In this document: piece after piece, positions 1 through 64,000 of the stretch
How positions within the stretch are numbered: the first letter of the stretch is position 1
How the letters are laid out: every line of letters starts with the position of its first letter
Source of the DNA: Caulobacterales bacterium
GTDB lineage: Bacteria > Pseudomonadota > Alphaproteobacteria > Caulobacterales > Aquidulcibacteraceae
Reading direction: 5' to 3'
Length of the DNA: 64,000 nt
NCBI GenBank assembly: GCA_044226655.1
Contig: JBGAGO010000004.1
Span: 16,644 to 80,643, forward strand
Notes under the pieces: generated by a model
The model's database searches: none
Seen by the model: only the letters and a program-made list of their open reading frames with translations
What the model was told of the DNA's origin: nothing
Program-made: the position numbers and the translations under genes

Positions 1-1041
1 GCCAACGACATCGATCCTGGCAAAGCTGCAGCCTATGAAAACGCGTTCGGCACGGATCTGTTCGCGCTGGGCGATGTCGGCGCGCTCTCCACAGCTCAAT
101 TGCCCGGGACCGCCGCTTTGGGCTGGGCCTCCTTCCCTTGCCAGGACCTGTCGCTGGCGGGCGGACGCGCCGGCTTCGACGGCGAGCGCTCCGGCGCGTT
201 CTGGGGATTCTGGAAAGTGATCAAAGCGCTGGCGGCGGAGGGCCGCGCGCCGGAGACGCTGGCGCTCGAGAATGTCTGCGGCCTGCTGACCTCGCGCGGC
301 GGCGCCGATTTCACGGCTTTGGTCACCGCGCTCAACGATCTCGGCTATCGCGCGGGCGCGCTCGAAATCGACGCGGCTCTGTTCACGCCGCAATCGCGGC
401 CTCGCGTGTTCGTGATCGCGACGCGCACTGCGCCGCCCGCGGATTTGCTCGCCGATGCGCCGGTCGCGCCGTTTCATTCGCCGGGCCTGATCGCGGCGGT
501 GTCGCGCCTGCCGGAAGACGCGCGCGCGCGCTGGCTGTGGTGGCGCTTGCCGGTTCCGCCCACGCGCAACACCACGCTCGCCGACGTGCTCGACGATGAC
601 GTCGAGTGGGATGCGCCGGAGAAGACGCGCCGCCTGCTCGCGATCATGAATCCGCTGCACCGCGCGCGCGTGCTGGGCCTCAGGCATTCCGGCAAGGTCG
701 AGGTCGGCGCGCTGTTCCGGCGCATCCGCATCGAGGACGGCCGGCGCATCCAGCGCGCCGAGGCGCGTTTCGATGGGCTGGCAGGATGTTTGCGCACGCC
801 CGCGGGCGGTTCGAGCCGGCAGACCTTGATCGTGGTCGAGAAAGACAAAGTGCGCACGCGCCTGATCGCGCCGCGTGAAGCCGCGCGGCTCATGGGCCTG
901 CCCGACAGCTATCCTCTGCCGCGCCAGACGACGGCGGCGCTGCATCTGCTGGGCGATGGCGTGTGCGTGAGCGCGGTGCGCTGGCTGAGCGATCATCTGC
1001 TGGCGCCGCTGGCCGGCGTGCGCGCGCGCGAAGCGGCGTGA
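1..1041 (+). CDS. dcm: DNA (cytosine-5)-methyltransferase, 5' end outside the window
   Basis: Frame 1 is open from base 1 (ANDIDPGKAAAYENAFG...). C5-MTase motifs are present: FPCQDLSLAG (catalytic Cys), ENV, TPQSRPRVFVIA, REAARLMGLPDSY and GDGVCV. Stop is TGA at 1039-1041. Confidence 0.9.
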   Translation, partial: ANDIDPGKAAAYENAFGTDLFALGDVGALSTAQLPGTAALGWASFPCQDLSLAGGRAGFDGERSGAFWGFWKVIKALAAEGRAPETLALENVCGLLTSRGGADFTALVTALNDLGYRAGALEIDAALFTPQSRPRVFVIATRTAPPADLLADAPVAPFHSPGLIAAVSRLPEDARARWLWWRLPVPPTRNTTLADVLDDDVEWDAPEKTRRLLAIMNPLHRARVLGLRHSGKVEVGALFRRIRIEDGRRIQRAEARFDGLAGCLRTPAGGSSRQTLIVVEKDKVRTRLIAPREAARLMGLPDSYPLPRQTTAALHLLGDGVCVSAVRWLSDHLLAPLAGVRAREAA

Positions 1042-1454
1042 CGCGCGCCGACGTCTTTGACGTCGAGCAGCGCGCGGCGGTGATGCGCGCGGTCAAAGGC
1101 GCTGACACCAAGCCTGAATTGAAGGTGCGCCGCATCGTGCGCGGCCTTGGGCTTGGCTATCGGCTCGGCGGCTGGGGTCTGGCGGGCAAGCCCGATCTGG
1201 TGTTTCCGGGGCGGCGCGCCTGCATCTTCGTGCACGGCTGCTTCTGGCACGGCCACGAGTGCAAGCGCGGCGCACGCGTGCCCAAGGACAATAACGCGTA
1301 CTGGGTCGGCAAGATTGCGCGCAATCGCGCGCGGGACGCCGCAGCGTTGAAATCGCTTGCAGAGCAAGGCTGGCATGTTCTTGTCATCTGGGAATGCGAT
1401 ATGAAAGACGAGGCGGCGCTTACGGCGACGCTCGCGCGCTTTCTGAAAAAATAA
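1038..1454 (+). CDS. vsr: very short patch repair endonuclease Vsr
   Basis: Vsr-type sequence (TKPELKVRRIVRGLGLGYRL..., PDLVFPGRRACIFVHGCFWHGHEC, NNAYWVGKIARNRARD, VLVIWEC). The in-frame GTG at 1038 overlaps the dcm stop (GTGA). The track ORF start at 963 lies inside dcm and is less likely. Confidence 0.88.
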   Translation: MTRADVFDVEQRAAVMRAVKGADTKPELKVRRIVRGLGLGYRLGGWGLAGKPDLVFPGRRACIFVHGCFWHGHECKRGARVPKDNNAYWVGKIARNRARDAAALKSLAEQGWHVLVIWECDMKDEAALTATLARFLKK

Positions 1455-1479
1455 CACGCCGCGCGGCGGGGAGGATCAC

Positions 1480-2139
1480 ATGTTCGCAGGCCATTACGCG
1501 CCGGCGTTTGCATCGAAAGCGCTGAAGCACGCGCCCTCGCTCGGCGCCGGCTTCATCGCGGTGCAGCTGATGGATTTCGCCTGGTCGGGCTTCATCCTGA
1601 CGGGCGTCGAACATGCGCGGCTCACGCCTGGCTTTCTGGCGATGAGCGATCTCGATCTCTACGACATGCCCTACACGCATTCGCTGCCCGGCGCGCTGGC
1701 GTGGAGCGTGCTCGGCGCAATCGTCTATCGCCTGATCGACCGGCGCGCCGGCTGGGGCGCGGCGATCACCATCGGCGCGCTGGTGTTTTCGCATTGGATT
1801 CTGGATTTCCTCGTGCACGCGCCGGATCTGCTGCTCTATCCGGGCGGGCCGAAAGTGGGGCTGGGCTGGTGGGGCTCGCCCGCGCTGGCGCTCGGCTCCG
1901 AAATCGGCGTGTTCGTGCTGGGCTTTGCACTCTACATGCGCGCCACGACGGCGAAGAGCGCGGTCGGACGGATCGCGCCCTGGCTGGTCGCCGCGCTGAT
2001 GGCGGGCGCGCTGGCGTTCGACAAGCTGGGGCCGCCGTCGGCGAACATGCAGATGTTCGCGGTGATGGCGCTGATTTCCTATTCGCTGTTCGCCGCGCTT
2101 GGATTCTGGCTCGACGCGGTGCGGGTGAAGCGCGCCTAG
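1480..2139 (+). CDS. polytopic inner-membrane protein, possibly YdjM/DUF457-like metal-dependent hydrolase
   Basis: GGAGG sits 5 nt before the ATG. There are five or six hydrophobic segments and an HWILDFLVHAPD His/Asp-rich motif. The family assignment is by recollection only. Confidence 0.55.
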   Translation: MFAGHYAPAFASKALKHAPSLGAGFIAVQLMDFAWSGFILTGVEHARLTPGFLAMSDLDLYDMPYTHSLPGALAWSVLGAIVYRLIDRRAGWGAAITIGALVFSHWILDFLVHAPDLLLYPGGPKVGLGWWGSPALALGSEIGVFVLGFALYMRATTAKSAVGRIAPWLVAALMAGALAFDKLGPPSANMQMFAVMALISYSLFAALGFWLDAVRVKRA

Positions 2140-3890
2140 GCGGCGCGCTCATCGCGCAGAGGCGGCGCACCGATCACGCGGGCGATTTCATCCATGAACG
2201 CGGTCGCTGCGATCGGCAGAACGATGCAGCCGTCGACGCCGGATTCGAGACACATCGCGGCTTCGGCTTCGCTCTCGACCAGCGCCATCACCGGCGTGCC
2301 CGCGTTCTTGCCGCCCTGACGCAGCAATTCCGCGATCTCGATCGCATCGAAATCCGGCGTGCGCTGATCGGCGATCACCAGATCGAATTGCTCGGCGTGC
2401 AGCGCTTCGAGCGCCTGGCCGCCCTGCGTGACGATTTCGAACGAGGCCGTGGTGGTTTCGAGCACGGCGCCGATGACACGCTGATCTTCGGCGCGCGCAG
2501 CGAGCACGAGAATGCGCGGCCCATCCTGGCGCGGGGCTGGCGCGGCAGGCTGCGCGGCGGCGCGTTCGGCCTCGAGCACGAGCGAGAATTGCGAGCCCTG
2601 CCCCGGCGTGCTCTTCGCGGCGAGCGTTGCGCCCATGAGGCGCGCGAGCTTGGCGCTGATCGACAAGCCGAGCCCTTTGCGCGTCCCTTGCGCGCGGCGA
2701 TCGCCCAGATGCGCCGCGAGATCGGCGCGCGTCATGCCAAGGCCCGTATCGGCGACGGCGAAGCCCAGGCGCACATGGCCGGGCTTGTCGCTCGGCATCG
2801 CTTGCAGGCGCACGCGCACGCCGCCGCTCTGCGTATAGGTGACGCCGTTCGAGATCAGGTTGAACAGGATCTGGCGCACGCGCACGGCGTCGAGCAGCAC
2901 CTCGCCCGGCGCGTTGGCGGCGATGTCGACCAGCAGTTCGAGGCCCTTGTCTTCGGCCTGGATGCGAAACGCGTTTGAGACCGAGCGCACCAGCGCGCGC
3001 GGATCGCATGGCCGTGGGTTGATCGCCAGGCGCCCGCTCTCGATGGCGTCGAGATCGACCAAATCGTCGAGCACGGTGGCCAGGACCTCGCCCGCCTCCA
3101 CCAGCGCATCGACATGAACGCGCGCTTCCGGCGGCAGCGCGGTGCGGCCAAGCGCGTGCGAAGAGCCGGTCAGCGCCGTCATCGGCGTGCGCACCGCGCG
3201 CTTCATCCGTTCGACGAATTCGTTGCGCGCGACGGAGGCCTGCTGCGAAGCGCGCTGCGCCCGCTCCGCCGCCAGACGCGCGCGCCGGTTGGCGTCATCG
3301 CCGCGGCGCAAATCGGCCAGGACATAGCCGCCATGCATGGCGAACAGGCCGACGGACAAGACGATCGCGACATTCGGTTCGAAGCGCCCGCCATTGATGA
3401 AATAGTCCGCGACCGGCAAGGCGATGGCCATCAGCGTGGTGGCGCCGATGCCGGCCATGAAGCACATCATCGAGGCGCGCAACGTCACCACCGCGTTGAA
3501 CGCGGCGGCGGCGAGAAAGAGTGCGGCGATGGTGTCGCCATGGCGCGGCTCCAGAAACCAGGCGAGCGGCGCAAAGCAGGTCCCGATCAGGCTCTGCACG
3601 AAGGTCCAGATGGCGTAGGGCGTCAGCGAGGGCGCGCGCCCCGCCGCCGCAGCGGCCGCGAGACCCGCCGAGACCCGCCCTTCGATCAGGAGCACGGCCA
3701 CGAACACGCCGGCCCAGGCCAGCGGCGCCCAATGTCCTGCGATGACGGCCAGCGTCAGCCCCGACAGCGCGACGCCAATCATTCTGGAGCCGGCATTTTT
3801 TCGGCGCGCCGAGGCCAGCGCCGCGACATCGGTCGCGGGCGCCTCGTCCTCACCCCGTGAGGGGCGGGCTGGCGTCGAATCTGCCCGCAT
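2136..3890 (-). CDS. hybrid sensor histidine kinase / receiver protein with degenerate phosphorelay residues
   Basis: N-terminal multi-TM region. HisKA-like helix (NEFVERMKRAVRTPMTALTG). Intact HATPase boxes (ILFNLISNGVTYT, VADTGLGM, GLGLSIS). C-terminal CheY-like domain (DLVIADQRTPDFDA). The start could alternatively be the internal Met near 3782. Confidence 0.8.
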   Translation of the reverse strand: MRADSTPARPSRGEDEAPATDVAALASARRKNAGSRMIGVALSGLTLAVIAGHWAPLAWAGVFVAVLLIEGRVSAGLAAAAAAGRAPSLTPYAIWTFVQSLIGTCFAPLAWFLEPRHGDTIAALFLAAAAFNAVVTLRASMMCFMAGIGATTLMAIALPVADYFINGGRFEPNVAIVLSVGLFAMHGGYVLADLRRGDDANRRARLAAERAQRASQQASVARNEFVERMKRAVRTPMTALTGSSHALGRTALPPEARVHVDALVEAGEVLATVLDDLVDLDAIESGRLAINPRPCDPRALVRSVSNAFRIQAEDKGLELLVDIAANAPGEVLLDAVRVRQILFNLISNGVTYTQSGGVRVRLQAMPSDKPGHVRLGFAVADTGLGMTRADLAAHLGDRRAQGTRKGLGLSISAKLARLMGATLAAKSTPGQGSQFSLVLEAERAAAQPAAPAPRQDGPRILVLAARAEDQRVIGAVLETTTASFEIVTQGGQALEALHAEQFDLVIADQRTPDFDAIEIAELLRQGGKNAGTPVMALVESEAEAAMCLESGVDGCIVLPIAATAFMDEIARVIGAPPLRDERAA

Positions 3891-4098
3891 GGCCCGCTAT
3901 GAGAGCCTGCCCAATGCTTCCGTGAAGTTAACGTTACTCAAACACCGCCGCCCTCGCGTTTGCGCGGCAAATGGATCAAAACCCCAGGGTGAGCCGTTCT
4001 CGCTCCGCCACGCATTCATCCACCGCTCAGGTTCGGGCGTAGAGGATTGATTGGAAACCGGCTTTTCGCCGGAGGGGTTTCTTTCTCGGAGGGAAGAC

Positions 4099-4752
4099 AT
4101 GTTCAAGAAGATTTTGGCGGCGATTTGCGCCGCCGCGCTGCTCGCGGGCTGCGTCACCGTCGATCCGGTGACGGGCGAACGCGATCCGAACCGCGCAGCC
4201 ACCGGCGCCATCATCGGCGCGCTCGGCGGCGCAGCCGTCGGCACGCTTGGCGGCGGCGATGACCGGCGCAACGCCATCATCGGCGCCGGCATCGGCGCGC
4301 TCGTAGGCGCGGCCGTCGGCGATTACATGGACGATCAGGAGCACACCTTGCGTGCCCGCCTCTCCGGCACCGGCGTGGGCGTGACGCGGGTTTCGGAAAG
4401 CCAGATCCTGCTCAACTTCCCGGCCGACATCACGTTCGATTTCGACCGTGCGGACGTGAAGGGCCAATTCGCGCCGACGATCAGCAATGTCGGCTCGGTC
4501 CTGTCGCAGTATCGGCAGACCACGGTCGACGTCGTCGGCTATGCGGACTCGGTCGGTTCGGATTCCTACAATCAGGCGCTGTCGGAACGGCGCGCCATGT
4601 CGGTGTCGAGCCTGTTGCTCAGCAATGGCGTCATCCGTGAGCGCTTGATCGCGCGCGGCATGGGGGAATCCAATCCCATCGCCTCGAACGAAACGCCGGA
4701 CGGGCGCGCGCGCAATCGCCGTGTCGAGGTCTATATCAGCGCCTTCCAATAA
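4099..4752 (+). CDS. OmpA-family lipoprotein with glycine-zipper region
   Basis: Lipobox (MFKKILAAICAAALLAGC). Gly-zipper (GAIIGALGGAAVGTLGGG). OmpA_C motifs (FDFDRADV, VGYADSVGSDSYNQALSERRA, NRRVEV). GGAGGGAAG lies before the ATG at 4099. Confidence 0.85.
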   Translation: MFKKILAAICAAALLAGCVTVDPVTGERDPNRAATGAIIGALGGAAVGTLGGGDDRRNAIIGAGIGALVGAAVGDYMDDQEHTLRARLSGTGVGVTRVSESQILLNFPADITFDFDRADVKGQFAPTISNVGSVLSQYRQTTVDVVGYADSVGSDSYNQALSERRAMSVSSLLLSNGVIRERLIARGMGESNPIASNETPDGRARNRRVEVYISAFQ

Positions 4753-4879
4753 GGAGCGCGCTCTGCGCATCAGCGGCGCCGGCGGCGAAAGCCTCCGGCG
4801 CCGTTTGCGTTTCATCGCAGCGCGCTTGACGGCCCGCGCCCGCCCCGCGCACCGTCGCCGCGCAAATCTGGGGCGGACG

Positions 4880-5410
4880 ATGATGCGGTTTCTCTCGGCG
4901 CTGATCCTGGCGTTTCTACTCGCGGCGCCCGCGCGCGCCGAGGTCACCGAAGCGACGTCCGATCACATGCTGATCACGCAAATGGTCGAGATCGACGCCT
5001 CGCCCGCGCGCGCCTGGCGGGCGCTCGGCCGCATCGGCAGCTGGTGGAATGGCGAGCACTCCTATTCGGGCGACGCCCGCAACATGACGCTCGATGTGCG
5101 CGCTGGCGGCTGTTTCTGCGAGCGCTGGTCCGGCGGCGAGGTCGAGCATGGACGCGTGATCTACGCATCGCCTGCGCAAGGCATATTGCGCCTCGATGCG
5201 GCTTTGGGGCCGATGCAAGCGCGCGGCATTCACGCCGTGTGGACGTTCACGCTGGTCGCGAACGGGCCATCAACACGCGTGACGATGACCTATCTGGCGC
5301 TCGGCGCCTCGACCTCCACGCTCGATGTTTTCGCGCCCGCCGTGGACGGCGTGCTCGCCGAACAAATGGCGCGCTTCAAACATTTCGTGGAGACAGGAGC
5401 GCCACTCTAG
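4880..5410 (+). CDS. SRPBCC/AHSA1-like domain protein with signal peptide
   Basis: MMRFLSALILAFLLAAPARA signal-like N-terminus, followed by an SRPBCC-type pattern (IDASPARAWRALGRIGSWW...). The upstream part of the track ORF is Arg-rich and unlikely to be coding. Confidence 0.7.
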   Translation: MMRFLSALILAFLLAAPARAEVTEATSDHMLITQMVEIDASPARAWRALGRIGSWWNGEHSYSGDARNMTLDVRAGGCFCERWSGGEVEHGRVIYASPAQGILRLDAALGPMQARGIHAVWTFTLVANGPSTRVTMTYLALGASTSTLDVFAPAVDGVLAEQMARFKHFVETGAPL

Positions 5411-5512
5411 AGCCTTTTCCGTTCCGATGGAATCGGAACGGAAGCTCTAGATTTTTGATTGAGCATCATCTTTCTCGAAGAACCGGCATCCACTTCTTCG
5501 GATGATGCTCTA
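5407..5512. repeat. double-hairpin palindromic intergenic element (Rhizobiales REP-like)
   Basis: Hairpin 1 is ctagagc..ttccgttccgat/atcggaacgg..gctctag (5407-5450). Hairpin 2 is gagcatcatc-N30-gatgatgctc (5461-5510). Its translation (LIEHHL...) resembles the common 'LIEHDLFRKP' repeat artefact of Rhizobiales genomes. Confidence 0.65.
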
Positions 5513-5998
5513 GGCCTCACAGACCTTCTTGAGCGCCGAGAGCTGAAGCATGCCCCAGCCCTGCTCGTAGCCCTCATGCTCGGCGCCGACATCGCCGCCG
5601 ACACGCTCGAAACCGTGATGGAAGAGCTCGACCAGCGCGCCGCCCAGGGCCGGCGTCAGCCGCAGAGTCAAATAGGTCGGCGCCTGCCAGCCGAGATTGG
5701 GAATCCAATCGTTCTCGAACGTGAACGCGCGCGCCGGATCGAATGTGACAATGTCTCCGCCATAGCGCACGCGCGCGCCGTTCATGTTCACCTCCATCTC
5801 GATGCGCCCGCCCACGCGCGGCTCGTACGCCATCAGATATTGGCCGCGGCTCTCGCCCGCTTCCGGCGTTCCAACGACGAGCCCCCACCAGGCATTCATC
5901 GCATCGAAACTCGCAAACGCGCGCCAGACCCTCGCCGGCGGCGCGTTGATGAGGATCGAACGGCGGATTTTGAGGACGCTGGCGTCTGGATTGCTCAT
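5510..5998 (-). CDS. SRPBCC/AHSA1-like domain protein
   Basis: MSNPDASVLKIRRSILINAPPARVWRAFASFDAMNAWWG is a typical Aha1/SRPBCC N-terminus. The start is taken at the internal ATG (5998). Confidence 0.75.
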   Translation of the reverse strand: MSNPDASVLKIRRSILINAPPARVWRAFASFDAMNAWWGLVVGTPEAGESRGQYLMAYEPRVGGRIEMEVNMNGARVRYGGDIVTFDPARAFTFENDWIPNLGWQAPTYLTLRLTPALGGALVELFHHGFERVGGDVGAEHEGYEQGWGMLQLSALKKVCEA

Positions 5999-6079
5999 GG
6001 CGCGCTCCCGCTGAGAGGGCCGAGCTAGCGGCGCGCCGTTCTTCGTCGTCAAGCGCGTTCGCCGTAACGCAAACTTCGC

Positions 6080-6850
6080 TCAGACGAGCCCGTAGGCTTT
6101 CTTTTCCTTGCGCGAAAGCGTGCGCTTGCGCACGGCGTAGACGCCGCGCCGCCCGTAGAGCACGTCCGCGGCCCTATCGCCGCCGAGACCCGCCTGGATC
6201 ACGACATCGACGTAAGGCGCATCCGTTACGCCCTTGCGCATCGTCCCGCCGGGGCCGCGCCGGTCATAATAGGCCAGCGGCCGCGACGCCAATTCCACCT
6301 CGTACCAATTGCCGTCAGCCAGATGGTGAAGCTGGCGGGTGTAGGAGAGTTCGCGCACGCGGTCCGCGCGCTCGCGCACGGCGTCTTCGCGCTCCTCGCG
6401 CTGCGCACGCGCGTAGGAATATCGCTTCGCATTCTTGCGCAGCAGGCCGGTGCGCGGATGCACGTAAAGCGCGCGCCAATCACGATCGAGCGGCTGTTCG
6501 CGGCCCCAGCGGCCCGACGTCATCACGACGCCATCGGCCATGCGCGTGCGCACGGCGACGATGTCCTCGATGTGATCGCGCACGTGCTGCTGCACGGTGG
6601 AGGTCGGCTTCAGATGCGCGGAAATCTCGGCATAGACCTTGTTCCAGGGCCGCTCGGCCTGGCTCATCAGAAAGCGGCGCAGGGGCGCGAGATTTTCGTT
6701 GAGGTTCTTCGTTTTCCAATCGCGCCTTTGCGCGGGGACGCGCGCAGGCAGAGGCGCGCCATCGTCGTCGGTGACGACGCGCGTGCGTCCCCCGCGGGGA
6801 TGCCCGTCCGAATGGCCGTAGCGCGGCCGCTCGACGATGACCTTGGCCAT
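6080..6850 (-). CDS. conserved hypothetical protein
   Basis: Long ORF with coding-like composition (MAKVIVERPRYGHSDGHPRGG...). I recognise no family. Confidence 0.5.
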   Translation of the reverse strand: MAKVIVERPRYGHSDGHPRGGRTRVVTDDDGAPLPARVPAQRRDWKTKNLNENLAPLRRFLMSQAERPWNKVYAEISAHLKPTSTVQQHVRDHIEDIVAVRTRMADGVVMTSGRWGREQPLDRDWRALYVHPRTGLLRKNAKRYSYARAQREEREDAVRERADRVRELSYTRQLHHLADGNWYEVELASRPLAYYDRRGPGGTMRKGVTDAPYVDVVIQAGLGGDRAADVLYGRRGVYAVRKRTLSRKEKKAYGLV

Positions 6851-6920
6851 GTCCTTGCGCATAAGGGCGCGGCTTATGAGCGCGGCGGACTTTGGATGCA
6901 AGTAAAAAGCGCGTTCGCTT

Positions 6921-7379
6921 TCCTCCCCCGTTTACGGGGGAGGTGGCCGCGAAGCGGCCGGAGGGGGGAGCCGCTGCGCAATCGTCAGCCAAACGCCATC
7001 AAGATTCTCATAGATATCCGCGTTGGTGATGCGAAGCACCTGCCACCCTGCGGCTTGAAGAAAGGCCGTGCGCCTTTCGTCATGCGCCAATTGTTCGGGC
7101 GTCCAATGCGTCGCGCCGTCGACCTCGAGTGCAAGCTTGGCGGCGACGCAGGCGAAATCGACAACATAGGGGCCGATCGGATGCTGTCGGCGAAACCTGT
7201 GATGATTGAGCGCGCGCCGCCGCAGATGCGCCCACAGGATCGTCTCCGCGTTCGTCAGCGTGCGACGCAGGCGCCGCGCATGAGGTCTGGAGCGATATTC
7301 GCCCTCCCGCATCGCGTCGGCTCCCCCCTCCGTCTCGCGGCTTCGCCGCGATCCACCTCCCCCGTAAACGGGGGAGGAG
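6921..7379. repeat. composite palindromic element enclosing a DUF559 gene (filled copy 1)
   Basis: The left arm (6921-6972) is tcctcccccgtttacgggggaggtgg-ccgcgaagcggc-cggaggggggagcc. The right arm (7319-7379) is its near-perfect inverted copy. Confidence 0.75.
6932..7312 (-). CDS. DUF559 (Vsr-like PD-(D/E)xK) endonuclease domain protein
   Basis: FRRQHPIGPYVVDFACVAAKLALEVDGATH...GWQVLRITNADI is the DUF559 signature. The C-terminal PPPAASRPPPP is encoded by the repeat arm. Confidence 0.85.
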   Translation of the reverse strand: MREGEYRSRPHARRLRRTLTNAETILWAHLRRRALNHHRFRRQHPIGPYVVDFACVAAKLALEVDGATHWTPEQLAHDERRTAFLQAAGWQVLRITNADIYENLDGVWLTIAQRLPPPAASRPPPP

Positions 7380-7388
7380 CAAGGCCCT

Positions 7389-9170
7389 CTAAAACGCCTC
7401 CGCGGCGAGCGCCATCAGCGGCGCGGCGCCGCTTTTGAGTTTGGCGAGATGTGCGCCGGTTTCGGGGAGTTTGCGGGCGAAGAAATAGGCGGCCGTCGTC
7501 AGCTTGGTCTCGTAGAACGGATCGCCGCCCTTCTTCGCGAGCGCCGTCTTCGCCATCAGCGCCCACATGTAGGAGAGCGCGGTGAGGCCGAAGAGATTCA
7601 AGAAATCATGGCTCGCAGCGCCGGCATTGTCTGGGTTCGCAAGCGCATTTTCGAACAGCCAGGTGACGCCGTCCTGCAAATCGTCGCGCGCGCGCTTCAC
7701 GCCGGCGGCGTAGTCCTTCATCGCCGCATCGCCCTCCTGCGCAGCGATGAACGCATCGAGTTCGGCGATGAAGGTTTGCAGCGGACGCCCGCCCTGCATC
7801 ATCAGTTTGCGGCCGACGAGATCGAGCGCCTGCACGCCATTGGCGCCTTCGTAGATCATGGTGATGCGGGCGTCGCGCACGAACTGGCTCATGCCCTGCT
7901 CTTCGATATAGCCGTGGCCGCCGAAAATCTGCTGGCAATCGGTGGCGGTGAGATAGCCGTAATCGGTGAGATAGGATTTCAGCACCGGCGTCATCAGCGC
8001 CATGTAATCGGACGCCTTCTCGCGCAGAGCATCGTCGGGCGAGACGTTCAGAAGATCCCCATAGAGCGCGGTCCAGAACGCGAAGCAGCGCGCGCCTTCG
8101 ATGAAGCATTTGGCGTCCATCAGCATGCGCCGCACATCGGGATGCACAATGATCGGATCGGCGGGGCCGTTCGGATTCTTCGGGCCGGTTAGCGCGCGCA
8201 TCTGCAGGCGGTCTTTCGCGTAGGCGACAGCGTTCTGATACGCGGTTTCGGCCTGCGCCATGCCCTGCAGACCCACGCCGAGGCGCGCTTCGTTCATCAT
8301 GGTGAACATGGCGTTCAGGCCGCGATTGGCCTCGCCGCAGAGATAGCCGATGGCGTCATCGTAATTGAGCACGCAGGTCGCATTGCCGTGAATGCCCATC
8401 TTCTCTTCGATCTTGCCGCACACGACGCCGTTGCGCGCGCCGAGCGAGCCGTCCGCGTTGAGCAAGAATTTCGGCACGACGAACAGCGAAATGCCTTTCG
8501 TGCCCTGCGGCGCGCCTTCGATGCGCGCGAGCACGAGATGGATGATGTTGTCAGCGAGATCGTGTTCGCCGGCGGAGATGAAAATCTTCTGGCCGGTGAT
8601 GCGGTAGGAGCCGTCCGCGGCCGGAACGGCCTTGGTGCGCAAAAGGCCCAGATCCGTGCCGCAATGCGGCTCGGTGAGGTTCATCGTGCCGGTCCATTCG
8701 CCGGTCACCATTTTGGGCAGATAGGTTTTCTTCAGCTCGTCCGCGCCGTGATGCAGGATCGCTTCATAGGCGCCATGGCTGAGCCCCGGATACATGCCGA
8801 ACGCCATGTTGGCGCTCGACACCATTTCGTTGAACGCGAGATTGACGATGCGCGGCAGACCCTGGCCGCCATAGGCCGGCTCGCTCGACAGCGAGGGCCA
8901 GCCGCCCTCGCACATTTGTTTATACGCGTCCTTGAAGCCCGTCGGCGTCTTCACCGACCCATCGGCGCTGCGCGTGCAGCCTTCGCGGTCGCCAACCGCA
9001 TTCAGCGGCGCCAGCACGTTTTCGCAGAGCTTGGCGCCCTCTTCGAGAATCTGCTCGACGAGATCGAGCGGCGCATCCGCGAAGCGCGGCAGGTTGGCGT
9101 AGCGCTCCAGTTCGAGCACGTCGCGCAAAAGAAAACGGTATTCGCGCAGCGGCGCGGCATAGCTGGGCAT
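7389..9170 (-). CDS. long-type acyl-CoA dehydrogenase (about 590 aa, with C-terminal extension domain)
   Basis: ACAD N, middle and C domain patterns (GGQGLP, LTEPHCGTDL, ISAGEHD, FGGHGYIEE). 593 aa. Confidence 0.9.
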   Translation of the reverse strand: MPSYAAPLREYRFLLRDVLELERYANLPRFADAPLDLVEQILEEGAKLCENVLAPLNAVGDREGCTRSADGSVKTPTGFKDAYKQMCEGGWPSLSSEPAYGGQGLPRIVNLAFNEMVSSANMAFGMYPGLSHGAYEAILHHGADELKKTYLPKMVTGEWTGTMNLTEPHCGTDLGLLRTKAVPAADGSYRITGQKIFISAGEHDLADNIIHLVLARIEGAPQGTKGISLFVVPKFLLNADGSLGARNGVVCGKIEEKMGIHGNATCVLNYDDAIGYLCGEANRGLNAMFTMMNEARLGVGLQGMAQAETAYQNAVAYAKDRLQMRALTGPKNPNGPADPIIVHPDVRRMLMDAKCFIEGARCFAFWTALYGDLLNVSPDDALREKASDYMALMTPVLKSYLTDYGYLTATDCQQIFGGHGYIEEQGMSQFVRDARITMIYEGANGVQALDLVGRKLMMQGGRPLQTFIAELDAFIAAQEGDAAMKDYAAGVKRARDDLQDGVTWLFENALANPDNAGAASHDFLNLFGLTALSYMWALMAKTALAKKGGDPFYETKLTTAAYFFARKLPETGAHLAKLKSGAAPLMALAAEAF

Positions 9171-9218
9171 CGGACGCTCCTCAGACGCGCCCGTCTTTCG
9201 GCGCGCCGGGAGACGCCG

Positions 9219-9659
9219 TCAATGCGCCTCTTGGAGCGCCTTGCTCTTCGCTTTGGCGGCGCGCGGCGCAGGCTCAGGCCCGGCGGCGACGACCGCTTCC
9301 ATGCGCGTGATCGCGTCCTGCAGCATGGCGATCGCCTCATCGACGTCGCGGCGCTGCGATTCGAGGGCGACGATGCGGGATTTGAATTTCTTCAACGCCA
9401 CCGCGTTCTGCGCCTTGTTCTCACCATCAACGCCGTAAAGGTCGAGGATCTCTTTGATGTCGAGCAGGGAGAGACCGACGCGCTTGCCGCGCAGGATCAG
9501 CGTGAGACGGGCGCGGTCGCGGCCGAAATAGACGCGCGTCAGGCCATCGCGGCGCGGGCTCAAAAGGCCCTTGTCTTCGTAAAAGCGCAGCGCGCGCGCC
9601 GTACACCCGAACTCCCGCGCCAGTTCGGAGATCGAGTATGTGCGATCCGTCTTCGACAT
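9219..9659 (-). CDS. MerR-family transcriptional regulator (LiuR-like context)
   Basis: HTH sequence YSISELAREFGCTARALRFYEDKGLL followed by a coiled-coil tail. It lies immediately upstream of the acyl-CoA dehydrogenase. The start is taken at the internal ATG. Confidence 0.85.
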   Translation of the reverse strand: MSKTDRTYSISELAREFGCTARALRFYEDKGLLSPRRDGLTRVYFGRDRARLTLILRGKRVGLSLLDIKEILDLYGVDGENKAQNAVALKKFKSRIVALESQRRDVDEAIAMLQDAITRMEAVVAAGPEPAPRAAKAKSKALQEAH

Positions 9660-9708
9660 GGGCCGAAGCCCTCCCTTTGGTCTTGTGTAACGCAGTTTCT
9701 GCATAAGG

Positions 9709-9722
9709 TGACGCGGGCGTCA
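9709..9722. promoter_or_regulatory. candidate operator palindrome TGACG-CGGG-CGTCA
   Basis: A perfect 5+5 inverted repeat lies 50 bp upstream of the MerR gene start, in a divergent intergenic region. Confidence 0.3.
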
Positions 9723-9767
9723 ACATACAAGCGCGGCCGACGCGACGCCAGCCGAGGATAGAGCCGT

Positions 9768-10433
9768 TTGAAGAGTTTTGCCCCTATCGCCCTGCTGCTC
9801 GCACTTTTCCTCTCAGGATCGGCGGTCATGCGGTTTCATAATACCGCAACACTGGTCGCGCCGACCGCTTGCCCGGCGGCGCCAGGGGCGGAAGCGCTTG
9901 CGGACCTGCCGGCGCAAACCATCGTGCTGATCGATGGCGCGCCGGACGCGGCGGCCCGGGCGGGCGCGATCCTGGCCTGCTTCGCCCAGGCGCGGGGCGA
10001 GACGGTGCGCATCTTCTCCACAGAAGCGGCGGCGATGGCGCTCTCCGGCGTGCGCGCGCAGATCGTCGCCCTGCCCGCCGCGCCGTCCCATGGCGAGGAT
10101 TACGCGGACGCGCAGCGCGACGGCGACGCGCGTGCAGCGCTTTATGAACAGATGCTCGTTTCGGCTGCGCACTTATCTGGGCGCCGTGTGGTGATCGTCG
10201 CTGCGCCTGATGCGGCGCGCGCGTCGCTCGGCGTCGCCGCATTCACCTGGCGCCCGCTCGGCGCGCGTCTCACCGACGCGGTCGCGCTGCGCGCCGAAGC
10301 GAGCACGCGGCCCGGCGTGCGCTTCAAACGCCGCCGTTATGAAGACATCCCCAGTCGTGGCGCCGCGATGCGTTATGACGGCGTTGTGGAGATTGGACCG
10401 GCGCCGCGCGCGGCCGACTTGCGCGGCCGGTGA
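9768..10433 (+). CDS. hypothetical protein with N-terminal signal-like segment (TTG start)
   Basis: The ORF has high GC3 and starts MKSFAPIALLLALFLSGSAV. No family recognised. Confidence 0.45.
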   Translation: MKSFAPIALLLALFLSGSAVMRFHNTATLVAPTACPAAPGAEALADLPAQTIVLIDGAPDAAARAGAILACFAQARGETVRIFSTEAAAMALSGVRAQIVALPAAPSHGEDYADAQRDGDARAALYEQMLVSAAHLSGRRVVIVAAPDAARASLGVAAFTWRPLGARLTDAVALRAEASTRPGVRFKRRRYEDIPSRGAAMRYDGVVEIGPAPRAADLRGR

Positions 10434-10495
10434 GTGTGGCGGCGCGGACGCGGGCCACGATGCGCGTTATCCAATCTTGCGTGTGCGTTCACCAT

Positions 10496-10511
10496 TTTAC
10501 GCGTCATTAAC
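10496..10511 (+). promoter_or_regulatory. CtrA-box-like motif TTTA-N7-TTAAC upstream of podJ
   Basis: The sequence is tttacgcgtcattaac, about 100 bp upstream of the podJ ATG. One half-site deviates from the TTAA-N7-TTAAC consensus. Confidence 0.3.
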
Positions 10512-10612
10512 ACCGCTCGGAGTCTCCTTCACACTAACAGCGCGCGTGTGATTCTGCATGCGTGCGGGGGCGGTGTTCGGTTCGGACGCGGATCGACGCT
10601 AATGAGGGCGAA

Positions 10613-13600
10613 ATGAGCGCACAGTCCTGGAGCGTAAAAGGGATCGATCCGAAGGTGCGCGAAGCTGTGCGGGAAGCCGCGGCGCGCCAGGGCATGAGCC
10701 TCGGTGAATATCTCAACCAAGCACTGCTCAATCACGAAATCGAAACGAAAGATGCGCCGCCTCAGCCGCGCCCGCCGCTGCGGCCACGGACGACGCGCGT
10801 GGTGTCGTCCCAGCCGGTCGAGGATCTCGACGATTGGCTGCTGTCGGCGCCGACCGACATGACGCGCAACGCCGATCCGGCGCGCATGGCGCATCGGCTG
10901 GATAACATCGAACGGCGCACGCAATTGGCCGTGACGGGCCTCGACCGCGCCGTCAGCACGATCGACCGCTCGGTGCTGGGCCTGGCGGGCCGCGTGGACG
11001 ACGCCGAAGAAGTGGCGCGCGAAAGCGCCGATCGCATCGCCGATGCGCTCGAACAATTCCGCGCCGCCGGCGAGGTTCTGAGCGGACGCCTGATCGACGC
11101 CGAAGGCGATGCGCGCCAATCGCGCGAATTGCTGGAGCAAGCCGCGCGTGAGCTCGGCGAGACGCGCGACGACCTCACGCAGCGCGCCCAATCCGCCGAC
11201 GAGATCGCTCGCCGCGCGGAACTGGCGACAGTCAACCTGTCGCGCGACCTGCAGGAGCGCGCGACCGCGCTCAGCCAGCACATCGAAGATGTCGACGCGG
11301 ACGCGAAATACGCCATCGGCGTGGGTCTCGCGGAATCGCGGGCCGCCGCCGAAGCCGCCGCGCGCGAAGCCGCCCATGCGGCGAGCGAAGCCGTCGAAGA
11401 AATCCGCGCGCTGCAGGAAACCATGGCGCGCCGGCTGAGCGACAGCGAAGCGCATACGCGCGACTATGTCGCCACGGCGATCGAAAATACGCGCACGCAA
11501 CAGGAAGCGATCACCTCGCGCGTTGCGCGCGGCGAAAACGAATTCCGCCGCGCCTATGACGGGCTCTCCGAGCGGCTGGCCGGCCTCGAAACCGGCGCGC
11601 GCTTCGCGATCGACGAAGTCGCCACCGAAATCCGCGCCGCACAATCGGGCCTCGCGCAGCGCCTGGAGCGCATCGAACAAGCCTCGCGCGAAGGCACGGC
11701 AGGTCTGCGCCAGGCCGCGGGGGCTGCGATCGCCGATCTGCGCAACGCGCAATTGGGTCTCTCCGCGCGGCTCAAGCTGGTCGAGGAATCCTCCGGCGCG
11801 AGCGTCGATTTCAGCGAGTTCAAGGACGCGCAGGCCGCGCTGGCCGAGCGCCTCACCAAGCTCGAATCCGCACCCGATTATCACGCCGATCTCTCCGCCA
11901 TCGCGGCGCGCCTCGAACGCGTCGAGAGCGCGGAAGGCCCGGACATCGACGGCGCGCTCGCCGCGTTCGACGCCAAGCTCGGCGCGCTGGAAGCGCGGCT
12001 GAGCGAGCGCACGGCGCAAACCGGATCCGGCGATGACGCGCTGCATGCGCGCCTCGATGAAATCTGGTCGCGCCTCGGCGCGCATGATGACCGCGTCTCG
12101 GACTCCAACGCGCAAGTGCGCACGCTGGAAGACAGCCTGCATCGTCTGGCCGAGCGGCTCGCCGAGACGGAGAGCACGGCCAATACGGCGATCCGCACAC
12201 TCGAACAGACCATCGCCAGCGTCGAAGCCAAGACCGCCGGCCCGGATACGGCGCAGCAGACCGAAGCTGTGCGCCAGGTCCTCGAACAGCGCCTCAACGA
12301 CATGGCGCAAGCCACCGAGGCGATGATCCACGATCTGCGCACGGAGCTCGTCGACCGCGCCAATGCGGCGCGCGACAGCGAGATCGGCGCCGAACATATC
12401 GACGGCCTGGAAGGCGCGGTCGCCGATGTGAACCGCCGCCTCGCCGCGGCCGAACGGCGCCAAGCCCAGACCATCGAAGCGATCTCGATCGAGATCAAAC
12501 GCATGTCGGAAACGGTCGATCGCCGCCTGCGCGCGGTCGAAACCAAAGGCGACGGCGATCCCGACGCGAACGCCGCCGTGCGCGAAGAAGTGTCGCGCCT
12601 GGCCCGCGCGCTCGAAGCCCGCTTCGAGGAAATCGAACGCCGCGAAGCCGCCGCGTTCGACCGCATGGGCCTGGAAGTCGGCCGCCTGTCCGAGCGTCTC
12701 GAAGATCGCTTCGCCGCGGTGGAAGGCCGCAGCGCACAGGCGATCGAGCAAGTCGGCGAGCAAGTCGCCCGCATGGCCGAGCGCTTCAATCAGCGCCAGG
12801 AAGGGCTCGCGCGCGAATTGGGCGAGCGGGTGTTGGATGGCGAAGAGCGTTCCAATGCGCGCATCGCGGACGCCATCTCCGGCATCATGCATCGCTTGAG
12901 CGAAGTGGAAGCGCAATCGGTCGAAGCCGTGACGCCGGTGGCGCGCGCGATGTCGACGGTCGCTTCGCGGCTGCAAGCGCTTGAGAACAACAATGGCGCA
13001 GAAGACGATATGCCGACGCCCGCGCGCCGGATTGAAGATCGCGCCGCGCCCCCGCCGAGCATTTTCGGCGAACCTTTGGAGGAAGCGCCGCCCGTCGTTG
13101 AAACGCCGCCGCCGCCGATGGCGTTCGATGAGCCGAGCGACGACGATTACTACGATCTGAACGATGACGAGCCGCTGGCCTCGTTCCAGCCGCCGGCCGA
13201 ACCGCCCGTGCGCGCGGGCCCGATCGCGCCCGGCCAGCGCATGGAAATCAAATCGCTCGATCTCGATGCGTTCACCGAGGACGAGCGCGTCATCGCGCCG
13301 CCGCCGGAAGACGACGATCCATTCTGGACGCCCGAAAGCGATGAGACCGTGTCCGCCGACGGCGTTCCCAGCGTTGCGGCGGAAGACGATGCGCTGTTCG
13401 CGGACGAGCTCGAACCGCTGGAAACGCCCGCGCCTGCCGAAAAGGCCGATTATCTGAGCGCCGCGCGCCGCGCCGCCCAGGCGCAATCCTCGCCCGCGAA
13501 AGGCAAGGACAAGAAACCGGCGAAGGCCGCCAAGGCGCCGAAAACGCCGAGCGTGAAGCGCGAAGCGAGCCCGAGCCTGCGCGGGTCGAGCCGGGTCGTG

Positions 13601-14554
13601 TTCTGGGGCGCGGCCGGCGCGATCGCGCTGCTGGTCTCCGGCGGCGCCTATGTGCTGAGCCACAGCGACAACGACAATTCCACCGTCGATAACACGCCGC
13701 CGCAGCCGCAATCGTTCGACGCAGCGCCCGCCGCGCCGCCCGTGGCACCGTTCGACTCTGCTGCGCCGTCAACCGAGGCCACGGCGATTGCGCCGCCCGC
13801 TGATCCGGCCGCGGCGCCCGCTTCGGCTGCGCCCGCCTCCGCGGCCGCGCCTGCGCAAACGCCAGTGGCGGACGCGCACCCGGTCGAAGGGCCGCGGGTC
13901 GCAACGGCTGTTGCAGCGCCCGTCGCGCAACGTTCGGTCTCACTCGAACAAGCCGCCGCGCGCGGCGATGCGGTCGCGCAATACGAACTCGCCTTGCAAC
14001 GCCTCACCGCGAGCCGCACGCAGGACGGCGTGACCTTGCTGCGCCAATCGGCCAATCAAGGGCTCGCGATGGCGCAATATCGCCTGGCCAAGCTCTATGA
14101 GCGCGGCGAAGGCGTACCGGCCGATCTCAACATGGCGCGCAGCTGGACCGAACGCGCCGCCGCCGCCGGCAATCGGCGCGCGATGCACGATCTCGGCGTC
14201 TATTTCGCGCGCGGCGAAGGCGCCCCGCTCGATGAGGCCGCCGCGTTCCGCTGGTTCCGCCAAGCGGCTGAGCTCGGCGTGGCCGACAGCCAGTTCAATC
14301 TCGGCGTCCTCTACCAGCAGGGCCGCGGCGTCGGCGCCAATCCCGCCGAAGCGCTGTTCTGGTTCCTGGTCGCGGCGCGGCAGGGCGATGAGGACGCGGG
14401 CGCGCGCGCAACCGCGCTCGAATCCCAATTGCAGCCGATCCAGGTCGAGCAGGCCCGGGCGCGCGCGAGCGCTTTCCGTCCGCGCGCCGCGAGTGCACGC
14501 GCGAACGGCGAATTCGGTCCGCGTCCTTGGGCCGCATCTCCCGCGCGCAGCTGA
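10613..14554 (+). CDS. podJ: PodJ-like polar organelle development / localisation factor
   Basis: The N-terminus WSVKGIDPKVREAVREAAARQGMSLGEYLNQAL is PodJ-type. A ~900-aa coiled-coil and acidic region follows, then one TM segment (VVFWGAAGAIALLVSGGAYVL), a Pro/Ala-rich linker and C-terminal Sel1 repeats (AQYRLAKLYERGEGVP..., MHDLGVYFARGEG, QFNLGVLYQQGRGV). Confidence 0.8.
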   Translation: MSAQSWSVKGIDPKVREAVREAAARQGMSLGEYLNQALLNHEIETKDAPPQPRPPLRPRTTRVVSSQPVEDLDDWLLSAPTDMTRNADPARMAHRLDNIERRTQLAVTGLDRAVSTIDRSVLGLAGRVDDAEEVARESADRIADALEQFRAAGEVLSGRLIDAEGDARQSRELLEQAARELGETRDDLTQRAQSADEIARRAELATVNLSRDLQERATALSQHIEDVDADAKYAIGVGLAESRAAAEAAAREAAHAASEAVEEIRALQETMARRLSDSEAHTRDYVATAIENTRTQQEAITSRVARGENEFRRAYDGLSERLAGLETGARFAIDEVATEIRAAQSGLAQRLERIEQASREGTAGLRQAAGAAIADLRNAQLGLSARLKLVEESSGASVDFSEFKDAQAALAERLTKLESAPDYHADLSAIAARLERVESAEGPDIDGALAAFDAKLGALEARLSERTAQTGSGDDALHARLDEIWSRLGAHDDRVSDSNAQVRTLEDSLHRLAERLAETESTANTAIRTLEQTIASVEAKTAGPDTAQQTEAVRQVLEQRLNDMAQATEAMIHDLRTELVDRANAARDSEIGAEHIDGLEGAVADVNRRLAAAERRQAQTIEAISIEIKRMSETVDRRLRAVETKGDGDPDANAAVREEVSRLARALEARFEEIERREAAAFDRMGLEVGRLSERLEDRFAAVEGRSAQAIEQVGEQVARMAERFNQRQEGLARELGERVLDGEERSNARIADAISGIMHRLSEVEAQSVEAVTPVARAMSTVASRLQALENNNGAEDDMPTPARRIEDRAAPPPSIFGEPLEEAPPVVETPPPPMAFDEPSDDDYYDLNDDEPLASFQPPAEPPVRAGPIAPGQRMEIKSLDLDAFTEDERVIAPPPEDDDPFWTPESDETVSADGVPSVAAEDDALFADELEPLETPAPAEKADYLSAARRAAQAQSSPAKGKDKKPAKAAKAPKTPSVKREASPSLRGSSRVVFWGAAGAIALLVSGGAYVLSHSDNDNSTVDNTPPQPQSFDAAPAAPPVAPFDSAAPSTEATAIAPPADPAAAPASAAPASAAAPAQTPVADAHPVEGPRVATAVAAPVAQRSVSLEQAAARGDAVAQYELALQRLTASRTQDGVTLLRQSANQGLAMAQYRLAKLYERGEGVPADLNMARSWTERAAAAGNRRAMHDLGVYFARGEGAPLDEAAAFRWFRQAAELGVADSQFNLGVLYQQGRGVGANPAEALFWFLVAARQGDEDAGARATALESQLQPIQVEQARARASAFRPRAASARANGEFGPRPWAASPARS

Positions 14555-14647
14555 GCGAATTCTTGCGATGTCGCGCGTTGCTCTCGGGCGCGCGCGCTTC
14601 CACTATGCATGTCGAGGACGATTTCAGGCCGCGCCTGATGCTCTGAC

Positions 14648-15568
14648 ATGATGACCCTTTATCTGCCGATCGCCGAAATGCCGGTGAACGTGCTGCTCAT
14701 CGTCTTGGTGAGCGGCCTGGTGGGCTTTGTCTCGGGCCTGGTGGGCGTGGGCGGCGGCTTCATCATGACGCCAGCGCTGATTTTCGTGGGCCTTCCCGCG
14801 CCCGTGGCGGTGGCGACGGGCGCCAGCCAGATCGCTTCGACCTCCTTTTCGGGCCTCTTGCCGCAAATCCCGCGCCGTAATGTCGACTGGAGGATGGGAC
14901 TTTTGCTGTCCTGCGGCGGGGTGCTGGGCAGCGTGTCGGGCGTCGGCCTCTTCCACCAATTGCTGAGCATCGGCCAGCTCGATGTCGTCATCCTGGTGCT
15001 CTACGTCATCTTCCTGTCGATCATCGGCGGGCTGATGCTGTCGGAAAGCATCGCGGCCATGCGCGGCGCGCGCATGGCGGGGCGGCCCTCGCCGGTCGCG
15101 CAGGGCGCGCGCATGATCGCGCATGTGCTGCCGCTGCGGCTGCGGTTTCCACGCTCGGGGCTCTACATCTCCATCCTGCCGCCTTTGGCGCTGGGCTTCG
15201 GCGTGGGCGCGCTGGCGGCGGTGATGGGCGTGGGCGGCGGCTTCATCCTCGTGCCGGCGATGATCTATCTCTTGCGCATGCCGACCAATGTCGTGATCGG
15301 CACCTCGCTCTTCCAAGTACTGATCGTCTCCACGCTCGTCGTCATCCTGCAATCGAGCGTGACGCAGACCGTGGACATCGTGCTCTCCGCGCTTCTGATG
15401 CTTGGCGGCGTGATCGGCGCGCAATTGGGCGCACGCGTCGGCGCACGGCTGCGCGCGGAGCAATTGCGCGCGGCGCTCGGCGCCATTCTGGTGGCCACGA
15501 GCCTCAAATTCCTGTGGGACCTCGTGGTGCGCCCCGCAGAACTCTTCACGCTCGGCCCGCACGCATGA
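14648..15568 (+). CDS. TauE/SafE (DUF81) family sulfite/anion exporter
   Basis: Two GVGGGFI motifs and about eight TM segments. Confidence 0.85.
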   Translation: MMTLYLPIAEMPVNVLLIVLVSGLVGFVSGLVGVGGGFIMTPALIFVGLPAPVAVATGASQIASTSFSGLLPQIPRRNVDWRMGLLLSCGGVLGSVSGVGLFHQLLSIGQLDVVILVLYVIFLSIIGGLMLSESIAAMRGARMAGRPSPVAQGARMIAHVLPLRLRFPRSGLYISILPPLALGFGVGALAAVMGVGGGFILVPAMIYLLRMPTNVVIGTSLFQVLIVSTLVVILQSSVTQTVDIVLSALLMLGGVIGAQLGARVGARLRAEQLRAALGAILVATSLKFLWDLVVRPAELFTLGPHA

Positions 15569-16353
15569 GGGCGCTCGCGCTGCTCTTGTTGATCGCGCTG
15601 GTCTGCGTCGAGGCGAGCTCCGCGCAGACCGCCGCCGCACCTTCCACGGGCGCAACGCAAGCGGCGCAGGAATTGCCGGCCGCCGTCACGGAAGACGAGA
15701 TCGCGGTCAATTCGGATTATCGCGGCTTCTCGATCACCGTGTTCGGCTTCAATCCCGATCGATATGGGCGGGGTGACGTGGTGGTCGCCGTGCGCGGGCC
15801 CAATCGCGCGGCGATCGTGCAGCGCAAGCGGCGCTGGTTCGGCCTCTGGGTGAACGGCCCGCCGGTGCATTTCTCGCAGGCGCCGACTTTCCATGCCGTG
15901 ATCAGCGCGCGCCCGCTGCGGCGCATCGCGAGCCCGCAGGAAATCTGGGCGCTGAAGCTCGATCCCGCCGCCAGCGCGCAGCTTTCCGGCGCCGTGCCAC
16001 CCGACGCCGATCCCAGCGCCTATCGCGAAGCGCTGGTGCGGCTGCGCAGCGAAGCGGGCCTCTACAGCGAAAACGCGCGCGGGCTCGAGATGCTGAGCGG
16101 CAACCGCCTCTTCCGCGCGCAAATCCGCATTCCGGCGAACGCGCCGCTCGGCGATTACGTGGCCGATGTCTATCTGTTCCGGAATGGACGCATGGTGTCG
16201 GCGCAGCGCAGCCCGGTGAGCGTGTCGCGCGCGGGCTTCGAGCGGCGCGTGCACGATCTCGCGACGGGCGAGCCGTTCTTCTATGGCCTGCTAGTGGTGG
16301 CGATGGCGCTCGGCGCCGGCTGGGGCGCGGCCTACGCGTTCCGCCGCAGCTAG
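15565..16353 (+). CDS. TIGR02186 (Alph_Pro_TM) family protein
   Basis: ATGA overlap with the tauE stop. It has a signal peptide (MRALALLLLIALVCVEASSA) and a C-terminal TM segment. I recall this pairing with DUF81 as typical of alphaproteobacteria. Confidence 0.65.
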   Translation: MRALALLLLIALVCVEASSAQTAAAPSTGATQAAQELPAAVTEDEIAVNSDYRGFSITVFGFNPDRYGRGDVVVAVRGPNRAAIVQRKRRWFGLWVNGPPVHFSQAPTFHAVISARPLRRIASPQEIWALKLDPAASAQLSGAVPPDADPSAYREALVRLRSEAGLYSENARGLEMLSGNRLFRAQIRIPANAPLGDYVADVYLFRNGRMVSAQRSPVSVSRAGFERRVHDLATGEPFFYGLLVVAMALGAGWGAAYAFRRS

Positions 16354-16380
16354 CCTGCGTATTCCAACTGCGCGCCGCTT

Positions 16381-16523
16381 GTCCTTCTCCCCTTGTGGGA
16401 GAAGGTGGATCGCCGCGAAGCGGCGAGACGGATGAGGGGTGTTTTCGCTCTTCTTTCAGAACAAGCGCCGTCACCCCTCATCCGGCCCTTCGGGCCACCT
16501 TCTCCCACAAGGGGAGAAGGACG
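16381..16523. repeat. composite palindromic element, empty copy (no ORF in centre)
   Basis: Left arm: gtccttctccccttgtgggagaaggtgg...acggatgaggggtg. A 29-bp centre follows. Right arm: tcacccctcatccg...ccaccttctcccacaaggggagaaggac. Confidence 0.75.
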
Positions 16524-16553
16524 AGGGTCGTGTTCTTACGGCCTGTCTTAGGT

Positions 16554-17318
16554 TCAAGCGTCCGCGATTAAACGATCGGGCGCGGCGGGCAGGACGCGTT
16601 CGCGTCCGATCATCAAGGCCAGCGCGCCGCCGGGAAACACGGGGCGAAAGGCGGCGTCGCAAATATTGAGCCCGCCCGCATAGGCGCCGTAGGCGGGCAT
16701 CACGAGCCGCGCGCCATCGGTCGCGAAGCAGCGCGCGCGCACAGCGCGGCCGGCGGCGGCGACCTTGGCGCAGGGATGCAAATGGCCGGCGATTTCGCCG
16801 GAGGGCGCGCCGGGCGATGGCTCGTGGCGAAGCGTCAGCCCATCGATGGAGATTTCATCGTGCGCCGTCCCGCCGAGCGCGGCGGGAATTTCCGGATCGT
16901 GATTGCCTTCGATCCAGATCCATTCTGCGGCGCCGACCAGCGTCTTGAGCATCGCGCGGTCTTCGCCATCCATGCGCGCAGGGCCGCCGAGATCGTGGAA
17001 ACTGTCGCCGAGCGAGACGACGCGCGCCGGCGCGAGCCGCGCCATGGCGGCCTCCAGCTTCGCAAGCGTCGCGCGCGTATCATAGGGCGGCAGAAGCTGC
17101 CCGCTCTTGGCGTAGGACGAGCCTTTTTCGAGGTGAAGATCCGAGACGATCAGCGTGCGGCTTTGCGCCAGCCAGAGCCCGCCGCAGGGCTGCGCCGCCA
17201 CCGGCACGCCCGCAATGCGCAAACACGCCGCCGCGCCGTCGAGCGACACCAAGGGCGGAGCGCGCAGGCGCGGCCGCCGAGACACGGCCCTCTTCTGGAC
17301 GCCGGACAACAAGGACAT
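16554..17318 (-). CDS. pdeM: ligase-associated DNA damage response endonuclease/phosphoesterase PdeM
   Basis: Metallophosphoesterase motifs (VSDLHLEKG, SLGDSFHD, EGNHD, GHLHP). It lies directly downstream of the Lhr-type helicase. Confidence 0.85.
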   Translation of the reverse strand: MSLLSGVQKRAVSRRPRLRAPPLVSLDGAAACLRIAGVPVAAQPCGGLWLAQSRTLIVSDLHLEKGSSYAKSGQLLPPYDTRATLAKLEAAMARLAPARVVSLGDSFHDLGGPARMDGEDRAMLKTLVGAAEWIWIEGNHDPEIPAALGGTAHDEISIDGLTLRHEPSPGAPSGEIAGHLHPCAKVAAAGRAVRARCFATDGARLVMPAYGAYAGGLNICDAAFRPVFPGGALALMIGRERVLPAAPDRLIADA

Positions 17319-17389
17319 GCCCCATCCTAGGGCCGATTCGGGCGGAGGCGAGTCAGCAGCCAGCCGTTACAAATCGGAAAGCTGATCGC

Positions 17390-19972
17390 TCAGGTGGGCG
17401 AGCGCCGCCGCGGCGCGGCGCGCTGCGGCTTGGCTGCGGCCGGCTGAAAGACCAGCGGCGCGGCTTGGCTCTCGGAACCATCGACGTGTCTTTCGCCCGC
17501 CGCCTCCGCGATCAATCCCGAAGCCGCGTCCGCCAGCACGGCTTCATCGGCGGCGCCAAAAATCGGCTCGCGGCCGATCTCCAGCATGAGCGGTACGGCG
17601 AATGGCGAAATCACGCCGAGCGCCGCATGCGTGAGCTTGCCCTGCACGCGCCGCAACAGCGCGCCGAGGCGGTGAATATCGAGAAAGCCCGAGCCCGCAT
17701 CCGCAAAGGCGGCTTCGAGCAGAATGTGATCGGGTTCGTGCGCGCGCAGCACATCGTAGATGAGATCGGCCGAGAACGTGACCTGACGGCCGGTCTTCGC
17801 CGCATAGCCCGGCGCTTTGCGTTCGATCATGCCGGCGATCACCGCGCAGGTGCGGAACATGCGCTTCATCAGCGCGCTTTCGGCGAGCCAAGCGTCGAGA
17901 TCGTCGCCCAGCATGTCCTCATCGAACAGCGCAGCCAGATCCAGATCGTCCATCGGCTCCATCGCCCAGATCGAAAGCGCATATTCGCTGGCGACGAAGC
18001 CCATCGGCTTCTTGCCCGCGCGTTCGAGCCGGCGCGTCAGCAACATGCCGAGCGTCTGATGCGCGAGCCGGCCTTCAAACGGATAGCACACGAGATAGTG
18101 CCGCCCGCCGCGCGGAAAGGTCTCGATCAGCAGATGATCGGGCGCGGGGATGAGCGAATGATCGCGCTGCAGCTCCAGCCATTCGCGCACTTGATCAGGC
18201 AGCGCAGCCCATTCGGCGGGATCGTGGATCAGCCGGCGCACGCGCTCGGCCAGATAGGTCGAGAGCGGAAATTTGCCGCCGGCGTAGCTCGGGATGCGCG
18301 GCGCTTCATCACCCTGTGCGCGCGAGACGAGGACATCGGATTCGCGGATGCCTTCGAGGCGCAGAATCTGGCCGGCGAACAGGAAGGTATCGCCCGGGCT
18401 CATGCCTTCGATGAACCATTCCTCGATCTGGCCGAGCTTCCTCCCCGCCACCACGGGCCCGGTGCGCGCGCCGTCATTGCGCCGATCGGCGCGGCGCGAG
18501 GCGTAGACCACGTTGAGCATTTCCATCTCGACGATGGCGCCGACATTCATGCGGTGCTGCTGCGCGATCATCGGCGTGCGCGCGCGCCATCTTCCCGTCT
18601 TCGGGTCTTCGACGATGCGGTGATAGCGGTCATAGACTTTGAGCGCGTAGCCGCCGGTCGCCACCACATCCATGGCGCGGTCGAATTGCGCGCGGGTGAT
18701 ACCGGCGTACGGCGCCGTCCCCGCCACCTCTTCGTAGAGCTCATCGGCGTCGAACGGTTCGCCGCAGGCGCAGCCCATGATGTGCTGGGCCAGGCAATCG
18801 AGCCCGCCTTCACGCGAAGAGGCGCCGTCGAGCGCGCCTTCGCTCACGGCTTCCTGCGCCGCGCGACATTCCAGCACCTCGAAGCGATTGCCGGGCGCCA
18901 GCAGCGCGCGCGATGGCTCGTCGAGCCGGTGATTGGCGCGCCCGATGCGCTGCACGAGACGCGCGCAGCCCTTCGGCGCGCCCATCTGCACGACCAGATC
19001 GACATCGCCCCAATCGATGCCGAGATCGAGCGTCGAGGTGCACACCACGGCGCGCAGCCCGCCCTGCGCCATCGCGGCTTCGACCTTGCGGCGCTGGCCG
19101 ACATCGAGCGAGCCATGGTGCAGCGCGATCGGCAGATTGTTGTCGTTGATGCGCCAGAGCTCCTGAAAGGTCAGCTCCGCCTGCGCGCGCGTGTTGACGA
19201 AGACGAGCGTGAGATTGGCCCGTTCGATCGCCTCATAGACCTCGCGCATATTGTGGCGCCCGGTATGGCCGGCCCAGGGGATGCGCTCGCGCGAATCCAG
19301 CACCTCGATGATCGGCGGCGCCCCCGGCGGCGCGGTGATGATGTCGCCCTCTGCATCCGCGCCCATCAGCCAGCGCGCCAGTTCCGGCGGATCGGCGACG
19401 GTGGCGCTGAGGCCGACGCGGCGATGCGCCGGCGCCCAGCGGCGCAGACGCGCCAGCGCAAGCGCCAGCAGATCGCCGCGCTTGGTCGGCGCCAGAGCAT
19501 GCGCCTCATCGATGATCACGCAGCGCAGATCCTCGAAGAACACGCGCGCATGTTCGGAGGCGATCAGCAGGCAGAGCTGTTCAGGCGTGGTGAGCAGAAT
19601 GTCAGGCGGATGGGCGCGTTGGCGGGCGCGCTTGGAGGGCGGCGTATCGCCGGTGCGCGTCTCGATGCGCAGGCCGAGCTCCATCTCGCGCGCGGGGATT
19701 TCGAGATTGCGCGCGATATCCGTCGTCAGCGCCTTCAACGGCGAAATGTAGAGCGTGTGCAGCCGGTGGGGCCGCTGGGCGCGGCCGGAGACGCGCTGGT
19801 GCAGATCGATCAGGCTCGGCAGAAACCCGGCCAGCGTCTTGCCCGCGCCGGTCGGCGCGATCAGCAGCGCCGAGCGCCCGGCTTCGGCGGCCGCCAGCAG
19901 GTCCAGCTGGTGGGCGCGCGGCGCCCAGCCGCGCCGCGCGAACCAATCGGCGAAAGGGGCCGGCAAGCTCAT
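17390..19972 (-). CDS. ligase-associated DNA damage response DEXH-box helicase (Lhr-core type)
   Basis: Walker A (APTGAGKT), DEAH box (IIDEAH), SAT motif, helicase C motifs (QRIGRANH) and the Lhr C-terminal domain. 860 aa. Confidence 0.9.
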   Translation of the reverse strand: MSLPAPFADWFARRGWAPRAHQLDLLAAAEAGRSALLIAPTGAGKTLAGFLPSLIDLHQRVSGRAQRPHRLHTLYISPLKALTTDIARNLEIPAREMELGLRIETRTGDTPPSKRARQRAHPPDILLTTPEQLCLLIASEHARVFFEDLRCVIIDEAHALAPTKRGDLLALALARLRRWAPAHRRVGLSATVADPPELARWLMGADAEGDIITAPPGAPPIIEVLDSRERIPWAGHTGRHNMREVYEAIERANLTLVFVNTRAQAELTFQELWRINDNNLPIALHHGSLDVGQRRKVEAAMAQGGLRAVVCTSTLDLGIDWGDVDLVVQMGAPKGCARLVQRIGRANHRLDEPSRALLAPGNRFEVLECRAAQEAVSEGALDGASSREGGLDCLAQHIMGCACGEPFDADELYEEVAGTAPYAGITRAQFDRAMDVVATGGYALKVYDRYHRIVEDPKTGRWRARTPMIAQQHRMNVGAIVEMEMLNVVYASRRADRRNDGARTGPVVAGRKLGQIEEWFIEGMSPGDTFLFAGQILRLEGIRESDVLVSRAQGDEAPRIPSYAGGKFPLSTYLAERVRRLIHDPAEWAALPDQVREWLELQRDHSLIPAPDHLLIETFPRGGRHYLVCYPFEGRLAHQTLGMLLTRRLERAGKKPMGFVASEYALSIWAMEPMDDLDLAALFDEDMLGDDLDAWLAESALMKRMFRTCAVIAGMIERKAPGYAAKTGRQVTFSADLIYDVLRAHEPDHILLEAAFADAGSGFLDIHRLGALLRRVQGKLTHAALGVISPFAVPLMLEIGREPIFGAADEAVLADAASGLIAEAAGERHVDGSESQAAPLVFQPAAAKPQRAAPRRRSPT

Positions 19973-20082
19973 GAGGCTGGAAATATAGCGCGCGGCGGGC
20001 GTGCTTGCTAAGCCGGTTCACCCTAGGCTGTTTGGACTTAGGCGTCCCATTTCCGCCATGCGGGAGACTGACCTTGCGCACG

Positions 20083-20757
20083 ATGCGTGTCCTCGCCGTC
20101 ATCCTGGCCGCCCTGCTCGCGCCTGCACTGGCGTTTGCGCAGACCGGGCTGCCGAGCCTCTTGGCCGCCGCCATCGCGCAGACAATCGCGGCGCAGGCGC
20201 CTTACGCCTATGAAGTGACGGTCGAAAGCCAGCGCGGCGCGCTGCATTACGCGTTCGATCCGGCCCAGCGCGGGCCGGCGCGCGTGCGCATGATCGCGCC
20301 GGCGGAAAGCGCGCTGGACGATCGCGGCCGGCGCACGCTGCAGCGGGTCCGCGAGGATGCGGACGGCGATATCTGGTGCGCCAGCGCCAAGCTGCGCCAA
20401 AGCCGCAATCTCGCCATCGCGCGCGAAGACGCGCAGACCATCACCTACAGCTTCACGCCCTCGCCCGAACAAGCCGGCGGCCCGCAGGGCGCAGCTTTTG
20501 TCCGCTATCTGCGCGGCGAAGCCACGGTGCAGCGCGATACGCCGGACGTGACGCTGATCCGCATCAGCGCCGCGCAGCCCTTCCATGCCTCGATCGCGCG
20601 CGTCGACCGCTTCAACATGACGATCCGCTGCGAGCCGGGCCCGAACGGGCGGCGCTTTGCGGCGGAAACCGTGACGGAGATCAGCGGCTCGGCGCTGACC
20701 CAAAGATTCAACGAACGCTCCGTGCAGCGCGTCCACCATCTGGCGGCGCGCGGCTAG
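20083..20757 (+). CDS. hypothetical secreted protein
   Basis: MRVLAVILAALLAPALAFAQ signal peptide at the internal ATG. No family recognised. Confidence 0.5.
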   Translation: MRVLAVILAALLAPALAFAQTGLPSLLAAAIAQTIAAQAPYAYEVTVESQRGALHYAFDPAQRGPARVRMIAPAESALDDRGRRTLQRVREDADGDIWCASAKLRQSRNLAIAREDAQTITYSFTPSPEQAGGPQGAAFVRYLRGEATVQRDTPDVTLIRISAAQPFHASIARVDRFNMTIRCEPGPNGRRFAAETVTEISGSALTQRFNERSVQRVHHLAARG

Positions 20758-20761
20758 GCTT

Positions 20762-21472
20762 ATGTACCGCACGCTCGACGCCGCCAAGATCATCGAAACC
20801 CTGCGCCGCCTGGAAGCGCGCATCGACGAACGCTTTCCGAATTCCGGCCTATCGAACGTGGCCAAGGAAGCGACGCAGACGGCGCAGGCGACGGCCGCGC
20901 GCGCCGCGGAGATCGCCAAGCCCAATCTCCTGCTTCGCGCCGGCGTAGGCGCGCTCATCGTCGCGGGATTGGCGGCGCAGATCGTCGCCGCCAATTTCCT
21001 GCACGTCGAGGGCGGACCACTCGATGCGGTGGGCCTGGTTCAAGGGCTCGAAGCGGCGGTCAATCTGCTGATCCTGTTCGGCGGTGGAATCTGGTTTCTG
21101 CTCACGCTCGAAGAGCGCATGAAGCGGCGCCGCGTGCTGGAAGCGCTGCACGAATTGCGCGCCCTGGCGCATGTCATCGACATGCATCAGCTGACCAAGG
21201 ACCCAACCATCGTGCTCAATCCGCATCTGCGCACGCAGGCTTCGCCAGCGCGGCAGATGAGCGAGTTCGAATTGGCGCGCTATCTGGATTATTGCGCGGA
21301 GATGCTGGCGCTGCTCGGCAAACTCGCGGCGCTCTACGCCGAAAGCGTGCGCGATCCGGCCATCGTGGACGCGGTGAACGACGTCGAATCGCTGACCGGC
21401 AATCTCGGCCGCAAGATCTGGCAGAAGATCATGATCATCAGTCAACTCGACGAACGGCGCGCCGGCGCCTAA
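20762..21472 (+). CDS. hypothetical membrane protein
   Basis: Coding-like ORF with two central hydrophobic segments (LLLRAGVGALIVAGLAAQIVA, AVNLLILFGGGIWFLL). Confidence 0.5.
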   Translation: MYRTLDAAKIIETLRRLEARIDERFPNSGLSNVAKEATQTAQATAARAAEIAKPNLLLRAGVGALIVAGLAAQIVAANFLHVEGGPLDAVGLVQGLEAAVNLLILFGGGIWFLLTLEERMKRRRVLEALHELRALAHVIDMHQLTKDPTIVLNPHLRTQASPARQMSEFELARYLDYCAEMLALLGKLAALYAESVRDPAIVDAVNDVESLTGNLGRKIWQKIMIISQLDERRAGA

Positions 21473-21481
21473 AGAGCCGCC

Positions 21482-22291
21482 ATGCATCCCGAATTGGAAG
21501 CCTTCTGGACCCGCTATGGGGAGCGGCTCGTGGCGGCCGGCCTCAATCTGGTCGCGGCCGCGCTCATTCTCATCGTCGGCCTCTGGATCGCGGCCTGGGC
21601 GGGCCGCGCCGTGCGCCGGCTCGCCAAGCGCAATCCGCGCATCGATGAAACGCTGGCGGCGTTCTTCGCCTGGCTGGTGCGCTATGGGCTGACGGCGGTC
21701 GTGCTGATCGCGGTGCTGCATCGGTTTGGCGTGGAGACGACCTCCGTGGTCGCGCTCTTCGGCGCGGCGGCGCTGGCGATCGGGCTGGCGCTGCAGGGCA
21801 CGCTGTCGAACGTCGCGGCCGGCGTGATGCTGATCCTGTTCCGGCCTTATCGGATCGGCGATTCCGTCGAACTCAACGCGCGCGGCGGGGTCGTGACCGA
21901 TTTCAATCTCTTCGTCACCGAACTCGCCTCGCCCGATCAGGCCCGCATCGTGCTGCCCAATGCGCAATGCTGGGGCGCGCCGATCATCAATTACACGGCC
22001 TTCGCCAACCGCCGCGTCGATCTCGACTTCTCCCTACCCGCCGCCACGCCCGCCGCCGAGGCCGTCGACATCGCGCTTGCGGCGTTCAAGAGCGAGCCGC
22101 GCATTCAAGACGCGCCCGAGCCCGTGGTCGTCATCAAGGCGATCGAGTTCGACAAGACAATTTTAACCGCGCAGGGCTGGGCGGCGGCCGGAGAATATGT
22201 GGCGGTCCGGCAAACGCTGATGAAGAAGATCAAGCTGGCGCTCGACGCCGCGCGGGCGCGGGCCGCATCTTCATCCTCCGCTAAGCAATAA
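21482..22291 (+). CDS. small-conductance mechanosensitive channel (MscS family)
   Basis: Three TM segments followed by the MscS signature (GAAALAIGLALQGTLSNVAAGVMLILFRPYRIGDSVE). Confidence 0.85.
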   Translation: MHPELEAFWTRYGERLVAAGLNLVAAALILIVGLWIAAWAGRAVRRLAKRNPRIDETLAAFFAWLVRYGLTAVVLIAVLHRFGVETTSVVALFGAAALAIGLALQGTLSNVAAGVMLILFRPYRIGDSVELNARGGVVTDFNLFVTELASPDQARIVLPNAQCWGAPIINYTAFANRRVDLDFSLPAATPAAEAVDIALAAFKSEPRIQDAPEPVVVIKAIEFDKTILTAQGWAAAGEYVAVRQTLMKKIKLALDAARARAASSSSAKQ

Positions 22292-22364
22292 TAGAGCGCG
22301 CATTTCAGCGTTTTCTAAGCATTCCGGGTTACCGTGCGCGCTCGAGGGGAGCTGCGCGTCATTC

Positions 22365-23243
22365 ATGTCCGACATCTTCGATCCATCGAAGTTGAGCGCG
22401 CTTGTCGTGGACGACAATCATTATGAGCGCGGCATTACCGTCGACATGCTGCGCGCGATCGGCGTGGGCCGGGTCCATCAGGCCGCCCACGGCGCCGACG
22501 CCTGGGATTTGCTTCAACAGAGCGCACCCGATTGCGTGTTCACCGATTGGCTGGCGCCGCCGATGGAAGCGACGGATTTGCTGCGCCGCGTGCGGCTCAG
22601 CGAAGACAGCGTCAATCGCGGCGTGCCGATCTTCCTGCTGACGCACCGCAGCGCCCGCGCGGATGTGGAAGGCGCGCGCCGCGCCGGCGCCGACGCCTAT
22701 CTGCGCAAGCCGCTCTCCGCGCTGATCATCCAGCAACGGCTCAAGGCCGTGATGACCAATCCCCAGCCCTTCATCGTCACCGCGACCTATGTCGGCCCCT
22801 GCCGGCGGCGCCATGACAGCGAATTCTATTTCGGCCCGCGCCGCCGCCTGAACGATCAGATCGAGGAAGCCGTCGCGGCCGACGACGATGACGTGAAGGC
22901 CGGGCTGGCCAGAGCGCGCATCGCGCATCTGGAAACCCAGGCGCTCAATTTCGTGCAGCATGACGTGAACAGCGCGCGGCGCGTGTTCCAGGCCGCGCGC
23001 GAATTGAAGGACGTCGCGACGCAGATTTCCGATGGCCCGCTGACGCTCGCGGCCGTCGAACTGGTGCGCTATCTGGAGACGATGGGCGCGGCCGCACTCG
23101 ACATCGAAGCGCTGCGCACGCATATCGCCGCGCTCCATCAATTGGCGCATCTGCCCAACGCCATGGGCGCCGAACGTCAGCGCGTGGCGCAGAGCCTCAC
23201 GCGCATGGTCGACAAGAAGATTCGGCAGGCGACTGCGGCTTAG
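22365..23243 (+). CDS. response regulator with uncharacterised C-terminal helical domain
   Basis: Canonical receiver residues: VVDDN, the phospho-acceptor Asp in VFTDWLAPPMEA, LLTHRS and LRKPL. The C-terminal ~150 aa are unassigned. Confidence 0.8.
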   Translation: MSDIFDPSKLSALVVDDNHYERGITVDMLRAIGVGRVHQAAHGADAWDLLQQSAPDCVFTDWLAPPMEATDLLRRVRLSEDSVNRGVPIFLLTHRSARADVEGARRAGADAYLRKPLSALIIQQRLKAVMTNPQPFIVTATYVGPCRRRHDSEFYFGPRRRLNDQIEEAVAADDDDVKAGLARARIAHLETQALNFVQHDVNSARRVFQAARELKDVATQISDGPLTLAAVELVRYLETMGAAALDIEALRTHIAALHQLAHLPNAMGAERQRVAQSLTRMVDKKIRQATAA

Positions 23244-24211
23244 GGCGTCACGACGACCTTGCCGATCACGCGGCGCGTTTCCAGCATGGCCAACGCCTCG
23301 CGCGTCTTCTCCAACGGAAATTCGGCATGCACGTGCGGGCGCAGCTTGCCCTCGGCCGCGAGTGTGCGCACAGCGGCCATGTTCTCGCGCCCGCGCTCGG
23401 GAAAGCGGCGGCCATATTCGCCCGCGCGCACGCCCATCACCGAGAAGCCTTTGATCAGCGGCATGTTCACGCTGATGCTCGGGATGCGCCCGCTGGTGAA
23501 GCCGATGATGAGCAGCCGCCCATCGAAGGCGATGCAACGCACGCTTTCATCGAACACGTCGCCGCCGACCGGATCGAAGATCACATCCGCGCCGCGCCCT
23601 TCGGTGAAATCCTTCACCGCTTCGCGAAAGCCGGAAGACGGCAGCACGTGATCGGCGCCATAGTCCTTGAGGAAGGCGCGCTTTTCTTCGCTGGAGGCCG
23701 TCGCGATCACCTGCGCGCCCATCTGCTTGCCGAGATCGACGGCGGCGATGCCGGTGCCGCCGGCCGCGCCGTGCACCAGCAGCGTCTCGCCCTTCAGCAG
23801 ATTGGCGCGGCGCACCAGCGCGACATAGGCGGTGAGATAGATCGTCGGGTAGGAAGCGGCCTGCGCGTAGCTCATCGGCGCGGGCTTGGCCGAGAGCGCG
23901 AGCGCGTTGGCCACGGCGTATTCCGCGAACCCGCCGGTGCGCGAGCCGCCGACCACGGCATCGCCCAGCTTCCAATTGGTCACGCCTTCGCCCAGCGCGG
24001 CGATATCGCCCGAAAGGTCCATGCCCGGCGTGAACGGCAGCGGCGGCTTGTGCTGATATTTGCCCTGCCCCATCAGCACGTCGGGAAAGTTCACGCTCGA
24101 CGCGCGCACGCGGATCAGCACCTCGCCGGCCCCCGGCGCGGGCGTGGGAACCTCCTTGACGGATGCGCCCGACAAATCCTCCGTGATCTCGGAGACGACG
24201 AACGCTTTCAT
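23240..24211 (-). CDS. NADPH:quinone oxidoreductase (zinc-type ADH/MDR superfamily)
   Basis: MKAFVV...GEVLIRVRASSVNFPDVL and GAAGGTGIAAVDLGK Rossmann motif. The start overlaps the upstream esterase stop (ATGA). Confidence 0.85.
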   Translation of the reverse strand: MKAFVVSEITEDLSGASVKEVPTPAPGAGEVLIRVRASSVNFPDVLMGQGKYQHKPPLPFTPGMDLSGDIAALGEGVTNWKLGDAVVGGSRTGGFAEYAVANALALSAKPAPMSYAQAASYPTIYLTAYVALVRRANLLKGETLLVHGAAGGTGIAAVDLGKQMGAQVIATASSEEKRAFLKDYGADHVLPSSGFREAVKDFTEGRGADVIFDPVGGDVFDESVRCIAFDGRLLIIGFTSGRIPSISVNMPLIKGFSVMGVRAGEYGRRFPERGRENMAAVRTLAAEGKLRPHVHAEFPLEKTREALAMLETRRVIGKVVVTP

Positions 24212-25182
24212 CAGCGCGCCTCCCGCAGCGCGCGGTTCGTCTCCTCGGCGATCTTGCGGCAGGCGGCGTCGGCGGCCGGCACGGCGCCCATGAACGCGGT
24301 GAAGGCGTGCGCGAGCGCGTCGAAACATTCATACGTCACCGCCACGCCTGCGCCGCGGAGGCGTTCGGCGTAAGCGATTCCCTCGTCGAGCAGCGGATCG
24401 AAGCCTGCCGCATAGATCAGCGCGCGCGGCAGCCCGCTCACATCCTTGGCGGCGAGCGGCGACAGGCGCGGATCGTTCTTCGCGTCATCGCCAGGGTTGA
24501 GATAATTGGCCATGAAGAAGGCCATGGTCGCGGCCGAGAGCGGAAACGCTTCGGCGTAGGTGCTCATCGACGGATAAGTGCTGGCGATATCGAGCGCGGG
24601 ATAGATGAGCAGCTGCAGCACCGGCGCGGGCCCGCCTGTGCGCTTCATCTCCTGCGCCACGATCGCCGAGAAATTTCCGCCCATGCTGTCGCCGCCGACC
24701 GCGGCCTTGTTCGCCGCCGCGCCGAATCTGGCCGCGTTCGCGGCGCCCCAGGTGAAGGCGTCGATCGCGTCATCGAGGCCAGCGGGAAAACGATGCTCCG
24801 GCGCCAGGCGATATTCGATGCTAAGCACCGCGGTTTCGCAAATCTTCGCCAACAGCGTGCAGAACACATGGCAGGTCTCGATCGAGCCGATGACGCCGCC
24901 GCCGAAATGGTAGAACACCAAGAGCGGCTGGGCGGGATCCTGCTTCTCCGGCTTGTAGAGGCGCGCGGGAATGGCGCGGCCCGCGGCAGGGATCGTGACG
25001 CTTTCCCAGGCGACGCCCGGCTCGGGCTGGCCGCTCAGCATCGCCATCGCGCCAGATTGCGCACGGATCGCTTCGACGCTGGGCGCCGTCGGAGGCGCGG
25101 CGGCCGCAGCCGCGCGCGCCGCCTCCATCAGAGCCTGAAACGCGGGATCGAGCGTGCGACCGCCCATCGTGAACGCCGTCAC
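24211..25182 (-). CDS. alpha/beta hydrolase, hormone-sensitive-lipase-like esterase
   Basis: Oxyanion motif (HFGGGVIGS) and nucleophile elbow (GDSMGG). Confidence 0.85.
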   Translation of the reverse strand: MTAFTMGGRTLDPAFQALMEAARAAAAAAPPTAPSVEAIRAQSGAMAMLSGQPEPGVAWESVTIPAAGRAIPARLYKPEKQDPAQPLLVFYHFGGGVIGSIETCHVFCTLLAKICETAVLSIEYRLAPEHRFPAGLDDAIDAFTWGAANAARFGAAANKAAVGGDSMGGNFSAIVAQEMKRTGGPAPVLQLLIYPALDIASTYPSMSTYAEAFPLSAATMAFFMANYLNPGDDAKNDPRLSPLAAKDVSGLPRALIYAAGFDPLLDEGIAYAERLRGAGVAVTYECFDALAHAFTAFMGAVPAADAACRKIAEETNRALREAR

Positions 25183-25216
25183 ATCGGCCTCCCTTCTTGT
25201 CTTGATCGTTTGCGGA

Positions 25217-25852
25217 TTATGGCAGACGCGGCGCGCTGACGAGCCCCGTCAGGATCAGCATGGTGACGAATTTGGCCGCCTCTTCGACGTCAGGCGCCGG
25301 ACGCGACACCATCTCATGGCCAACCTCCTGCGCGATGCCGATGCAGGCGCTGGCGAGGTAGCCGGCATCGACACGCGGCGCGAGGCCCCGCTTGATCATA
25401 TCGACGACGCCGAGCCGCACTTCCTCGTAGACGGCCAGCGTCTCGGGCGTATCGGCGCGCACATGGGGGCCGCGCTCGGGCAGCGGGCGCCCGCTCTTGG
25501 CGCGCTCCTCCACCATGAAGCGCAGATATTCAACCACCGCGCGCGACAGGTAATCCTCGAAGCTGGTCGCGGTTTCGCGCACCTGGCGCAGGATCGGCCG
25601 GAAGCGCCGCGCGCCATCGCTGGCCAGCGCCTCGAACACCTCCTCCTTCGACTTGAAGTAATTGTAGAAGGTGCCGGCCGCGAGATCGGTGCCGCGGATG
25701 ATGTCGCGCACGGTGGCGGCTTCGTAGCCCAGTTCGGCGAAGACGCGGCGCGCGGCGTCCAGGATGGCCTGTCGGTTGACCGCCTTGGCGCGTTCGCGCT
25801 TGCCTGTCGCTTCACCATGCTGCTCGGGCGCAAAGCCCGCGAGCTCCACCAT
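25217..25852 (-). CDS. TetR-family transcriptional regulator
   Basis: HTH sequence ILDAARRVFAELGYEAATVRDIIRGTDLAAGTFYNYFKSKEEVF. The start is taken at the internal ATG (25852). Confidence 0.85.
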   Translation of the reverse strand: MVELAGFAPEQHGEATGKRERAKAVNRQAILDAARRVFAELGYEAATVRDIIRGTDLAAGTFYNYFKSKEEVFEALASDGARRFRPILRQVRETATSFEDYLSRAVVEYLRFMVEERAKSGRPLPERGPHVRADTPETLAVYEEVRLGVVDMIKRGLAPRVDAGYLASACIGIAQEVGHEMVSRPAPDVEEAAKFVTMLILTGLVSAPRLP

Positions 25853-25903
25853 CGGATATCCCCTCGAAATCGTTGTTATGTTTGAGGGCATTGTCCCGAA
25901 AAA

Positions 25904-25916
25904 TGACGGGGCGTCA
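25904..25916. promoter_or_regulatory. candidate operator palindrome TGACG-GGG-CGTCA upstream of the TetR-esterase-qor operon
   Basis: A perfect 5+5 inverted repeat flanked by A/T runs (aaaaTGACGGGGCGTCAaatt), about 50 bp upstream of the TetR start. It has the same half-sites as the 9709-9722 site. Confidence 0.3.
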
Positions 25917-25925
25917 AATTCTTGA

Positions 25926-26528
25926 TCAGGTGGCGCGGCGGCCCACGGCGACGCGGCTGGCGAGGAGCGCTGCCAGGCGCTGCGATCCGCCGGCGTCGAT
26001 CTCGCCGGCGCCGCCGCGCACAATCGCCAGCAGAACCCGGTCGGGCATCAGGATCGCGAAGCCGCCATTGCTCAACCGGCAGGCGCGGCCCGGCACGCTG
26101 GGGCCCGGATCGACGGTCTTCGCGGCGGCAGTCGGCTCCGTCGGGGGCGCCTGGAGGTCCAGCTCACGGCACAGCGCCGCAAAGCGCAGCTCGGCCGTTT
26201 CGTGCGCGCGGGGGTTTAGAATGGTGGCTTCGACAACGTAATGGAGCCCGCCGACGCCGACGGCGCGCGCGCAGCGCACGCGTTCATCCTCGACGCGGTC
26301 GGACGCCATGGTGATGTAGAACGGCTGGCCGGTAATGCGCTCCGCATCGACCTCGCGCAGCAGCGTGCACGGACGGTTCGGATCCAATTGCTCGGGATCG
26401 AAGCCGTCGGCGGCGACGGGCGGACGCGCGGCCGCAGATTGTGTTGGCGGATCGCTGCGCCCGCATGCGTTCAACACCGCAAGGCATGCTGCGAGCACGA
26501 CCCATTGGACTGCCAGTTTTCCCAGCAT
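25926..26528 (-). CDS. hypothetical lipoprotein
   Basis: Lipobox (MLGKLAVQWVVLAACLAVLNAC) at the internal ATG. No family recognised. Confidence 0.5.
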   Translation of the reverse strand: MLGKLAVQWVVLAACLAVLNACGRSDPPTQSAAARPPVAADGFDPEQLDPNRPCTLLREVDAERITGQPFYITMASDRVEDERVRCARAVGVGGLHYVVEATILNPRAHETAELRFAALCRELDLQAPPTEPTAAAKTVDPGPSVPGRACRLSNGGFAILMPDRVLLAIVRGGAGEIDAGGSQRLAALLASRVAVGRRAT

Positions 26529-26607
26529 CCGACTTCCTACAAACCAGATCGTCCCCGCTGCGGACATTAGCGCGAATGGCGCGCGTTCCTACCGGAAAAT
26601 CGAGGAA

Positions 26608-27804
26608 TTACACACGCTCGATCGCGAGCGCGACGCCTTGTCCCACACCGACACAGAGCGTGCACAGCGCGCGCTTGCCGCCGCTTTTCTCCAGCGCGTG
26701 CAGCGCCGTGAGCGCGAGGCGCGCGCCGCTCATGCCAAGCGGATGCCCCAGCGCGATGGCGCCGCCATGAGGGTTAACGTGGGGCGCATCATCGGCCACG
26801 CCGAGCCCGCGCAGCACGGCCAGACCCTGGCTCGCGAACGCTTCGTTGAGCTCGATCACGTCGAAATCGCCGATCTTTATCCCCAGGCGCGCCATCAGCT
26901 TTTCGCTCGCGGGCACGGGGCCGACGCCCATCACGCGCGGCGCGACGCCGGCGGTGGCCATGCCGAGCACGCGGGCGCGCGGCTTGAGCCCATGCGCTTT
27001 CGCGGCCGCTTCTGACGCGAGGATCATCGCGGCGGCGCCGTCATTGACGCCCGACGCGTTGCCAGCCGTGACAGTGCCGTTGGCGCGCACGATCGGCTTC
27101 AGCTTCGCCAGCGCATCGAGCGTCGTCTCGCGCGGATGCTCGTCTTTGTCGACGATCACGTCGCCGCTCTTGGCCTTGAGCGTGATCGGCGCGATCTCCT
27201 CGGCGAAGAAGGCGCGCGCGGCGGCGGCGCGCGCTTGGCTGCGCAGCGCGAACGCATCCTGATCGTCGCGGCTGATCTGATGCGCTTCGGCGACGTTCTC
27301 GCCGGTCTCGGGCATCGAATCCGTGCCGTATTTCGCCTTCATTGCGGCGTTGACGAAGCGCCAACCGATGGTGGTGTCGAACACCTCAGTGCTGCGCGAG
27401 AACGCGCTGTCGGCTTTGCCCATCACGAACGGCGCGCGCGTCATGCTTTCGACGCCGCCGGCGATGGCGAGCGCCATTTCGCCTGAGCGGATGGCGCGCG
27501 CGGCCGAGCCCACAGCGTCCAGGCCCGAGGCGCACAGCCGATTGATCGTCGTGCCGGGCACGCTCTCGGGCAGGCCCGACAGCAGCGCGGCCATGCGCGC
27601 AACGTTGCGATTGTCCTCGCCGGCCTGGTTGGCGCAGCCCAGAAACACCTCCTCGACGGCGTCCCAATCGACGCGCGAATTGCGCGCCTGGAGCGCCTTG
27701 AGCGGATGCGCGGCGAGATCGTCGGCGCGCACGCTGGCGAGCGCGCCGCCATAGCGCCCGATGGGCGTGCGGACCGCGTCGCAGATGAAGGCTTCCTGGG
27801 CCAT
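26608..27804 (-). CDS. acetyl-CoA C-acyltransferase (thiolase; 3-oxoadipyl-CoA thiolase-like)
   Basis: AFICDAVRTPIGRYGG, the active-site Cys region NRLCASGLDAV, GNASGVNDGAAA, NPHGGAIALGHPLG and CVGVGQG. Confidence 0.92.
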   Translation of the reverse strand: MAQEAFICDAVRTPIGRYGGALASVRADDLAAHPLKALQARNSRVDWDAVEEVFLGCANQAGEDNRNVARMAALLSGLPESVPGTTINRLCASGLDAVGSAARAIRSGEMALAIAGGVESMTRAPFVMGKADSAFSRSTEVFDTTIGWRFVNAAMKAKYGTDSMPETGENVAEAHQISRDDQDAFALRSQARAAAARAFFAEEIAPITLKAKSGDVIVDKDEHPRETTLDALAKLKPIVRANGTVTAGNASGVNDGAAAMILASEAAAKAHGLKPRARVLGMATAGVAPRVMGVGPVPASEKLMARLGIKIGDFDVIELNEAFASQGLAVLRGLGVADDAPHVNPHGGAIALGHPLGMSGARLALTALHALEKSGGKRALCTLCVGVGQGVALAIERV

Positions 27805-27866
27805 GGCGTTCTCCCTGAGGGCCGCCGCTTACACCAAGACCGCCGCGGATCGCCAATTTTTTCGTT

Positions 27867-27915
27867 CCGCCGGCTTCCAGCCGGCATATCGGGCCTGCCG
27901 GCTGGAAGCCGGCGG
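27867..27915. repeat. REP-like hairpin ccgccggcttccagccggca-N9-tgccggctggaagccggcgg (copy 1)
   Basis: A 20-bp perfect stem in the divergent thiolase / enoyl-CoA hydratase intergenic region. A second copy lies at 42756-42810. Confidence 0.75.
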
Positions 27916-27959
27916 TGCAACCGTGTTAGGCGACGAGCCGCTTTATTTGAGGACCGCGC

Positions 27960-28766
27960 ATGACCACGCCCTTCGCCACCTACGAAAAATCCGGCCGCGT
28001 GGCCATTATCACGTTCAACCGGCCCGACAGCCGCAACGCCATCGCCAGCCATCAGGATTGCGCCGATCTGGTCGCGGTGTTCCAGCGCGCCAATGACGAT
28101 CCGGACATCAATGTCGCGATCGTCACCGGCGCGGGCTCCGCATTCTGCGCGGGCGGCGATTTGAAGGCCATGAAGGAGCGCAAGGGCATCGGCCCGCTCG
28201 CGACGCCCGCGGATACGCGGCAGAATTACAAGCGCGGCGTCCACGCCATCGCGCGCGCCATGCAGGAATTGGAAATCGCCACCATCGCGGCAGTCAACGG
28301 CCACGCCATCGGGCTGGGGCTCGACCTCGCTGTGTTGTGCGATCTGCGCATCATCTCGGAGACGGCGCGCGTGGCGTGTTCTTTCGTCAAGGTCGGCATC
28401 GTGCCGGGCGATGGCGGCGCTTGGGTGCTGCAGAAGGCGATGGGCTATTCGAAAGCCGCCGAAATGGCGCTGACGGGCGAGCAATATACGGCGCAGCAAG
28501 TGGTCGAGATGGGCCTCTTCTCCAAAGCGGTCGCGCCCGACAAGCTCATGGAGGAAGCGCGCGCGCTGGCGGACCGCATCGCGGTCAACCCGCCGCGCTC
28601 GATCCGCATGACCAAGCGCCTGCTGCGCGAAGCGCAACACGCGCGCTATGCCGACATTCTGGAGCTTTCCGCCGCCTATCAGGCCATCGCGCACGAAACC
28701 GCCGACAATATCGAAGCCATCGACGCCTTCATCGAGAAGCGTCCGCCAAAATTTACGGGCGCGTGA
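27960..28766 (+). CDS. enoyl-CoA hydratase/isomerase (crotonase) family protein
   Basis: VAIITFNRPDSRNA, GAGSAFCAGGDLK and AAVNGHAIGLGLDLAVLCD. Confidence 0.9.
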   Translation: MTTPFATYEKSGRVAIITFNRPDSRNAIASHQDCADLVAVFQRANDDPDINVAIVTGAGSAFCAGGDLKAMKERKGIGPLATPADTRQNYKRGVHAIARAMQELEIATIAAVNGHAIGLGLDLAVLCDLRIISETARVACSFVKVGIVPGDGGAWVLQKAMGYSKAAEMALTGEQYTAQQVVEMGLFSKAVAPDKLMEEARALADRIAVNPPRSIRMTKRLLREAQHARYADILELSAAYQAIAHETADNIEAIDAFIEKRPPKFTGA

Positions 28767-28767
28767 C

Positions 28768-29217
28768 ATGCGCCCTTTGCAAACCGCTCTCTGCGCCTTT
28801 TACGCGTTGGTCGCCGTGGCGGCGCTCTACGCGACGTGGAGCCAAAATCTCCAAATTCTGGGCAATGGCGGGTTTTTCGAGGGATTTGCGCACTTCTGGC
28901 GGCTGACGGGCGCCAATCCAGCCGCCACATCGATCACGGTCGATATCGGCTTCTTCTTCCTGGCGGCGGCGGCCTTCATGGTGATCGAAGCGCGACGCTT
29001 GGGCGTCGGCTTCGTGTGGCTCTACATTCTGGGCGGCTTTCTGATCGCCATCAGCGTGACCTTCCCGCTGTTCATGATCGCGCGAGAATTGGAGCTTCCC
29101 CGCACGCCGGGCGCGGCGGCCGAGGCGGCCTGGACGCTCAAATGGATCGACTATCTCATTCTCGCTCTCACGCTCGCGGGCCTCATCGCCGTGGGAACGC
29201 TGGTCTACGGCGGCTGA
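28768..29217 (+). CDS. DUF2834-like small membrane protein
   Basis: The ATG is 1 nt after the hydratase stop. It has four hydrophobic segments (ITVDIGFFFLAAAAFMVIEARRLG, WLYILGGFLIAISVTFPLFMIARE). The family is assigned from memory. Confidence 0.6.
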   Translation: MRPLQTALCAFYALVAVAALYATWSQNLQILGNGGFFEGFAHFWRLTGANPAATSITVDIGFFFLAAAAFMVIEARRLGVGFVWLYILGGFLIAISVTFPLFMIARELELPRTPGAAAEAAWTLKWIDYLILALTLAGLIAVGTLVYGG

Positions 29218-29221
29218 CATG

Positions 29222-29254
29222 AAAAAGGCGCGGAGAGCGATCTCCCCGCGCCTT
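29222..29254 (-). terminator. intrinsic terminator (minus strand; also closes the plus-strand DUF2834 gene)
   Basis: On the minus strand, GGCGCGGGGAGATCGCTCTCCGCGCC is followed by TTTTTC. Confidence 0.6.
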
Positions 29255-29281
29255 AATCCCGGCGGGCCTGACGTTGCCGTC

Positions 29282-29392
29282 TCAACCCGTCAGCGTGCGC
29301 TGGCCGTTTTCGATGAAGGGCATCGCGACGGAAACCGTCGTGATCAGCCCAAACAAAATCGACGCGATGCGCAGCACCAGAGGCTGCAACAC
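29282..29392 (-). CDS. 36-codon hydrophobic mini-ORF (VLQPLVLRIASILFGLITTVSVAMPFIENGQRTLTG)
   Basis: GGAG sits 7 nt before the GTG. 30 of 36 third positions are G/C. There is one predicted TM helix. The intrinsic terminator lies about 30 nt downstream. The ORF is below the track length cut-off. Confidence 0.45.
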   Translation of the reverse strand: MLQPLVLRIASILFGLITTVSVAMPFIENGQRTLTG

Positions 29393-29612
29393 GATATTTC
29401 TCCAACATGGATGGGTCCTGTTTCTGGATCGTTGCGTAAACGTGATTCAGTACTGCGCGACGATCCGCACAAATGAGACGCGCCTCGGCGCGGTGAAATT
29501 TCGAGACATGTTCTGGCTCCTTTTTGGGTCTGCGCTGAATTGCGCAGGCCGCTTGGTAGAGCCGCCCGCGCCGGCGCGCCGTGACGCCGGCCACATCGCT
29601 TGGCGCAGCCCA

Positions 29613-29669
29613 CGCGAAGCGCAACACGCGCGCTATGCCGACACTATCGAAGCCGCCGGCGCGTGACAT
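29613..29669 (+). pseudogene. decayed duplicate of the 3' end of the enoyl-CoA hydratase gene
   Basis: A 31-nt exact match to 28627-28657 (cgcgaagcgcaacacgcgcgctatgccgaca). Two shorter blocks follow (tatcgaagcc, ggcgcgtgacat) that match the hydratase 3' end and stop. Confidence 0.65.
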
Positions 29670-29672
29670 CGT

Positions 29673-30125
29673 CCCCTCTCCCCCTTGCAGGAGGAGAGGG
29701 TTAGGGTGAGGGGGTGAGCGCGACGATCGGGGATTTCATGCGCCAAGCCACACGCAGCCAAGTGCGAGCCGTGCTCTTGCGCGCAGAGCCAAGCGCTGCG
29801 GAAAAGGCGCTTTGGAAGCTCCTCCGCGACCGCCAGCTCGCCGGCGCGAAATTTCGACGGCAACATCCGATTGACCCTTTTGTTGTCGACTTCGCCTGCG
29901 TGGAGGCCAAGCTGATCGTGGAGGTTGATGGGCTCAACCACGCGCTTGAAGAACAGCGCGTGTTCGATACGAACCGCACGGCTCATCTCGAATCTGCGGG
30001 CTGGCCCATGCTGCGCGTGAGCAATGATCAGGTGTTGTCCGACCCAAGCGGCGTCACCATCGCGATCGCGCAAGCGCTGGCGCGGCCCCCTCACCCAACC
30101 CCTCTCCCCCTCTCGGGGGAGAGGG
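29673..30125. repeat. composite palindromic element enclosing a DUF559 gene (filled copy 2)
   Basis: Left arm: cccctctcccccttgcaggaggagagggttagggtgagggggtgag. Right arm: ccccctcacccaacccctctccccctctcgggggagaggg. Confidence 0.75.
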
Positions 30126-30130
30126 CTTAA
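29738..30130 (+). CDS. DUF559 (Vsr-like) endonuclease domain protein
   Basis: [44 protein letters not shown]...[12 protein letters not shown]. An alternative GTG start exists at 29714 inside the repeat arm. The C-terminus is encoded by the right arm. Confidence 0.8.
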
Positions 30131-30141
30131 GGAAACCATCC

Positions 30142-31254
<1,113 letters not shown>

Positions 31255-31265
31255 AGGAGACGTCC

Positions 31266-31634
31266 ATGCCGGCGTTCAGCGAGCAGCGCCCCTTCATACC
31301 CGCCAAGGATTACGCGCGCTCACTCGATTTCTATGCGCGCCTGGGCTGGGAGATTCTCTTCAAGGGCGACGACATCGCCCTCATCGCGCGCGACGGCGCC
31401 TCGTTCTATCTGCAGGCCTATTACCAGAAGGAATGGGCGGAAAATACCATGCTCCATTTCACGGTCGAAGACCCTGCGGCCTGGTTCGCGCTCGCCGAGC
31501 GCGTGAAGGCCGAGGGCGGCTTCGATGAGGTCCGCATCCGGGCGCCGCACCATCAGGATTACGGCGCGACCGTGTGCCATGTGACCGATCCGGCCGGCGT
31601 GCTTCTGCATTTCTGCAAGTTCGACGAGGACTGA
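31266..31634 (+). CDS. VOC/glyoxalase-family protein
   Basis: Starts MPAFSEQRPFIPAKDYARSLDFYARLGWEI. It has VOC-like size and pattern. The ATG is 12 nt after the frmA stop. Confidence 0.7.
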   Translation: MPAFSEQRPFIPAKDYARSLDFYARLGWEILFKGDDIALIARDGASFYLQAYYQKEWAENTMLHFTVEDPAAWFALAERVKAEGGFDEVRIRAPHHQDYGATVCHVTDPAGVLLHFCKFDED

Positions 31635-31682
31635 GCGGCGCCCCTCGTTTCCACCGCGCGAATAGCCTATGCTGCACCGGCG

Positions 31683-32672
31683 ATGCTGGTTGACGCCTTT
31701 CTGCGCCCGATCACCTATCTGCGCGTTTCGGTGACGGATCGCTGCGATCTGCGCTGCCTCTATTGCCTGGCGGAAGACCAACATTTCCTGCCCAAAGCTG
31801 ATGTGCTGACGCTGGAAGAGCTCGACCGTCTGTGCAGCACGTTCATCGCGCGCGGCGTGCGCAAGCTGCGGCTGACAGGCGGCGAGCCGCTGGTGCGCAA
31901 GAATTTCCTCTGGCTGGTCGAGCGCTTGTCGCGCCATCTGGATTCGGGCGCGCTCGAAGAGCTGACGCTGACGACCAATGGCGTCGCGCTCGCGCCGCTG
32001 GCCGCGCCGCTGGCGAAAGCCGGTATGCGCCGCATCAATGTCTCGCTCGACACGCGCGACCGGGCGCGCTTTGCGCGCATCGCACGGCGCGACAAGCTGG
32101 ACGCGGTGCTGGAAGGCATCGCGGCGGCGAAGGAGGCGGGGCTGCGCGTGAAGATCAACATCGTCGCGCTCAAGGGCGAAAACGAAGACGAATTGCCCGA
32201 TCTCATCCAATGGGCGCATCGCGAGGGCCATGACGCCTGCCTGATCGAAGCGATGCCGGTGGGCGAAATTGGCGTCGATCGCAGCGCGCAATTTCTGTCA
32301 CTCGCCGATGTACGGCGCGACATGGAAAGCTATTGGCGCCTCACCGATCTGCCGGACCAGACAGGCGGGCCGGCGCGCTATGTGCGCATCGAGGAGACCG
32401 GCGGGCGCCTCGGCTTCATCACGCCGCTCAGCCATAATTTCTGCGAAAGCTGCAACCGCGTGCGTCTGACCTGCACTGGCACGCTCTTCATGTGCCTCGG
32501 CCAGGATGACGCCGTCGATCTGCACGCGCCGCTGCGCGCGGACGCGACCGATTCGGCGCTGAACGCCGCCATCGATGAGGCCATGCGCTTGAAGCCGAAG
32601 GGCCATGATTTCGTGATCGCGCGCCGCGGGCCTGCCGCCGTCGCGCGGCCCATGGCGACGACGGGCGGCTGA
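31683..32672 (+). CDS. moaA: GTP 3',8-cyclase MoaA (radical SAM)
   Basis: [16 protein letters not shown] radical-SAM cluster, and C-terminal [13 protein letters not shown] cluster. Confidence 0.92.
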
Positions 32673-32914
32673 TGCGCGTGCTGTTCTTCGGGCGGCTCGC
32701 CGAGATCGCGGGCGGACGTACGCGCGAAGCGCCGGACGACATCGCCTCGCTCGCCGCGCTGCGCGATTATCTGACGGAGGTCGATCCCATCCTGGCGCAA
32801 GCGCTGCTCTCGGCCGGCGTGCGCGCCGCGGTGAACAAGATTGTCGCGACCGGCGACATTGCTTTGGCGCCTGGCGATGAGGTGGCGTTCATGCCGCCGC
32901 TGAGCGGAGGCTGA
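32672..32914 (+). CDS. moaD: molybdopterin synthase sulfur-carrier subunit MoaD
   Basis: 80 aa ending in GG (FMPPLSGG). The start shares one base with the moaA stop. Confidence 0.8.
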   Translation: MRVLFFGRLAEIAGGRTREAPDDIASLAALRDYLTEVDPILAQALLSAGVRAAVNKIVATGDIALAPGDEVAFMPPLSGG

Positions 32915-32915
32915 G

Positions 32916-33353
32916 ATGATCCGCGTGCAAGCCGAGCCCTTCGATGCCGCCGCCGAACTCGCCGCACTGAGCGCCGGCGACGCCGGCGCCGTGGCGAGCT
33001 TCATCGGCCTGGTGCGCGGCGGGGAGACGCGCGAGCTCGTGCTCGAACATTATCCAGGCTTCACCGAGGCCGAGATCGCACGCATCGAGGCGGACGCCTT
33101 TGCGCGCTTCGGCCTCATCGATGCGCGCATCGTGCATCGCTACGGCGCCTTGAAGCCTGGGGAAGCCATCGTGTTTGTCGGCGCCGCTGCGAAACGTCGC
33201 CATGCCGCGCTGCAGGCCGTCGACTACATGATGGATCATCTCAAGACCGAAGCGCCGTTCTGGAAGCGCGAAATGCGCGCGGACGGCGGCCATTGGATCG
33301 AACCGCGGGCGGAGGATCGCGCCGCGCGCGCCGGCTGGGAGACAAAGAAATGA
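32916..33353 (+). CDS. moaE: molybdopterin synthase catalytic subunit MoaE
   Basis: GAVASFIGLVRG, IVFVGAAAKRRHAALQAVDYMMDHLKTEAPFWKRE. Confidence 0.88.
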   Translation: MIRVQAEPFDAAAELAALSAGDAGAVASFIGLVRGGETRELVLEHYPGFTEAEIARIEADAFARFGLIDARIVHRYGALKPGEAIVFVGAAAKRRHAALQAVDYMMDHLKTEAPFWKREMRADGGHWIEPRAEDRAARAGWETKK

Positions 33354-33904
33354 CGATCACGATCCCCGCGCCCGGCGGCAAGATCGACGAAGGCAGGCCG
33401 TTTCAGCAAGTGCGCATCGCCGTGATGACGGTGTCCGACACGCGCGACGAAGAGAGCGACACCTCCGGCCAAGTGCTGGCCGATCGCATCAAGGCGGACG
33501 GCCATATCCTCGCCGCGCGCGCCTGGGTGAAGGATGATGTCGGCGAGATTCAAGCGCAGGCCGAAGCGTGGATCGCGGCGCCGGATGTGGACGTGATCAT
33601 TTCGACGGGCGGCACCGGCATCACAGGCCGCGATGTGACGCCGGAAGCGCTGCGCCCGCTGTTCGAGAAGGAAATCGACGGCTTCAACGTGATCTGGCAT
33701 CTGGTGAGCTATCAGAGCGTGGGCTTGTCCACGCTGCAATCGCGCGCCTGCGCGGGCGTCGCGAACGCCACGTTCATCTTCGCCCTGCCCGGCTCGAACG
33801 GCGCCTGCAAGGACGGCTGGGACAAGGTGATCAAATGGCAGCTCGATAGCAGGCACATGCCGTGCAACATGGTCGAGCTCATGCCGCGGCTGAACGAGCG
33901 ATGA
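33350..33904 (+). CDS. moaB: MoaB/Mog-family molybdenum cofactor biosynthesis protein
   Basis: VMTVSDTR...[24 protein letters not shown] overlap with the moaE stop. Confidence 0.85.
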
Positions 33905-34374
33905 CCAAGCTAAGCCATCTCGACGCCGAAGGCCGCGCGCGCATGGTCGACGTGTCCGACAAGCCGGTCACCGCGCGCGAAGCGATCGCCGAAGGCCGCG
34001 TGCGCATGAGCGCTGAAGCGCTGGCGCTGGCGCGCGACGGAAACGCCAAGAAGGGCGATGTGTTCGCCGCCGCGGAGCTGGCCGGCGTGATGGCGGCCAA
34101 ACGCACCAGCGATCTCATTCCGCTCTGCCATCCGCTGGCGCTGAGCAGCATCAAGGTGGACGTGCGCGCCGAGGCGGATACGCTCGTCGCCACGGCCCGC
34201 GTGAAAACGACGGCACAAACCGGCGTTGAAATGGAGGCGCTCACCGCCGCCGCCATCGCCTGCCTCACGATCTACGACATGCTCAAGGCCGCCGACCGCG
34301 CCATGACGATCGAGGGCGTGCGTCTGCTTGAAAAGCGCGGCGGCGCATCGGGAGATTACGTGCGTGAGCGGTGA
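33901..34374 (+). CDS. moaC: cyclic pyranopterin monophosphate synthase MoaC
   Basis: [39 protein letters not shown] and [15 protein letters not shown] overlap with the moaB stop. Confidence 0.9.
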
Positions 34375-35575
34375 CGTGCTCGTGAATGGCGGCGTGGAAG
34401 AAGCGCGCGCGCGCATGATTGCGGGCGCACCGATCGTGAATGGCGTCGAGACTGTCGCGCTCGAAGATGGCGCGGGACGCGTGCTCGCCGAAGCGATCGT
34501 GGCGGAGCGCGATCAGCCGCCGTTTTCCGCCTCGGCGATGGATGGCTACGCCTTGCGCGGAACGGATGCGCCCGTGCAGCTGCGCATCGTCGGCGAATCC
34601 GCAGCGGGGCGTGGATTTACGCGCGCGCTTGAAGACGGCGAGGCCGCGCGCATCTTCACCGGCGCGCCACTGCCCATCGGCGCCGACGCTGTCGCAATCC
34701 AGGAAGAGGTGACGCGCGATGGCGATATCCTGCACGCGCCGGCCACGCCGCGCGGCCAATTTGTGCGCCCACAAGGCATGGATTTCGTGCGCGGCGCGAT
34801 GCTGCTGCCGGCGGGCGCGCGGCTGGACGGCGTCGCGCTTTCGCTCGCGGCGGCGGCTGGCCGCACAAGGCTCAAGGTTCGGGCGCGCCCGCGCATCGCG
34901 CTGATGGCGACAGGCGACGAGATCGTGGCGCCAGGCGCGGAGCCGGGCGCGCATCAGATTTACGATTCGATCAGCACTGGCCTCGCCGCCCTGATCACAG
35001 CTTGGGGCGGCGTCGCAACGCGCCTTCATCCACGCGCGGACGACGTTTCCGTGCTCGCGAGCGCCGCCGCAGAGGCGTTGGCGGCGCACGATCTACTGGT
35101 CACGATTGGCGGCGCCTCGGTCGGCGATCATGACCTGGTGAAGCCCGCGCTGGCGACCTTGCAGCTCAAGCTCGCGGTCGAGCGCATCAATATGCGGCCC
35201 GGCAAGCCAGTCTGGTTCGGCCGCACGGATCGCGGCGTTGTGCTGGGCCTGCCCGGCAATCCGGCCTCGGCTTTGGTGTGCGCGCATCTCTTCTTGAAGC
35301 CTTTCATCGCGCACATGATGGGCGCGGACGAGGCCCTGCCCTTTGTGCGCGCGACGCTCACCAGCGAGCTGCCGGCGAACGGGCCGCGCGAGCACTACAT
35401 TCGCGCCGCGCTCTCCATCGACGAAGGCGGCGGCGCACGCGTCACGCCGTTCGAACGGCAGGATTCCTCTCTGCTCGCCGTTTTCCGCGACGCCAATGCG
35501 CTCATTCGCGTTGCTGGAAACGCGCCCGCGTTGGCGACGGGCGCGCTGGTCGACGTTCTGCCGCTGGGGCGCTGA
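34364..35575 (+). CDS. moeA: molybdopterin molybdotransferase MoeA
   Basis: [30 protein letters not shown] and PGKPVWFG...LPGNPASA. The start is uncertain: GTG at 34364 overlaps moaC, and GTG at 34376 is the alternative. Confidence 0.86.
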
Positions 35576-36669
35576 TGCGCGTTCTGATCGCGCCGGATTC
35601 GTTTAAGGATGCGCTGAGCGCGCAAGATGTCGTCGCCGCGATCGCGCGCGGCCTGCGCGAGCGTTTTCCGAACGTAGAGATCGATCCATGTCCGCTCTCC
35701 GATGGCGGCGAAGGTGCGACGGCGGTGCTGAGCGCCCAGCTTGGCCTTGCCCGCGTCGACATCGACACGGTCGATCCGCTGATGCGGCCGCTGCGCGCCG
35801 CCTATGCGATGGCAGGCGATTACGCAGTGATCGAACTCGCCGCCGCCGCGGGACTTGATCTCTTGGCGGCGCAGGAGCGCGATGCGCTGCGCACGACGAC
35901 GCTCGGTGTCGGCCGCATGATCGCCGATGCGATTTCGCGCGGCGCGCGGCGCATCGATCTCGCCATCGGCGGCAGCGCCACCAATGAGTGCGGCATCGGC
36001 ATGGCCGCGGCGATGGGCTGGCGCTTTCTCGATGCGGCGCGCAACGAGGTCGCGCCCATCGGCGCCGCGCTCGCCTCGATCGCGCACATCGACGTTCCTG
36101 CCCTGCCCGGCTTTCAACTCACCGCGCTCTGCGACGTGCGCGCGCCGCTGACGGGACAGCAGGGCGCTGCGCACGTCTACGCGCGCCAGAAGGGCGCCGA
36201 CGATGCGGCCATCGCTGAACTCGACGCCGGCGCGGCCAATCTGGCGCGCGTGGTTGCGCGCGAATTACGCCGAGATGGGCTCGCGGAGGTTCCCGGCGCG
36301 GGCGCGGCGGGCGGCGCGGGGTTCGGCGTGCTGGCGTTCTTCAACGGCGCGCTCAAGCCGGGCGCGGACGCCGTGATGGATGCGATCGGGTTCGATGCGC
36401 GCGTGCGCGCCGCGAATATCATCATCACCGGCGAAGGCCGGCTCGATGCGCAGACCGCGCAAGGCAAGCTCGTCGCGGCGGTCGCGCGGCGCGCGATGGG
36501 CAAGCCGGTGATCGCGCTGTGCGGCCGCGTGGATGCGACGCGCGAAGAGATGGCGGCGTTAGGACTGCACGAGGCGATTGAGATCAGCGACCGCACGGCG
36601 CCGCTGGCGGATCAGCTTGTGCGCACTGCGGAGAATTTGGAGCGTGCGGCGCTCGGATTGAATCTCTAA
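35575..36669 (+). CDS. glxK: glycerate kinase
   Basis: [24 protein letters not shown] and ITGEGRLDAQTAQGK. The ATG shares one base with the moeA stop (TGATG). Confidence 0.88.
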   Translation: MRVLIAPDSFKDALSAQDVVAAIARGLRERFPNVEIDPCPLSDGGEGATAVLSAQLGLARVDIDTVDPLMRPLRAAYAMAGDYAVIELAAAAGLDLLAAQERDALRTTTLGVGRMIADAISRGARRIDLAIGGSATNECGIGMAAAMGWRFLDAARNEVAPIGAALASIAHIDVPALPGFQLTALCDVRAPLTGQQGAAHVYARQKGADDAAIAELDAGAANLARVVARELRRDGLAEVPGAGAAGGAGFGVLAFFNGALKPGADAVMDAIGFDARVRAANIIITGEGRLDAQTAQGKLVAAVARRAMGKPVIALCGRVDATREEMAALGLHEAIEISDRTAPLADQLVRTAENLERAALGLNL

Positions 36670-36680
36670 CGACGCAGTTC

Positions 36681-36848
36681 TCGCCCTTCTCCCCTTGTGG
36701 GAGAAGGCGTCATCGCCGAAGGCGATGACGGATGAGGGGTGATGGCGCGTTCGCCGAAGACGACGCGCAGACACCCCTCACCCTGCGTCGCGTGTTCGCA
36801 ATCGTTGCGCGCGCTCGTCCCTCTCCCACACAAGGGGAGAGGGACGAG
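36681..36848. repeat. composite palindromic element, empty copy (no ORF in centre)
   Basis: Left arm: cccttctccccttgtgggagaaggcg..acggatgaggggtg. A 30-bp centre follows. Right arm: cacccctcaccc..gtccctctcccacacaaggggagagggac. Confidence 0.7.
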
Positions 36849-36858
36849 TCGGCGCAGA

Positions 36859-38253
36859 TTAATACCGATAATGATCGGGCTTGAACGGGCCGCTCACCGG
36901 CACGTCGATGTAATCGGCTTGGTCCTTCGACAGCTGGGTCAGCTTCGCGCCGAGCTTTTCGAGGTGCAGCATCGCGACTTTTTCATCGAGATGCTTCGGC
37001 AGCGTGTAGACCTTCTTCTCGTAGCTTTTGCCGTTGGTCCAAAGCTCGATCTGCGCCAGCGTCTGGTTGGTGAAGCTTGCGCTCATCACGAAGCTCGGAT
37101 GGCCGGTGGCGTTGCCGAGATTCACGAGGCGGCCTTCCGACAGCACGATGATCTTCTTGCCATCCGGAAATTCCACGTGATGGACCTGATCCTTGATTTT
37201 GTCCCATTTGAAATTGCGCAGCGCCGCAATCTGAATTTCCGAATCGAAGTGCCCGATATTGCAGACGATGGCGTTGTTCTTCATCGCGCGCATGTGCTCG
37301 ATGCGGATGACGTCCTTGTTGCCGGTGGCGGTCACGAAGATGTCGGCCTGCGGGGCCGCGTCTTCCATGGTGACGACCTCATAGCCTTCCATCGCCGCCT
37401 GCAGCGCGCAGATCGGATCGACCTCCGTCACCACGACGCGCGCGCCGCCTTGGCGCAGCGAGGCGGCCGAGCCCTTGCCGACATCGCCATAGCCGGCCAC
37501 GACCGCGACCTTGCCCGCGAGCATCACGTCCGTGCCGCGCCGAATCGCATCGACCAGCGATTCGCGGCAGCCATAGAGATTGTCGAACTTCGACTTGGTG
37601 ACGCTGTCATTGACATTGATCGCGGGGAACGGCAATTCGCCGCGCGTCGCCATCTGATAGAGCCGGTGCACGCCGGTCGTGGTTTCTTCCGACACGCCTT
37701 TGATGGCGTCGCGGATCGCGGAATAGAAGCCGGGCTTTTCCTTAAGGTAGCGGTTCATCACCGTGAAGAGCGCTTCTTCTTCCTCATTCGTCGGTTTGGA
37801 GATGAGCGAGGGATCTTTCTCCGCCTTCGGGCCGAGCACGCACAGCAAGGTCGCATCGCCGCCGTCGTCGAGGATGAGGTTCGGATAGCCGCCATCGCCC
37901 CATTCGAAAATGCGATGGGTGTATTCCCAATACTCAAGCAGGTTTTCGCCCTTCACGGCGAACACGGGCGTGCCGGCCTTCGCGATCGCGGCGGCGGCAT
38001 GATCCTGTGTCGAGAAAATGTTGCACGAAGCCCAGCGCACATCCGCGCCCAGCGCCTTCAGCGTTTCGATCAGCACGGCGGTCTGGATCGTCATGTGCAG
38101 CGAGCCGGCGACGCGCGCGCCCTTCAGCGATTGCTTCGGGCCATATTCCGCGCGCGTGGCCATCAGGCCCGGCATTTCGGTTTCCGCGATCTCGATTTCC
38201 TTGCGGCCGAACTCCGCAAGCGAAATGTCTTTCACCACATAATCAGCGCTCAT
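36859..38253 (-). CDS. ahcY: adenosylhomocysteinase
   Basis: [33 protein letters not shown] and [10 protein letters not shown]. 464 aa. Confidence 0.95.
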
Positions 38254-38280
38254 CGCGCGCCCTCCTTCAGGAAGAAAGCT

Positions 38281-38360
38281 CGCGAGCGTCGTTCTCTCAT
38301 GGGAAAACGCGCCAAGCCTGGCGGACCTCTAAGTCCGTCGCAACGCTCCTTGGCGCGCGG
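38281..38360 (-). promoter_or_regulatory. SAH riboswitch in the ahcY 5' leader
   Basis: The minus-strand RNA reads GCCAAGGAGCGUUGCGAC-GGACUUAGAGGUCC-GCCAGGCUUGGC...AACGACGCUC. This matches the SAH-riboswitch core (GAGGAGCGCUGCGAC / GCCAGGCUCGG / AACGGCGCUC pseudoknot) as I recall it. The SD GAAGGAGGG and the ATG follow. Confidence 0.85.
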
Positions 38361-38403
38361 GGGAGATAGCAAAGGCCGGCGAAGCTGACAACCGGGCCGG
38401 ATT

Positions 38404-38952
38404 TCAGCCCGCCAGCGCCGCTTCGGCGCGCAGCACGGCGGCGGCGGCGTTGACCACGGCGGCGATGCGGAGCGCGGCCTGGATCTGCACGTTGGAGAAG
38501 CCGCGCTGGCGCAGCTCGTGCTCATGGCTGTCCAGGCACATGCCGCAGCCATTGATGGCGGAGACGGCGAGGCTCCACAGCTCGAAATCGCCTTTGTCGA
38601 CGCCGGGATTGGCGAGCACGTTCATGCGCAGGCCAGCGCGCAAGGTGCGATATTCCTCGTTCTTCATGAGGTGCAGCGCGCGATAATAGACATTGTTCAT
38701 CGCCATGATGGCGGCGGCGGCTTTGGCGGCGTTGCGCGCCTCGGGCGCGAGCTTCGCATCGGCTTCGGCCGCGATGGCGCAGATCAAAGCAGGCTCGCCC
38801 GCGGCGTGCGCGCAGGCGAGGAAGGCGCCCCATTTCTGCTGCTCGCTCAACGCCTGATCGCTCGCGAGCGAGCCGAGGTTCAGCTTGATATCCTTGGCGT
38901 AGTCAGGGAGCGCATCGCGCAGCGCATCGAACCCGACGGCGTCGAAAGCCAT
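38404..38952 (-). CDS. ahpD: alkyl hydroperoxide reductase AhpD (carboxymuconolactone decarboxylase family)
   Basis: CxxC active site ([12 protein letters not shown]). The length and its position downstream of ahpC also fit. Confidence 0.88.
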
Positions 38953-39030
38953 GTCTTCCTCGTTTCTGCTTAAGTGAAGCGCGGCGCGCGAGGCCGGCGT
39001 GAACACGCCAGCCTCGCCTCGCATCCGCGA

Positions 39031-39585
39031 TCAGGCCGCTTTCAGGACTTCGCCGCCGACGGGGCGATTGCACGGGCAGAGTTCATCGGTCTGCAGCGCA
39101 TCGAGCACACGGAGCGTGTCCGATGGATTGCGGCCAACATTGAGATTGGTGACATAGACGTGCTGGATGACGTTGTGCGGATCGACCACATAGGTCGCGC
39201 GCAGCGCCACGCCTTCGGACGAACGCACGCCCAGGCCATCGACCAGCGCGCCGGTCGAATCCGCGAACTGCCATTGCGGCAGCTTGGCGAGGTCCTTGTG
39301 GTCGCGCCGCCAAGCCAGCTTGCAGAATTCATTGTCGGTCGAGCCGCCGAGCACGACCGCGTCACGGTCGGCGAAATCCTTTTCGAGGCGGGCGAATTCG
39401 GCGATCTCGGTCGGGCAGACGAAGGTGAAATCCTTCGGGTAGAAATAGATCACCTTCCACTTGCCGGGGAACGAGGCCTCGGTGATCTCCTCGAAGGCCG
39501 AAACGCCGCCCTCCTCGTGCTGCATGAAGCCGGGCTTCACGCCGGTGACTTTGAACACGGGCAGCTTGTCGCCGATCCCCAACAT
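39031..39585 (-). CDS. ahpC: peroxiredoxin AhpC (AhpC/TSA family)
   Basis: Peroxidatic Cys motif (KVIYFYPKDFTFVCPTEI) and resolving Cys near the C-terminus (ELCPCN). GGAGAAG precedes the ATG at 39585. Confidence 0.9.
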   Translation of the reverse strand: MLGIGDKLPVFKVTGVKPGFMQHEEGGVSAFEEITEASFPGKWKVIYFYPKDFTFVCPTEIAEFARLEKDFADRDAVVLGGSTDNEFCKLAWRRDHKDLAKLPQWQFADSTGALVDGLGVRSSEGVALRATYVVDPHNVIQHVYVTNLNVGRNPSDTLRVLDALQTDELCPCNRPVGGEVLKAA

Positions 39586-39771
39586 AAACGCTTCTCCTGC
39601 AAGTCCGATGAGCCGGAGGCCCCTTGTCGTTTTTGCAGATGCGAAGCGCAAATTGAAATGGTGGATACACTTATAGGGAAATTCTATCGCGGCCAGGCGC
39701 TTAGGAATGCGGCGCCCCGCGACAATTTGTGTGCGGCGCCACAATGAGAGGGCGCCGCACAGGGGCCGCTG

Positions 39772-40956
39772 TTAGGCCAGCCCCTTCAATTCCCCGACCA
39801 AATCCGTCTTTTCCCAGGAGAAGCCGCCATCGGCGTCGGGCGTGCGGCCGAAATGGCCGTAGGCGGCGGTGCGCGCGTAGATCGGCTTGTTGAGGCCGAG
39901 ATGTTCGCGGATCGCGCGCGGCGTGCAGCCGCCGATCAGCTCGGGCAGCACGGCTTCGAGCTTGGCCGGATCAATGTTCCCGCCATCGTGCAGATCGACA
40001 TAGAAGGAGAGCGGCTTCGAGACGCCGATGGCGTAGCCGATCTGGATCGTGCAACGGTCCGCGAGGCCGGCGGCCACCACATTCTTCGCCAGATAGCGGC
40101 AGGCATAGGCGGCCGAGCGGTCGACCTTGGTAGGGTCCTTGCCGGAGAAGGCGCCGCCGCCATGGGGCGCGGCCCCGCCATAGGTGTCGACGATGATCTT
40201 GCGCCCGGTGAGGCCGCAATCGCCGTCCGGCCCGCCGATCACGAAATTGCCGGTGGGGTTCACGTGCCATTCCGTGTTCGCATCGACGAACGAGGCCGGC
40301 AGCACTTTCAGAATGTACGGCTTGACGATGTCTTCGACGTCCTTCGGCGTGAGCCCTTCCTTGTGCTGCGTGGAAAGCACGATGGAGGCGGCGCGCACCG
40401 GCTTGCCGTTTTCATAGATCAGCGTGACCTGGCTTTTCGCATCGGGTTCGAGCCCGGCTTCCTTGCCGGAATGGCGCGCCTCGGCGAGCACTTTCAGAAT
40501 GTTGTGCGAATATTGCAGCGTCGCGGGCATCAGCTCCGGCGTCTCGTTCGTGGCGTAGCCGAACATGATGCCCTGATCGCCCGCGCCCTCGTCCTTGTTG
40601 GAGCCGGCGTCGACGCCCATCGCGATATCGGCCGATTGCGCGTGCAGATGGCACTCGTAATGCGCCGTGGCCCAATGGAAGCCCTTCTGGTGGTAGCCGA
40701 TGTCCTTGACGGCTTCGCGCACCTTCTCTTCGAGCCCGTCGATCAGGCCCTTGAGCTTGTCGTCCTCGGCGCGGACTTCGCCGGCGAGGATGATGCGCTG
40801 CGTCGTCACCATGGTTTCGCAGGCCACGCGCGCGACCGGATCGGCGGCCAGGAACGCATCGACGACCGTGTCCGAAATCCGGTCCGCCACCTTGTCCGGG
40901 TGGCCCTCTGACACGCTCTCGCTGGTGAAAATATAGCTCTTCCGGCGGCTGCTCAT
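39772..40956 (-). CDS. metK: S-adenosylmethionine synthetase
   Basis: [34 protein letters not shown] and [19 protein letters not shown]. The ATG at 40956 is preferred over the GTG at 40968. Confidence 0.95.
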
Positions 40957-41062
40957 GCGGCGCGTCACCCCTGTTGACCTTGCCTGAGGCGCTTAGACCA
41001 TAAGCGCGCGCGCCGCCACTGGCCGGCGCCGGCTGCGGACGCCGCCTGCCGCCGCAGCCGCG

Positions 41063-41413
41063 TCAGGCGCGCGGCGGCGTCTTGGGTGCGTAAAACACGA
41101 GCGCCCAGCCGCCCGGCGCGGTCGCGGCGAAGCGCATCTCGTGCGGCCCCTCCTCGATGGCGCCGGGCGCCAAGCCCAGCGCCTGCGCCCGCGCCCGCGC
41201 CTCCTCCAGCGCATCGACCTTGATCATCACGCCGGCCTGATCGGAGACCCGGTCGGTCCCCGCCAGCGCGATGCGGCGCCCGCCCACATCGAACTGCGCC
41301 CAGCGCGCGCCATCGACGAAGGTGGGCGCAACGCCCAGCAATTCGGTCCAGAGCCGCGCCGCCTCCGCCACATCGGGCGTCGGCAGAACTGTGCTGATCC
41401 CTTCCACGCGCAT
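41063..41413 (-). CDS. VOC/glyoxalase-family protein
   Basis: 116-aa ORF with a VOC-like pattern (VLPTPDVAEAARLWTELLGV...). Confidence 0.65.
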   Translation of the reverse strand: MRVEGISTVLPTPDVAEAARLWTELLGVAPTFVDGARWAQFDVGGRRIALAGTDRVSDQAGVMIKVDALEEARARAQALGLAPGAIEEGPHEMRFAATAPGGWALVFYAPKTPPRA

Positions 41414-41487
41414 CGCTCACCCCGCAATTGACACAAGCCGCATCCGCTCTATCGCCAAACCCGCCCGCGCGCACTTTTGGAGTCCCC

Positions 41488-42219
41488 ATGACGGAGCGAC
41501 CGCTCATCGGCATCGTGCTGGACGAGGTGCTGGATCCGCCGGCGGACGGTTCGGCGTTTTCGCGCCGGCCCTTCTATGCGTTGCGTATGGATTATTTCCG
41601 CGCCGTCGCGCGCGCAGGCGGCGCGCCGATCGGCGTGCCTTATGAAGAAGACGCGCTCGAGACCTATCTCGCGCGCTGCGACGGCTGGCTCATTCCCGGC
41701 GGCGATTACCGCTTTCCGCCGGATTGGTACGACAGGCCGCCGCCGCCCGGCAGCGCTGCGCCGAGCGAGCGGCGCGTGTTCGAGATCAAGGCCGCGGCGC
41801 GCATTCTCGATGCGGATGCGCCGCTGCTCGGCATCTGCAATGGCATGCAGGTGATGGCCGCCGCGCGCGGCGGGCGCATCGCCTATTGGGGCCACGTAGC
41901 GCGGCCTGGCGGCGCCATTCTCCACGGCGATCCCGCGACGGGCATCGCCTATCACGACGTGACGATCGAACCAGGGAGCCCGATCGCCGCCATTCTCGGC
42001 GCCGGCGTCCACCGCGTGAACTCGGCACACAAGGAAGACGTCGCGCGCGTCGGCGACGGAACGCGCATCACAGCGCGCGCGCCGGACGGCGTCATCGAGG
42101 CCATCGAGTTTCCCGGCGCGGCGTTCGCTATCGGCGTGCAATGGCACCCTGAGCGGGACGATCCCGCCGGCGCGGCGTTGTTTGAGGCGTTGGTGGCGGC
42201 GGCGGGCGGGCGACGCTGA
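41488..42219 (+). CDS. gamma-glutamyl-gamma-aminobutyrate hydrolase family protein (peptidase C26, class I amidotransferase)
   Basis: Nucleophile motif (PLLGICNGMQ) and VQWHPE. Confidence 0.85.
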   Translation: MTERPLIGIVLDEVLDPPADGSAFSRRPFYALRMDYFRAVARAGGAPIGVPYEEDALETYLARCDGWLIPGGDYRFPPDWYDRPPPPGSAAPSERRVFEIKAAARILDADAPLLGICNGMQVMAAARGGRIAYWGHVARPGGAILHGDPATGIAYHDVTIEPGSPIAAILGAGVHRVNSAHKEDVARVGDGTRITARAPDGVIEAIEFPGAAFAIGVQWHPERDDPAGAALFEALVAAAGGRR

Positions 42220-42239
42220 ACCGGAACCAATCGGAAGGA

Positions 42240-42316
42240 TGGCGCGCCCGAAGAGATTCGAACTCCTGACCCTCAGATTCGTAGTCTGATGCTCTATCCA
42301 GCTGAGCTACGGGCGC
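42240..42316 (-). tRNA. tRNA-Arg (anticodon ACG)
   Basis: The minus strand reads GCGCCCGTAGCTCAGCTGGATAGAGCATCAGACTACGAATCTGAGGGTCAGGAGTTCGAATCTCTTCGGGCGCGCCA. It folds into a 77-nt cloverleaf with a 7-bp acceptor stem, anticodon loop CUACGAA and an encoded CCA. Confidence 0.92.
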
Positions 42317-42507
42317 GCGAGGAGCGGTCCTATAGCGGGGGGCGGCTGGCGGTTCAAGCGTGAGGGCTCCACCGGCCCGATCCGCGCCGGTTTCGGCCCC
42401 GTGACCCCAACGCGTGACCTTCGTCACAGCGGCCCGGCCGGGCCGGCTCTAGGGTCTGATCATCGCAACGACGCGATGAGCCAACACCGAGCCAAACGGA
42501 GCCAGAG

Positions 42508-42612
42508 ATGACGACCTTCAAGACCCGCCTGATGAGCCTGATGATCGCCGCGGTGATCGCGGTCCCGGTGCTGCTGACGGTGTCGCACCAAGCCGCCCAA
42601 ATCGTCGCCTGA
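42508..42612 (+). CDS. 34-codon mini-ORF A (MTTFKTRLMSLMIAAVIAVPVLLTVSHQAAQIVA)
   Basis: GGAG sits 6 nt before the ATG. 32 of 34 third positions are G/C. It is a paralogue of the adjacent mini-ORF, with synonymous-only differences in the shared tail. Confidence 0.55.
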   Translation: MTTFKTRLMSLMIAAVIAVPVLLTVSHQAAQIVA

Positions 42613-42646
42613 TCCGTTCGAACCCAGATTTCAGAGAGCCAATCCA

Positions 42647-42736
42647 ATGACCAAATTCTTCTCCTTCGCCGCCGCCCTCCTCGTCGCCGTGATGGCCGCC
42701 CCGGTGCTGCATCAAGCCGCGCAGATCGTCGCGTAA
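42647..42736 (+). CDS. 29-codon mini-ORF B (MTKFFSFAAALLVAVMAAPVLHQAAQIVA)
   Basis: GAGAG sits 8 nt before the ATG. 26 of 29 third positions are G/C. It is a paralogue of mini-ORF A. Confidence 0.55.
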   Translation: MTKFFSFAAALLVAVMAAPVLHQAAQIVA

Positions 42737-42755
42737 GGGCAGCAGCTAGAATTCT

Positions 42756-42810
42756 GTACCGCCGGCTTCCAGCCGGCAGGTCGTCTCTGCCGGCTGGAAG
42801 CCGGTGGTAC
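42756..42810. repeat. REP-like hairpin gtaccgccggcttccagccggcag-N7-ctgccggctggaagccggtggtac (copy 2)
   Basis: It has the same core as 27867-27915. Confidence 0.75.
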
Positions 42811-42821
42811 GAAGAAGGAAA

Positions 42822-42855
42822 GGGCGCGGGGATTTGGCTCTCCCCGTGCCCTTTT
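42822..42855. terminator. bidirectional intrinsic terminator between the mini-ORFs and lon
   Basis: On the plus strand, an 11-bp stem (GGGCGCGGGGA / TCCCCGTGCCC) is followed by TTTT. The reverse complement sits 10 nt after the lon stop. Confidence 0.65.
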
Positions 42856-42865
42856 CTGTGCGCGC

Positions 42866-45244
42866 TCAGCACGCGCGCGCTGTCTTGCTGGGCGCTTCGA
42901 TGGGATCGAGGGCTTCGCGGACGGCGTCTTCGACGCGTTCGATCCAGATGATCGCAAGCCTTTCGCGCGCATCGGCGGGGATGTCGTCGTAGTCGCGCTT
43001 GTTGCGCGCGGGCAGCAGCACGCGCGTAAGGCCCGCGCGCGCGGCGGCGGCGACTTTCTCCTTGATGCCGCCGACAGGCAGGACGAGGCCGCGCAGGCTG
43101 ATCTCGCCCGTCATCGCGGTGTCGCTGCGGATGGTGCGCCCCGTCAGCAGTGAAGCGAGCGCCATATACATGGCCACGCCCGCGCTCGGCCCGTCCTTCG
43201 GCGTGGCGCCCGCCGGCACGTGGATGTGAATGTCGTTCTTCTCGAACAGCGACTGCTCGAACCCGAGCGCGGCGGCCGAGCCTTTGACCAGGCTGAACGC
43301 GGCCTGCGCGCTCTCGCGCATCACATCGCCCAATTGCCCCGTCAGCGTGAGGCCGCCGCGGCCGGGCGTAAGCGCTGCTTCGATGAAAAGGATATCGCCG
43401 CCGACCGGCGTCCAGGCGAGCCCGGTGGCCACGCCCGGCACGCTGGTGCGCATCGCCACCTCGTTCTCGAAACGCGGCTGGCCCAGAGCCTCGGCGAGAT
43501 CGCCCACGCGGATGCGCCGCCGCGTCGCGGGCTTCTCTGCGACCGCCACGGCGACATGGCGCAGAACCTTGCCGATCTCGCGCTCCAGATTGCGGACGCC
43601 GGATTCGCGCGTGTAGCCGTTGATGATGACGCGCAGCGCGTCGTCTTCGATCTCCGCCTGATCGGGCGAAAGCCCATTGGCCTGCAATTGGCGGCGCACC
43701 AGATAGCGGCGCGCGATCTGGAATTTTTCTTCCTCGGTGTAGCCGGAGAGCGAGATGATCTCCATCCGGTCGCGCAAGGGGCCTGAGACCGAATCCAGCA
43801 TGTTCGCCGTGGCGATGAACACCACCGCCGAAAGATCGAACGGCACGGCGAGATAATTGTCGCGGAAGGCGACGTTCTGTTCCGGGTCGAGCACCTCCAG
43901 CATCGCCGCGGAGGGATCGCCCTGCACGCCCGCGCCCATCTTGTCGATCTCATCGAGCATCATCACGCAATCGCGCGCGCCGGTTTTGCGCAGGGCTTGA
44001 ATGATGTTGCCGGGCAGCGCGCCGACATAGGTGCGGCGATGGCCGCGGATCTCGGCTTCGTCATGCACGCCGCCGAGGCTGACGCGCGTGAATTTACGGC
44101 CCATGGCGCGCGCGATGGATTGGCCGAGCGAAGTTTTGCCGACGCCCGGCGGCCCCGCGAAGCACAGGATCGGCGCCTTGCCGCCCGGCGCCAGCTTGCG
44201 CACGGCGAGATATTCGATGATGCGCTCTTTGATCTTTTCGAGCCCGTAGTGATCTTCATCGAGGATCGCGCGCGCCGCCGCGATGTCGATCGGCGCGCTT
44301 TCCGGCAGCGCCCAGGGCAGCTCGATCAGCCAATCCAGATAGGTGCGGATCATGCCGTATTCGCCGGAGGCTTCGGGCAAGCGTTCGAGCCTTCGCGCCT
44401 CGTTGCGCGCGGCCTGTTCGGCCTCCGCGGGCATCTTCGCCTTCGTGATCGCTTCGTTGAGCGACGCGATCTCCGCGCTGCGGGTATCGCCTTCGCCCAG
44501 CTCGCGCTGGATCGCCGCCATCTGTTCGCGCAGCAGCACCTCGCGCTGGCGTTCGTCGAGCGCCGCCCTGGTCTGCAGGCCGATCTCGCGCGACAGGCGC
44601 AGCACCTCGGCGCGATGCGCGAGCAGCGCGTTCACGGCCTCCATGCGCGCGTTGATGTCGAGCGTTTCGAGCAGACGCTGCTTCTCGTCGGGCGTGGCGT
44701 CGATCAAAGCGCCGACCAGATCAGCCAGCGCGGACGGCGAATTGGCCTGCGCGACCTCGGCCTGCAATTCCGGCGGCGCGTTCGGCAGCAATTGCACGAC
44801 CTCGGTCGCGAGCGCCTTCAGATTGAGGAAGCGGGCTTCGATTTCGGGCGTCTTGGCGTCCGATTCGGTGAGCATGTCCGCCTTGCAGGCGATGTAGGGC
44901 GCCTCTTGCACGAACTCGCGCGCGCGAAAGCGCTGTTCGCCCTGGCAGATGAGATGATGTTCGCCATCCGGCCCCGCCACGTAGCGCAGGATCGTCGCGA
45001 CGACGCCGATCGTGTTGAGATCGCCGGGCAGCGGATCGGCGATATCGGGATCGCGCTGCAGCAGAAGGCCGATCGGGCGGCCCTCGCGCACGGCCTGCTG
45101 CGCGGCGGCCACCGAACGCGCGCGCCCGATGGTCAGCGGCATCACGGCGCCGGGAAACAGCACGAAACCGCGCACCGGCACGATCAGCAAATGATCGGCG
45201 GGCGCGGGCGTTTCTTTCGGGGTTGCTTGAATGCTCTCAGACAT
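42866..45244 (-). CDS. lon: ATP-dependent Lon protease (divergent paralogue)
   Basis: LON N-domain ([19 protein letters not shown]), Walker A (GPPGVGKTS) and protease motif ([11 protein letters not shown]). 792 aa. Confidence 0.92.
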
Positions 45245-45253
45245 GGCCGCGCC

Positions 45254-45658
45254 TCACGCCTTCTCAAGCCGAACGACGAGACAGCCATTCGCCATCGCGT
45301 GTGACACGCTGCGATAGGCGCCCGGGGGCAGCGCAATGCGGCGCTCGAACCGGCCCTGCGGCAATTCCAGGCGATGAATGATCGCCGTGCGCGCCTCCGC
45401 CGGCAGCACGCGCTGGCCGGCGATCAGCAGCGCCCCGCCCTCGATGCGCGCATCGATCGCGTCGGGATCGACGCCGGGCAGCGCCGCGAGCACGATCACC
45501 TCTTCGTCGGTTTCCAGCATATCGACCGGCGGCGACCAATTGGGCGCGCCTGGCGCCGCGCGCCGCGGTTCGAACAGCAGACGCTGCATACGCTCGGCGC
45601 GCGCCATCAGCTCCAGCGCGTCCGACCACATCCGCACGCGCGCGTCGTCTGGAGGCAT
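45254..45658 (-). CDS. Hsp20/alpha-crystallin small heat-shock protein
   Basis: The ACD pattern is PPVDMLETDEEVIVLAALPGVDPDAIDARIEGGALLIAG...LELPQGRFERRIALP. GGGCGGAG precedes the internal ATG. The gene ends 9 nt before the lon start. Confidence 0.88.
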   Translation of the reverse strand: MPPDDARVRMWSDALELMARAERMQRLLFEPRRAAPGAPNWSPPVDMLETDEEVIVLAALPGVDPDAIDARIEGGALLIAGQRVLPAEARTAIIHRLELPQGRFERRIALPPGAYRSVSHAMANGCLVVRLEKA

Positions 45659-45810
45659 GGCTCCGCCCTTCTTCTTCGCCGGCGCCTCATCGGCGCGTTG
45701 GCGCGGTCTTATCGCACCTCGGCGGGCCGGCGAAACAGGGAACGCATGACCGGCCCGGCGCTGGCCCAGGCGCGCAGCGCGTGCCAAGCTCCCGACCTGA
45801 CGGGGACGAG

Positions 45811-47115
45811 ATGGATGAAACGCATAAGCCGCTCGGGTTCTGGTCCTGCTGGTCGCTGACCGTCGGCTGCATGATCGGCTCGGGCATCTTCCTGCTGCCG
45901 ACCGTGCTCGCGCCCTATGGCCTTTTGAGCTTTGGCGGCTGGCTGATCGCGGCGTGCGGCTCGATCGCGCTGGCGCTTTCGTTTGCGCGGCTTGCGGCGC
46001 GCACCACGCGCAGCGGCGGGCCTTACGCCTATGTGCAGGCGCATTTCGGCGATTTCGCCGGCTTCCTGATGGGCTGGACCTATTGGGTATCGAACTGGAG
46101 CGGGCTGCCGGTCGTCGCGATCGGCTTCGTCGGCTATCTCACCGTGTTCTTTCCCGCGCTCAGCGCCAATCCGCCGGCGCAGGCCGCCATCGCGCTGGCG
46201 CTGATCTGGACGCTCACCCTGGTCAACATACGCGGCCTCAAGGACGCGAGCCTGGTGCAGCTGGCGATGACGGTGCTGAAAATCGTGCCGTTGATCGGCG
46301 TGATCATGCTCGCCATTCCCGCGGGCCATGTCTCCAACCTGCCGGCCTTCAATCCAACGCACGCGTCGATCATCCCCACGCTGGCGGCGACGGCGCTGCT
46401 CGCATTATGGTCCTTCACCGGATTTGAAATGGGCGCCTTGCCCGCGGGCCATGTGAAGGATGCGGCGCGCACGGTGCCGCGCGCGCTCATCATCGGCACG
46501 CTCACCGTCACCGCGATCTATCTCGCCGCGACCATGGCCGTCATGCTGCTGGTGCCGCCGGCGGTGCTGGCGCACTCAACGGCGCCGTTCGCCGACGCCG
46601 CGCGCGTCGTCGGCGCCTGGGGGCCGTTCGCGGTTGCGGTTGGCGCGCTCATCTCAACAGCCGGCACGCTCAACGGGCTCATCTTCGTCTCAGGACAAAC
46701 CGCGATGGCGGTGGCCATCGACAAGCTGGCGCCGGCGGCGCTCGCGGCGACCAACAAGGGCGGCGCGCCGCACATTTCGCTGCTTGTCTCGGCGGGTCTG
46801 GCCTCGATCCTCCTGCTGGCCAATTATTCGCGCGGCCTGATCGGCGCCTTCACCTTCCTGTTGATGATGGCGACGGTGACGACGCTCTTGCCCTATTTCT
46901 TCTGCGCGCTGGCGGAGCTGCGCGCCTCGCGGCGGTCGGCGCGGGCCTGGGCCACAGTCGCGGCGATCGGCTGCGCCTACACGCTGTTCGCCGCCTTGGG
47001 ATCAGGTCTTGAAGTGTTGATCTGGGGGATCGTGCTGACGCTCGCCGGCGCCCCGCTCTACGCGCTGTTCCGCCGCGCCGCCGCCGCGCACACGCAATCG
47101 ACCGCGCCGCTCTAG
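45811..47115 (+). CDS. APC-superfamily amino acid permease/antiporter
   Basis: About 12 TM segments. N-terminal motif (VGCMIGSGIFLLPTVLAPYG). Confidence 0.88.
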   Translation: MDETHKPLGFWSCWSLTVGCMIGSGIFLLPTVLAPYGLLSFGGWLIAACGSIALALSFARLAARTTRSGGPYAYVQAHFGDFAGFLMGWTYWVSNWSGLPVVAIGFVGYLTVFFPALSANPPAQAAIALALIWTLTLVNIRGLKDASLVQLAMTVLKIVPLIGVIMLAIPAGHVSNLPAFNPTHASIIPTLAATALLALWSFTGFEMGALPAGHVKDAARTVPRALIIGTLTVTAIYLAATMAVMLLVPPAVLAHSTAPFADAARVVGAWGPFAVAVGALISTAGTLNGLIFVSGQTAMAVAIDKLAPAALAATNKGGAPHISLLVSAGLASILLLANYSRGLIGAFTFLLMMATVTTLLPYFFCALAELRASRRSARAWATVAAIGCAYTLFAALGSGLEVLIWGIVLTLAGAPLYALFRRAAAAHTQSTAPL

Positions 47116-47119
47116 GCGC

Positions 47120-48235
47120 TCAGCTCAGGGCCGGCCGCTCCAGGTTCGCTTCCGGAATCAGCCGGCGCAGGCGCTGCGCGAACGACAGCAGACAGACCTC
47201 GTTCGACGACAGCGGCCCGCTCGCATAGGACGACGAACTCATGCCCGCCTGCACGCCCTCGATGAGGCGCGTATCTTCGGCATTGACCTGACGATTGATG
47301 CGCCAGTTCAGATAGCGCGCGGCGTCGATCTCGCGATTGCGCTCGGGATAGACGTAGGCGACCTCGCGGATCATGGTCTCGGTCGCCGAGACCGGAATGA
47401 ATTGCATGAAATCGACCTGGTCCGGATAGATGTCGAACGCGACATTCGGCCAGAGCTTGTAGTAGAGCCATGTGCGGCGCCGTTCGGCGGGCACATGCGT
47501 CATGCTTCCCAGCAGACTTTGATAAGCGCGCTCGGACCAATTGAGCGACGCGTTCTGCTGCAGCTCCCCGCTCATCCGATCGACCCAGTCCTGCGCCTCG
47601 ATGCGATAGCTGGCGCCGAACAGACGCGTCAGGCCCGGATGCGCGACGGGAATGTGCATGCCGTCCGAATAATTGTCGGCGACGTTTTTCCAGTTCACGC
47701 CGCGCGGCCGCAAGGTGACGCGGCCATGCGGGATGAGGCGCTCGAGCTGATAGGCCGCGATCTCGTCTTCATAGGGCGCCATCATTTCCGCGATGCTCGG
47801 CCCGCCGGCCGCGAAGCGCACGAAGACGAAGCCGTGATAGATTTCCTGCTCCACGGGCGCGAGGCCATGCGCGCTGGCATCCAGATCGGTGAAGCCCTGC
47901 CATTTCGGCACGCTGACAAGCGCGCCTGTGAGGTCATAGCTCCACGCGTGATAGGGACACACCAGACGGCGCCCGCACGCGCCGCGCGCTTCGGGCGCCA
48001 GCTTGGCGGCGCGATGGCGGCACACATTGTGGAAGCTGCGCAGCACGCCATCGCCGCCGCGCACAGTCACGACGCGTTCGCCCAAGAGATCAAGCGTCAT
48101 GTAATCGCCGGCCCGCGGCGCCTCATTGGCGTGGCCGACAATGTGCCAGGCCGCGCGAAACACGCTCTCCCGCTCCAAGTCGAAGAATCGCGGATCGGTG
48201 TAGAGCCAGCCGGGCAAGCTTCGGTGCGTCGTCAC
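47120..48235 (-). CDS. Rieske [2Fe-2S] aromatic-ring-hydroxylating oxygenase alpha subunit
   Basis: Rieske motif (CRHRAAKL...CPYHAWSY) and mononuclear-iron region (NYSDGMHIPVAHP). The start is taken at the GTG at 48235. The 190 upstream codons of the track ORF overlap the neighbouring gene and are Arg/Ala junk. Confidence 0.85.
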   Translation of the reverse strand: MTTHRSLPGWLYTDPRFFDLERESVFRAAWHIVGHANEAPRAGDYMTLDLLGERVVTVRGGDGVLRSFHNVCRHRAAKLAPEARGACGRRLVCPYHAWSYDLTGALVSVPKWQGFTDLDASAHGLAPVEQEIYHGFVFVRFAAGGPSIAEMMAPYEDEIAAYQLERLIPHGRVTLRPRGVNWKNVADNYSDGMHIPVAHPGLTRLFGASYRIEAQDWVDRMSGELQQNASLNWSERAYQSLLGSMTHVPAERRRTWLYYKLWPNVAFDIYPDQVDFMQFIPVSATETMIREVAYVYPERNREIDAARYLNWRINRQVNAEDTRLIEGVQAGMSSSSYASGPLSSNEVCLLSFAQRLRRLIPEANLERPALS

Positions 48236-48276
48236 GCACGCAATGTGCCCCAGCGCCCCGCTGCCGCCAAGCGCGC

Positions 48277-49614
48277 TCAGCCCGCGCGCGGCGCAGCGTC
48301 CGCCGAAGCCGGACCGACGCGCCCGCCGGGTTGCGGCGAATCCCGATCGGGCGGCGCCTCGCCCATCGCGATGAGGAAGCCGCGATGCAGCGTATCGGCG
48401 TCGCTTGCGCGCGCATCGCGCACCATGCGGCCATAGCGGTCCGGCCGATCTTCTTCCGCCGCTTGTTCGGGCCGCGGGCCGGCGCGCGGCCCGGCGAGCG
48501 CCGCCAGCGTGCGGAAAATGTCGAACCAGAACGGCGCGCCGAGGCCGAGCAAACCCGCCGCGCAAATCACGCCGAAGAACCAGGTAGCGCCGTCCCAGCT
48601 GAACATGCGACGCAGGAATTCCGGCGCCGGCGCGCTGACGCGGCTCACATCCGGCGTCGGCAACCAGCCGTGCTCCAGCTTCCAGGCGAGCTTGTCCCAG
48701 GCCAAAGGCAAAATCACGTGATCGGCGAACGGCGCGCAGCGCGCGTCCGGATGAGATTGTCCAGGCGTTGAGGCCGCCGCCGCAATGCTCGGCGCGCCGC
48801 AAAACGGAAACATCACGCCGCCAATCGGCAAGCCCGATTCCGACGCTTCGCGCCCGACGCCCTGAATCGCGCGCAAGCTCTCGCCGAGGGATTGCAAATC
48901 CTCGCGCACCGCCGCGCTCGCCGGCGCGCCGTCTTGCGCACTATCGACACGCGCTTCGAGATTGGCGATGGCGAGCCGCGCATCGACCGTGAGATTGTCG
49001 AGGCGTTGATCCTGCACTTGCGCCACCACGGCGGCGGCCTGTTCGGAATTGTTCAGGAAGCGCGTGAACAGCGTGAAGGCGTCGACATTGGCCGCGGCCG
49101 CGAACGCGACCGCGACCAGCACCGACACGACCTGCGCGCGCTTGCGAAAGTAGTCGAGCTGGGATTCGCCCAGCCGTTCGAATTGATAGGCCAGCGTGAC
49201 CAGGCGGCTGCGCAGCGCAGCGCCGTCCAATTGCGCAAGCCGTCGGCCTTGCGGCGTCTGCGCCAGCTGCTCGACGAATTGCAGGGTCGACATGCGCTCG
49301 AACCGCGGGCTCGTCAGATAGCCGAGGATGGGCCAGGTGCGCACGTACCAGGGCCGCACGCTCGCGCTCGGCGCGGTCGTCATCGATCGCGCAAACGACA
49401 CCGCCGCATTCGACGCACGCGGCGCTTGCTCGGCGCGCTGGTCTTCCGGCATCAGGCGCTGCAGCATGTCGTCATGAATCGCGCGCAGCATTTCGTGCAG
49501 GCCCGCGAGCCGCAGCGCCATCACCTTGTGCACGAGTTGCACGAACACCGTCACCACGGTCGAAAGCACAGCCATCGTGCCCGCGAAGGCGGCCAGGCCC
49601 GTCACAACATTCAT
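48277..49614 (-). CDS. hypothetical multi-TM membrane protein (445 aa)
   Basis: GGTGGGGA precedes the ATG. Hydrophobic segments lie at the N-terminus (LAAFAGTMAVLSTVVTVFVQLV), mid-protein (VVSVLVAVAFAAAANV) and near the C-terminus (WFFGVICAAGLLGLGAPFWF). A helical stretch lies between them. No family recognised. Confidence 0.55.
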   Translation of the reverse strand: MNVVTGLAAFAGTMAVLSTVVTVFVQLVHKVMALRLAGLHEMLRAIHDDMLQRLMPEDQRAEQAPRASNAAVSFARSMTTAPSASVRPWYVRTWPILGYLTSPRFERMSTLQFVEQLAQTPQGRRLAQLDGAALRSRLVTLAYQFERLGESQLDYFRKRAQVVSVLVAVAFAAAANVDAFTLFTRFLNNSEQAAAVVAQVQDQRLDNLTVDARLAIANLEARVDSAQDGAPASAAVREDLQSLGESLRAIQGVGREASESGLPIGGVMFPFCGAPSIAAAASTPGQSHPDARCAPFADHVILPLAWDKLAWKLEHGWLPTPDVSRVSAPAPEFLRRMFSWDGATWFFGVICAAGLLGLGAPFWFDIFRTLAALAGPRAGPRPEQAAEEDRPDRYGRMVRDARASDADTLHRGFLIAMGEAPPDRDSPQPGGRVGPASADAAPRAG

Positions 49615-49697
49615 GGCATCCCCACCGCCTGATGTTTGACTGAAACGCTATCATCGGCGACGATCCACAGGCAAACCAAACGTTGTGGCGGGGGGCC

Positions 49698-50774
49698 ATG
49701 ACCGCACGCTCCTATCGTGTTCGCGGCGCTACACTTCGTCTCGGCGCGCTGCCGGACTGGGCCTCGCCGACGCTTGCGGATTTGTCCCAGGGGCAAATCG
49801 TGGCGCGGCTGGACGAACGCATCTGGAACGAACGCTTCTTCTGGGTGTTCGCCGATATCGCCGGCGATGGCGCCTTCGAAGGCTATGCCGACGCCGAGGC
49901 GCTGGAATCGCTTGCGCTGCCGGCGCAGCCCGCGCCTGCGCTCGACGGCGCGCTCGCGGCTCCCTATCCGGGGGGCGTGTTGCGCATCGGCGAGCGCGAC
50001 GCGCCGAAGATCAACGCCGCGCAGGCCCGGCTCGCCGATCTGCTCGATGATCTCATCCTGACGCCCAGTGTTTACGACGCCAACATGGCCGCCGCCGTCG
50101 CGGAGTTTCAGGCCGCCGCGCTGGACGCCGCCAATAGGCCGCTGCGCGTCGACGGCGCCATCGGCGCGGAGACCTGGCGCGCGCTGTTCAATTCGTCCGC
50201 GCCCTCGCTCAAGGCGCCGACATCGGCCATGCGTGTGAAACGGCGCGCCAATACCGGCCTTTTCCCACTCGCCCATGACGAACTCAACGCCTGTTTCGGC
50301 GCCTTCACCTTCGAGGAAGGCCCGCGCGATGGCGAGATCACGCTCGATCCCGCATGGGCGCGCGCCAATATCGTCAGCATCGAAATGCCGGGGCTGACGC
50401 GGCCGGGCCGCAAGCTCGATCTGCACCGCAAAGCCGTCGGCCCGTTGCGCCGCGCGATGGCGCGCATCGCGAAAGCCAACCTCACGCATCTGGTGCGCGT
50501 GTGTAACGGAACCTGGGTTCCGCGCCACAAATCATGGAATCCGCATAACGGCATCTCGCCGCATTCGTGGGGCGTCGCGCTCGACATCAACGAGCGCTGG
50601 AATCCGGTGAACGGCCCGCCGGCCGCGCCTGGAACCGAAGGTTCGGTGCACGAACTGGTTCCCCATTTCGAGGCCGAAGGCTTCGCCTGGGGCGGCCATT
50701 TCACCGATCCCGTCGATGGAATGCATTTCGAGCTTGCGCGCGCCGACTTTCAGGATCGCGCCGTGATCGGTTAG
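49698..50774 (+). CDS. SH3b-like + peptidoglycan-binding + M15-family zinc peptidase (endolysin-like), no signal peptide
   Basis: PG_binding_1 pattern (MAAAVAEFQAAALDAANRPLRVDGAIGAETWRALF). M15 zinc ligands (HSWGVALD as Hx6D, and DGMHFE). The N-terminus is an SH3b-like beta segment. The ATG at 49698 follows GGCGGGGGG. Confidence 0.8.
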   Translation: MTARSYRVRGATLRLGALPDWASPTLADLSQGQIVARLDERIWNERFFWVFADIAGDGAFEGYADAEALESLALPAQPAPALDGALAAPYPGGVLRIGERDAPKINAAQARLADLLDDLILTPSVYDANMAAAVAEFQAAALDAANRPLRVDGAIGAETWRALFNSSAPSLKAPTSAMRVKRRANTGLFPLAHDELNACFGAFTFEEGPRDGEITLDPAWARANIVSIEMPGLTRPGRKLDLHRKAVGPLRRAMARIAKANLTHLVRVCNGTWVPRHKSWNPHNGISPHSWGVALDINERWNPVNGPPAAPGTEGSVHELVPHFEAEGFAWGGHFTDPVDGMHFELARADFQDRAVIG

Positions 50775-52702
50775 GCGCCGCTGGGGTTGGCCGCGATCGC
50801 GGCGATGATCGACCCCATCAGCACGCCTTCGTTGACGACCAGCGCCGCCGCGTCCTCGGCATGGCTCGGCGCGACAGCCGGCGCCTCTTCGCGGCGCCGG
50901 CGGCTCGCGGGCGCGCCTGCATCCTGATCCGCGCGCCGCCCGCCGATGAATATCCGCGGCGGCCGCGCCGCGCTTCTCGGCGTCGGGGGGGCGGCTTCCC
51001 GCACCGCCGGCGCGGACGCCGTCACCGCGCCCTTGTGATGGATGGCGGCGAGCGAAAGATCGCACCAATCGAGCACGGGGCCGCCTGAAGATCCGCCCGC
51101 CGTCGCCGCCGTGTAGCGCAACAAGCCCCGCGGGCCCTGCGCATCGACGATCTCGACGACTTCCAGATTTTCAAGCGACAGCGCCAATTCGCCGCCCAGC
51201 GGATGGCCGATCACGGTAACGGCGCTCGGCGCAACATCCCATGTCGGCGAGACCGGGATCGGGCGCACCCCGATCGGCGCCGAGGCCAGACGCAACACGC
51301 ACACATCCAAGGCCGACGCCGGCGACAGCCACAGGATTTCTTCGAACGCGATCGGCTCGTCACTGTCGCTGCGCGTGAAATGCGCCGCTGCGTTCTGATA
51401 TTTGAGGGAGAGGATTTCGCTGTCGCCGCCCACCAGGCCGCCGACGCGGTTGACCACGTGATAATTGGTCACGAACACGGGCGCATCGCCCCAAGGTTCG
51501 AAGAGATCGCCGCCGCGCACCAGAAAGCCGGAGCCGAAGCCGCGCCGCGTCTGCCGATCGACAACCTGTGCGACGGCCTTGCCGCGCGCGCTCAACAGCT
51601 CGACCCAAACGAAGGTTTGTGTTTGCGCGCCCGGCGCGCGGGTTTCGTTGAGGCGCAGGCTGAGCTGATCCTGCAGCGGATTGGCGCGCGGCGCCTGAGG
51701 CACGGGCGCGGGCGCGGCCCCGACCGCGCGGCTCGCGGCCGCTTCCAACGCCTCCAGCACCGCACGCGCGGGATCGCCCACCGGCTTGCGCTCCAGCCGC
51801 CAGACATCGCGCAATTCTTTGATGGTGCAATCGACCTCGTAGGCGCCCCAGCGCGTGCCCAGAATCGGGGCCAGATGATCGCCCAGGCGCCGCTGCGCCT
51901 CGTCCCAGCGGCCCAGCGCGACGCAGGCTTCCGCCGCAGACAGGCACAGATAGGGATCGCTTTGCCGCGCGGGATCGTCGGCCAGGGCGACGAGTTCATC
52001 GGCCAACGCGTTGCGGTCGAACCGCGCCGTCGGCGGCAGGCCGACATTGTCCTCCTCCGCGCGCGTAACCAGCGCCAACAGGTCGACGCCGTGCGCCAGC
52101 GATTTCGGCGAAGGTTGCGCGTAGGCCTCCGCATAGGCCTCCACCGCGCGCTGCAGCCATTGCGGTTCGAACTCGCCGCGCGCGGCGCACGCGACGTAGC
52201 GCGCGCGATAGGCGTCGCCGCGCAAGCCGACGACCTCGCGATTGACGTCATCGGTCGCTTCGGGGTCGTCACCCATGATCTGGCGAAAAGCGCGCGACAG
52301 GCGGTCGGCTTCCAGATAATCGCCTGTCTCCACCAGCGCGCGCACGCGCATCAAGAGGCCGCGCGCACCCAGCACGCGCCGGAAGCTCTCCGCGCGATGC
52401 GCCTGCAGATCATCAACCGAAGGCGCAGCGCCCGCCCGGCCCATGAATTGAGTCTCATCATCTTGCAGCAGCACGTCGCTGAGCGCGCGGACGGCGCTGA
52501 ACCGGCGGCCTTCGTAGAGCGCACCCAGACAGCGCGCAGCGGACGGCGTGCGCTCATCCCAGGGCAGGCTGGCGATCGCCTCCAGCAGCGCCAGCGCCGA
52601 ATTCATCGACGCGGCGCGATCGCCGGGCGCGGCCGCGAGCATGCTGGCGACGAGCGTTTCCGGCGACGCTGTTTCTTCCGCTGTGGTCAATGCGGGCGCC
52701 AC
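50771..52702 (-). CDS. helical-repeat (TPR-like) N-domain fused to a trypsin-like serine protease
   Basis: The C-terminal half carries His (VTNYHVV), Asp (LDVCVLRL) and Ser (GGSSGGPV) in chymotrypsin-fold order. The N-terminal ~350 aa are helical. There is no signal peptide. The start (GTG 52702 or TTG 52693) overlaps the upstream gene. Confidence 0.8.
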   Translation of the reverse strand: MAPALTTAEETASPETLVASMLAAAPGDRAASMNSALALLEAIASLPWDERTPSAARCLGALYEGRRFSAVRALSDVLLQDDETQFMGRAGAAPSVDDLQAHRAESFRRVLGARGLLMRVRALVETGDYLEADRLSRAFRQIMGDDPEATDDVNREVVGLRGDAYRARYVACAARGEFEPQWLQRAVEAYAEAYAQPSPKSLAHGVDLLALVTRAEEDNVGLPPTARFDRNALADELVALADDPARQSDPYLCLSAAEACVALGRWDEAQRRLGDHLAPILGTRWGAYEVDCTIKELRDVWRLERKPVGDPARAVLEALEAAASRAVGAAPAPVPQAPRANPLQDQLSLRLNETRAPGAQTQTFVWVELLSARGKAVAQVVDRQTRRGFGSGFLVRGGDLFEPWGDAPVFVTNYHVVNRVGGLVGGDSEILSLKYQNAAAHFTRSDSDEPIAFEEILWLSPASALDVCVLRLASAPIGVRPIPVSPTWDVAPSAVTVIGHPLGGELALSLENLEVVEIVDAQGPRGLLRYTAATAGGSSGGPVLDWCDLSLAAIHHKGAVTASAPAVREAAPPTPRSAARPPRIFIGGRRADQDAGAPASRRRREEAPAVAPSHAEDAAALVVNEGVLMGSIIAAIAANPSGA

Positions 52703-53382
52703 GCGCAGGTGAGCGCTTCAGCGGAAACCTGGCCGCGCTTGATGAACTGCACCTCCGAAACCGCCACGGTCGTCGAGCCTTCGACCGGCGCCAGCAGCAC
52801 GCGCGCATGGAAATTCCGCGTCGGCCCATAGAGCGTCCAGCGATTGAGCGCCTGGATGACGAGGCGCAGAATCCAGGTGACGATGTTGAGGCCCTGATAG
52901 CTGCCATCGGCCTGCCGCGTGCAGAAGATCACCTTGCCGCCGTTCGAATTGATCCGGTTCAGCCAGACGGCGATGCGTTGCGTCTCCGGCGTGACTTCGC
53001 GAAACGCTTCGATCTGCTGGCGTGAAATCGACACACCGTCCGCTCCCGGAAACGTCACGGAGATGACATTGTGGTTCGACCGCATGGCGCGCGACAGGCG
53101 CACATCGAAATCATTGGTCTCGGCGTAGGGAAAGCGGCTCATCGGCTCGCGTACGAAAGCGATGCGGCCCAGATCGATCGCCGCGCAGATCGCGATCATC
53201 TCATCGGTTTGCAGCTCCGAGGGGCGGGCGCAGCCGCGCGGCCGCGCAGCCACCAGGCCTTGATCGACGAGATTGGCGTAGGACGTCGGCGGCGGCGCAG
53301 CCGCCGTTGTTTGCGCATCGCTGCGCGGCGTCAGCGCCATGCAGGCCGCAAACGCAGCCGCGATCAGAACATGCCATTTCAC
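52687..53382 (-). CDS. hypothetical exported protein (231 aa)
   Basis: GGGGAGG sits 6 nt before the GTG at 53382. It has a signal peptide (MKWHVLIAAAFAACMALTPRSDA) and Cys residues consistent with disulfides. No family recognised. Confidence 0.55.
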   Translation of the reverse strand: MKWHVLIAAAFAACMALTPRSDAQTTAAAPPPTSYANLVDQGLVAARPRGCARPSELQTDEMIAICAAIDLGRIAFVREPMSRFPYAETNDFDVRLSRAMRSNHNVISVTFPGADGVSISRQQIEAFREVTPETQRIAVWLNRINSNGGKVIFCTRQADGSYQGLNIVTWILRLVIQALNRWTLYGPTRNFHARVLLAPVEGSTTVAVSEVQFIKRGQVSAEALTCAWRPH

Positions 53383-53503
53383 GGAAAGCCTCCCCACCCT
53401 CGCCGCGCGAGCTAACACCGTCGTGTTTCGCCTCGCAAGACGGTTGCACCGCGCGCGGAAGCGTAACTAAGGTTTCAGTGGGCGCGCGTCAGGCCGGGCC
53501 TGC

Positions 53504-55723
53504 TCAGAACACCGCGCGCGCCGCATAGAGCGCCGCGATCTCGGCTTCGCTATAGCCGGCTTCGGCCAAGAGCTCGCCGGTGTGTTCGCCGATGCGCGGC
53601 GCTGGGCGCGTGAAGCCGTGGGCGGCGCCGTCGCTTGCGCCATAGGCCGTCACGCCGAACACGCGCCCGAAATCGGCATGGTCATAGCGTTCGAAATAGC
53701 TGTTCTCGGCCAGGAACGCGTCTTGATAGGTGTCGTCGGCGCGGCGCGCGCGGGCGGCGGGCGCGCCGGCCTGCCGTAAGGCGCGCGCCGTCGGTTCGGC
53801 ATCGCGCGCGGCGAACGCCGCGGCGAGGCATTCGCTCAGCGCGCCCTTGCGCGGCGCCGCCAGCGCGTGCGCGGGATCGGCTGGGAAATCTTCAAGCTTC
53901 AAGACCTGCGCCAAAGCCGCCGCCGCGGACGGCGTAACGCAATCGATCCCGATCCAGCCATCGCGGCAGGGATAAAACCGGCGCAGCGCCGTAACGCCCA
54001 GGCAATCGCGATCCCCATCATCCGGCGGCGGCGCGCCGTCGTAGCGCGTGAACGCGTGGGCCTGATAAAACACGCCTTGCCGCGCCAGCGCGGTGACGAC
54101 CTCCTGCCCCGCGCCCGTGCGCAGCCGCGCGTAAAGCGCCGCGAGAATGGAGAACGCGCACACGGCCGCGCTGGCCACGTCATTGACCGCGATCTGATGA
54201 TAGACCGGCGCCTGGCCCGCGCCGCCCTGGCGCTGCATCAGCCCGCTTTCGGCCTGCACCAGCGGATCGAAGCCGGGCCAGGGCGCGCGCTCGCCAATGC
54301 GGCCATAGGCGGTGATCGAGCAGGACACGATGCGCGGATTGCGCGCCCGCAGCGCGGGATAGTCGATGCCGAGCCGCGTACGCACGCCCAGCCGAAAATT
54401 ATCGAGCACGACATCAGCCCGCTCGGCGAGACGATGGAACACGCCGCGGCCGTCCTCCGATTTGAGATCGACTGCGAGCGCGCGCTTGCCGCGATTGAAC
54501 GCCGCGCTGACCAGGCCGGAGGAGCGGAACGGATCGCCCTCCGCGCCTTCGACCTTGATCACATCGGCGCCGAGGCTGGCCAGGATCGCGCCGGTCGAGG
54601 CGCCGGCGATCACCACGCCCATGTCCAGCACGCGCACGCCGTCCAGCAGCGCCGCGGCGCTATCTGTCGCCGCGCGCGCCGGCGATGCACTCCAATCGGG
54701 CGCCTCCGATCTCGTGAGCGCGGCGCGTACGGCGCCGGGGGTTTCGCTGAGATCGGCGCAGATGCCGGGCATCGCCACCAGGCCGCGCGCCTCATCGTGA
54801 ATGCGCACCGCCATCTTGTTGGCCGCCACGGGCTCGCTCTCGAACCAGCTCTCGTTGTCGCGCACGGGCGCGCTGGGCACGCCGGCCGCACGCAGCGCAT
54901 CGAGCCAATCGGCACGCGACCGCGTCTTGAACGCGGCGATGTAGAGCGGCTCGTCCGGCGTCATATCTTCGCCGCGCGGCGGCAAGCCCAGCACCTCGCG
55001 CGCATTCGAAATGAACGGCTCGAACAGAGAGCCCAGGAAAATCCAGACGCCGTCGGCGCATTCATAGACCCGGTAATTGGGCGCGCCGCCCGTCGGCCGC
55101 GCGGTCGCCATCGCAGAGGCGCCGACATCGCGGGTCGAGCCGTTCATTTGCGCGACGGCGTCGAGCCCCGACACACGCAGCCGGCGCCCGCGCCCATCGC
55201 GCGCCCGCGCGATCAGCGCCGCCGCGATCGTGGCCGCGCCCAACACGCCCTGCCCGTAGTGCAGAAGCGGCGCGATGAGATGCACAGGCTGGTCGGCGAA
55301 ACTGCCCTGCCGGAACGCGACGGCCGAGATCGCGCTCAGCAGAAGATGCGAGGGCGGCAATTCGGATTCTTCGCCGGCATGGCCATAGGGCGGCAGCCAG
55401 GCATGGATCACCGCCGGATGGCGCGCGAGGACGGAGTCGGGCGCGAACGGCGATTGCGCCAGCGTGCGCGGACTGAGATCGAACACCGCCACGTCGGCGC
55501 GGGCCAGCAGGCGCTCGGCTTCGGCCGCGCCTGCCGCAGCGTCAAGATCGAGCGCATAGAGCCGCTTATTGCGCCCCCACATCGCGGCATCGGGCGGATC
55601 GCGCGGCGAAGGCGGCGTGAGCTTGACCACGTCCGCCCCGAAATCGGCCAGCAGCATGGCAGCGAGGGAGCCGGGCGCCTGGGTCGCGAAATCCAACACC
55701 CGCACGCCCGCAAACGCCGTCAT
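53504..55723 (-). CDS. tandem-fused family III (CaiB/BaiF) CoA-transferase
   Basis: There are two CaiB-like modules. The first starts GVRVLDFATQAPGSLAAMLLADFGADVVKL. The second starts GVRVLDMGVVIAGASTGAILASLGADVIKVE near residue 370. Confidence 0.88.
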   Translation of the reverse strand: MTAFAGVRVLDFATQAPGSLAAMLLADFGADVVKLTPPSPRDPPDAAMWGRNKRLYALDLDAAAGAAEAERLLARADVAVFDLSPRTLAQSPFAPDSVLARHPAVIHAWLPPYGHAGEESELPPSHLLLSAISAVAFRQGSFADQPVHLIAPLLHYGQGVLGAATIAAALIARARDGRGRRLRVSGLDAVAQMNGSTRDVGASAMATARPTGGAPNYRVYECADGVWIFLGSLFEPFISNAREVLGLPPRGEDMTPDEPLYIAAFKTRSRADWLDALRAAGVPSAPVRDNESWFESEPVAANKMAVRIHDEARGLVAMPGICADLSETPGAVRAALTRSEAPDWSASPARAATDSAAALLDGVRVLDMGVVIAGASTGAILASLGADVIKVEGAEGDPFRSSGLVSAAFNRGKRALAVDLKSEDGRGVFHRLAERADVVLDNFRLGVRTRLGIDYPALRARNPRIVSCSITAYGRIGERAPWPGFDPLVQAESGLMQRQGGAGQAPVYHQIAVNDVASAAVCAFSILAALYARLRTGAGQEVVTALARQGVFYQAHAFTRYDGAPPPDDGDRDCLGVTALRRFYPCRDGWIGIDCVTPSAAAALAQVLKLEDFPADPAHALAAPRKGALSECLAAAFAARDAEPTARALRQAGAPAARARRADDTYQDAFLAENSYFERYDHADFGRVFGVTAYGASDGAAHGFTRPAPRIGEHTGELLAEAGYSEAEIAALYAARAVF

Positions 55724-55800
55724 ACATGCTCCCGATCCGCTGTTTTGCCGGCATGGAAGCGCGTGGACGGTCCGCTGTCATCCCCTTTTACGCTCGCGGC

Positions 55801-56109
55801 CTAGCGGCGGCGGGCGCGCGACACTTCGAATTCGCCGCGCGCACCCATATCGGCGAGGCGGGCGCGCAGCCGGCGCAGGCCGTCATCCTGGTGCAGCAGC
55901 TTCTGCATCATCGTGCGCGAGCGCCGGCCCCGCAGACGCACATAGAGCAACGTATCCCGGATTTCGTAACCTTCGACGCTGATGAGGCGCGGCGCGGCGG
56001 CTTCGACAGCGCCGACGAGGCTTTCGGCCCAGCCCGATTTATCGTCCGCGCGCCAATACAGCGGATCGAGCGCCAATTGCAGCGTGAGCTGGCATTCCGC
56101 CTCGGCCAT
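55801..56109 (-). CDS. hypothetical protein (102 aa)
   Basis: GAGGGA lies before the ATG and the composition is coding-like. No family recognised. Confidence 0.45.
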   Translation of the reverse strand: MAEAECQLTLQLALDPLYWRADDKSGWAESLVGAVEAAAPRLISVEGYEIRDTLLYVRLRGRRSRTMMQKLLHQDDGLRRLRARLADMGARGEFEVSRARRR

Positions 56110-56195
56110 CTATCCCTCAATCAAGCCGTTCGCGCCCCTTGCCAGCGCTGAAAAGTGTACGCGATGTTAACGCGCACGTCCGTTATATCTATGTC

Positions 56196-56735
56196 ATGCG
56201 CCGCGCACTTGTGCTCCATCCCGCGTTCCAATGTGCGCCCGTCAGCGCGCTCGACGCAGACATCGCGCGGCCCACGCCGTCGACTCTTCTGCTCCGCTTT
56301 ACACTCGATGGTTCGCTCCCCGCGCTCGCCTTGCCGCAACCGGCCGCGCCGGCGCGCGCGGACGAACTCTGGAAGCACACCTGCTTCGAAGCCTTCCTCA
56401 AACCGTTCGGCGATGACCGCTATTTCGAATTCAACCTCGCGCCCTCGCGCCAATGGGCCGCCTATGCGTTCACAGACTATCGCGCCGGCATGCGCAACGC
56501 CGGTGAACTCGGCGCGCCCGACATTGCGATCACGCGCAGCGGCGATGATCGCTTCGAGCTGCGCGCCGCCTTCGATTTGAGCAAAGCCGGCGTCGAGGAC
56601 GGCGCGTGGCGTGTGGGCCTCTCCGCCGTCATCGAAGAGCGCGGCGGCGCCATCTCCTATTGGGCGGCGCAACACGCACCCGGCCGGCCCGATTTTCATC
56701 ACGCCGATAGCTTCTCACTCGTGCTATCTCTATGA
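56196..56735 (+). CDS. DOMON-like domain protein
   Basis: The pattern LWKHTCFEAFLKP...YFEFNLAPSRQWAAYAFTDYRAGM is recalled from DOMON-like proteins of Rhizobiales. Confidence 0.55.
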   Translation: MRRALVLHPAFQCAPVSALDADIARPTPSTLLLRFTLDGSLPALALPQPAAPARADELWKHTCFEAFLKPFGDDRYFEFNLAPSRQWAAYAFTDYRAGMRNAGELGAPDIAITRSGDDRFELRAAFDLSKAGVEDGAWRVGLSAVIEERGGAISYWAAQHAPGRPDFHHADSFSLVLSL

Positions 56736-56762
56736 GACCGACGCCATAAGGGAGCGTCTGAA

Positions 56763-57266
56763 TTGCAGAAATTCTTACTAGTAGCTGCCTTGCTTTTGAC
56801 TCCGCCAGCTTTTGCACAAAGCAACTCGACGGCTTGTGCAGCATCGGAACAGTTTGAAGTGGACGCTCACGTGCAGCAAATCGCCGAAGCATATGCATTG
56901 GACGCGGTCGACCTTGCCCGAGATAACTTTGGCAATACACTTGATTGGAGTGATGCAAGCGTCTCGTCCGTCGAAGACATGTTGGCGGAACTCTACACGC
57001 AGCGCGGTGTCGCGCGTCCTTCAGAAGACCAAGTTTGGACTGTTGCGAAGGCGTTCGGAAGCTATATCGGCGAGGTCTTCCGCAGAAATCACGGCGCTAC
57101 GTGGGGAATGACGTCGGTCAACGGCGAAGCACTCCCCGGAATCCAAGGGTCAAACTCATGTGCGCTTTTCTGGCCCTGGAGCAAAGTCTTTGGTCGCCTG
57201 AGCAATGGGTCCGAGGACAACGTTTGGACCTACTATCAAGTGCTCATGGTCGGTGAACACCAATGA
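56763..57266 (+). CDS. hypothetical exported protein encoded by a low-GC islet (TTG start)
   Basis: AAGGGAG sits 8 nt before the TTG. It has a signal peptide (MQKFLLVAALLLTPPAFA). GC is visibly about 50% against about two-thirds in the flanks. The stop overlaps the next gene's ATG (ATGA). Confidence 0.5.
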   Translation: MQKFLLVAALLLTPPAFAQSNSTACAASEQFEVDAHVQQIAEAYALDAVDLARDNFGNTLDWSDASVSSVEDMLAELYTQRGVARPSEDQVWTVAKAFGSYIGEVFRRNHGATWGMTSVNGEALPGIQGSNSCALFWPWSKVFGRLSNGSEDNVWTYYQVLMVGEHQ

Positions 57267-58468
57267 AATTCGGCCTCGACCGCCTGCTCGAAGAGCCCAG
57301 CCTGCGCGCGCCTTTGCGGGGCAAGCGCGTGGCGCTGCTGGCGCACCCCGCTTCCGTCACGCGCGATCTCACGCATGCGCTCGATGCGCTGGCGGCGACG
57401 GGCGATCTCAATCTCACCGCCGCCTTTGGCCCGCAGCACGGCCTGCGCGGCGATAAGCAGGACAACATGGTCGAAAGCCCGGATTTCAACGATCCGGTTC
57501 TGGGCGTGCCGGTGTTCAGCCTTTACGGCCAGGTGCGCAAGCCGACGGATGCGTCGATGGAGACGTTCGACGTGATGCTCGTCGATCTCCAGGACCTCGG
57601 CTGCCGCATCTACACCTTCATCACGACCTTGCGCTACGCGCTCGAAGCGGCGGCGCAGCATGGCAAAGCGGTGTGGGTGCTCGATCGGCCGAACCCGGTC
57701 GGGCGGCCGATCGAAGGGCTGACTTTGCGCGCCGGCTGGGAAAGCTTCGTGGGCGCCGGGCCGATGCCGATGCGCCATGGCCTGACGCTTGGCGAACTCG
57801 GCCATTGGTTCATCAAGCGCTTGAAGCTCGACGTCGATTATCGCGTGATCGCGATGGAAAGCTGGCGCCCGGACGATGCGCCCGGCTTCGGCTGGCCGCT
57901 CGGCGAGCGCACCTGGGTCAATCCGAGCCCCAACGCGCCCAACCTCTTCATGGCGCGCGCCTATGCCGGCACGGTGATGCTGGAAGGCGCCACGCTCTCG
58001 GAAGGCCGCGGCACGACGCGCCCGCTCGAACTCTTCGGCGCGCCCGATATCGATGCACGCCGCGTGATCGCGGAGATGCACGCGCTCGCGCCGCACTGGC
58101 TCCAAGGCTGCCGCCTGCGCGATTGCTGGTTCGAGCCGACGTTTCACAAACATGTCGGCAAGCTGTGCAGCGGCGTGCAGATCCATACCGAAGATCCCGC
58201 GCATTACGATCACGCCGCGTTCAAGCCCTGGCGGGTGCAGGCGCTCGCCTTCAAGGCGATCCGCCGGCTCGCTCCGGGCTACGACCTCTGGCGCGATTTT
58301 CCCTACGAGTACGAAATCGGGAAGCTGCCGATCAACGTCATCAATGGCGGGCCGGCGCTCAAGGATTGGGTGGACGATTCGGACGCCGCGCCGGGCGATC
58401 TCGACGCGCTGGCCGCGCCCGATGAGGGCGCCTGGGCCGAGGAACGGCGGCCTTTCCTGCTCTATTGA
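57263..58468 (+). CDS. DUF1343 family protein (NamZ-like exo-beta-N-acetylmuramidase)
   Basis: [45 protein letters not shown] and [10 protein letters not shown]. Confidence 0.88.
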
Positions 58469-58670
58469 GGGGCTGCAGCCATCACCAAATCGCGTGTTGC
58501 CCCTGGGCGGTTTCCTTGGTACGCAGCCCCATCACTCGTTCTTGGGTCGGCGCGCCACCAAGCCTGCTGCGTTCGCTGAACGCCCCGCTGCCGGGCCTGC
58601 CCTTCACCAACATTTCGATGCGATCACGCAGCGCATTTCTGCTGCGTGCACCTATAGTAAGGCACGACTT

Positions 58671-58880
58671 ATGACGACTGGGACCGTGAAGTGGTTCAAC
58701 AGCCAAAAGGGCTTTGGTTTCATTCAGCCGGATGACGGCGGCGCGGACGTGTTCGTCCACATCTCGGCCGTGGAGCGCGCCGGCCTGCGCACGCTGAACG
58801 AAGGCCAGAAGATCAGCTTCGAGCTGGAAAAGGACAAGCGCAGCGGCAAGATGTCTGCGGGATCGCTCGCCGCCGTCTAA
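58671..58880 (+). CDS. cspA: cold-shock protein (CspA family)
   Basis: [33 protein letters not shown] contains the RNP1 and RNP2 motifs. The 5' leader is about 200 nt long. Confidence 0.92.
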
Positions 58881-58904
58881 GCACGCGCCATCGCGAATTG
58901 GAGC

Positions 58905-58934
58905 GGGGCCGCACTTGCCGTGCGGCCCCGTTTT
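58905..58934 (+). terminator. intrinsic terminator after cspA
   Basis: GGGGCCGCAC-ttgcc-GTGCGGCCCC followed by GTTTT. Confidence 0.75.
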
Positions 58935-58950
58935 CATGTCTGCGCCACGC

Positions 58951-59808
58951 TCAGGCCGGCTTGCGCGAGCGGTGATAGGGCCGATCGCCGAGGATGGTGG
59001 CGCGGATCATCACACGCCGGTTCGGCAGATAATCGTTCACGGCGTAATGCTGGGTGATGCGATTGTCCCAGAACGCGACCGCATTGTCCTTCCAGCGCCA
59101 GCGCACTTGGAATTCCGGCTTCTGAATGTGCTCGAACAGCATGGAGAGGATCGCGTCGCTCTCCTTGCGCTTGATGCCCGCGATCCGCTCGGTGAAAGCG
59201 AAATTGACGAACAGGCCATCCTCGCCGGTTTCAGGATGGGTGCGGATGACGGGATGGCGCACGGGCGGGTGCGCTTCGACCGCGGCGGCATGCTTCTCGG
59301 CGCCCGCCTGCTTGGCCACCACGCCGCGCTGGGGAAAGCCGCGCGCGAAATCATGCACGGCGTCGAGCTGAGACAGGAAATCCCGGAACGGCGTCGACAG
59401 CGTTTCGTACGCCGCCTTCATGCTCGACCAGCAGGTATCGCCGCCATCGGCCGGCAGCAGGCGCGCATAGAGAATGGCGCCGAGCGGCGGCGTTTCGATG
59501 AACGTGACATCGGTGTGCCACGCATCATTGTCGGTCGGGTTTTCCTTGTGGTTGTCGAGCGTGAACAGCTCCGGCGCCTCGGGCACGCCGGGATAGAGCG
59601 GATGGGTGTGGAGCGCGCCGAACCGCGCCGCGAAATCGCGGTGCTGCGTGGGCGTCATGTGCTGATCTTCGAAGAAGATCACGTGATGCTTCAGCAGCGC
59701 CTCGCGAACGTCGTGAATCTGCTCTTCATCGAGCTTTTTGGACAGATCGACGCCTTCAATGACGGCCCCGATCGTGGGCGTGAGGCGGCGGATGAGGGGA
59801 CGTGGCAC
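58951..59808 (-). CDS. TauD/TfdA-family Fe(II)/2-oxoglutarate dioxygenase
   Basis: WHTDVTF (HxD), GGDTCWSSM and the C-terminal WDNRITQH. GTG start. Confidence 0.9.
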   Translation of the reverse strand: MPRPLIRRLTPTIGAVIEGVDLSKKLDEEQIHDVREALLKHHVIFFEDQHMTPTQHRDFAARFGALHTHPLYPGVPEAPELFTLDNHKENPTDNDAWHTDVTFIETPPLGAILYARLLPADGGDTCWSSMKAAYETLSTPFRDFLSQLDAVHDFARGFPQRGVVAKQAGAEKHAAAVEAHPPVRHPVIRTHPETGEDGLFVNFAFTERIAGIKRKESDAILSMLFEHIQKPEFQVRWRWKDNAVAFWDNRITQHYAVNDYLPNRRVMIRATILGDRPYHRSRKPA

Positions 59809-59948
59809 GGGCGGCCGCTCCTATGGAACCTGGCGCCCACTATGCCGGCGCGCCCGCCGGCGCTCAATGGCCGGCACGCGCCGCGCATTTTTCTTTTCCT
59901 GTCTGTCGGATAGAGCGGAGCTAAACCGTCTTCGGGAAAGAGGCCCCC

Positions 59949-60314
59949 ATGCTTTACGCCTTCCTCTGTTACAACAATGAGCGCGTCGTCACCGCCTGGT
60001 CGAAAGAGGAGGATGACGCCGTCATGGCGCGCCTGGACGTCGTCCATCAAAAGCTCAAAGCGTCCGGCCAATACCGCGGCTCGCTCCGGCTCATGCCGAC
60101 CACGGCGGCCACCACGCTCATCAAGGAAAAGGACCTCGTGCTCGACGGGCCCTACGCGGAAACCAAAGAAGCCCTGCTCGGCTTCTATGTGATCGATTGC
60201 GCCTCACTCGAGGACGCAATCGAGATCGCGCGCGATCTGGGCAAGGCCAATCCGGGCGGCGCCTACGAAATCCGGCCCGTGCGCTATTCCGACGACGCGC
60301 TGGCGCCCGCGTGA
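59949..60314 (+). CDS. YciI-family protein
   Basis: MLYAFLCY...DGPYAETKEALLGFYVIDCASLEDAIEIA. Confidence 0.85.
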   Translation: MLYAFLCYNNERVVTAWSKEEDDAVMARLDVVHQKLKASGQYRGSLRLMPTTAATTLIKEKDLVLDGPYAETKEALLGFYVIDCASLEDAIEIARDLGKANPGGAYEIRPVRYSDDALAPA

Positions 60315-61558
60315 GCGAAACCGCGTGGATCGCCGCGGCGCTGACGGCCGCGCGCCCACAAGCTGTCAGCGCGCTCCTGCGCCATTTCCGCAATCTCGAT
60401 ATCGCCGAAGAGGCCTATCAGGAGGCGTGCCTGCGCGCGCTTAAGCATTGGCCGAACAACGGCCCGCCGCGCGATCCGGCGGCTTGGCTCATCTTCGTGG
60501 GCCGCAATGCCGGCATCGATGCCGTGCGCAAGAAAAGCCGCGAAACCGATCTGCCGGAAGAAGACCAGCTCTCCGATCTCGGCGACGCCGAGGGCGCGCT
60601 CGCCGAGACGCTGGACGCGCGCGATTATCGCGACGACGTGCTGCGTCTGATGTTCGTGTGCTGCCCGCCCGATCTGCCGGCGACGCAGCAGATCGCGCTC
60701 GCTCTGCGTATCGTTTCGGGCTTGAGCGTCGGCCAGATCGCGCGCGCATTCCTGGTGTCGGAAACCGCGATGGAGCAGCGCATCACGCGCGCCAAGCGCA
60801 AGATCGCTGCAGCCGGCGCCGTGTTCGAAGCGCCAGCGGCGCCCGAACGCACCGCCCGCCTCGCCGCCGTCGCGGCCATGCTCTATCTGCTGTTCAATGA
60901 AGGCTATTCCGCTGCTTCGCGCGACGCCGAGGCGCGCGCGCCACTGTGCGCGGAAGCCATGCGGCTGACGCGGCTCCTGCTGCAGCTCTTCCCGGCCGAG
61001 CCCGAGATCATGGGCCTGCTCGCGCTGATGCTGTTGCAGCATGCGCGCAGCGCCGCCCGGTTCGACGCCGCGGGCGATATCGTGCTGCTCGACGCGCAGG
61101 ACCGTGCGCGATGGGATCAGAGCGAGATCAGCGAGGGCCTCGCCCTGCTCGACAAAGCCATGCGCCACCGGCTGCGCGGCCCTTACCAAATCCAGGCCGC
61201 GATCGCCGCGCTGCACGATCGCGCGCATACAGCCGCGGAGACCGATTGGGTGCAGATCGATTTGCTCTACGCCGCGCTCGAAGAGCTGCAGCCGTCGCCG
61301 GTCGTCACGCTCAACCGCGCCGTCGCGGTGTCGAAAGCGCGCGGCGCGGCGGCGGCGCTTGAGATGATCGCGCCGCTGGAGGCGCGGCTTTCGAGCTATT
61401 TCTATTTCCACGGTCTGCGCGGCGCGCTTTTGCAACAGCTTGGCCGCAATTCTGAAGCGCGTGAAGCGCTGGGCCGCGCCATCGCGCTCGCGCAATCGCC
61501 GGCGGAAGCCGCACACATTCGCGCGCAGCTCGATCAGCTCGCGGCGGATTCCGGCTGA
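60311..61558 (+). CDS. ECF-type RNA polymerase sigma factor with long C-terminal extension
   Basis: The GTG overlaps the YciI stop (GTGA). Sigma-2 region (AEEAYQEACLRALKHWP...PAAWLIFVGRNAGIDAVRK). Sigma-4 HTH (LRIVSGLSVGQIARAFLVSETAMEQRITRAKRKI). The C-terminal ~230 aa are helical. Confidence 0.85.
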   Translation: MSETAWIAAALTAARPQAVSALLRHFRNLDIAEEAYQEACLRALKHWPNNGPPRDPAAWLIFVGRNAGIDAVRKKSRETDLPEEDQLSDLGDAEGALAETLDARDYRDDVLRLMFVCCPPDLPATQQIALALRIVSGLSVGQIARAFLVSETAMEQRITRAKRKIAAAGAVFEAPAAPERTARLAAVAAMLYLLFNEGYSAASRDAEARAPLCAEAMRLTRLLLQLFPAEPEIMGLLALMLLQHARSAARFDAAGDIVLLDAQDRARWDQSEISEGLALLDKAMRHRLRGPYQIQAAIAALHDRAHTAAETDWVQIDLLYAALEELQPSPVVTLNRAVAVSKARGAAAALEMIAPLEARLSSYFYFHGLRGALLQQLGRNSEAREALGRAIALAQSPAEAAHIRAQLDQLAADSG

Positions 61559-61660
61559 TATTTTTCGCCGCGCCGTCGGCGCCAAATCCGCCGCGGCGTC
61601 TTTTAGAAGACAGCGGCGCGCCGCCCTCGTCGAACGCCGTTGATCGAAGGAGCCCGACAG

Positions 61661-62017
61661 ATGCGCTTTCTCACTCTCTATACGCCCGCGCAGCCGCCGA
61701 GCGGCCCGCCCTCGGCCGAGCATATGCAGCAAATGGGCGCCCTCATGGAGCGCATGATGAAGACCGGCGCCTTGGTGATGACGGGCGGCGTGCTTTCCAG
61801 CGCCACGGGCGCCAAAGTGAAGCTGGCGCGCGGCGCCTATGACATCGCTCTTGGTCCCTTCTCCACCGGCTCCGTGCTGATGGGCGCAGCCGGCTGGGCG
61901 ATTCTCGATGCGCCCTCGCGTGAGGCCGTCATCGAGATGGTCAAAGAATTTCTGGCCGTGGCCGGTGACGGGACCTCCGAGCTGATCCAGCTGATGGAAG
62001 GCCCCCCGCCTTCGTGA
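61661..62017 (+). CDS. YciI-like protein
   Basis: GGAG lies before the ATG at 61661. It has YciI/DGPF-like size and pattern (GWAILDAPSREAVIEMVKEF). Confidence 0.65.
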   Translation: MRFLTLYTPAQPPSGPPSAEHMQQMGALMERMMKTGALVMTGGVLSSATGAKVKLARGAYDIALGPFSTGSVLMGAAGWAILDAPSREAVIEMVKEFLAVAGDGTSELIQLMEGPPPS

Positions 62018-62177
62018 GGCGCGCTGCGCGCCCATCCAACAGCATCGTAACTGACGTTGTATCCCCAGATCACGCCAAAAACGGGAAATCGCCAAGATTT
62101 CGGCGCCGTTGGACACACAAGTGGCGGCCGCGGCGGCGATCGGGCCGCCGCGCGCAGCGCCAAGGGCCAAGTCACAG

Positions 62178-62885
62178 ATGAAACGCAAGAAGCGCGTCGG
62201 GCTGCGCGCCGCCGCTCGCCACGCCCGCCTCGCGCCGTTGCGCCGCGCGGTCATGAAGGCCGGCCGCATTGGCCTGCAGGCTCTGGCGGCAGGCGCCGCT
62301 TTCGCCGCCGCGATGACGGTGGATTTCGATCCGCGCCTGCCGTTCTCGAACACCGCGCCCGCCAGCGCGCATGTGCGCCTCACCTCGCTCAATTGGACGC
62401 TCGATCTCGACGGCGACGGCAAAGCCGATGTCGCCAACCCGACGCATGGGATCATTCGCGGTCGCGACGCCTACGGCTCGGGCGCATTCGACGCCTCGCG
62501 CGATGGCGGACGGCGCCATCATCATGGCTCGGACTATGTCGCCGCACCCGGCGATGTCGTGCGCGCGCCGATTTCCGGCGAGGTGGTGAAGCTCGGCACG
62601 GTCTATGGCCCGCACTCGGGCTATCGCTTCGTCGAATTGCGCAATCCGGATACGCGCCTGATCGCGCGCGTGCTCTACATGGATTCGCGGGTGCGGATCG
62701 GCGATGCGGTCCAGGCCGGCGATCTCATTGGCTTCGCTGAAGACCTCACCAAGCGCTATCGCGGCATCACCAATCACGTGCATGTCGAACTGTCTTCGCC
62801 GCAGGCGCCGCATATCGATCCCGCGCTCGTCATCCCCTCGCCCGGCGCCGTGATCGCAGCCGCGCGCAACGACGACGGCGCTTGA
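62178..62885 (+). CDS. M23-family metallopeptidase
   Basis: HxxxD (HHGSDY) and HxH (NHVHVE), separated by a LytM-type beta region. There is one N-terminal TM/signal segment. Confidence 0.8.
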   Translation: MKRKKRVGLRAAARHARLAPLRRAVMKAGRIGLQALAAGAAFAAAMTVDFDPRLPFSNTAPASAHVRLTSLNWTLDLDGDGKADVANPTHGIIRGRDAYGSGAFDASRDGGRRHHHGSDYVAAPGDVVRAPISGEVVKLGTVYGPHSGYRFVELRNPDTRLIARVLYMDSRVRIGDAVQAGDLIGFAEDLTKRYRGITNHVHVELSSPQAPHIDPALVIPSPGAVIAAARNDDGA

Positions 62886-64000
62886 TCAGCGCTTCAGATC
62901 GCGCAGGATTTCGCGCGCCGCATTGTGTCCCGGCGCGCCGGTGACGCCGCCGCCGGGATGGGTTCCCGCGCCGCACAGATAAAGTCCGCCGATCGGCGCA
63001 CGATAATCGCCATGGCCCAGCACCGGCCGCGCCGAGAACATCTGATCGAGGCTGAGCGCGCCGTGGAATATGTCGCCGCCGACCAGGCCGAACTTGCGTT
63101 CAAGATCGAGCGGCGAATGCACTTGGCGCGCGATCACGGACTTGGCGAAGCCCGGCGCGAAGCCATCGACGGTCGCGATCATCAGGTCGGCGACTTCCTC
63201 GCGATGATCGTCCCAGCTGGCGCCGTTCGGCAGAACCGGCGCCACGTGCTGGCAGAAGAGGCTTGCGACATGCTGGCCGGGCGGGGCGAGTGAATCGTCC
63301 AGCGTCGAGGGGATGAGCATCTCCACGATGGGCGCTTTCGACCAGCCGCCGGCGCGCGCATCCATGTAAGCGCGCTCCATGTAGACGAGGCTCGGCGCCA
63401 TGATGATCCCGGCCGTGAGATGATCGCCCGCCTGCGGCTTTGCGGTGAAGCGCGGCAGCTCGGAGAGCGCAACATTCATGCGGAACGTGCCCGAACCGCT
63501 GCGATAGCGCGTCAGGCGTTCGCGAAAGTCCGCGGCCAGGCTCTCCGGATCGATCAGCTTTTCGAAGGTGAGCTTCGGATGGAGGTTCGAGACCACGGCG
63601 CGCGCGCGAAACACATCGCCCGTCTCCGTCACGGCGCCCATTGCGCGGCCGTGCTCAACCAGAATCTCCGCGACGCCCGCATTGCGATGAATATCGACGC
63701 CGCGCTCATGGCAGCACGCCGCCATGGCCTGCGTGATCGCGCCCATGCCGCCAATGGCGTGGCCCCACGCGCCCTTGTTGCCGTTCACCTCGCCGAACAC
63801 GTGATGCAGCAGCACATAGGCCGAGCCCGCCGCATAGGGGCTCGCGTAATTGCCGACCACGCCATCGAAGCCCAGCACCGCTTTGATCGGATCGCTCTCG
63901 AACCACGAGTCCAGCCAATCGCCCGCGCTCTTGGTGAAGAAATCCAGCAGATCGCGCTTCTGCGTCAGATCGAGGCCCGTGAGCTTGCCGGCGATGCGCG
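62886..64000 (-). CDS. phytoene-desaturase-family (CrtI-like) FAD-dependent oxidoreductase, 5' end outside the window
   Basis: C-terminal motif (LYLCGAGTHPGGGVTGAPG). The frame stays open from 63878 to the window edge (…RIAGKLTGLDLTQKRDLLDFFTKSAGDWLDSWFESDPIKAVLGFDG). Confidence 0.8.
   Translation of the reverse strand, partial: RIAGKLTGLDLTQKRDLLDFFTKSAGDWLDSWFESDPIKAVLGFDGVVGNYASPYAAGSAYVLLHHVFGEVNGNKGAWGHAIGGMGAITQAMAACCHERGVDIHRNAGVAEILVEHGRAMGAVTETGDVFRARAVVSNLHPKLTFEKLIDPESLAADFRERLTRYRSGSGTFRMNVALSELPRFTAKPQAGDHLTAGIIMAPSLVYMERAYMDARAGGWSKAPIVEMLIPSTLDDSLAPPGQHVASLFCQHVAPVLPNGASWDDHREEVADLMIATVDGFAPGFAKSVIARQVHSPLDLERKFGLVGGDIFHGALSLDQMFSARPVLGHGDYRAPIGGLYLCGAGTHPGGGVTGAPGHNAAREILRDLKR

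Follow-up and report, generated by a model that had tools for sequence, protein, structure and literature searches.

Ten paralogous DUF559 genes, each with its own hairpin and G-box signature, coexist in the genome of a Caulobacterales bacterium, and two of them lie in the 64,000-nucleotide stretch analysed here (hereafter, the window). Each paralogue is situated inside or beside its own repeat sub-family, which points to an enzyme-plus-repeat partnership resembling REPIN/RAYT. A cognate nuclease–repeat system is the best-supported reading of the data. Within it, we lean towards the view that each DUF559 protein acts on the repeats of its own sub-family. That they would also be the enzymes that propagate the repeats is a tentative suggestion, in which we place clearly less confidence. 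The broadest form of the proposal is similarly speculative: DUF559/Vsr-fold nucleases would be the missing partners of BoxC/TM repeats, each reading a folded three-strand motif in a sub-family-specific manner, and the ten orthogonal pairs in one 3.4-Mb genome would represent a second, independently evolved REPIN/RAYT-like replicator. To our knowledge, no function has been assigned to the very large protein family DUF559, and triplex-type repeats, including those of E. coli, have been known for decades with neither a partner protein nor an origin. The cognate pairing, if true, would explain both the function of DUF559 and the partner of the triplex repeats at once.

The DUF559/Vsr-like nuclease gene #1 (6932–7312, minus strand, 126 aa) occupies the centre of cassette 1 (6921–7379). 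It matches the Pfam DUF559 profile (PF04480) with an E-value of 3.6e-34 and has the catalytic residues D52, E63, D65 and H69. The outer inverted arms of the cassette (6921–6946 and 7353–7378) are 26 nt long and 100% complementary, and the inner arms (6959–6978 and 7313–7332) are 20 nt long and 90% complementary. The arm at the 3′ end of the gene contains the sub-family E hairpin CCTCCCCC-GTTTAC-GGGGGAGG (6922–6943), with the stop codon of the gene within its loop, and a spacer mini-hairpin tGGCCGCgaaGCGGCC (6944–6959) that joins this hairpin to the G-box GGAGGGGGGAGCC (6960–6972, plus strand). The G-box is a mirror repeat of the purine arm GGGGGAGG of the hairpin and a candidate third strand of a triplex. 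The C-terminal tail of the protein, LPPPAASRPPPP, is encoded by the arm, as had been noticed in the initial annotation made from the sequence alone; the extent of the overlap, given there as about 12 codons, is about 15 last codons. On the upstream side, GGAGGGGGGAGCC read along the gene strand (7319–7331, minus strand; a C-box on the plus strand) stops 6 nt short of the ATG and may be the ribosome-binding site of gene #1. The 5′ arm (7332–7377) consists of a spacer mini-hairpin (7332–7355) and a hairpin (7356–7377), and begins 11 nt past the stop codon of the neighbouring acyl-CoA dehydrogenase (ACAD) gene (7389–9170, minus strand).

Cassette 2 has the same design and a different sequence. 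Its left arm (29673–29719, plus strand) is formed by an imperfect hairpin (29674–29700) followed by TTA and the G-box GGGTGAGGGGGTGAGC. DUF559 gene #2 (29714–30130, plus strand, 138 aa; PF04480 E-value 6.1e-34) is 48% identical to gene #1 in the alignment, and its tail of 14 aa is encoded by the right arm (30086–30128, minus strand), which comprises a C-box (30086–30096) and a hairpin (30097–30128) and stops 13 nt ahead of the start of a frmA-like alcohol dehydrogenase gene.

The window contains two more loci of this kind, both gene-less doublets of sub-family A located between convergent genes. The first (16383–16520) has the hairpin CCTTCTCCCCTTGTGGGAGAAGG and the G-box GGATGAGGGGTG; the second (36685–36848) is downstream of ahcY, and one of its units is a CCCTCTCCCC / GGGTGAGGGG variant. 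Thus the inverted three-part arms described initially around the DUF559 gene and at three further places are real at all four loci. The two empty copies are also real, but they are not empty versions of the window cassettes, a correction to the initial annotation: their sub-family is that of neither filled copy, and its cognate gene is DUF559 gene #3, located outside the window on contig C8. The filled and empty architecture nevertheless holds for sub-family E, since it has about ten gene-less doublets with arms as in cassette 1 and a centre of 25–35 nt at the place of the gene.

Judging from their sequence, the arms differ from ordinary terminal inverted repeats and belong to the intrastrand-triplex (TM_ECO/BoxC) repeat class, which combines a pyrimidine arm and a purine arm with a G-box mirroring the latter. 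This mirror relation is seen in every sub-family, T being permitted for A, and a match of at least 85%, confined to one side, is present at 271 of 384 hairpins. As to polarity, the whole genome has 384 pyrimidine-first hairpins against four purine-first ones, more than expected by chance. The mirror score is 7.8 of 8, against 6.8 for the direct-repeat control, a comparison that is partly circular; the G-box test with the arms of other families is partly informative, as the units were pre-selected by the mirror score and all arms are G-rich. The count of three-way covariation is a cleaner test. In family A, the combination of pyrimidine arm, purine arm and G-box is T/A/A in 65 units and C/G/G in ten, with no mixed cases; among the CTCCCCC hairpins, an outer C–G pair occurs with G in the G-box 101 times and an outer G–C pair with T in the G-box 47 times, again with no mixed cases. 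The spacers genome-wide are either 0–3 nt long or 14–35 nt long and self-pairing. Their mean folding energy is −10.6, compared with −4.5 for shuffles (116 distinct spacers), and in the family-A doublets the spacer stems vary by compensation.

The unit has the composition known for TM_ECO/BoxC/PIT, with a loop between the pyrimidine and purine arms and, past a short linker, a G-rich stretch that mirrors the purine arm. The E. coli consensus is almost reproduced in the left arm of cassette 2 (..GGAGAGGGTTAGGGTGAGGGGG). Repeats of both kinds are intergenic, often form inverted pairs of two unit types and have a highly conserved core. The differences are that many units here have the long self-pairing spacer instead of a 3-nt linker, that at least ten sub-families coexist in one genome, and that each sub-family is tied to a DUF559 gene. 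Enterobacterial palindromic repeats were reportedly surveyed by Bachellier and colleagues in 1999. No Rfam family covers the elements described here. CD and NMR have shown triplex formation in vitro only for the TM_ECO motif of E. coli (Holder et al. 2015, PMC4666352, where Hoyne et al. are cited). In the same paper, the E. coli repeats are described as inverted pairs of two unit types with no mobility genes found nearby, no partner protein is named, and neither DUF559 nor any endonuclease is mentioned.

The genome surveyed is 3.44 Mb long, assembled in eight contigs and 99.97% complete; the organism is placed in the Caulobacterales, near Terricaulis and the Hyphomonadaceae. It contains about 380 units and about 140 inverted doublets of 90–199 nt (median 138 nt). 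Both tblastn and the profile search yield the same number of DUF559 paralogues, ten, which are 36–48% identical to the window copy; the closest pair is about 48% identical. The PF04480 bit scores of the two window genes, 117.3 and 116.6, are far above the gathering cut-off of 20.6, and the Pfam profile search finds no transposase domain in them. The residues D52, F53, E63, D65, G66, H69 and R94 are kept in ten of ten paralogues, and hence the genes, with their catalytic residues intact, are under selection. The DUF559 family profile matches PDB 3HRL (E-value 2.5e-35) and, weakly, the Vsr-fold mobile-intron nuclease 3R3P (6e-6).

All ten DUF559 genes adjoin repeat units when inspected by eye, and nine are recovered by the hairpin finder, which misses stems with G–C pairs next to the loop, as at gene #9. 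A random interval of 370 nt is near a hairpin in 5% of cases, giving P of about 2e-11 for the nine found automatically; hence the association of DUF559 with the arms, initially suggested for the window, extends to the whole genome. Genes #1, #2 and #9 are situated between two half-arms, genes #3, #4, #7 and #10 between two complete doublets, and genes #5, #6 and #8 have a doublet at the 3′ end only.

The ten genes have ten different hairpin/G-box signatures. Units were assigned by a small edit distance to a signature, scored around the detected hairpins, and 319 of 384 (83%) match one of the ten gene-linked signatures: 83 units belong to sub-family A, 88 to B, 44 to C, 40 to D, 28 to F and 18 to E, the others having 1–7 units each. 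The remaining 65 hairpins are lone hairpins, a few minor types and one small gene-less family. Single-linkage clustering of hairpin sequences was dropped, as it chained unrelated sub-families together. The chance that all ten gene-linked families differ, assuming abundance-weighted draws, is 4e-7; for the six large families alone it is 0.006, and the latter figure avoids the circularity caused by the rare sub-families (#2, #6, #8, #9), which are defined mainly by the genes' own flanks. Each sub-family has exactly one gene, even where there are about 40 empty copies bearing homologous arms of 55 nt.

We compared 30 related genomes from 24 genera, of which 12 are without DUF559 and 18 have it, although the incompleteness of MAGs may hide genes in some of them. 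The relatives lacking DUF559 have 1–48 generic hairpin matches (median 6.5), those with the gene 11–267 (median 155), and the source genome 721. The repeat load is correlated with the number of DUF559 genes (Spearman rho 0.76, p 1e-6; Mann–Whitney P 1.4e-5), where a part of the correlation trivially reflects the arms that come with every gene, and the P values overstate independence, because the genomes are related. The reversed-pattern control shows no relation with the gene number (rho 0.19).

In a sample of 55 DUF559 loci of relatives plus the DUF559 genes within fetched ACAD loci, units flank about 58 of 64 DUF559 matches, mostly in the arrangement unit> gene <unit. Comparison of the protein tree with the arms, proposed at the outset as a check, demonstrates that protein clades keep a common G-box type across genera. 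It is GGAGGGGG in all 12 members of clade d1, GGAGGGGGT in d7, GGGGGTGGGG in d5, GGATGGGG with TGAGGGGG in d4, and GGGTGGGG in d10. Types B, C and D hardly occur outside genomes with the matching gene clade. Apart from one doublet elsewhere, type B hairpins are seen only in the four d7-clade genomes (Fisher 1.6e-4); type C has about 20 copies in each of the two d4-clade genomes, and three and one in two others (0.013); type D is present in the three d5-clade genomes, in one 77%-complete congener and in one other genome (0.002). Types A and E are clearly less strict, which is a real weakness of the pairing: type A is also found in five genomes without a d3-clade gene (0.045), and type E in 12 genomes without a d1-clade gene, with 35 copies in one of them, G027 (0.036). 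This looseness may partly come from G-boxes common to several clades, the arms of d2 and d3 being alike.

The behaviour of types A and E is one of the observations that would fit a passenger role, in which the repeats arise or spread by host processes or by another enzyme, and DUF559 rides along or lands there with no action on them. Doublets do persist in three DUF559-less genomes (G022, G005, G010), and Holder et al. (2015, PMC4666352) found the E. coli triplex repeats without mobility genes in their neighbourhood. Moreover, our genome has an A doublet downstream of ahcY, where one congener has an E-like doublet and another only a plain hairpin; therefore, doublets within one genus are gained and lost by themselves. 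On the other hand, a passenger gene would be expected to decay or to vary in copy number, whereas the catalytic core is kept in all ten paralogues and in nearly all relatives, there is exactly one gene per sub-family, the clade-specific arm types are retained across genera, and the repeat load tracks the gene number. The complete genome G022, which is without DUF559, has 25 heterogeneous sites, 52% of them with perfect 8-bp stems, compared with 94% of 357 sites in our genome; such a picture would be expected from decay once the gene is lost, although it comes from one genome. We regard the passenger explanation as rather unlikely.

The conservation pattern within a family bears on the same question. 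In 41 family-A doublets, the core columns (hairpins and G-/C-boxes) are 97% identical, and the variable columns (spacers and centre) are 51% identical, with no pair above 86%; no recent copies are seen within a family by the latter measure. Hence the family-A copies seem to be old, with the cores held constant by something that reads the sequence. A mere passenger leaves this unexplained, as 97% conservation of the core needs a sequence-specific reader of the hairpin and the G-box. The age of the copies also weakens the suggestion made in the initial annotation as the converse of homing, namely, that the doublets are MITE-like derivatives that lost the gene, and no gene remnants are seen in the doublet centres. 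As with MITEs and an autonomous parent, short non-coding copies share inverted arms with a longer coding copy, and TGATGGC may be a 7-bp target duplication at one insertion. Unlike MITEs, the copies are not near-identical, no transposase of any known class is present, and no target-site duplications are seen at the 41 family-A ends.

The insertion with the possible duplication is at the ACAD locus. In seven relatives, the ACAD stop codon overlaps the start of the next gene (TGATGG), and there is no repeat. In two Terricaulis MAGs, an orthologous cassette, arms included, is inserted at exactly that ACAD/OsmC junction, the proteins being 63–66% identical, and in loci L006 and L007 TGATGGC is present on both sides of the cassette. 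In a third MAG, the cassette is one gene further on, and the upstream OsmC-like gene reads into the arm. Among 80 fetched ACAD loci, 11 contain d1-clade cassettes, each at a different operon junction and all co-oriented with the operon, and the d1-clade genes remain in the same beta-oxidation operon across families. Similarly, in three genomes a d5-clade gene precedes the same MidA-like gene. Six relatives lack cassette 2 next to the frmA-like gene; their upstream neighbours differ, which leaves no exact empty site for comparison. Comparison of the ACAD, d1/d5-clade and ahcY sites thus shows that cassettes and doublets come and go, and the DUF559 genes are long-resident and single-copy.

These sites are relevant for the homing hypothesis favoured in the initial annotation. 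According to it, DUF559 is a homing endonuclease gene whose product cuts the centre of an empty doublet, after which repair templated by a filled copy inserts the gene between the arms. Three of the ten genes (#1, #2 and #9), and most genes of the relatives, are indeed situated exactly between two inverted units, empty doublets with arms as in cassette 1 do exist in sub-family E, and at orthologous loci some relatives have a cassette that others lack. The family profile, with its weak match to 3R3P, also recalls Vsr-fold homing endonucleases of the I-Bth0305I type and free-standing homing endonuclease genes, with which the genes share the small Vsr-like fold, an ORF in a structured DNA context, and presence or absence of the cassette at conserved loci. 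However, there is no intron or intein context, and the inverted arms come with the gene itself. At the ACAD/OsmC site, the empty allele carries no repeat at all, whereas that of a homing gene would be its intact recognition site, and seven of the ten genes are outside doublets. There is one gene per sub-family despite the numerous ectopic targets, whose 55-nt arms would be able to guide ectopic repair, even the closest paralogues are only about 48% identical, and the genes keep their positions across genus-level divergence. The data thus do not support homing into the centre of empty repeats, which we consider very improbable.

Another alternative assigns the proteins to the host side. Vsr is a repair nickase, and the DUF559 proteins, related to it, could be structure-specific repair nucleases that resolve the triplex or cruciform of their own sub-family, e.g. 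at stalled forks; co-evolving with these repeats, they would be an antidote and not a means of propagation. The genes occur in single copy, have long resided at their sites, run in the direction of the host operons and are under purifying selection, and their number scales with the repeat load, all of which would suit such a caretaker. Triplex repeats are associated with genomic instability according to Holder et al. (2015, PMC4666352). Left unexplained are the place of the gene inside or beside its own repeats, the movement of the cassette with its arms into naive sites, the identical core in about 40 copies and the means by which the repeats spread. We find this explanation quite improbable.

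Under the cognate nuclease–repeat reading, each sub-family has one cognate single-copy DUF559 gene, located between its own units or beside its own doublets. The nuclease would recognise the folded or sequence-specific core (the hairpin and the G-box) of its sub-family and nick or process the DNA there; this action would keep the cores of the gene-less doublets uniform, and the doublets would be multiplied or retained. The gene, we propose, would persist because it is within its own repeats. Binding, cleavage, the cut site and any part that the nuclease plays in the copying or upkeep of the repeats are inferred; its action could be to nick the DNA to start copying, to homogenise the cores or to resolve harmful structures.

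The closest parallel is that of REPIN doublets and RAYT (REP-associated tyrosine transposase), reportedly described by Nunvar in 2010 and by Bertels and Rainey in 2011. RAYT genes are reported to be long-term residents in single copy. The two systems are similar in having dispersed palindromic doublets, a single-copy, long-resident gene flanked by its own repeat family, several orthogonal gene–repeat pairs per genome, and co-occurrence of the gene and the repeats across genomes; in our data, too, the single-copy gene is flanked by its own doublet family, and the two co-occur across genomes. They differ in the enzyme, which here is a Vsr-like PD-(D/E)xK nuclease rather than a HUH/Y1 (IS200/IS605-like) transposase, in the unit, which is of the triplex type with three parts rather than a simple REP hairpin with a GTAG-type guide, and in the conservation, which here is limited to the core modules, the spacers and centres drifting freely. 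Because the enzyme is DUF559/Vsr-like and not a HUH/Y1 transposase, the system is like REPIN/RAYT but not a member of it. The analogy would involve an unrelated enzyme and an unrelated DNA fold and, if true, would give the REPIN/RAYT paradigm a second kind of replicator composed of a gene and its repeats.

The initial annotation regarded the relationship between DUF559 and the repeats as uncharacterised, and the literature agrees: among publications on DUF559 with palindromic sequences or repeats, we found no paper describing a nuclease–repeat link, nor did we find published nuclease activity of a stand-alone DUF559 protein. The features new from this genome are the ten coexisting pairs, the sub-family-specific co-occurrence across genomes and the counts of three-way covariation. 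The ten pairs are present side by side and range in copy number from 1 to about 40, which makes the genome an unusually clean test bed, and the pairs, if the reading is true, would be a source of sequence- or structure-specific nickases reading the triplex fold.

Finally, programmed inversion of the gene between its arms was considered. A single table row in one paper lists DUF559 among the products enriched as predicted inversion targets. Inversion seems less likely, although conceivable, in view of loci L006–L008 and L053, where the two arms are unlike each other and the gene keeps one orientation relative to them.

DUF559 nuclease genes lie near the acyl-CoA dehydrogenase (ACAD) gene in 11 of the 80 fetched ACAD loci, counting the split match of L008 twice (L006, L007, L008, L016, L036, L042, L053, L075, L076 and L078). 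The best match of each of these genes is paralogue #1 of the studied genome, and all those long enough to be included in the protein tree fall into the d1 clade. Their orientation is always that of the ACAD/OsmC/thiolase operon, and the intergenic junction at which they are found differs between loci. One such junction, the TGATGG overlap of the ACAD stop codon and the start codon of the next gene, looks like a hot spot for insertions. In L008 (5797–5935), this overlap, used by the DUF559 cassette in Terricaulis MAGs, is occupied by a palindromic insert (..cgtcattccgg...ccggaatgacgg..) that is unlike the cassette.

The upstream G-box (GGAGGGGGGAG or TGAGGGGG), situated near the DUF559 start codon, is found at positions 7319–7331 of the window and in the upstream arms of L006–L008. 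In several cassettes it ends 4–6 nt before the start codon. It could also serve as the DUF559 ribosome-binding site, and hence arm folding might control translation.

Paralogue #5, its downstream doublet of inverted repeat units and a MidA-like methyltransferase gene form a single uninterrupted open frame of 602 aa beyond the window (contig C8, 1208600–1210415). The unbroken frame is also present in L120, from a different genus; in the congener L106 this stretch contains a frame shift. The position of the cassette 5' of the MidA-like gene is kept in three genomes.

Downstream of ahcY, the window contains a doublet of family A, the sub-family of paralogue #3 (36685–36848). Of two congeners, L144 and L143, one has an E-like doublet at this place and the other only a plain GC hairpin, indicating that elements were gained independently at the end of a single gene. 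The SAH riboswitch upstream of ahcY (38277–38357, minus strand) and a tRNA gene (42243–42316, minus strand) are ordinary Rfam matches.

The left arm of cassette 2, which carries paralogue #2, begins 23 nt after the end of a 38-nt direct repeat, a degenerate copy of the 3' end of a gene, whose copies (28626–28663 and 29613–29650, 92% identical) enclose about 1 kb.

A small hairpin family, CCTTCTCCCCCGCGAGGGGGAGAAGG, for which this assembly has no DUF559 gene, is scattered genome-wide (for example, C5:607016–607167, C8:354585–354736, C8:1165110 and C5:406561). Some copies have an 'aaatgcggc..gccgcattt' spacer without the G-box.

What the first reader, a model, noticed from the sequence alone, without database searches (positions are those of the whole stretch)
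42508..42736. Two tandem paralogous mini-ORFs with a conserved PVL..HQAAQIVA tail beside tRNA-Arg
The ~550-bp gap between tRNA-Arg and lon holds two same-strand mini-ORFs. Both are below the ORF-track cut-off:
- MTTFKTRLMSLMIAAVIAVPVLLTVSHQAAQIVA (34 codons)
- MTKFFSFAAALLVAVMAAPVLHQAAQIVA (29 codons)

Evidence that they are translated:
- Each has an SD-like purine block 6-8 nt upstream.
- G/C third-position bias is extreme (32/34 and 26/29).
- A REP hairpin and a good terminator follow the pair.
- Over the last 8 codons the copies differ at 4 nucleotides (CAC/CAT, GCC/GCG, CAA/CAG, GCC/GCG). All four are synonymous, which is a direct signature of selection on the peptide.

Each peptide is essentially a charged N-tip, one hydrophobic helix and a short polar tail. 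That would fit several roles:
- Small single-pass membrane regulators.
- Tandemly duplicated type-I-toxin-like peptides.
- Precursors of a tiny exported peptide.

I know of no described family with this tail.
Basis: seen in the sequence. Interest (0 to 1): 0.65.

Follow-up and report, generated by a model that had tools for sequence, protein, structure and literature searches.

The report
Undescribed family of paired 30-residue pre-peptides
The two mini-ORFs are real, conserved genes of a widespread but undescribed alphaproteobacterial family of about 30-residue peptides that look like a secretion signal followed by an almost invariant tail ending QAAQIVA, and that carry their own promoter with a CRP-type regulator site.

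Summary

The ORFs belong to a real family. It has 244 clusters at 50% identity, nearly all 29-35 aa, all unnamed. It has no Pfam, NCBIfam, PDB, Rfam or literature match.

The consensus is MTKFYALIAACAVFAPxAxATL(N/H)QAAQIVA-stop. This reads as a positive N-tip, a 12-residue hydrophobic core, then Pro and Ala-x-Ala, as at a signal peptidase I site. About 10 residues follow, ending in a near-invariant QAAQIVA at the free C-terminus.

Most loci hold two or three copies. In 16 of the 27 the copies are 24-43 nt apart.

The unit is self-contained. A GTGA-N6-TCAC palindrome lies exactly 29.5 nt from a TAnnnT -10 box in 17 of 18 loci, which places it at -41.5, the CRP class II geometry. A 5' hairpin, two Shine-Dalgarno sites with their ORFs, and a terminator follow. 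A CRP-family regulator gene sits directly upstream in one clade.

The roughly 465-bp cassette recurs at 92-96% identity in unrelated flanks.

The most likely mechanism is insertion with the N-terminus inside, so that the tail is exposed or released in the periplasm. Its function is unknown.

The parts
42400..42864 (+). Self-contained cassette running from regulator site to terminator. It is shared with relatives whose flanks are unrelated.
   Evidence: blastn and alignment: window 42400-42864 matches L081-L084 at 92-93% identity, with no similarity outside this span. L121 and L122 show the same behaviour: 414 nt shared at 96% and different flanks.
42414..42427 (+). Palindrome GTGACCTTCGTCAC (GTGA-N6-TCAC), a putative binding site for a CRP-family activator, centred at -41.5.
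   Evidence: The motif is present upstream of the first gene in 17 of 19 distinct loci examined. Its centre lies exactly 29.5 nt from a TAnnnT hexamer in 17 of 18 cases. The window holds 3 such sites against 0.29 expected. The CRP logo is two inverted TGTGA elements 6 bp apart (PMC12360894).
42401..42405 (+). Extra upstream GTGAC half-site, seen in this lineage only.
   Evidence: Read directly from the sequence. It is conserved in L082 and L084 but not in L081. Its significance is unknown.
42450..42455 (+). -10-like hexamer TAGGGT (TAnnnT).
   Evidence: The position is fixed relative to the palindrome across loci, as TACCTT, TAGGGT, TAGGTT, TATCTT, TACCCT or TAGCTT. No good -35 element lies 17 nt upstream, as expected for an activator-dependent promoter. 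This is inferred, not mapped.
42462..42477 (+). Predicted transcription start (42462) and 5'-terminal hairpin AUCGC-AACGAC-GCGAU.
   Evidence: +1 is inferred as the 7th nt after the -10 hexamer. A stem-loop starts within about 2 nt of the predicted +1 in 11 of the 13 loci folded. In 8 of these it is stable (-8.5 to -13.3 kcal/mol, z about -2 to -3). In the window lineage it is only 5 bp (-5.6 kcal/mol, z -0.8). The stem sequences differ between loci.
42498..42501 (+). Shine-Dalgarno-like GGAG for ORF1, 6 nt before the ATG.
   Evidence: Other loci have AGGAG or GAGGAG at 7-9 nt.
42508..42612 (+). ORF1, 34 aa, the longer-N-terminus type: MTTFKTR / LMSLMIAAVIAV / PVLLTVS / HQAAQIVA.
   Evidence: Profile E = 4e-15 in the local hmmsearch. 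The identical peptide is in the public protein collection as P0003.
42633..42638 (+). Purine block AGAGAG for ORF2, 8 nt before the ATG.
42647..42736 (+). ORF2, 29 aa, the short 'MTKF' type: MTK / FFSFAAALLVAVMAA / PVL / HQAAQIVA.
   Evidence: Profile E = 9e-13. Relatives have a 30-aa version that differs by an in-frame 3-nt indel. The identical peptide is in the public collection as P0005.
42756..42810 (.). REP-like hairpin with 24-nt arms. It is lineage-specific and not part of the family's core unit.
   Evidence: A second copy lies at 27867-27915. It is present in L081 and L083 but absent from the cassettes of other clades.
42816..42862 (.). Intrinsic terminator: stem GGGCGCGGGGA/TCCCCGTGCCC followed by TTTTCT. 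An A-rich left flank means it can also terminate the convergent lon gene.
   Evidence: Of the 14 cassettes whose downstream sequence was read, 13 end in a GC hairpin, in most cases followed by a T run. L113 shows none.

Best explanation
**What it is.** The two ORFs are a bicistronic pair of genuine small-protein genes of an undescribed alphaproteobacterial family.

**Transcription.** A CRP-family activator binds the GTGA-N6-TCAC palindrome centred at -41.5 and recruits RNA polymerase to a promoter with a weak -35 and a TAnnnT -10 box. The roughly 400-nt mRNA starts with a protective 5' hairpin and ends at an intrinsic terminator.

**Export.** Each product is a pre-peptide. The N-terminal Lys/Arg stays in the cytoplasm. 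The hydrophobic core of about 12 residues inserts through Sec or YidC. The C-terminal part crosses to the periplasm.

**Processing.** In the family consensus, signal peptidase I would cut after Ala-x-Ala, with Pro at -5. This would free a peptide of about 10 residues, (T/A)-L-(N/H)-Q-A-A-Q-I-V-A. The window copies have shifted candidate sites: AVIA|VP or TVS|HQ in ORF1, and VMA|AP in ORF2.

**Function.** The invariant tail with its free carboxyl end is the working part. It most likely acts as a ligand for a periplasmic or membrane partner.

**Shown.**
- The genes are conserved and under purifying selection.
- The family-wide sequence pattern.
- The promoter geometry.
- The cassette structure.
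- Linkage to a CRP-family gene in one clade.

**Inferred.**
- Translation, topology and cleavage.
- The identity of the regulator.
- Any partner.

The confidence of 0.4 applies to the full chain including cleavage. The core claim is a real coding family, with an N-in/C-out tail and CRP-type control. I put that at about 0.75.
For: **Family.**
- The profile search found 247 proteins with E <= 1.
- The representative search found 244 clusters at 50% identity with E <= 1e-3. Nearly all are 29-35 aa and the match ends at the C-terminus.
- The metagenome DNA scan gave 16 loci whose tail is preceded by a hydrophobic mini-ORF. Every one has the Ile form of the tail.

**Residue table on 223 distinct sequences.** Positions count back from the first Q of the tail.
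- K/R at -21 in 97%.
- Hydrophobic from -20 to -9.
- P at -8 in 96%.
- A at -6 in 90%.
- Variable and bulky at -5.
- A at -4 in 78%, otherwise V, S or T.
- T, A or V at -3.
- Then L-x-QAAQIVA-stop.
- Conservation alternates from -8 to 0 (the strongest periodicity is 180 degrees). This fits an extended c-region with -3/-1 small residues.
- The only charged residues are N-terminal, which predicts N-in by the positive-inside rule.

**Selection.** The tail is constant at the amino-acid level while its third codon positions vary. Coding indels are in frame and non-coding indels are not.

**Promoter.**
- The palindrome lies 29.5 nt from the TAnnnT hexamer in 17 of 18 loci.
- A CRP-family gene (cNMP_binding + HTH_Crp_2) ends about 90 nt upstream of the peptide gene in L133-L135, and in a further contig of that clade for which no DNA was returned. 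In L136 the upstream gene is cut off by the contig end and carries no annotation.
- Its recognition helix is SREKVNR. It carries the R-E-x3-R residues that contact GTGA in E. coli CRP; that comparison is from memory.
- A similar gene lies two genes upstream in L115.

**Transcript ends.** A terminator follows 13 of the 14 cassettes whose downstream sequence was read; L113 shows none. Folding the window transcript gives z = -4.4, with the 5' hairpin and both 3' hairpins present.
Against: - No expression, translation or processing data exist for any member.
- A mature part of only about 10 residues has no described precedent among Sec substrates of Gram-negative bacteria.
- Several hydrophobic-core positions are more conserved than is usual for signal peptides. 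A/S at -14 is effectively invariant (222 of 223 sequences, the other a gap), L at -17 is 77% and F at -10 is 70%. This suggests a helix-packing face, and so an uncleaved membrane peptide.
- About 12% of members have V, P, M or L at the putative -1 position.
- The window's own copies lack Ala-x-Ala in the canonical register. ORF1 has L-L-T there. ORF2 has lost that segment by a 4-5-residue deletion. Cleavage in the window therefore depends on alternative sites.
- SignalP could not be run.
- The regulator assignment rests on motif resemblance, spacing and gene linkage in one clade only.
- No CRP-like gene lies in the window.
- One subfamily (L107, L129) lacks the palindrome.
Confidence: 0.4

Rival explanations
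1. The peptides are uncleaved single-pass membrane micro-proteins. The whole peptide of about 30 residues stays in the inner membrane as one kinked helix. It uses a conserved helical face and its tail to bind and modulate a membrane partner such as a sensor kinase, transporter or protease. This is how MgrB, AcrZ or MgtR work in enterobacteria. The two paralogues might act as a heterodimer.
For: - The hydrophobic run from -20 to -2 is 19 residues, long enough to span a bilayer.
- Conserved positions at -21, -17, -14, -10, -6, -2, +2 and +6 are spaced by 3-4 residues, which places them on one helical face.
- The window lineage lost the canonical Ala-x-Ala register, yet both genes stay under purifying selection.
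- Copies within one locus share lineage-specific features. Examples are LQA in all three L107 copies, AQAxRIVA in two L108 copies, and PVL..H in both window copies. This is compatible with co-evolution for a shared partner or with each other.
- Two clades have a two-component system next to the peptides.
Against: - The strongest conservation signal near the tail alternates with period i, i+2, and includes a nearly invariant Pro. This fits a signal-peptidase c-region better than a helix face.
- The two neighbouring two-component systems are not orthologous. The kinases share 27-30% identity. Most loci have none.
- No partner gene is conserved beside the family.
Confidence: 0.35
2. The peptides are type-I-toxin-like and sit in repeated cassettes. 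Each cassette would encode small hydrophobic, membrane-damaging peptides whose synthesis is held down by an unrecognised antisense or trans RNA. This would resemble the Ldr/Rdl long direct repeats or the Ibs/Sib repeats of E. coli.
For: - The peptides are small and hydrophobic.
- They occur as tandem copies.
- The 410-465-bp unit, with its own promoter and terminator, is found at 92-96% identity in unrelated genomic contexts.
- No conserved neighbouring genes exist.
Against: - No antisense RNA gene, and no Rfam family, was found on either strand.
- The 5' UTR is short, 21-46 nt, and lacks the long SD-sequestering leader typical of type I toxin mRNAs.
- The promoter looks activator-dependent.
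- The peptides lack the charged or aromatic C-terminus common in such toxins. They have a textbook n-h-c signal-peptide layout instead.
- An invariant heptapeptide kept across 244 clusters is unlike the narrow, fast-evolving type I toxin families.
- One locus type is stably syntenic across a broad clade: ABC2-ECH-(M1 peptidase)-pair-HDAC-like-xseB.
Confidence: 0.1
3. The peptides are cis-acting regulatory peptides: a translation-arrest or leader peptide whose N-terminal export signal and conserved C-terminal motif control expression of a downstream gene, as SecM, VemP or MifM do.
For: The architecture is an N-terminal signal-like segment plus a conserved C-terminal motif read at the peptide level.
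Against: - A terminator follows the last ORF in 13 of the 14 cassettes whose downstream sequence was read; L113 shows none.
- The next gene is convergent in at least five contexts: lon in the window, parB in L122, an aminotransferase in L093 and L113, a histidine kinase in L120, L137 and L143, and a 508-aa gene in L129.
- No Sec or YidC component is nearby.
Confidence: 0.04
4. The region is non-coding, or its real gene is the 172-aa antisense ORF (42354-42872, minus strand). On this view the mini-ORFs are chance frames in GC-rich DNA.
For: - Long spurious ORFs are common in DNA of 65-70% GC.
- A 172-aa ORF does span the region on the minus strand.
Against: - Indels of 8, 1, 4 and 4 nt among close relatives break the antisense frame, while both mini-ORFs stay intact.
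- Hundreds of diverged homologues keep the mini-ORF length, start, stop and tail.
- No Rfam family matches.
Confidence: 0.02

Closest known systems
Phr/RRNPP-type signalling pro-peptides of Bacillus and relatives (PhrA, PapR, NprX)
   Same: Both are small ORFs with a Sec-type signal peptide in which the conserved, presumably active part is the extreme C-terminus. Both are often present in several paralogous copies. In one clade the peptide gene sits beside a cytoplasmic transcription factor gene.
   Different: The host is Gram-negative Alphaproteobacteria. No TPR-type RRNPP receptor lies next to the genes; where a neighbouring regulator exists it is CRP-family. There is no pro-region: everything after the putative cleavage site is about 10 residues. 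Export, processing and re-import are untested. There is no sequence similarity.
Enterobacterial small membrane regulators (MgrB, AcrZ, MgtR, MgtS, PmrR)
   Same: Both are 30-50-residue peptides with a single hydrophobic segment and a predicted N-in orientation. Both are stand-alone transcription units under a specific regulator.
   Different: There is no sequence similarity. Those proteins have no signal-peptidase motif and no invariant free C-terminal heptapeptide. They are single-copy and are not arranged as ordered pairs.
Type I toxin repeats of E. coli (Ldr/Rdl long direct repeats, Ibs/Sib, ZorO/OrzO)
   Same: Both are hydrophobic peptides of 19-35 residues encoded in repeated units of a few hundred bp. 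Both are sometimes tandem and are scattered in intergenic regions.
   Different: No antisense RNA was found. The leader is short. The promoter looks activator-dependent. The layout resembles a signal peptide. Sequence conservation is very broad.
Secretion-monitoring arrest peptides (SecM, VemP, MifM)
   Same: Both have an N-terminal export or insertion signal and a C-terminal motif conserved at the peptide level.
   Different: This family is much shorter. It ends at a stop codon directly after the motif. It has no downstream regulated gene, and a terminator follows.
Class II CRP-dependent promoters (E. coli galP1, the synthetic CC(-41.5) promoter; GlxR and Rv3676 sites in high-GC bacteria)
   Same: Both have an inverted repeat GTGA-N6-TCAC centred 41.5 bp upstream of the inferred start, overlapping a poor -35 region.
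   Different: The regulator has not been identified for the window organism. The half-site is cGTGaC rather than TGTGA. The effector is unknown. The start site is inferred from the -10 position only.

Membership tests
Sec-type signal peptide cleaved by signal peptidase I | Positively charged n-region | tested here: met
   K/R at position -21 in 97% of 223 sequences. In the window, K5 and R7 in ORF1 and K3 in ORF2.
Sec-type signal peptide cleaved by signal peptidase I | Hydrophobic h-region of about 7-15 residues, followed by a helix breaker at -4 to -6 | tested here: met
   Twelve hydrophobic residues from -20 to -9, then Pro in 96%. This Pro is position -5 of the putative cleavage site.
Sec-type signal peptide cleaved by signal peptidase I | Small uncharged residues at -3 and -1 (Ala-x-Ala) | tested here: inconclusive
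   Met in the family consensus: A in 90% at -3 and A in 78% at -1 of the putative site, with a bulky variable residue between. Not met in the canonical register in the two window peptides. These only offer shifted candidates: V-I-A|V-P or T-V-S|H in ORF1, and V-M-A|A-P in ORF2.
Sec-type signal peptide cleaved by signal peptidase I | Actual export and cleavage | not testable with these tools
   This needs PhoA fusions, mass spectrometry or LepB inhibition. SignalP was not available.
Type I toxin-antitoxin system | Small hydrophobic membrane peptide | tested here: met
   The peptides are 29-34 aa, with one hydrophobic segment.
Type I toxin-antitoxin system | Antisense or adjacent small RNA that represses the toxin mRNA | tested here: inconclusive
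   No Rfam match on either strand. No promoter-like site on either strand in the simple scan. An unrecognised RNA cannot be excluded without RNA-seq.
Type I toxin-antitoxin system | Long structured 5' leader that blocks translation until processed | tested here: not met
   The inferred 5' UTR is 21-46 nt. It consists of one 5'-terminal hairpin and then the Shine-Dalgarno site.
RRNPP/Phr-type peptide signalling | Cognate TPR-domain receptor (Rap, NprR, PlcR or PrgX) encoded next to the peptide gene | tested here: not met
   Neighbours vary. The precomputed Pfam annotations of 11 locus types show no TPR receptor.
RRNPP/Phr-type peptide signalling | Signal peptide with the active peptide at the C-terminal end of the precursor | tested here: inconclusive
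   The layout fits. No activity is known.
Secretion-monitoring arrest peptides (SecM, VemP, MifM) | Downstream co-transcribed gene whose translation is controlled (secA, secDF or yidC) | tested here: not met
   A terminator follows the last ORF. The neighbours are convergent in at least five contexts.
Class II CRP/FNR-family activated promoter | Inverted repeat of the CRP type (TGTGA-N6-TCACA) | tested here: met
   nGTG-N8-CACn lies upstream of the first gene in 17 of 19 distinct loci. The consensus is cGTGaC-N4-GTCACa. The CRP logo is taken from PMC12360894.
Class II CRP/FNR-family activated promoter | Site centred near -41.5 relative to the transcription start | tested here: inconclusive
   The centre is 29.5 nt from the first T of a TAnnnT hexamer in 17 of 18 loci. 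This gives -41.5 if that hexamer spans -12 to -7. The start site is inferred, not mapped.
Class II CRP/FNR-family activated promoter | A CRP-family regulator that binds the site | not testable with these tools
   There is linkage only. A cNMP_binding + HTH_Crp_2 gene lies directly upstream in L133-L135 (and in one further contig without DNA) and nearby in L115. None lies in the window.

The most novel reading that the evidence does not exclude
Alphaproteobacteria make a Sec-exported, signal-peptidase-released peptide of about 10 residues, (T/A)L(N/H)QAAQIVA. It would act as a diffusible periplasmic or extracellular signal or ligand, for example as a peptide pheromone or as a C-terminal ligand of a PDZ-type protease or a sensor kinase. 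It would be produced from multi-copy cassettes switched on by a cyclic-nucleotide-type (CRP-family) regulator. This would be a ribosomal peptide signalling system of a kind so far described only in Gram-positive bacteria.
Probability: 0.15. Interest if true: 0.9.

Novelty: new variant of a known kind. Interest (0 to 1): 0.68.

Why it matters
- Genes this small are routinely missed by annotation. Most members found here are unnamed or were called with wrong starts.
- This family is large: 244 clusters at 50% identity.
- It is under unusually strict selection on a 7-residue free C-terminus.
- It comes with a readable regulatory logic, a conserved CRP-type class II promoter. It is therefore an experimentally tractable entry point into small-protein biology of soil and wastewater Alphaproteobacteria.
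- If the tail is released, it would be the shortest known Sec-dependent product in Gram-negative bacteria and a candidate peptide signal.
- If the tail stays anchored, it is a new class of membrane micro-regulator.
- Either way, the promoter motif defines a regulon for an uncharacterised CRP-family regulator.
- The cassette behaviour, the same 410-465 bp in unrelated contexts, raises the question of how such units spread.

Tried and rejected
1. **Single-peptide protein search.** I worked around this by concatenating the two peptides, and later by using a doubled-peptide alignment.
2. **Synteny through Lon.**
   - All 80 loci with a 68-76% identical Lon lack the ORFs, so the position beside lon and tRNA-Arg is not conserved.
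I therefore could not establish the taxonomic range or the copy number per genome.
3. **Viral contigs.** No relatives were found.
4. **Plasmids.** tblastn with the consensus peptide found nothing.
5. **Annotation libraries.** Pfam, NCBIfam, a PDB profile search and Rfam (at three loci) all returned nothing.
6. **Full-text searches.** Searches for 'QAAQIVA' and for the palindrome together with 'alphaproteobacteria' found nothing. A general small-protein search gave no relevant paper.
7. **Two-component systems as partner.** They lie next to the peptides in two clades but are not orthologous. I rejected them as a conserved partner.
8. **CRP-like gene in the window.** None was found.
9. **The 172-aa antisense ORF.** I rejected it because of frame-breaking indels in relatives.
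10. **Structure prediction.** I did not run it. A 30-residue hydrophobic peptide would be modelled as a helix under every hypothesis and cannot be searched meaningfully.

The metagenome pattern scan required the tail by design. The synonymous-only variation at those 16 loci is therefore partly circular. The independent evidence is the second and third copies found by profile, the protein-database hits, and the comparison within the window.
Full report
**1.

- The window carries ORF1 (42508-42612, 34 aa) and ORF2 (42647-42736, 29 aa) on the + strand. They lie between tRNA-Arg(ACG) (42240-42316, -) and a convergent Lon-like gene (42866-45244, -).
- Third-position G/C is 32/34 and 26/29. The position 1/2/3 GC profile matches that of the neighbouring genes.
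- The last eight codons differ at four sites, all synonymous.
- GGAG lies 6 nt before ATG1 and AGAGAG lies 8 nt before ATG2.
- Downstream there is a hairpin with 24-nt arms (42756-42810). It is a repeated, REP-like element, with a second copy at 27867-27915.
- After it comes a GC hairpin with a T run (42816-42862). Its A-rich left flank means it can also serve the convergent lon gene.
- No Rfam family matches the region apart from the tRNA.

**2. The ORFs belong to a real, large and unannotated family**

- Near-identical copies exist in public data (P0001-P0005).
- I scanned metagenome contigs for CAYCARGCNGCNCARNTNGTNGCNTRR.
  - This gave 31 loci.
  - In 16 of them the tail closes a mini-ORF of about 30 codons with a hydrophobic body and an MTK-type start. 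All 16 have exactly HQAAQIVA-stop.
  - The Leu, Val, Met and Phe variants of the pattern were unrelated frames.
- A profile built from these peptides found further copies beside them with variant tails, such as NQAAQIVA, TQAAQIVA, LQASQIVA, AQAARIVA and NQAALIVA.
- A profile search of 5.8 billion proteins gave 247 hits with E <= 1.
- An index-free search of 1.84 billion representatives gave 244 clusters at 50% identity with E <= 1e-3. Nearly all are 29-35 aa, and the match runs to the last residue. Longer entries are over-called starts.
- None has a name or a Pfam domain.
- Pfam, NCBIfam, a PDB profile search, plasmids, viral contigs and full-text searches returned nothing.

**3. Anatomy of the peptide**

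The table below comes from 223 distinct sequences. Positions are counted from the first Gln of the tail.

| Position | Residue |
|---|---|
| -23, -22 | Met, Thr |
| -21 | Lys/Arg (97%) |
| -20 to -9 | hydrophobic; Leu -17, Ala/Ser -14 (222 of 223) and Phe -10 stand out |
| -8 | Pro (96%) |
| -6 | Ala (90%) |
| -5 | variable, bulky |
| -4 | Ala (78%; otherwise Val, Ser or Thr) |
| -3 | Thr, Ala or Val |
| -2 | Leu |
| -1 | Asn, His, Ala or Ser |
| 0 to +6 | Q-A-A-Q-I-V-A, then stop |

- This is the n-h-c layout of a Sec signal peptide. The helix breaker sits at -5 and Ala-x-Ala at -3/-1 of a putative cut after position -4. A cut there would leave about 10 residues.
- From -8 to 0, conservation alternates with period two, the strongest signal in a periodicity scan. 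This suits an extended c-region.
- The only charges are N-terminal, so the positive-inside rule predicts N-in/C-out.
- Two caveats apply.
  - Some core positions are more conserved than signal peptides usually are, and they line up on one helical face.
  - The window's copies have lost the canonical register. ORF1 has L-L-T there and ORF2 has a 4-5-residue deletion. They offer only shifted candidate sites: V-I-A|V-P or T-V-S|H in ORF1, and V-M-A|A-P in ORF2.

**4. Evidence for coding**

- Among the window and four close relatives (L081-L084), ORF1 shows 4 synonymous sites and 2 changed codons, both near the N-terminus.
- ORF2 shows about 6 synonymous sites, 3 changed codons and one in-frame 3-nt indel.
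- The non-coding parts of the same cassette carry indels of 8, 6, 1, 4 and 4 nt. These indels also destroy the 172-aa antisense ORF (42354-42872).
- Across 27 loci with the exact tail there are 17 nucleotide versions of its 21 nt.
- That last figure is partly circular, because the scan required the tail. The profile-found copies and the database hits are not circular.

**5. Gene arrangement**

- Of 27 distinct locus versions, 17 hold two copies, 3 appear as triples (one of them, L129, is really a pair) and 7 hold one. Some of the single copies are cut off by contig ends.
- In 16 of the two-copy loci the copies lie 24-43 nt apart, stop-to-stop 117-139 nt.
- The first gene usually has a longer N-terminus and a '..YSL..LLLAP' body. 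The second is usually 'MTKFYALIAAC.VFAP'. The window follows this order.
- Copies within a locus share lineage-specific features.

**6. The transcription unit**

- Upstream of the first gene, 17 of 19 distinct loci carry cGTGaC-N4-GTCACa, which is GTGA-N6-TCAC.
- Its centre lies exactly 29.5 nt from the first T of a TAnnnT hexamer in 17 of 18 loci. If that hexamer is the -10 box, the palindrome is centred at -41.5.
- This is the geometry of class II CRP-dependent promoters. The CRP logo is two inverted TGTGA elements 6 bp apart (PMC12360894). The -41.5 rule is established knowledge.
- In the window the palindrome is 42414-42427, the hexamer TAGGGT is 42450-42455, and the predicted start is 42462.
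- In 11 of the 13 loci folded, the predicted transcript begins with a stem-loop. In 8 of these it is stable (z about -2 to -3). In the window lineage it is only 5 bp (z -0.8). The stem sequences differ between loci.
- Of the 14 cassettes whose downstream sequence was read, 13 end in a GC hairpin, mostly followed by a T run. L113 shows none.
- In one clade (L133-L135, and one further contig returned without DNA) a gene with cNMP_binding and HTH_Crp_2 domains ends about 90 nt before the peptide gene. The palindrome lies in between.
- Its recognition helix reads SREKVNR, with the Arg-Glu-x3-Arg pattern that contacts GTGA in E. coli CRP (comparison from memory). A similar gene lies two genes upstream in L115.
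- The window has no such gene.
- One subfamily (L107, L129) lacks the palindrome.

**7. Genomic context**

- The neighbours are not conserved across the family.
  - Window: lon and tRNA-Arg.
  - L093, L113: an aminotransferase.
  - L122: parB.
  - L107, L129: PBP1C.
  - L111: a kinase and response regulator.
  - L133: a CRP-family gene, DUF8200 and an AI-2E transporter.
- One locus type is stably syntenic in a broad clade: ABC2-ECH-(M1 peptidase)-pair-(inserted PepSY two-component system)-HDAC-like-xseB.
- The two neighbouring two-component systems are not orthologous.
- The cassette behaves as a unit.
  - Window 42400-42864 matches L081-L084 at 92-93% identity with unrelated flanks.
  - L121 and L122 share only 414 nt at 96%.
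- Whether these are several copies in one genome or one copy at different places in related genomes could not be settled.

**8. Interpretation**

- The best-supported reading is a CRP-type-activated bicistronic operon. It encodes two pre-peptides that insert N-in/C-out and expose, or after cleavage release, an invariant tail whose free C-terminus is the functional element.
- I put about 0.75 on that core and 0.4 on the full chain including cleavage.
- The main rival (0.35) is an uncleaved membrane micro-protein with a conserved helical face.
- A type-I-toxin-like cassette (0.1) fits the repeated-cassette behaviour. It does not fit the short leader, the activator-type promoter, the signal-peptide layout or the breadth of conservation.
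- A cis-acting arrest or leader peptide (0.04) is contradicted by terminators and convergent neighbours.
- A non-coding reading (0.02) is contradicted by the comparative data.

**9. Novelty**

- No described family, structure, RNA family or paper matches.
- The kind of object is known: a small signal-peptide-bearing or membrane peptide.
- This architecture has no described counterpart that I could find. It combines a roughly 20-residue signal-like part, an invariant tail of about 10 residues ending at the C-terminus, ordered pairs, a class II CRP-type promoter and a movable cassette.
- The function remains unknown.

Noticed in passing
window 27867-27915: A second copy of the REP-like palindrome (CCGCCGGCTTCCAGCCGGCAG and its complement) that follows ORF2. 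It is a dispersed repeat of this genome and not part of the peptide family's core unit.
   Followed up: partly
window 25169-25182 and 23604-23617: Two further GTGA-N6-TCAC sites; the window holds 3 against 0.29 expected. The one at 25169 (CGTGAACGCCGTCACATCG) resembles the family consensus. It overlaps the 5' end of a minus-strand ORF (24211-25182). No TAnnnT hexamer lies 29.5 nt downstream on the + strand. I did not examine whether it is a regulator site.
   Followed up: no
window 42354-42872 (-): A 172-aa Arg-rich ORF lies antisense to the whole cassette. It is broken by 8-, 1- and 4-nt indels in relatives, so it is a spurious GC-rich frame.
   Followed up: yes
window 42431-42444: A perfect 14-nt palindrome, GGCCCGGCCGGGCC, lies in the spacer between the regulator site and the -10 box. 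It is found only in the window lineage (L081-L084) and its meaning is unknown.
   Followed up: no
L121 5882-6287 versus L122 5882-6295: The same 414-nt cassette (promoter, two ORFs and terminator, 96% identical) sits between an M1 peptidase and an HDAC-like gene in one contig. In another contig it sits between a dicarboxylate symporter and parB. Both versions occur in samples of the same bioreactor-sludge project, which suggests two copies in one organism.
   Followed up: partly
L133 815-4032 (also L134, L135): A cluster of a CRP-family regulator, a single peptide gene, DUF8200, a 146-aa protein and an AI-2E-family transporter. In another contig of the same clade the transporter directly follows the peptide gene.
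   Followed up: partly
L137 5196-8014, L143 5197-7992, L120 881-3173: A PepSY, response regulator and PhoQ-like HAMP kinase module is inserted, in convergent orientation, between the peptide pair and the HDAC-like gene. It occupies the otherwise syntenic locus seen in L121 and L140.
   Followed up: partly
P0006, P0130, P0171, P0218 (protein database): These are read-through or fusion variants. P0006 joins two copies through a Trp codon in place of the stop. The others carry 20-70 extra C-terminal residues. They are either sequencing errors or decaying copies.
   Followed up: no
L129 6001-6150 (P0089): The called 49-aa protein begins with MTKTFALALFA, which looks like the remnant of a decayed upstream family copy fused in frame to an intact one. 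One source labels it, wrongly, as an MnhG antiporter subunit.
   Followed up: no
window 42866-45244 (-) and L001-L080: The best Lon match among 185,579 reference species is only 76% identical (a Hyphomonadaceae MAG). The next matches, at 70-72%, are Xanthobacteraceae and Bradyrhizobium. The window organism therefore has no close relative in that collection.
   Followed up: no

Follow-up and report, generated by a model that had tools for sequence, protein, structure and literature searches.

A predicted lipoprotein gene tied to a TPR-S/trypsin protease points to an envelope-linked variant of bacterial conflict modules

The window, meaning the whole 64,000-nucleotide stretch of DNA that was analysed, contains a gene cluster whose features are collected in Table 1. 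Two minus-strand open reading frames, which we call gene 1 and gene 2, lie exactly where an initial annotation had put them, and both are real genes. Gene 1 runs from GTG (53382-53380) to TGA (52689-52687), and the strong Shine-Dalgarno sequence reported for it (GGGGAGG-N6-GTG) is there. Its GC1/2/3 of 0.63/0.50/0.80 has the same pattern as the neighbouring genes. The export signal and several Cys residues that had been claimed were also found. Cys occurs 5 times, and the hydrophobic signal at the N-terminus is MKWHVLIAAAFAAC/MALTPRSDA/Q. Either residues 1-14 form a lipoprotein signal with a lipobox-like FAAC and Cys14 (53343-53341), or SPase I cuts after SDA23.

Table 1. Features of the cluster; positions are those of the window.
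Feature	Coordinates	Strand	Description	Basis
3-TM gene	48277..49614	-	445-aa membrane protein, three hydrophobic segments (18-36, 173-191, 357-375)	ORF, TM prediction
M15_4 gene	49683..50774	+	endolysin-like peptidoglycan peptidase, PG_binding_1 + Peptidase_M15_4	Pfam, PHROG endolysin families
Gene 2	50771..52702	-	TPR-S-type repeat (presumed sensor) + trypsin-fold serine protease, predicted cytoplasmic	longest ORF, 643 aa
Final beta-strand + C-terminal helix of protease fold	50789..50836	-	residues 623-638, VNEGVLMGSIIAAIA	AF2 E623-628, H629-638
Pro/Arg-rich disordered insertion	50840..51028	-	residues ~559-621	pLDDT about 30; specific to gene 2 protein
Trypsin_2 / HtrA-like protease core	51038..51574	-	residues 377-555	Pfam, Foldseek, invariant triad
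All-helical N-domain	51722..52684	-	residues 7-327	AF2 secondary structure; homology to relatives' TPR-S / MAP3K_TRAF_bd (DUF4071) region
Gene 1	52687..53382	-	231-aa exported protein, lipoprotein-family member	ORF
Shine-Dalgarno GGGGAGG	53389..53395	-	6 nt before gene 1 GTG start	direct sequence reading

The start of gene 2 has three candidates: GTG 52702, which gives the maximum of 643 aa, TTG 52690, and ATG 52642, which is the annotated one. The NCBI protein has 623 aa, consistent with the ATG, and the Logan gene call starts there too. GC3 is 0.65 in the 20 extra codons upstream of the ATG and 0.82 in the gene 2 body (n=20, not decisive). None of these starts has a good Shine-Dalgarno sequence, in line with the initial annotation. 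That annotation put the TTG at 52693, which is wrong; it occupies 52690-52688, where it forms TTGA with the gene 1 stop. The overlap it described holds for the GTG or the TTG, but the ATG leaves a 44-nt gap. The translational coupling that was deduced from the overlap is not a conserved feature. Co-directional relatives have gaps of 11, 42, 43, 76 and 165 nt, two (L012 and L013) have their own Shine-Dalgarno sequence, and in three loci the genes are convergent. Whatever the start, no signal peptide or TM segment is predicted anywhere in the longest ORF, as had been said of the signal peptide. A hidden upstream signal peptide is ruled out because there is an in-frame stop just upstream, so that the ORF opens at 52717.

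No family had been recognised for gene 1, and the libraries agree, since it has no match in Pfam, NCBIfam, PADLOC, PHROGs, PDB or BFVD. It is not an orphan though: an exhaustive phmmer search gives ~28 relatives, each roughly 200 aa. At least 18 of the 29 family members have a lipobox, and 2 or 4 Cys are conserved. Other conserved positions can be read from two family alignments (A1, A2); they include Y86, E88, F92, D93, W140, G149, C154, Y185, P187, Y191 and C226. An internal segment (residues ~158-182) is conserved and hydrophobic or amphipathic, with low pLDDT. Foldseek gave no structural neighbour for the AF2 model (pLDDT 74.5). No viral protein resembles gene 1 in sequence or fold and no family relative is on a viral contig. 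No well-characterised housekeeping family was matched either, a possibility that had been raised as an objection. By its sequence, gene 1 is a member of an undescribed lipoprotein family. Under the +2 rule an outer-membrane tether is probable for the protein, as no Asp follows the lipid-modified Cys.

Gene 2 is a repeat domain joined to a protease, much as first proposed. Its own Pfam TPR-S score is weak (E=0.018; its 16 bits fall short of the 27.6-bit cut-off). Relatives that align with this region score significantly for TPR-S, and an HMM built from relatives carrying PF20308, PF13281 and PF13365 matches the protein over its whole length. A helical TPR-like N-domain is supported by the relatives and by the AF2 model. 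A disordered linker (residues 328-364) follows. The protease scores well above the cut-off for Pfam Trypsin_2 (60.1 bits vs 27.6, 5.1e-16, residues 390-549). The complete chymotrypsin-fold triad is His415 (51460-51458), Asp466 (51307-51305) and Ser539 (51088-51086), invariant in 10 relatives. The best Foldseek matches to this domain are MucD, Deg1, DegP and DegS (prob 1.00). The Pro/Arg-rich stretch that was described as a tail does exist, but it is an insertion; it is missing from the closest relative (L011, 38% identical). The short hydrophobic end said to follow it is part of the protease fold. This end is no membrane anchor; it is the conserved last strand and helix, and the NEG[IV]-helix motif is kept in 10/10 relatives.

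Evidence that the two genes belong together comes from their conserved linkage. Around 15 loci were examined, among them three close-relative pairs (window/L011, L012/L013 and L006/L007). Loci were retrieved by gene 1 homology alone, and 11 were informative. The gene 1 homologue adjoins a TPR-S/trypsin gene in 8/11 (window, L006, L007, L010, L011, L012, L013 and L020). Another trypsin-fold protease is adjacent in 2/11: a Trypsin_2-WD40 gene directly downstream in L019, and in L008 a secreted Trypsin+DUF4384 gene on one flank, with a secreted caspase-PG_binding_1 gene on the other. The one informative locus without a protease is L014, where the homologue sits between the housekeeping genes for YjeF and trigger factor. 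The linkage is kept despite rearrangement, with the genes co-directional in six loci and convergent in three. It persists down to 19-31% identity, and the identities of the two proteins, taken pair by pair, are correlated (r=0.90). The prediction that the pair would be co-located in other genomes is borne out in many unrelated contigs. None of the linked TPR-S proteases has a predicted signal peptide or TM segment. Judged from these sequences, gene 1 is genetically tied to trypsin-fold proteases and the pair is a conserved unit.

The cluster also has two genes that the initial annotation omitted, as it did the recurrence of peptidoglycan hydrolases. The M15_4 gene is convergent with gene 2 and their stop codons overlap (TTAG). 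In its protein both LAS motifs (metal/catalytic), SxHxxGxAxD and DxxH, are present, and neither a signal peptide nor a TM segment is predicted. Divergent from it across a 68-bp spacer is the 3-TM gene, which has no family match in Pfam, NCBIfam, PADLOC or PHROGs. It encodes a coiled-coil/Cys-containing loop between its second and third hydrophobic segments. Both have orthologues at the same position in L011 (49% identical for M15_4, 45% for 3-TM), and among the loci examined only the window and L011 share them. Elsewhere a module of GH108 lysozyme and PG_binding_3 is adjacent to the protease (L010) or fused to it (L020 and P0004). Peptidoglycan hydrolases without a signal peptide recur, as M15_4 here and GH108 elsewhere. 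In five protease-linked loci no peptidoglycan hydrolase could be recognised, so lysis is perhaps not the output in general.

The suggestion of a conflict system gains from the wider family of gene 2, whose members carry Pfam TPR-S and adjoin genes for TIR_2, nSTAND1, TIR-WD40, TIR-OmpA, FGE-sulfatase, RyR and further TPR-S proteins. A transposase or ParB-methylase is near some of them. In L002, L021 and L022 an alpha/beta-hydrolase gene lies 10-14 nt upstream of the TPR-S/trypsin homologue. The slot directly upstream of the protease is held by gene 1 here and, in sister clades within this protease family, by an alpha/beta-hydrolase. In related systems that enzyme is a death effector switched on by proteolysis. 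Within the window itself there is no TIR, STAND, WD40, RyR or DUF1353 gene and no compositional sign of an island. No PADLOC model matched beyond weak matches to the trypsin part of RT-Protease_XI.

We propose that gene 1 and gene 2 make up the conserved core of a sensor-protease module that is envelope-linked and of the conflict type (defence or regulated cell death), at odds we put slightly short of even (about 45%). The pair points to a new, cell-envelope-linked variant of protease-based bacterial conflict modules. The gene models, domains, intact catalytic residues, predicted topologies and conserved linkage are observed; we infer what the trigger and the substrates are, that the output is lytic, and what exactly the lipoprotein does. 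The repeat domain, presumed to be the sensor or regulatory part, would detect a trigger, most probably an invading element. This would activate the HtrA-like domain, whose intact triad is presumed to be the output switch. The protease would then license envelope-directed lysis, with the peptidoglycan hydrolase getting to the wall via a membrane lesion. The lipoprotein, as the periplasmic partner of the module, would act on that side in the lysis step and not as a cytoplasmic substrate. One point against this scenario is that it is not obvious how a lipoprotein in the periplasm would physically reach a protease in the cytoplasm. The adjacent proteases in L008 and L019 include secreted or membrane-anchored ones, which would fit a direct periplasmic relationship between protease and lipoprotein instead.

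One such relationship is inhibition. One can imagine the lipoprotein as a periplasmic inhibitor or immunity protein for the protease, the peptidoglycan hydrolase, or both, on the model of ecotin, of the lysozyme inhibitors MliC/PliC, or of the immunity lipoproteins that go with type VI peptidoglycan-hydrolase effectors. It would shield the producer or its kin from leaked enzyme or from the enzyme of a lysed neighbour. Here export-signal-free enzymes are encoded beside a periplasmic lipoprotein, the classic effector-immunity layout. A linkage that is tight yet orientation-independent, the co-variation of the two proteins, the secreted or TM-anchored proteases just mentioned, and paired conserved Cys that suit a stable periplasmic binder all agree with this. 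Yet gene 1 is unlike any known inhibitor or immunity protein in sequence or fold, and no secretion-system markers occur among the genes examined around any locus. TPR-S, TIR and STAND partners typify intracellular sensing systems and not exported toxins, and gene 1 is upstream of the enzyme where immunity genes are usually downstream. We regard inhibition as a rather unlikely explanation.

We also find it unlikely that the sensor-protease directly cleaves its small neighbour as a latent effector, as first proposed. Modules with Pepco/Trypco, EACC1, MBL or an alpha/beta-hydrolase work in this manner. In this case the precursor would have to be cut before export, or a membrane breach would have to unite protease and lipoprotein. 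The lipoprotein signals and paired Cys make the gene 1 family periplasmic, and every linked TPR-S protease is without an export signal. Gene 1 is also unlike Trypco1/2 or other known effectors, and the convergent loci do not suit this scenario either. In its favour, gene 1 has the slot held by alpha/beta-hydrolase in sister loci and by Pepco in described modules, segment ~158-182 could be membrane-active, and the six co-directional loci have short gaps.

That gene 1 is an ordinary envelope lipoprotein beside a protease by chance is very improbable. L014 and the missing island signature would agree with it, but a trypsin-fold protease gene of at least 4 distinct architectures is directly adjacent in 10/11 informative loci. 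Trypsin-fold genes number only a handful per genome, so chance adjacency at such a rate is negligible. Finally, the closest structures might suggest reading gene 2 as a common exported quality-control protease of the HtrA/DegP type whose start was mis-called, a doubt raised earlier, but the sequence refutes this: the ORF cannot reach past 52717, there is no signal peptide, TM segment or Pfam PDZ domain, and the protease is preceded by 370 aa of helical TPR-S-type domain that relatives conserve.

Among the closest known systems, the periplasmic S1C proteases (HtrA, DegP, DegS and MucD) share the protease-domain fold and catalytic machinery of gene 2. Gene 2 differs in having neither a signal peptide nor PDZ domains, in the large helical repeat domain at its N-terminus, and in a gene neighbourhood of conflict-system type.

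Phage lysis cassettes (holin, endolysin, i-/o-spanin) are another comparison. The M15_4, 3-TM and gene 1 genes, within one 5-kb cluster, would correspond to an endolysin-like hydrolase without a signal peptide but with PHROG endolysin matches, a membrane protein with a coiled-coil/Cys loop, and an outer-membrane-type lipoprotein with a Pro-rich tether. However, gene 1 has no viral likeness or viral-contig relative, and its constant partner across loci is a protease and not a hydrolase. Its product, globular and ~200 aa long, is far bigger than the o-spanin Rz1 at roughly 60 aa.

Gene 2 also resembles the TPR-S (PF20308) / DUF4071 (PF13281, MAP3K_TRAF_bd) + Trypsin_2 proteins, for which we found no experimentally shown function in the literature. 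It aligns with them full-length at 28-38% identity and shares the triad and C-terminal helix, but its TPR-S score is below the Pfam cut-off and its Pro/Arg-rich insertion is unique.

Close too are the Trypco1/2 (= Pepco)-trypsin and alpha/beta-hydrolase-protease modules, protease-effector modules of prokaryotic conflict and defence systems (Kaur et al. eLife 2020, PMC7159879; Evans et al. bioRxiv 10.1101/2025.11.14.688446). Gene 1 is in none of their ten described partner families (no Pfam or PADLOC match). Its family consists mostly of exported lipoproteins of ~200 aa, whereas those partners that have been characterised (MBL, the alpha/beta-hydrolase, Pepco, EACC1) are cleaved by their own cytoplasmic proteases. 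Cleavage by the adjacent protease activates the alpha/beta-hydrolase and Pepco partners (bioRxiv 10.1101/2025.11.14.688446). Lipoproteins, signal peptides and the periplasm are not mentioned by Evans et al. (bioRxiv 10.1101/2025.11.14.688446), who do list peptidoglycan-binding domains among the sensors of conflict-system proteases. The likeness is in the layout. In both, a small gene adjoins a trypsin-fold protease fused to a repeat or sensor domain, the adjacency is conserved, and the partners are interchangeable, with an alpha/beta-hydrolase at sister loci of the gene 2 family.

A trypsin-fold protease gene adjoins gene 1 (the gene for the exported 231-aa protein) or its homologue in 10 of the 11 informative loci. 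The loci were collected by gene 1 homology only and were then scanned with Pfam and with an HMM for the family of gene 2, the protease gene. A six-sequence gene 1 alignment served as the locus query and gave 5 genome loci and 4 short metagenome loci. In all, the analysis took in about 15 loci, and the 11 counted here, window included, had sufficient flanking DNA. The gene 1 relatives of these locus groups are just 19-31% identical to one another, so the linkage has outlived long divergence, changes in gene order and a switch of the sensor repeat from TPR-S to WD40. Pairwise identities of the gene 1 and gene 2 proteins correlate with r=0.90, a value driven by close pairs. We argue on sequence grounds that chance adjacency cannot account for this linkage and that gene 1 and gene 2 are a functional unit, with a lipoprotein plus a trypsin-fold protease as the constant element. 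The initial annotation had found two ORFs here, both of which are present, and had named co-location in other genomes as a point on which its proposal could fall; the homologues are co-located.

Features of the window and of the relatives' loci (L numbers)
Locus	Feature	Position	Strand or arrangement	Remarks
Window	Gene 1 ORF	GTG 53382 to TGA 52689-52687	minus	231 aa
Window	Shine-Dalgarno GGGGAGG of gene 1	53395-53389		six bases before start codon
Window	Gene 2 protein, helical N-domain	residues 7-327		AF2; then disordered linker
Window	Gene 2 protein, protease core	residues 377-555		AF2; beta-rich
Window	Gene 2 protein, disordered Pro/Arg-rich stretch	residues 559-621		AF2; absent from L011 relative
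Window	Gene 2 protein, last strand and helix	residues 623-638		AF2
Window	M15 protein gene (PG_binding_1 + Peptidase_M15_4)	49683-50774	plus, convergent with gene 2	
Window	3-TM membrane protein gene	48277-49614	minus	
Window	Spacer between M15 and 3-TM genes	49615-49682	genes divergent	68 bp; 81 bp in L011
Window; L010	CoA-transferase family III gene	53504-55723; 8392-9741	directly upstream of lipoprotein gene	window: 739-aa single ORF, two CoA_transf_3 repeats
L011	TPR-S/Trypsin_2 gene		co-directional, 11 nt downstream of gene 1 homologue	621 aa
L012	TPR-S/trypsin gene		co-directional, 42 nt downstream of gene 1 homologue	~1400 aa
L013	TPR-S/trypsin gene		co-directional, 43 nt downstream of gene 1 homologue	~1400 aa; then DUF1353
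L020	GH108 + PG_binding_3 + TPR-S + Trypsin_2 gene		co-directional, 76 nt downstream	1292 aa; then RyR gene
L019	Trypsin_2 + WD40 gene		co-directional, 165 nt downstream of gene 1 homologue	1236 aa
L006, L007	TPR-S/trypsin gene		convergent	1440 aa; DUF1353 between; TIR-OmpA, TIR-WD40 beyond
L010	TPR-S + Trypsin_2 + Trypsin gene		convergent	then GH108 + PG_binding_3
L008	Secreted Trypsin + DUF4384; secreted caspase + PG_binding_1 + Sel1		flank gene 1 homologue	
L014	Protease beside gene 1 homologue: none			
L019	Three paralogous trypsin + WD40 proteins	2134-18430	around gene 1 homologue	~1270 aa
L019	TM-anchored double-trypsin protein	6278-8437		
L019	Tat-type lipoprotein	8527-9846		
L021; L022; L002	Alpha/beta-hydrolase-protease pair	4627-7239; 4705-7227; 1-2353		Sinorhizobium pK101b; Agrobacterium pAtl-11c; metagenome contig
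L006; L012; L013; L020; L010	Carrier of ~300-aa N-terminal domain	11207-15538; 7231-11379; 2373-6602; 6899-10777; 14444-16138		
L006; L007; L013	DUF1353 gene	10586-11185; 2433-3047; 6604-7251	beside large protease variant	
L010; L013; L016; L020	RyR-domain (PF02026) gene	16177-18189; 919-1275; 26-730; 10802-11164	near lipoprotein/protease pair	

Gene 1 is coding, since its GC by codon position (0.63/0.50/0.80) matches that of the adjoining genes. The Shine-Dalgarno sequence, export signal and several cysteines first read from the sequence are all there: the protein opens with MKWHVLIAAAFAACMALTPRSDAQ, typical of an export signal, and contains five cysteines. No family had been recognised for the protein, and none was matched in Pfam, NCBIfam, PADLOC or PHROGs. 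Pfam gave no meaningful family match on 29 members of the gene 1 family, and a gene 1 profile run against PDB sequences came back empty. A word-indexed search of 5.8 billion proteins retrieves gene 1 alone, so an exhaustive phmmer search was needed to reveal the family; running a profile through the word index brought just 2 more members. Against 1.84 billion representatives phmmer gave 30 hits, made up of the query, the repetitive artefact P0009 and 28 genuine relatives of 150-250 aa. Their alignment has the signature Y-[AS]-E-[TD]-x-x-F-D, S-M-K, an invariant Trp and GG-x4-C, followed by Y-x-P-A-x-N-Y and a C-terminal Cys. The family so far is small and unannotated, and its known members are mostly Alphaproteobacteria such as Hyphomonas. 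A tblastn search of plasmids gave no match, and a scan of viral contigs found no relatives.

A canonical lipobox, [LVI][AST][GAS]C, is found in at least 18 of the 29 family members. The window protein has an atypical FAAC whose cysteine, residue 14, aligns with the family lipobox Cys. A second possible processing is cleavage by SPase I after SDA23 (between SDA and Q). In E. coli the residue after the lipobox Cys, at +2, relates to the membrane sorting of lipoproteins. Asp at +2 occurs in no member of the family, which suggests outer-membrane sorting if the E. coli rule applies. The conserved cysteines come as 2 or 4, the pattern expected of periplasmic disulfides. The AF2 model (pLDDT 74.5) has a confident alpha/beta core at residues ~80-230, and Foldseek found nothing below E=0.03 in PDB and BFVD (TM <0.25). 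Residues ~158-182 (window 52717-52900) are a conserved hydrophobic or amphipathic segment, e.g. LNIVTWILRLVIQALNRW, modelled by AF2 with low confidence; this could be a membrane-interacting element.

The longest ORF of gene 2 starts at GTG 52702, encodes 643 aa and has the proposed 16-nt overlap with gene 1. The 623-aa length of the NCBI protein fits ATG 52642 as the start, and this is also where the Logan gene call begins, leaving 44 nt between the genes. GC3 is 0.65 in the 20 extra codons and 0.82 in the gene body, which is not decisive. An alternative TTG start that forms TTGA with the gene 1 stop is in frame as claimed, at 52690-52688 rather than 52693. A convincing Shine-Dalgarno sequence is lacking at all three candidate starts, in agreement with the initial annotation. 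Its suggestion of translational coupling is not supported, and the overlap is not conserved: in the co-directional relatives the gap to the protease gene is 11-165 nt, three loci are convergent, and the protease gene has its own Shine-Dalgarno sequence in L012 and L013. A promoter and terminator scan gave nothing above shuffles.

The helical N-domain and full catalytic triad attributed to gene 2 are borne out. The AF2 model (pLDDT 68.6) shows the N-domain as all helices, and His415, Asp466 and Ser539 are invariant among the aligned relatives. Trypsin_2 is matched at residues 390-549 with 60.1 bits, against a Pfam gathering score of 27.6. On its own the protein reaches 16 bits (E=0.018) for TPR-S (PF20308), short of the cut-off of 27.6, and its Pfam matches to TPR_4 and TPR_7 are sub-threshold. 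Relatives with significant TPR-S hits can be aligned with the N-domain along its full extent (HMM 4-543). Full-length homologues, at 28-38% identity, carry PF20308, PF13281 (DUF4071/MAP3K_TRAF_bd) and PF13365. A terminal NEG[IV] helix is kept in every relative and the closest one lacks the Pro/Arg-rich stretch, so this stretch is an insertion within the protease domain and not the start of a tail with a hydrophobic end, as had been read. The hydrophobic stretch itself belongs to the protease fold as its conserved last helix, which rules it out as a membrane anchor.

Foldseek groups the protease core with the HtrA-type enzymes MucD, Deg1, DegP and DegS. One can imagine that gene 2 is an exported HtrA with a mis-called start, but a simple Kyte-Doolittle hydropathy scan of the protein and 11 relatives finds no signal peptide or TM segment, Pfam finds no PDZ domain, and an in-frame stop bars upstream extension of the ORF beyond 52717, so this is out. 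The same scan agrees with the first reading that gene 2 has no signal peptide, and it predicts a cytoplasmic protein.

The slot occupied by gene 1 is worth considering. In L002, L021 and L022 an alpha/beta-hydrolase gene lies there instead, 10-14 nt upstream of a gene 2-family protease. MBL, alpha/beta-hydrolase, Pepco (= Trypco1/2) and EACC1 are latent death effectors freed by site-specific cleavage, and the sensors fused to such proteases include peptidoglycan-binding domains (2025 preprint, 10.1101/2025.11.14.688446). The genes around the relatives include TIR, nSTAND1, WD40, FGE-sulfatase, RyR-domain and more TPR-S genes. We argue from the slot and from the TIR, nSTAND1, WD40 and RyR surroundings that gene 2 belongs to a conflict-system sensor-protease family. 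On the same sequence comparison the genetic behaviour of gene 1 is that of a module partner. A conserved pair with a conflict-type protease, as the initial annotation proposed, is what the linkage and this context give. PADLOC's matches were weak and confined to the trypsin part of RT-Protease_XI (E=1e-4).

The hydrolases of these pairs are ~313 aa with a GHSMG motif, and for the two pairs on rhizobial plasmids (L021 and L022) RefSeq's names go no further than 'hypothetical protein' and 'serine protease'; the metagenome contig has no product names of this sort. L021 additionally has GH108 and two TIR genes; TIR genes are also found in L003, L005, L006 and L011. According to a 2026 preprint (PMC13232231), TIR-derived 2'/3'cADPR is bound or cleaved by phage proteins with a RyR domain, which points tentatively to ADPR-type signalling among the larger relatives of the system. 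The L019 region has ParB-methylase and HTH genes in its vicinity, so it looks like a mobile defence island. A compositional island signature is not supported for the window cluster. A tblastn search of the window for the TIR, WD40, STAND, RyR and DUF1353 partners seen elsewhere found only an unrelated OmpA-like hit (4372-4692), and their presence here is rejected. The CoA-transferase shared by the window and L010 is only 32% identical and is probably a coincidence.

The closest relative, L011, repeats four genes of the window in the same order and orientation, with identities of 49% for the lipoprotein, 38% for the protease, 49% for the M15 protein and 45% for the 3-TM protein. Among the loci examined the M15 and 3-TM genes are common to these two only. 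The window M15 protein has the LAS motifs SxHxxGxAxD and DxxH, matches phage endolysin PHROGs and has no signal peptide. Elsewhere the hydrolase is GH108 + PG_binding_3: in L010 it adjoins the protease gene, in L020 and P0004 it forms one protein with the protease, and L021 carries it too. Over their first ~300 residues the 1400-aa proteases show homology to what precedes GH108 in L010 and L020, which implies that the 1400-aa and GH108 architectures are variants of one system.

This unnamed domain is 21-28% identical (BLASTP) between the 1400-aa proteases and the GH108 + PG_binding_3 proteins. The 1400-aa proteases also have a C-terminal extension of ~450 aa with no Pfam match, and the DUF1353 genes beside the large variants belong to PHROG 1158, annotated 'tail assembly chaperone'. 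It must be noted that the gene 2 stop (TAA, minus) and the M15 stop (TAG, plus) overlap in TTAG at 50771-50774. A terminator would not fit between them, and the converging transcription may therefore interfere; the L011 orthologues overlap by 8 nt (L011 3736-3743). The short spacer between the divergent M15 and 3-TM genes suggests that they have regulatory sequences in common, distinct from those of the gene 1-gene 2 operon.

Our preferred reading, with a probability of about 0.45, is that the cluster would be an envelope-directed sensor-protease module that licenses lysis, with the lipoprotein on the periplasmic side. The TPR-S domain would hold back the protease and release it on sensing a trigger, which is most probably infection. 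The activated protease would then license lysis by the signal-less peptidoglycan hydrolase, helped by a membrane component, which here would be the 3-TM protein, while the lipoprotein would operate in the periplasm. Counting against this reading are the lack of TIR, STAND or RyR partners and of an island signature in the window, the want of substantial PADLOC hits, the sharing of the M15 and 3-TM genes with one relative alone and the small sample of about 15 loci. Only tentatively would we go further and call the gene 1 family a new protease-partner class, in which a cytoplasmic sensor-protease of the TPR-S/trypsin kind, signal-less peptidoglycan hydrolases (M15_4, GH108) and an outer-membrane lipoprotein work together across the envelope in suicide lysis or kin protection. 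Such a system would be the cell's own protease-gated counterpart of a phage lysis cassette, and the lipoprotein would be an outer-membrane lysis partner or a periplasmic immunity factor that spares kin neighbours.

Other roles for the lipoprotein must be weighed. It may promote lysis in the manner of a spanin; that it instead restrains lysis as an inhibitor or immunity factor we consider unlikely. A direct interaction of protease and lipoprotein in the periplasm may also be in play, since secreted or TM-anchored trypsins lie beside the gene 1 homologue in L008 and L019. The initial annotation took the gene 1 protein as the protease's substrate, which is less likely again than a restraining role: a predicted periplasmic partner speaks against simple cytoplasmic cleavage, and direct cleavage by the gene 2 protease is doubtful.

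The gating of effectors by proteases is coming to be seen as a dominant principle of bacterial immunity, and every partner characterised to date works from the cytoplasm. If the licensed-lysis reading is true, an exported, lipid-anchored partner tied to endolysin-type enzymes would carry this principle across the envelope. The module type is already known; what is new is a partner from a novel lipoprotein family, one with no Pfam entry or structural neighbour, that is linked to cell-wall hydrolases. The four-gene cluster is of clonable size and is a concrete test case for control of cell-wall lysis by a cytoplasmic sensor-protease.

HtrA/DegP proteins have a signal peptide or TM anchor and a C-terminal PDZ domain, and the gene 2 protein has none of these. 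Phage spanins are no better a match for gene 1, which has no PHROG hit, no BFVD fold match and no relatives on viral contigs. Type VI markers (VgrG, PAAR, Rhs etc.) were not seen among the domains that Pfam annotates in these loci. In the literature searched, no paper uses TPR-S in this sense or describes a lipoprotein partner, and the account of the described modules does not mention lipoproteins, signal peptides or the periplasm (10.1101/2025.11.14.688446). As in those modules (Pepco/Trypco, EACC1, MBL, alpha/beta-hydrolase), the partner here adjoins its protease. Unlike the described effector families, gene 1 has no Pfam, PADLOC, NCBIfam or fold match. The topology differs too: the characterised partners are cut by their cytoplasmic proteases (10.1101/2025.11.14.688446), whereas gene 1 is predicted to encode an exported lipoprotein.
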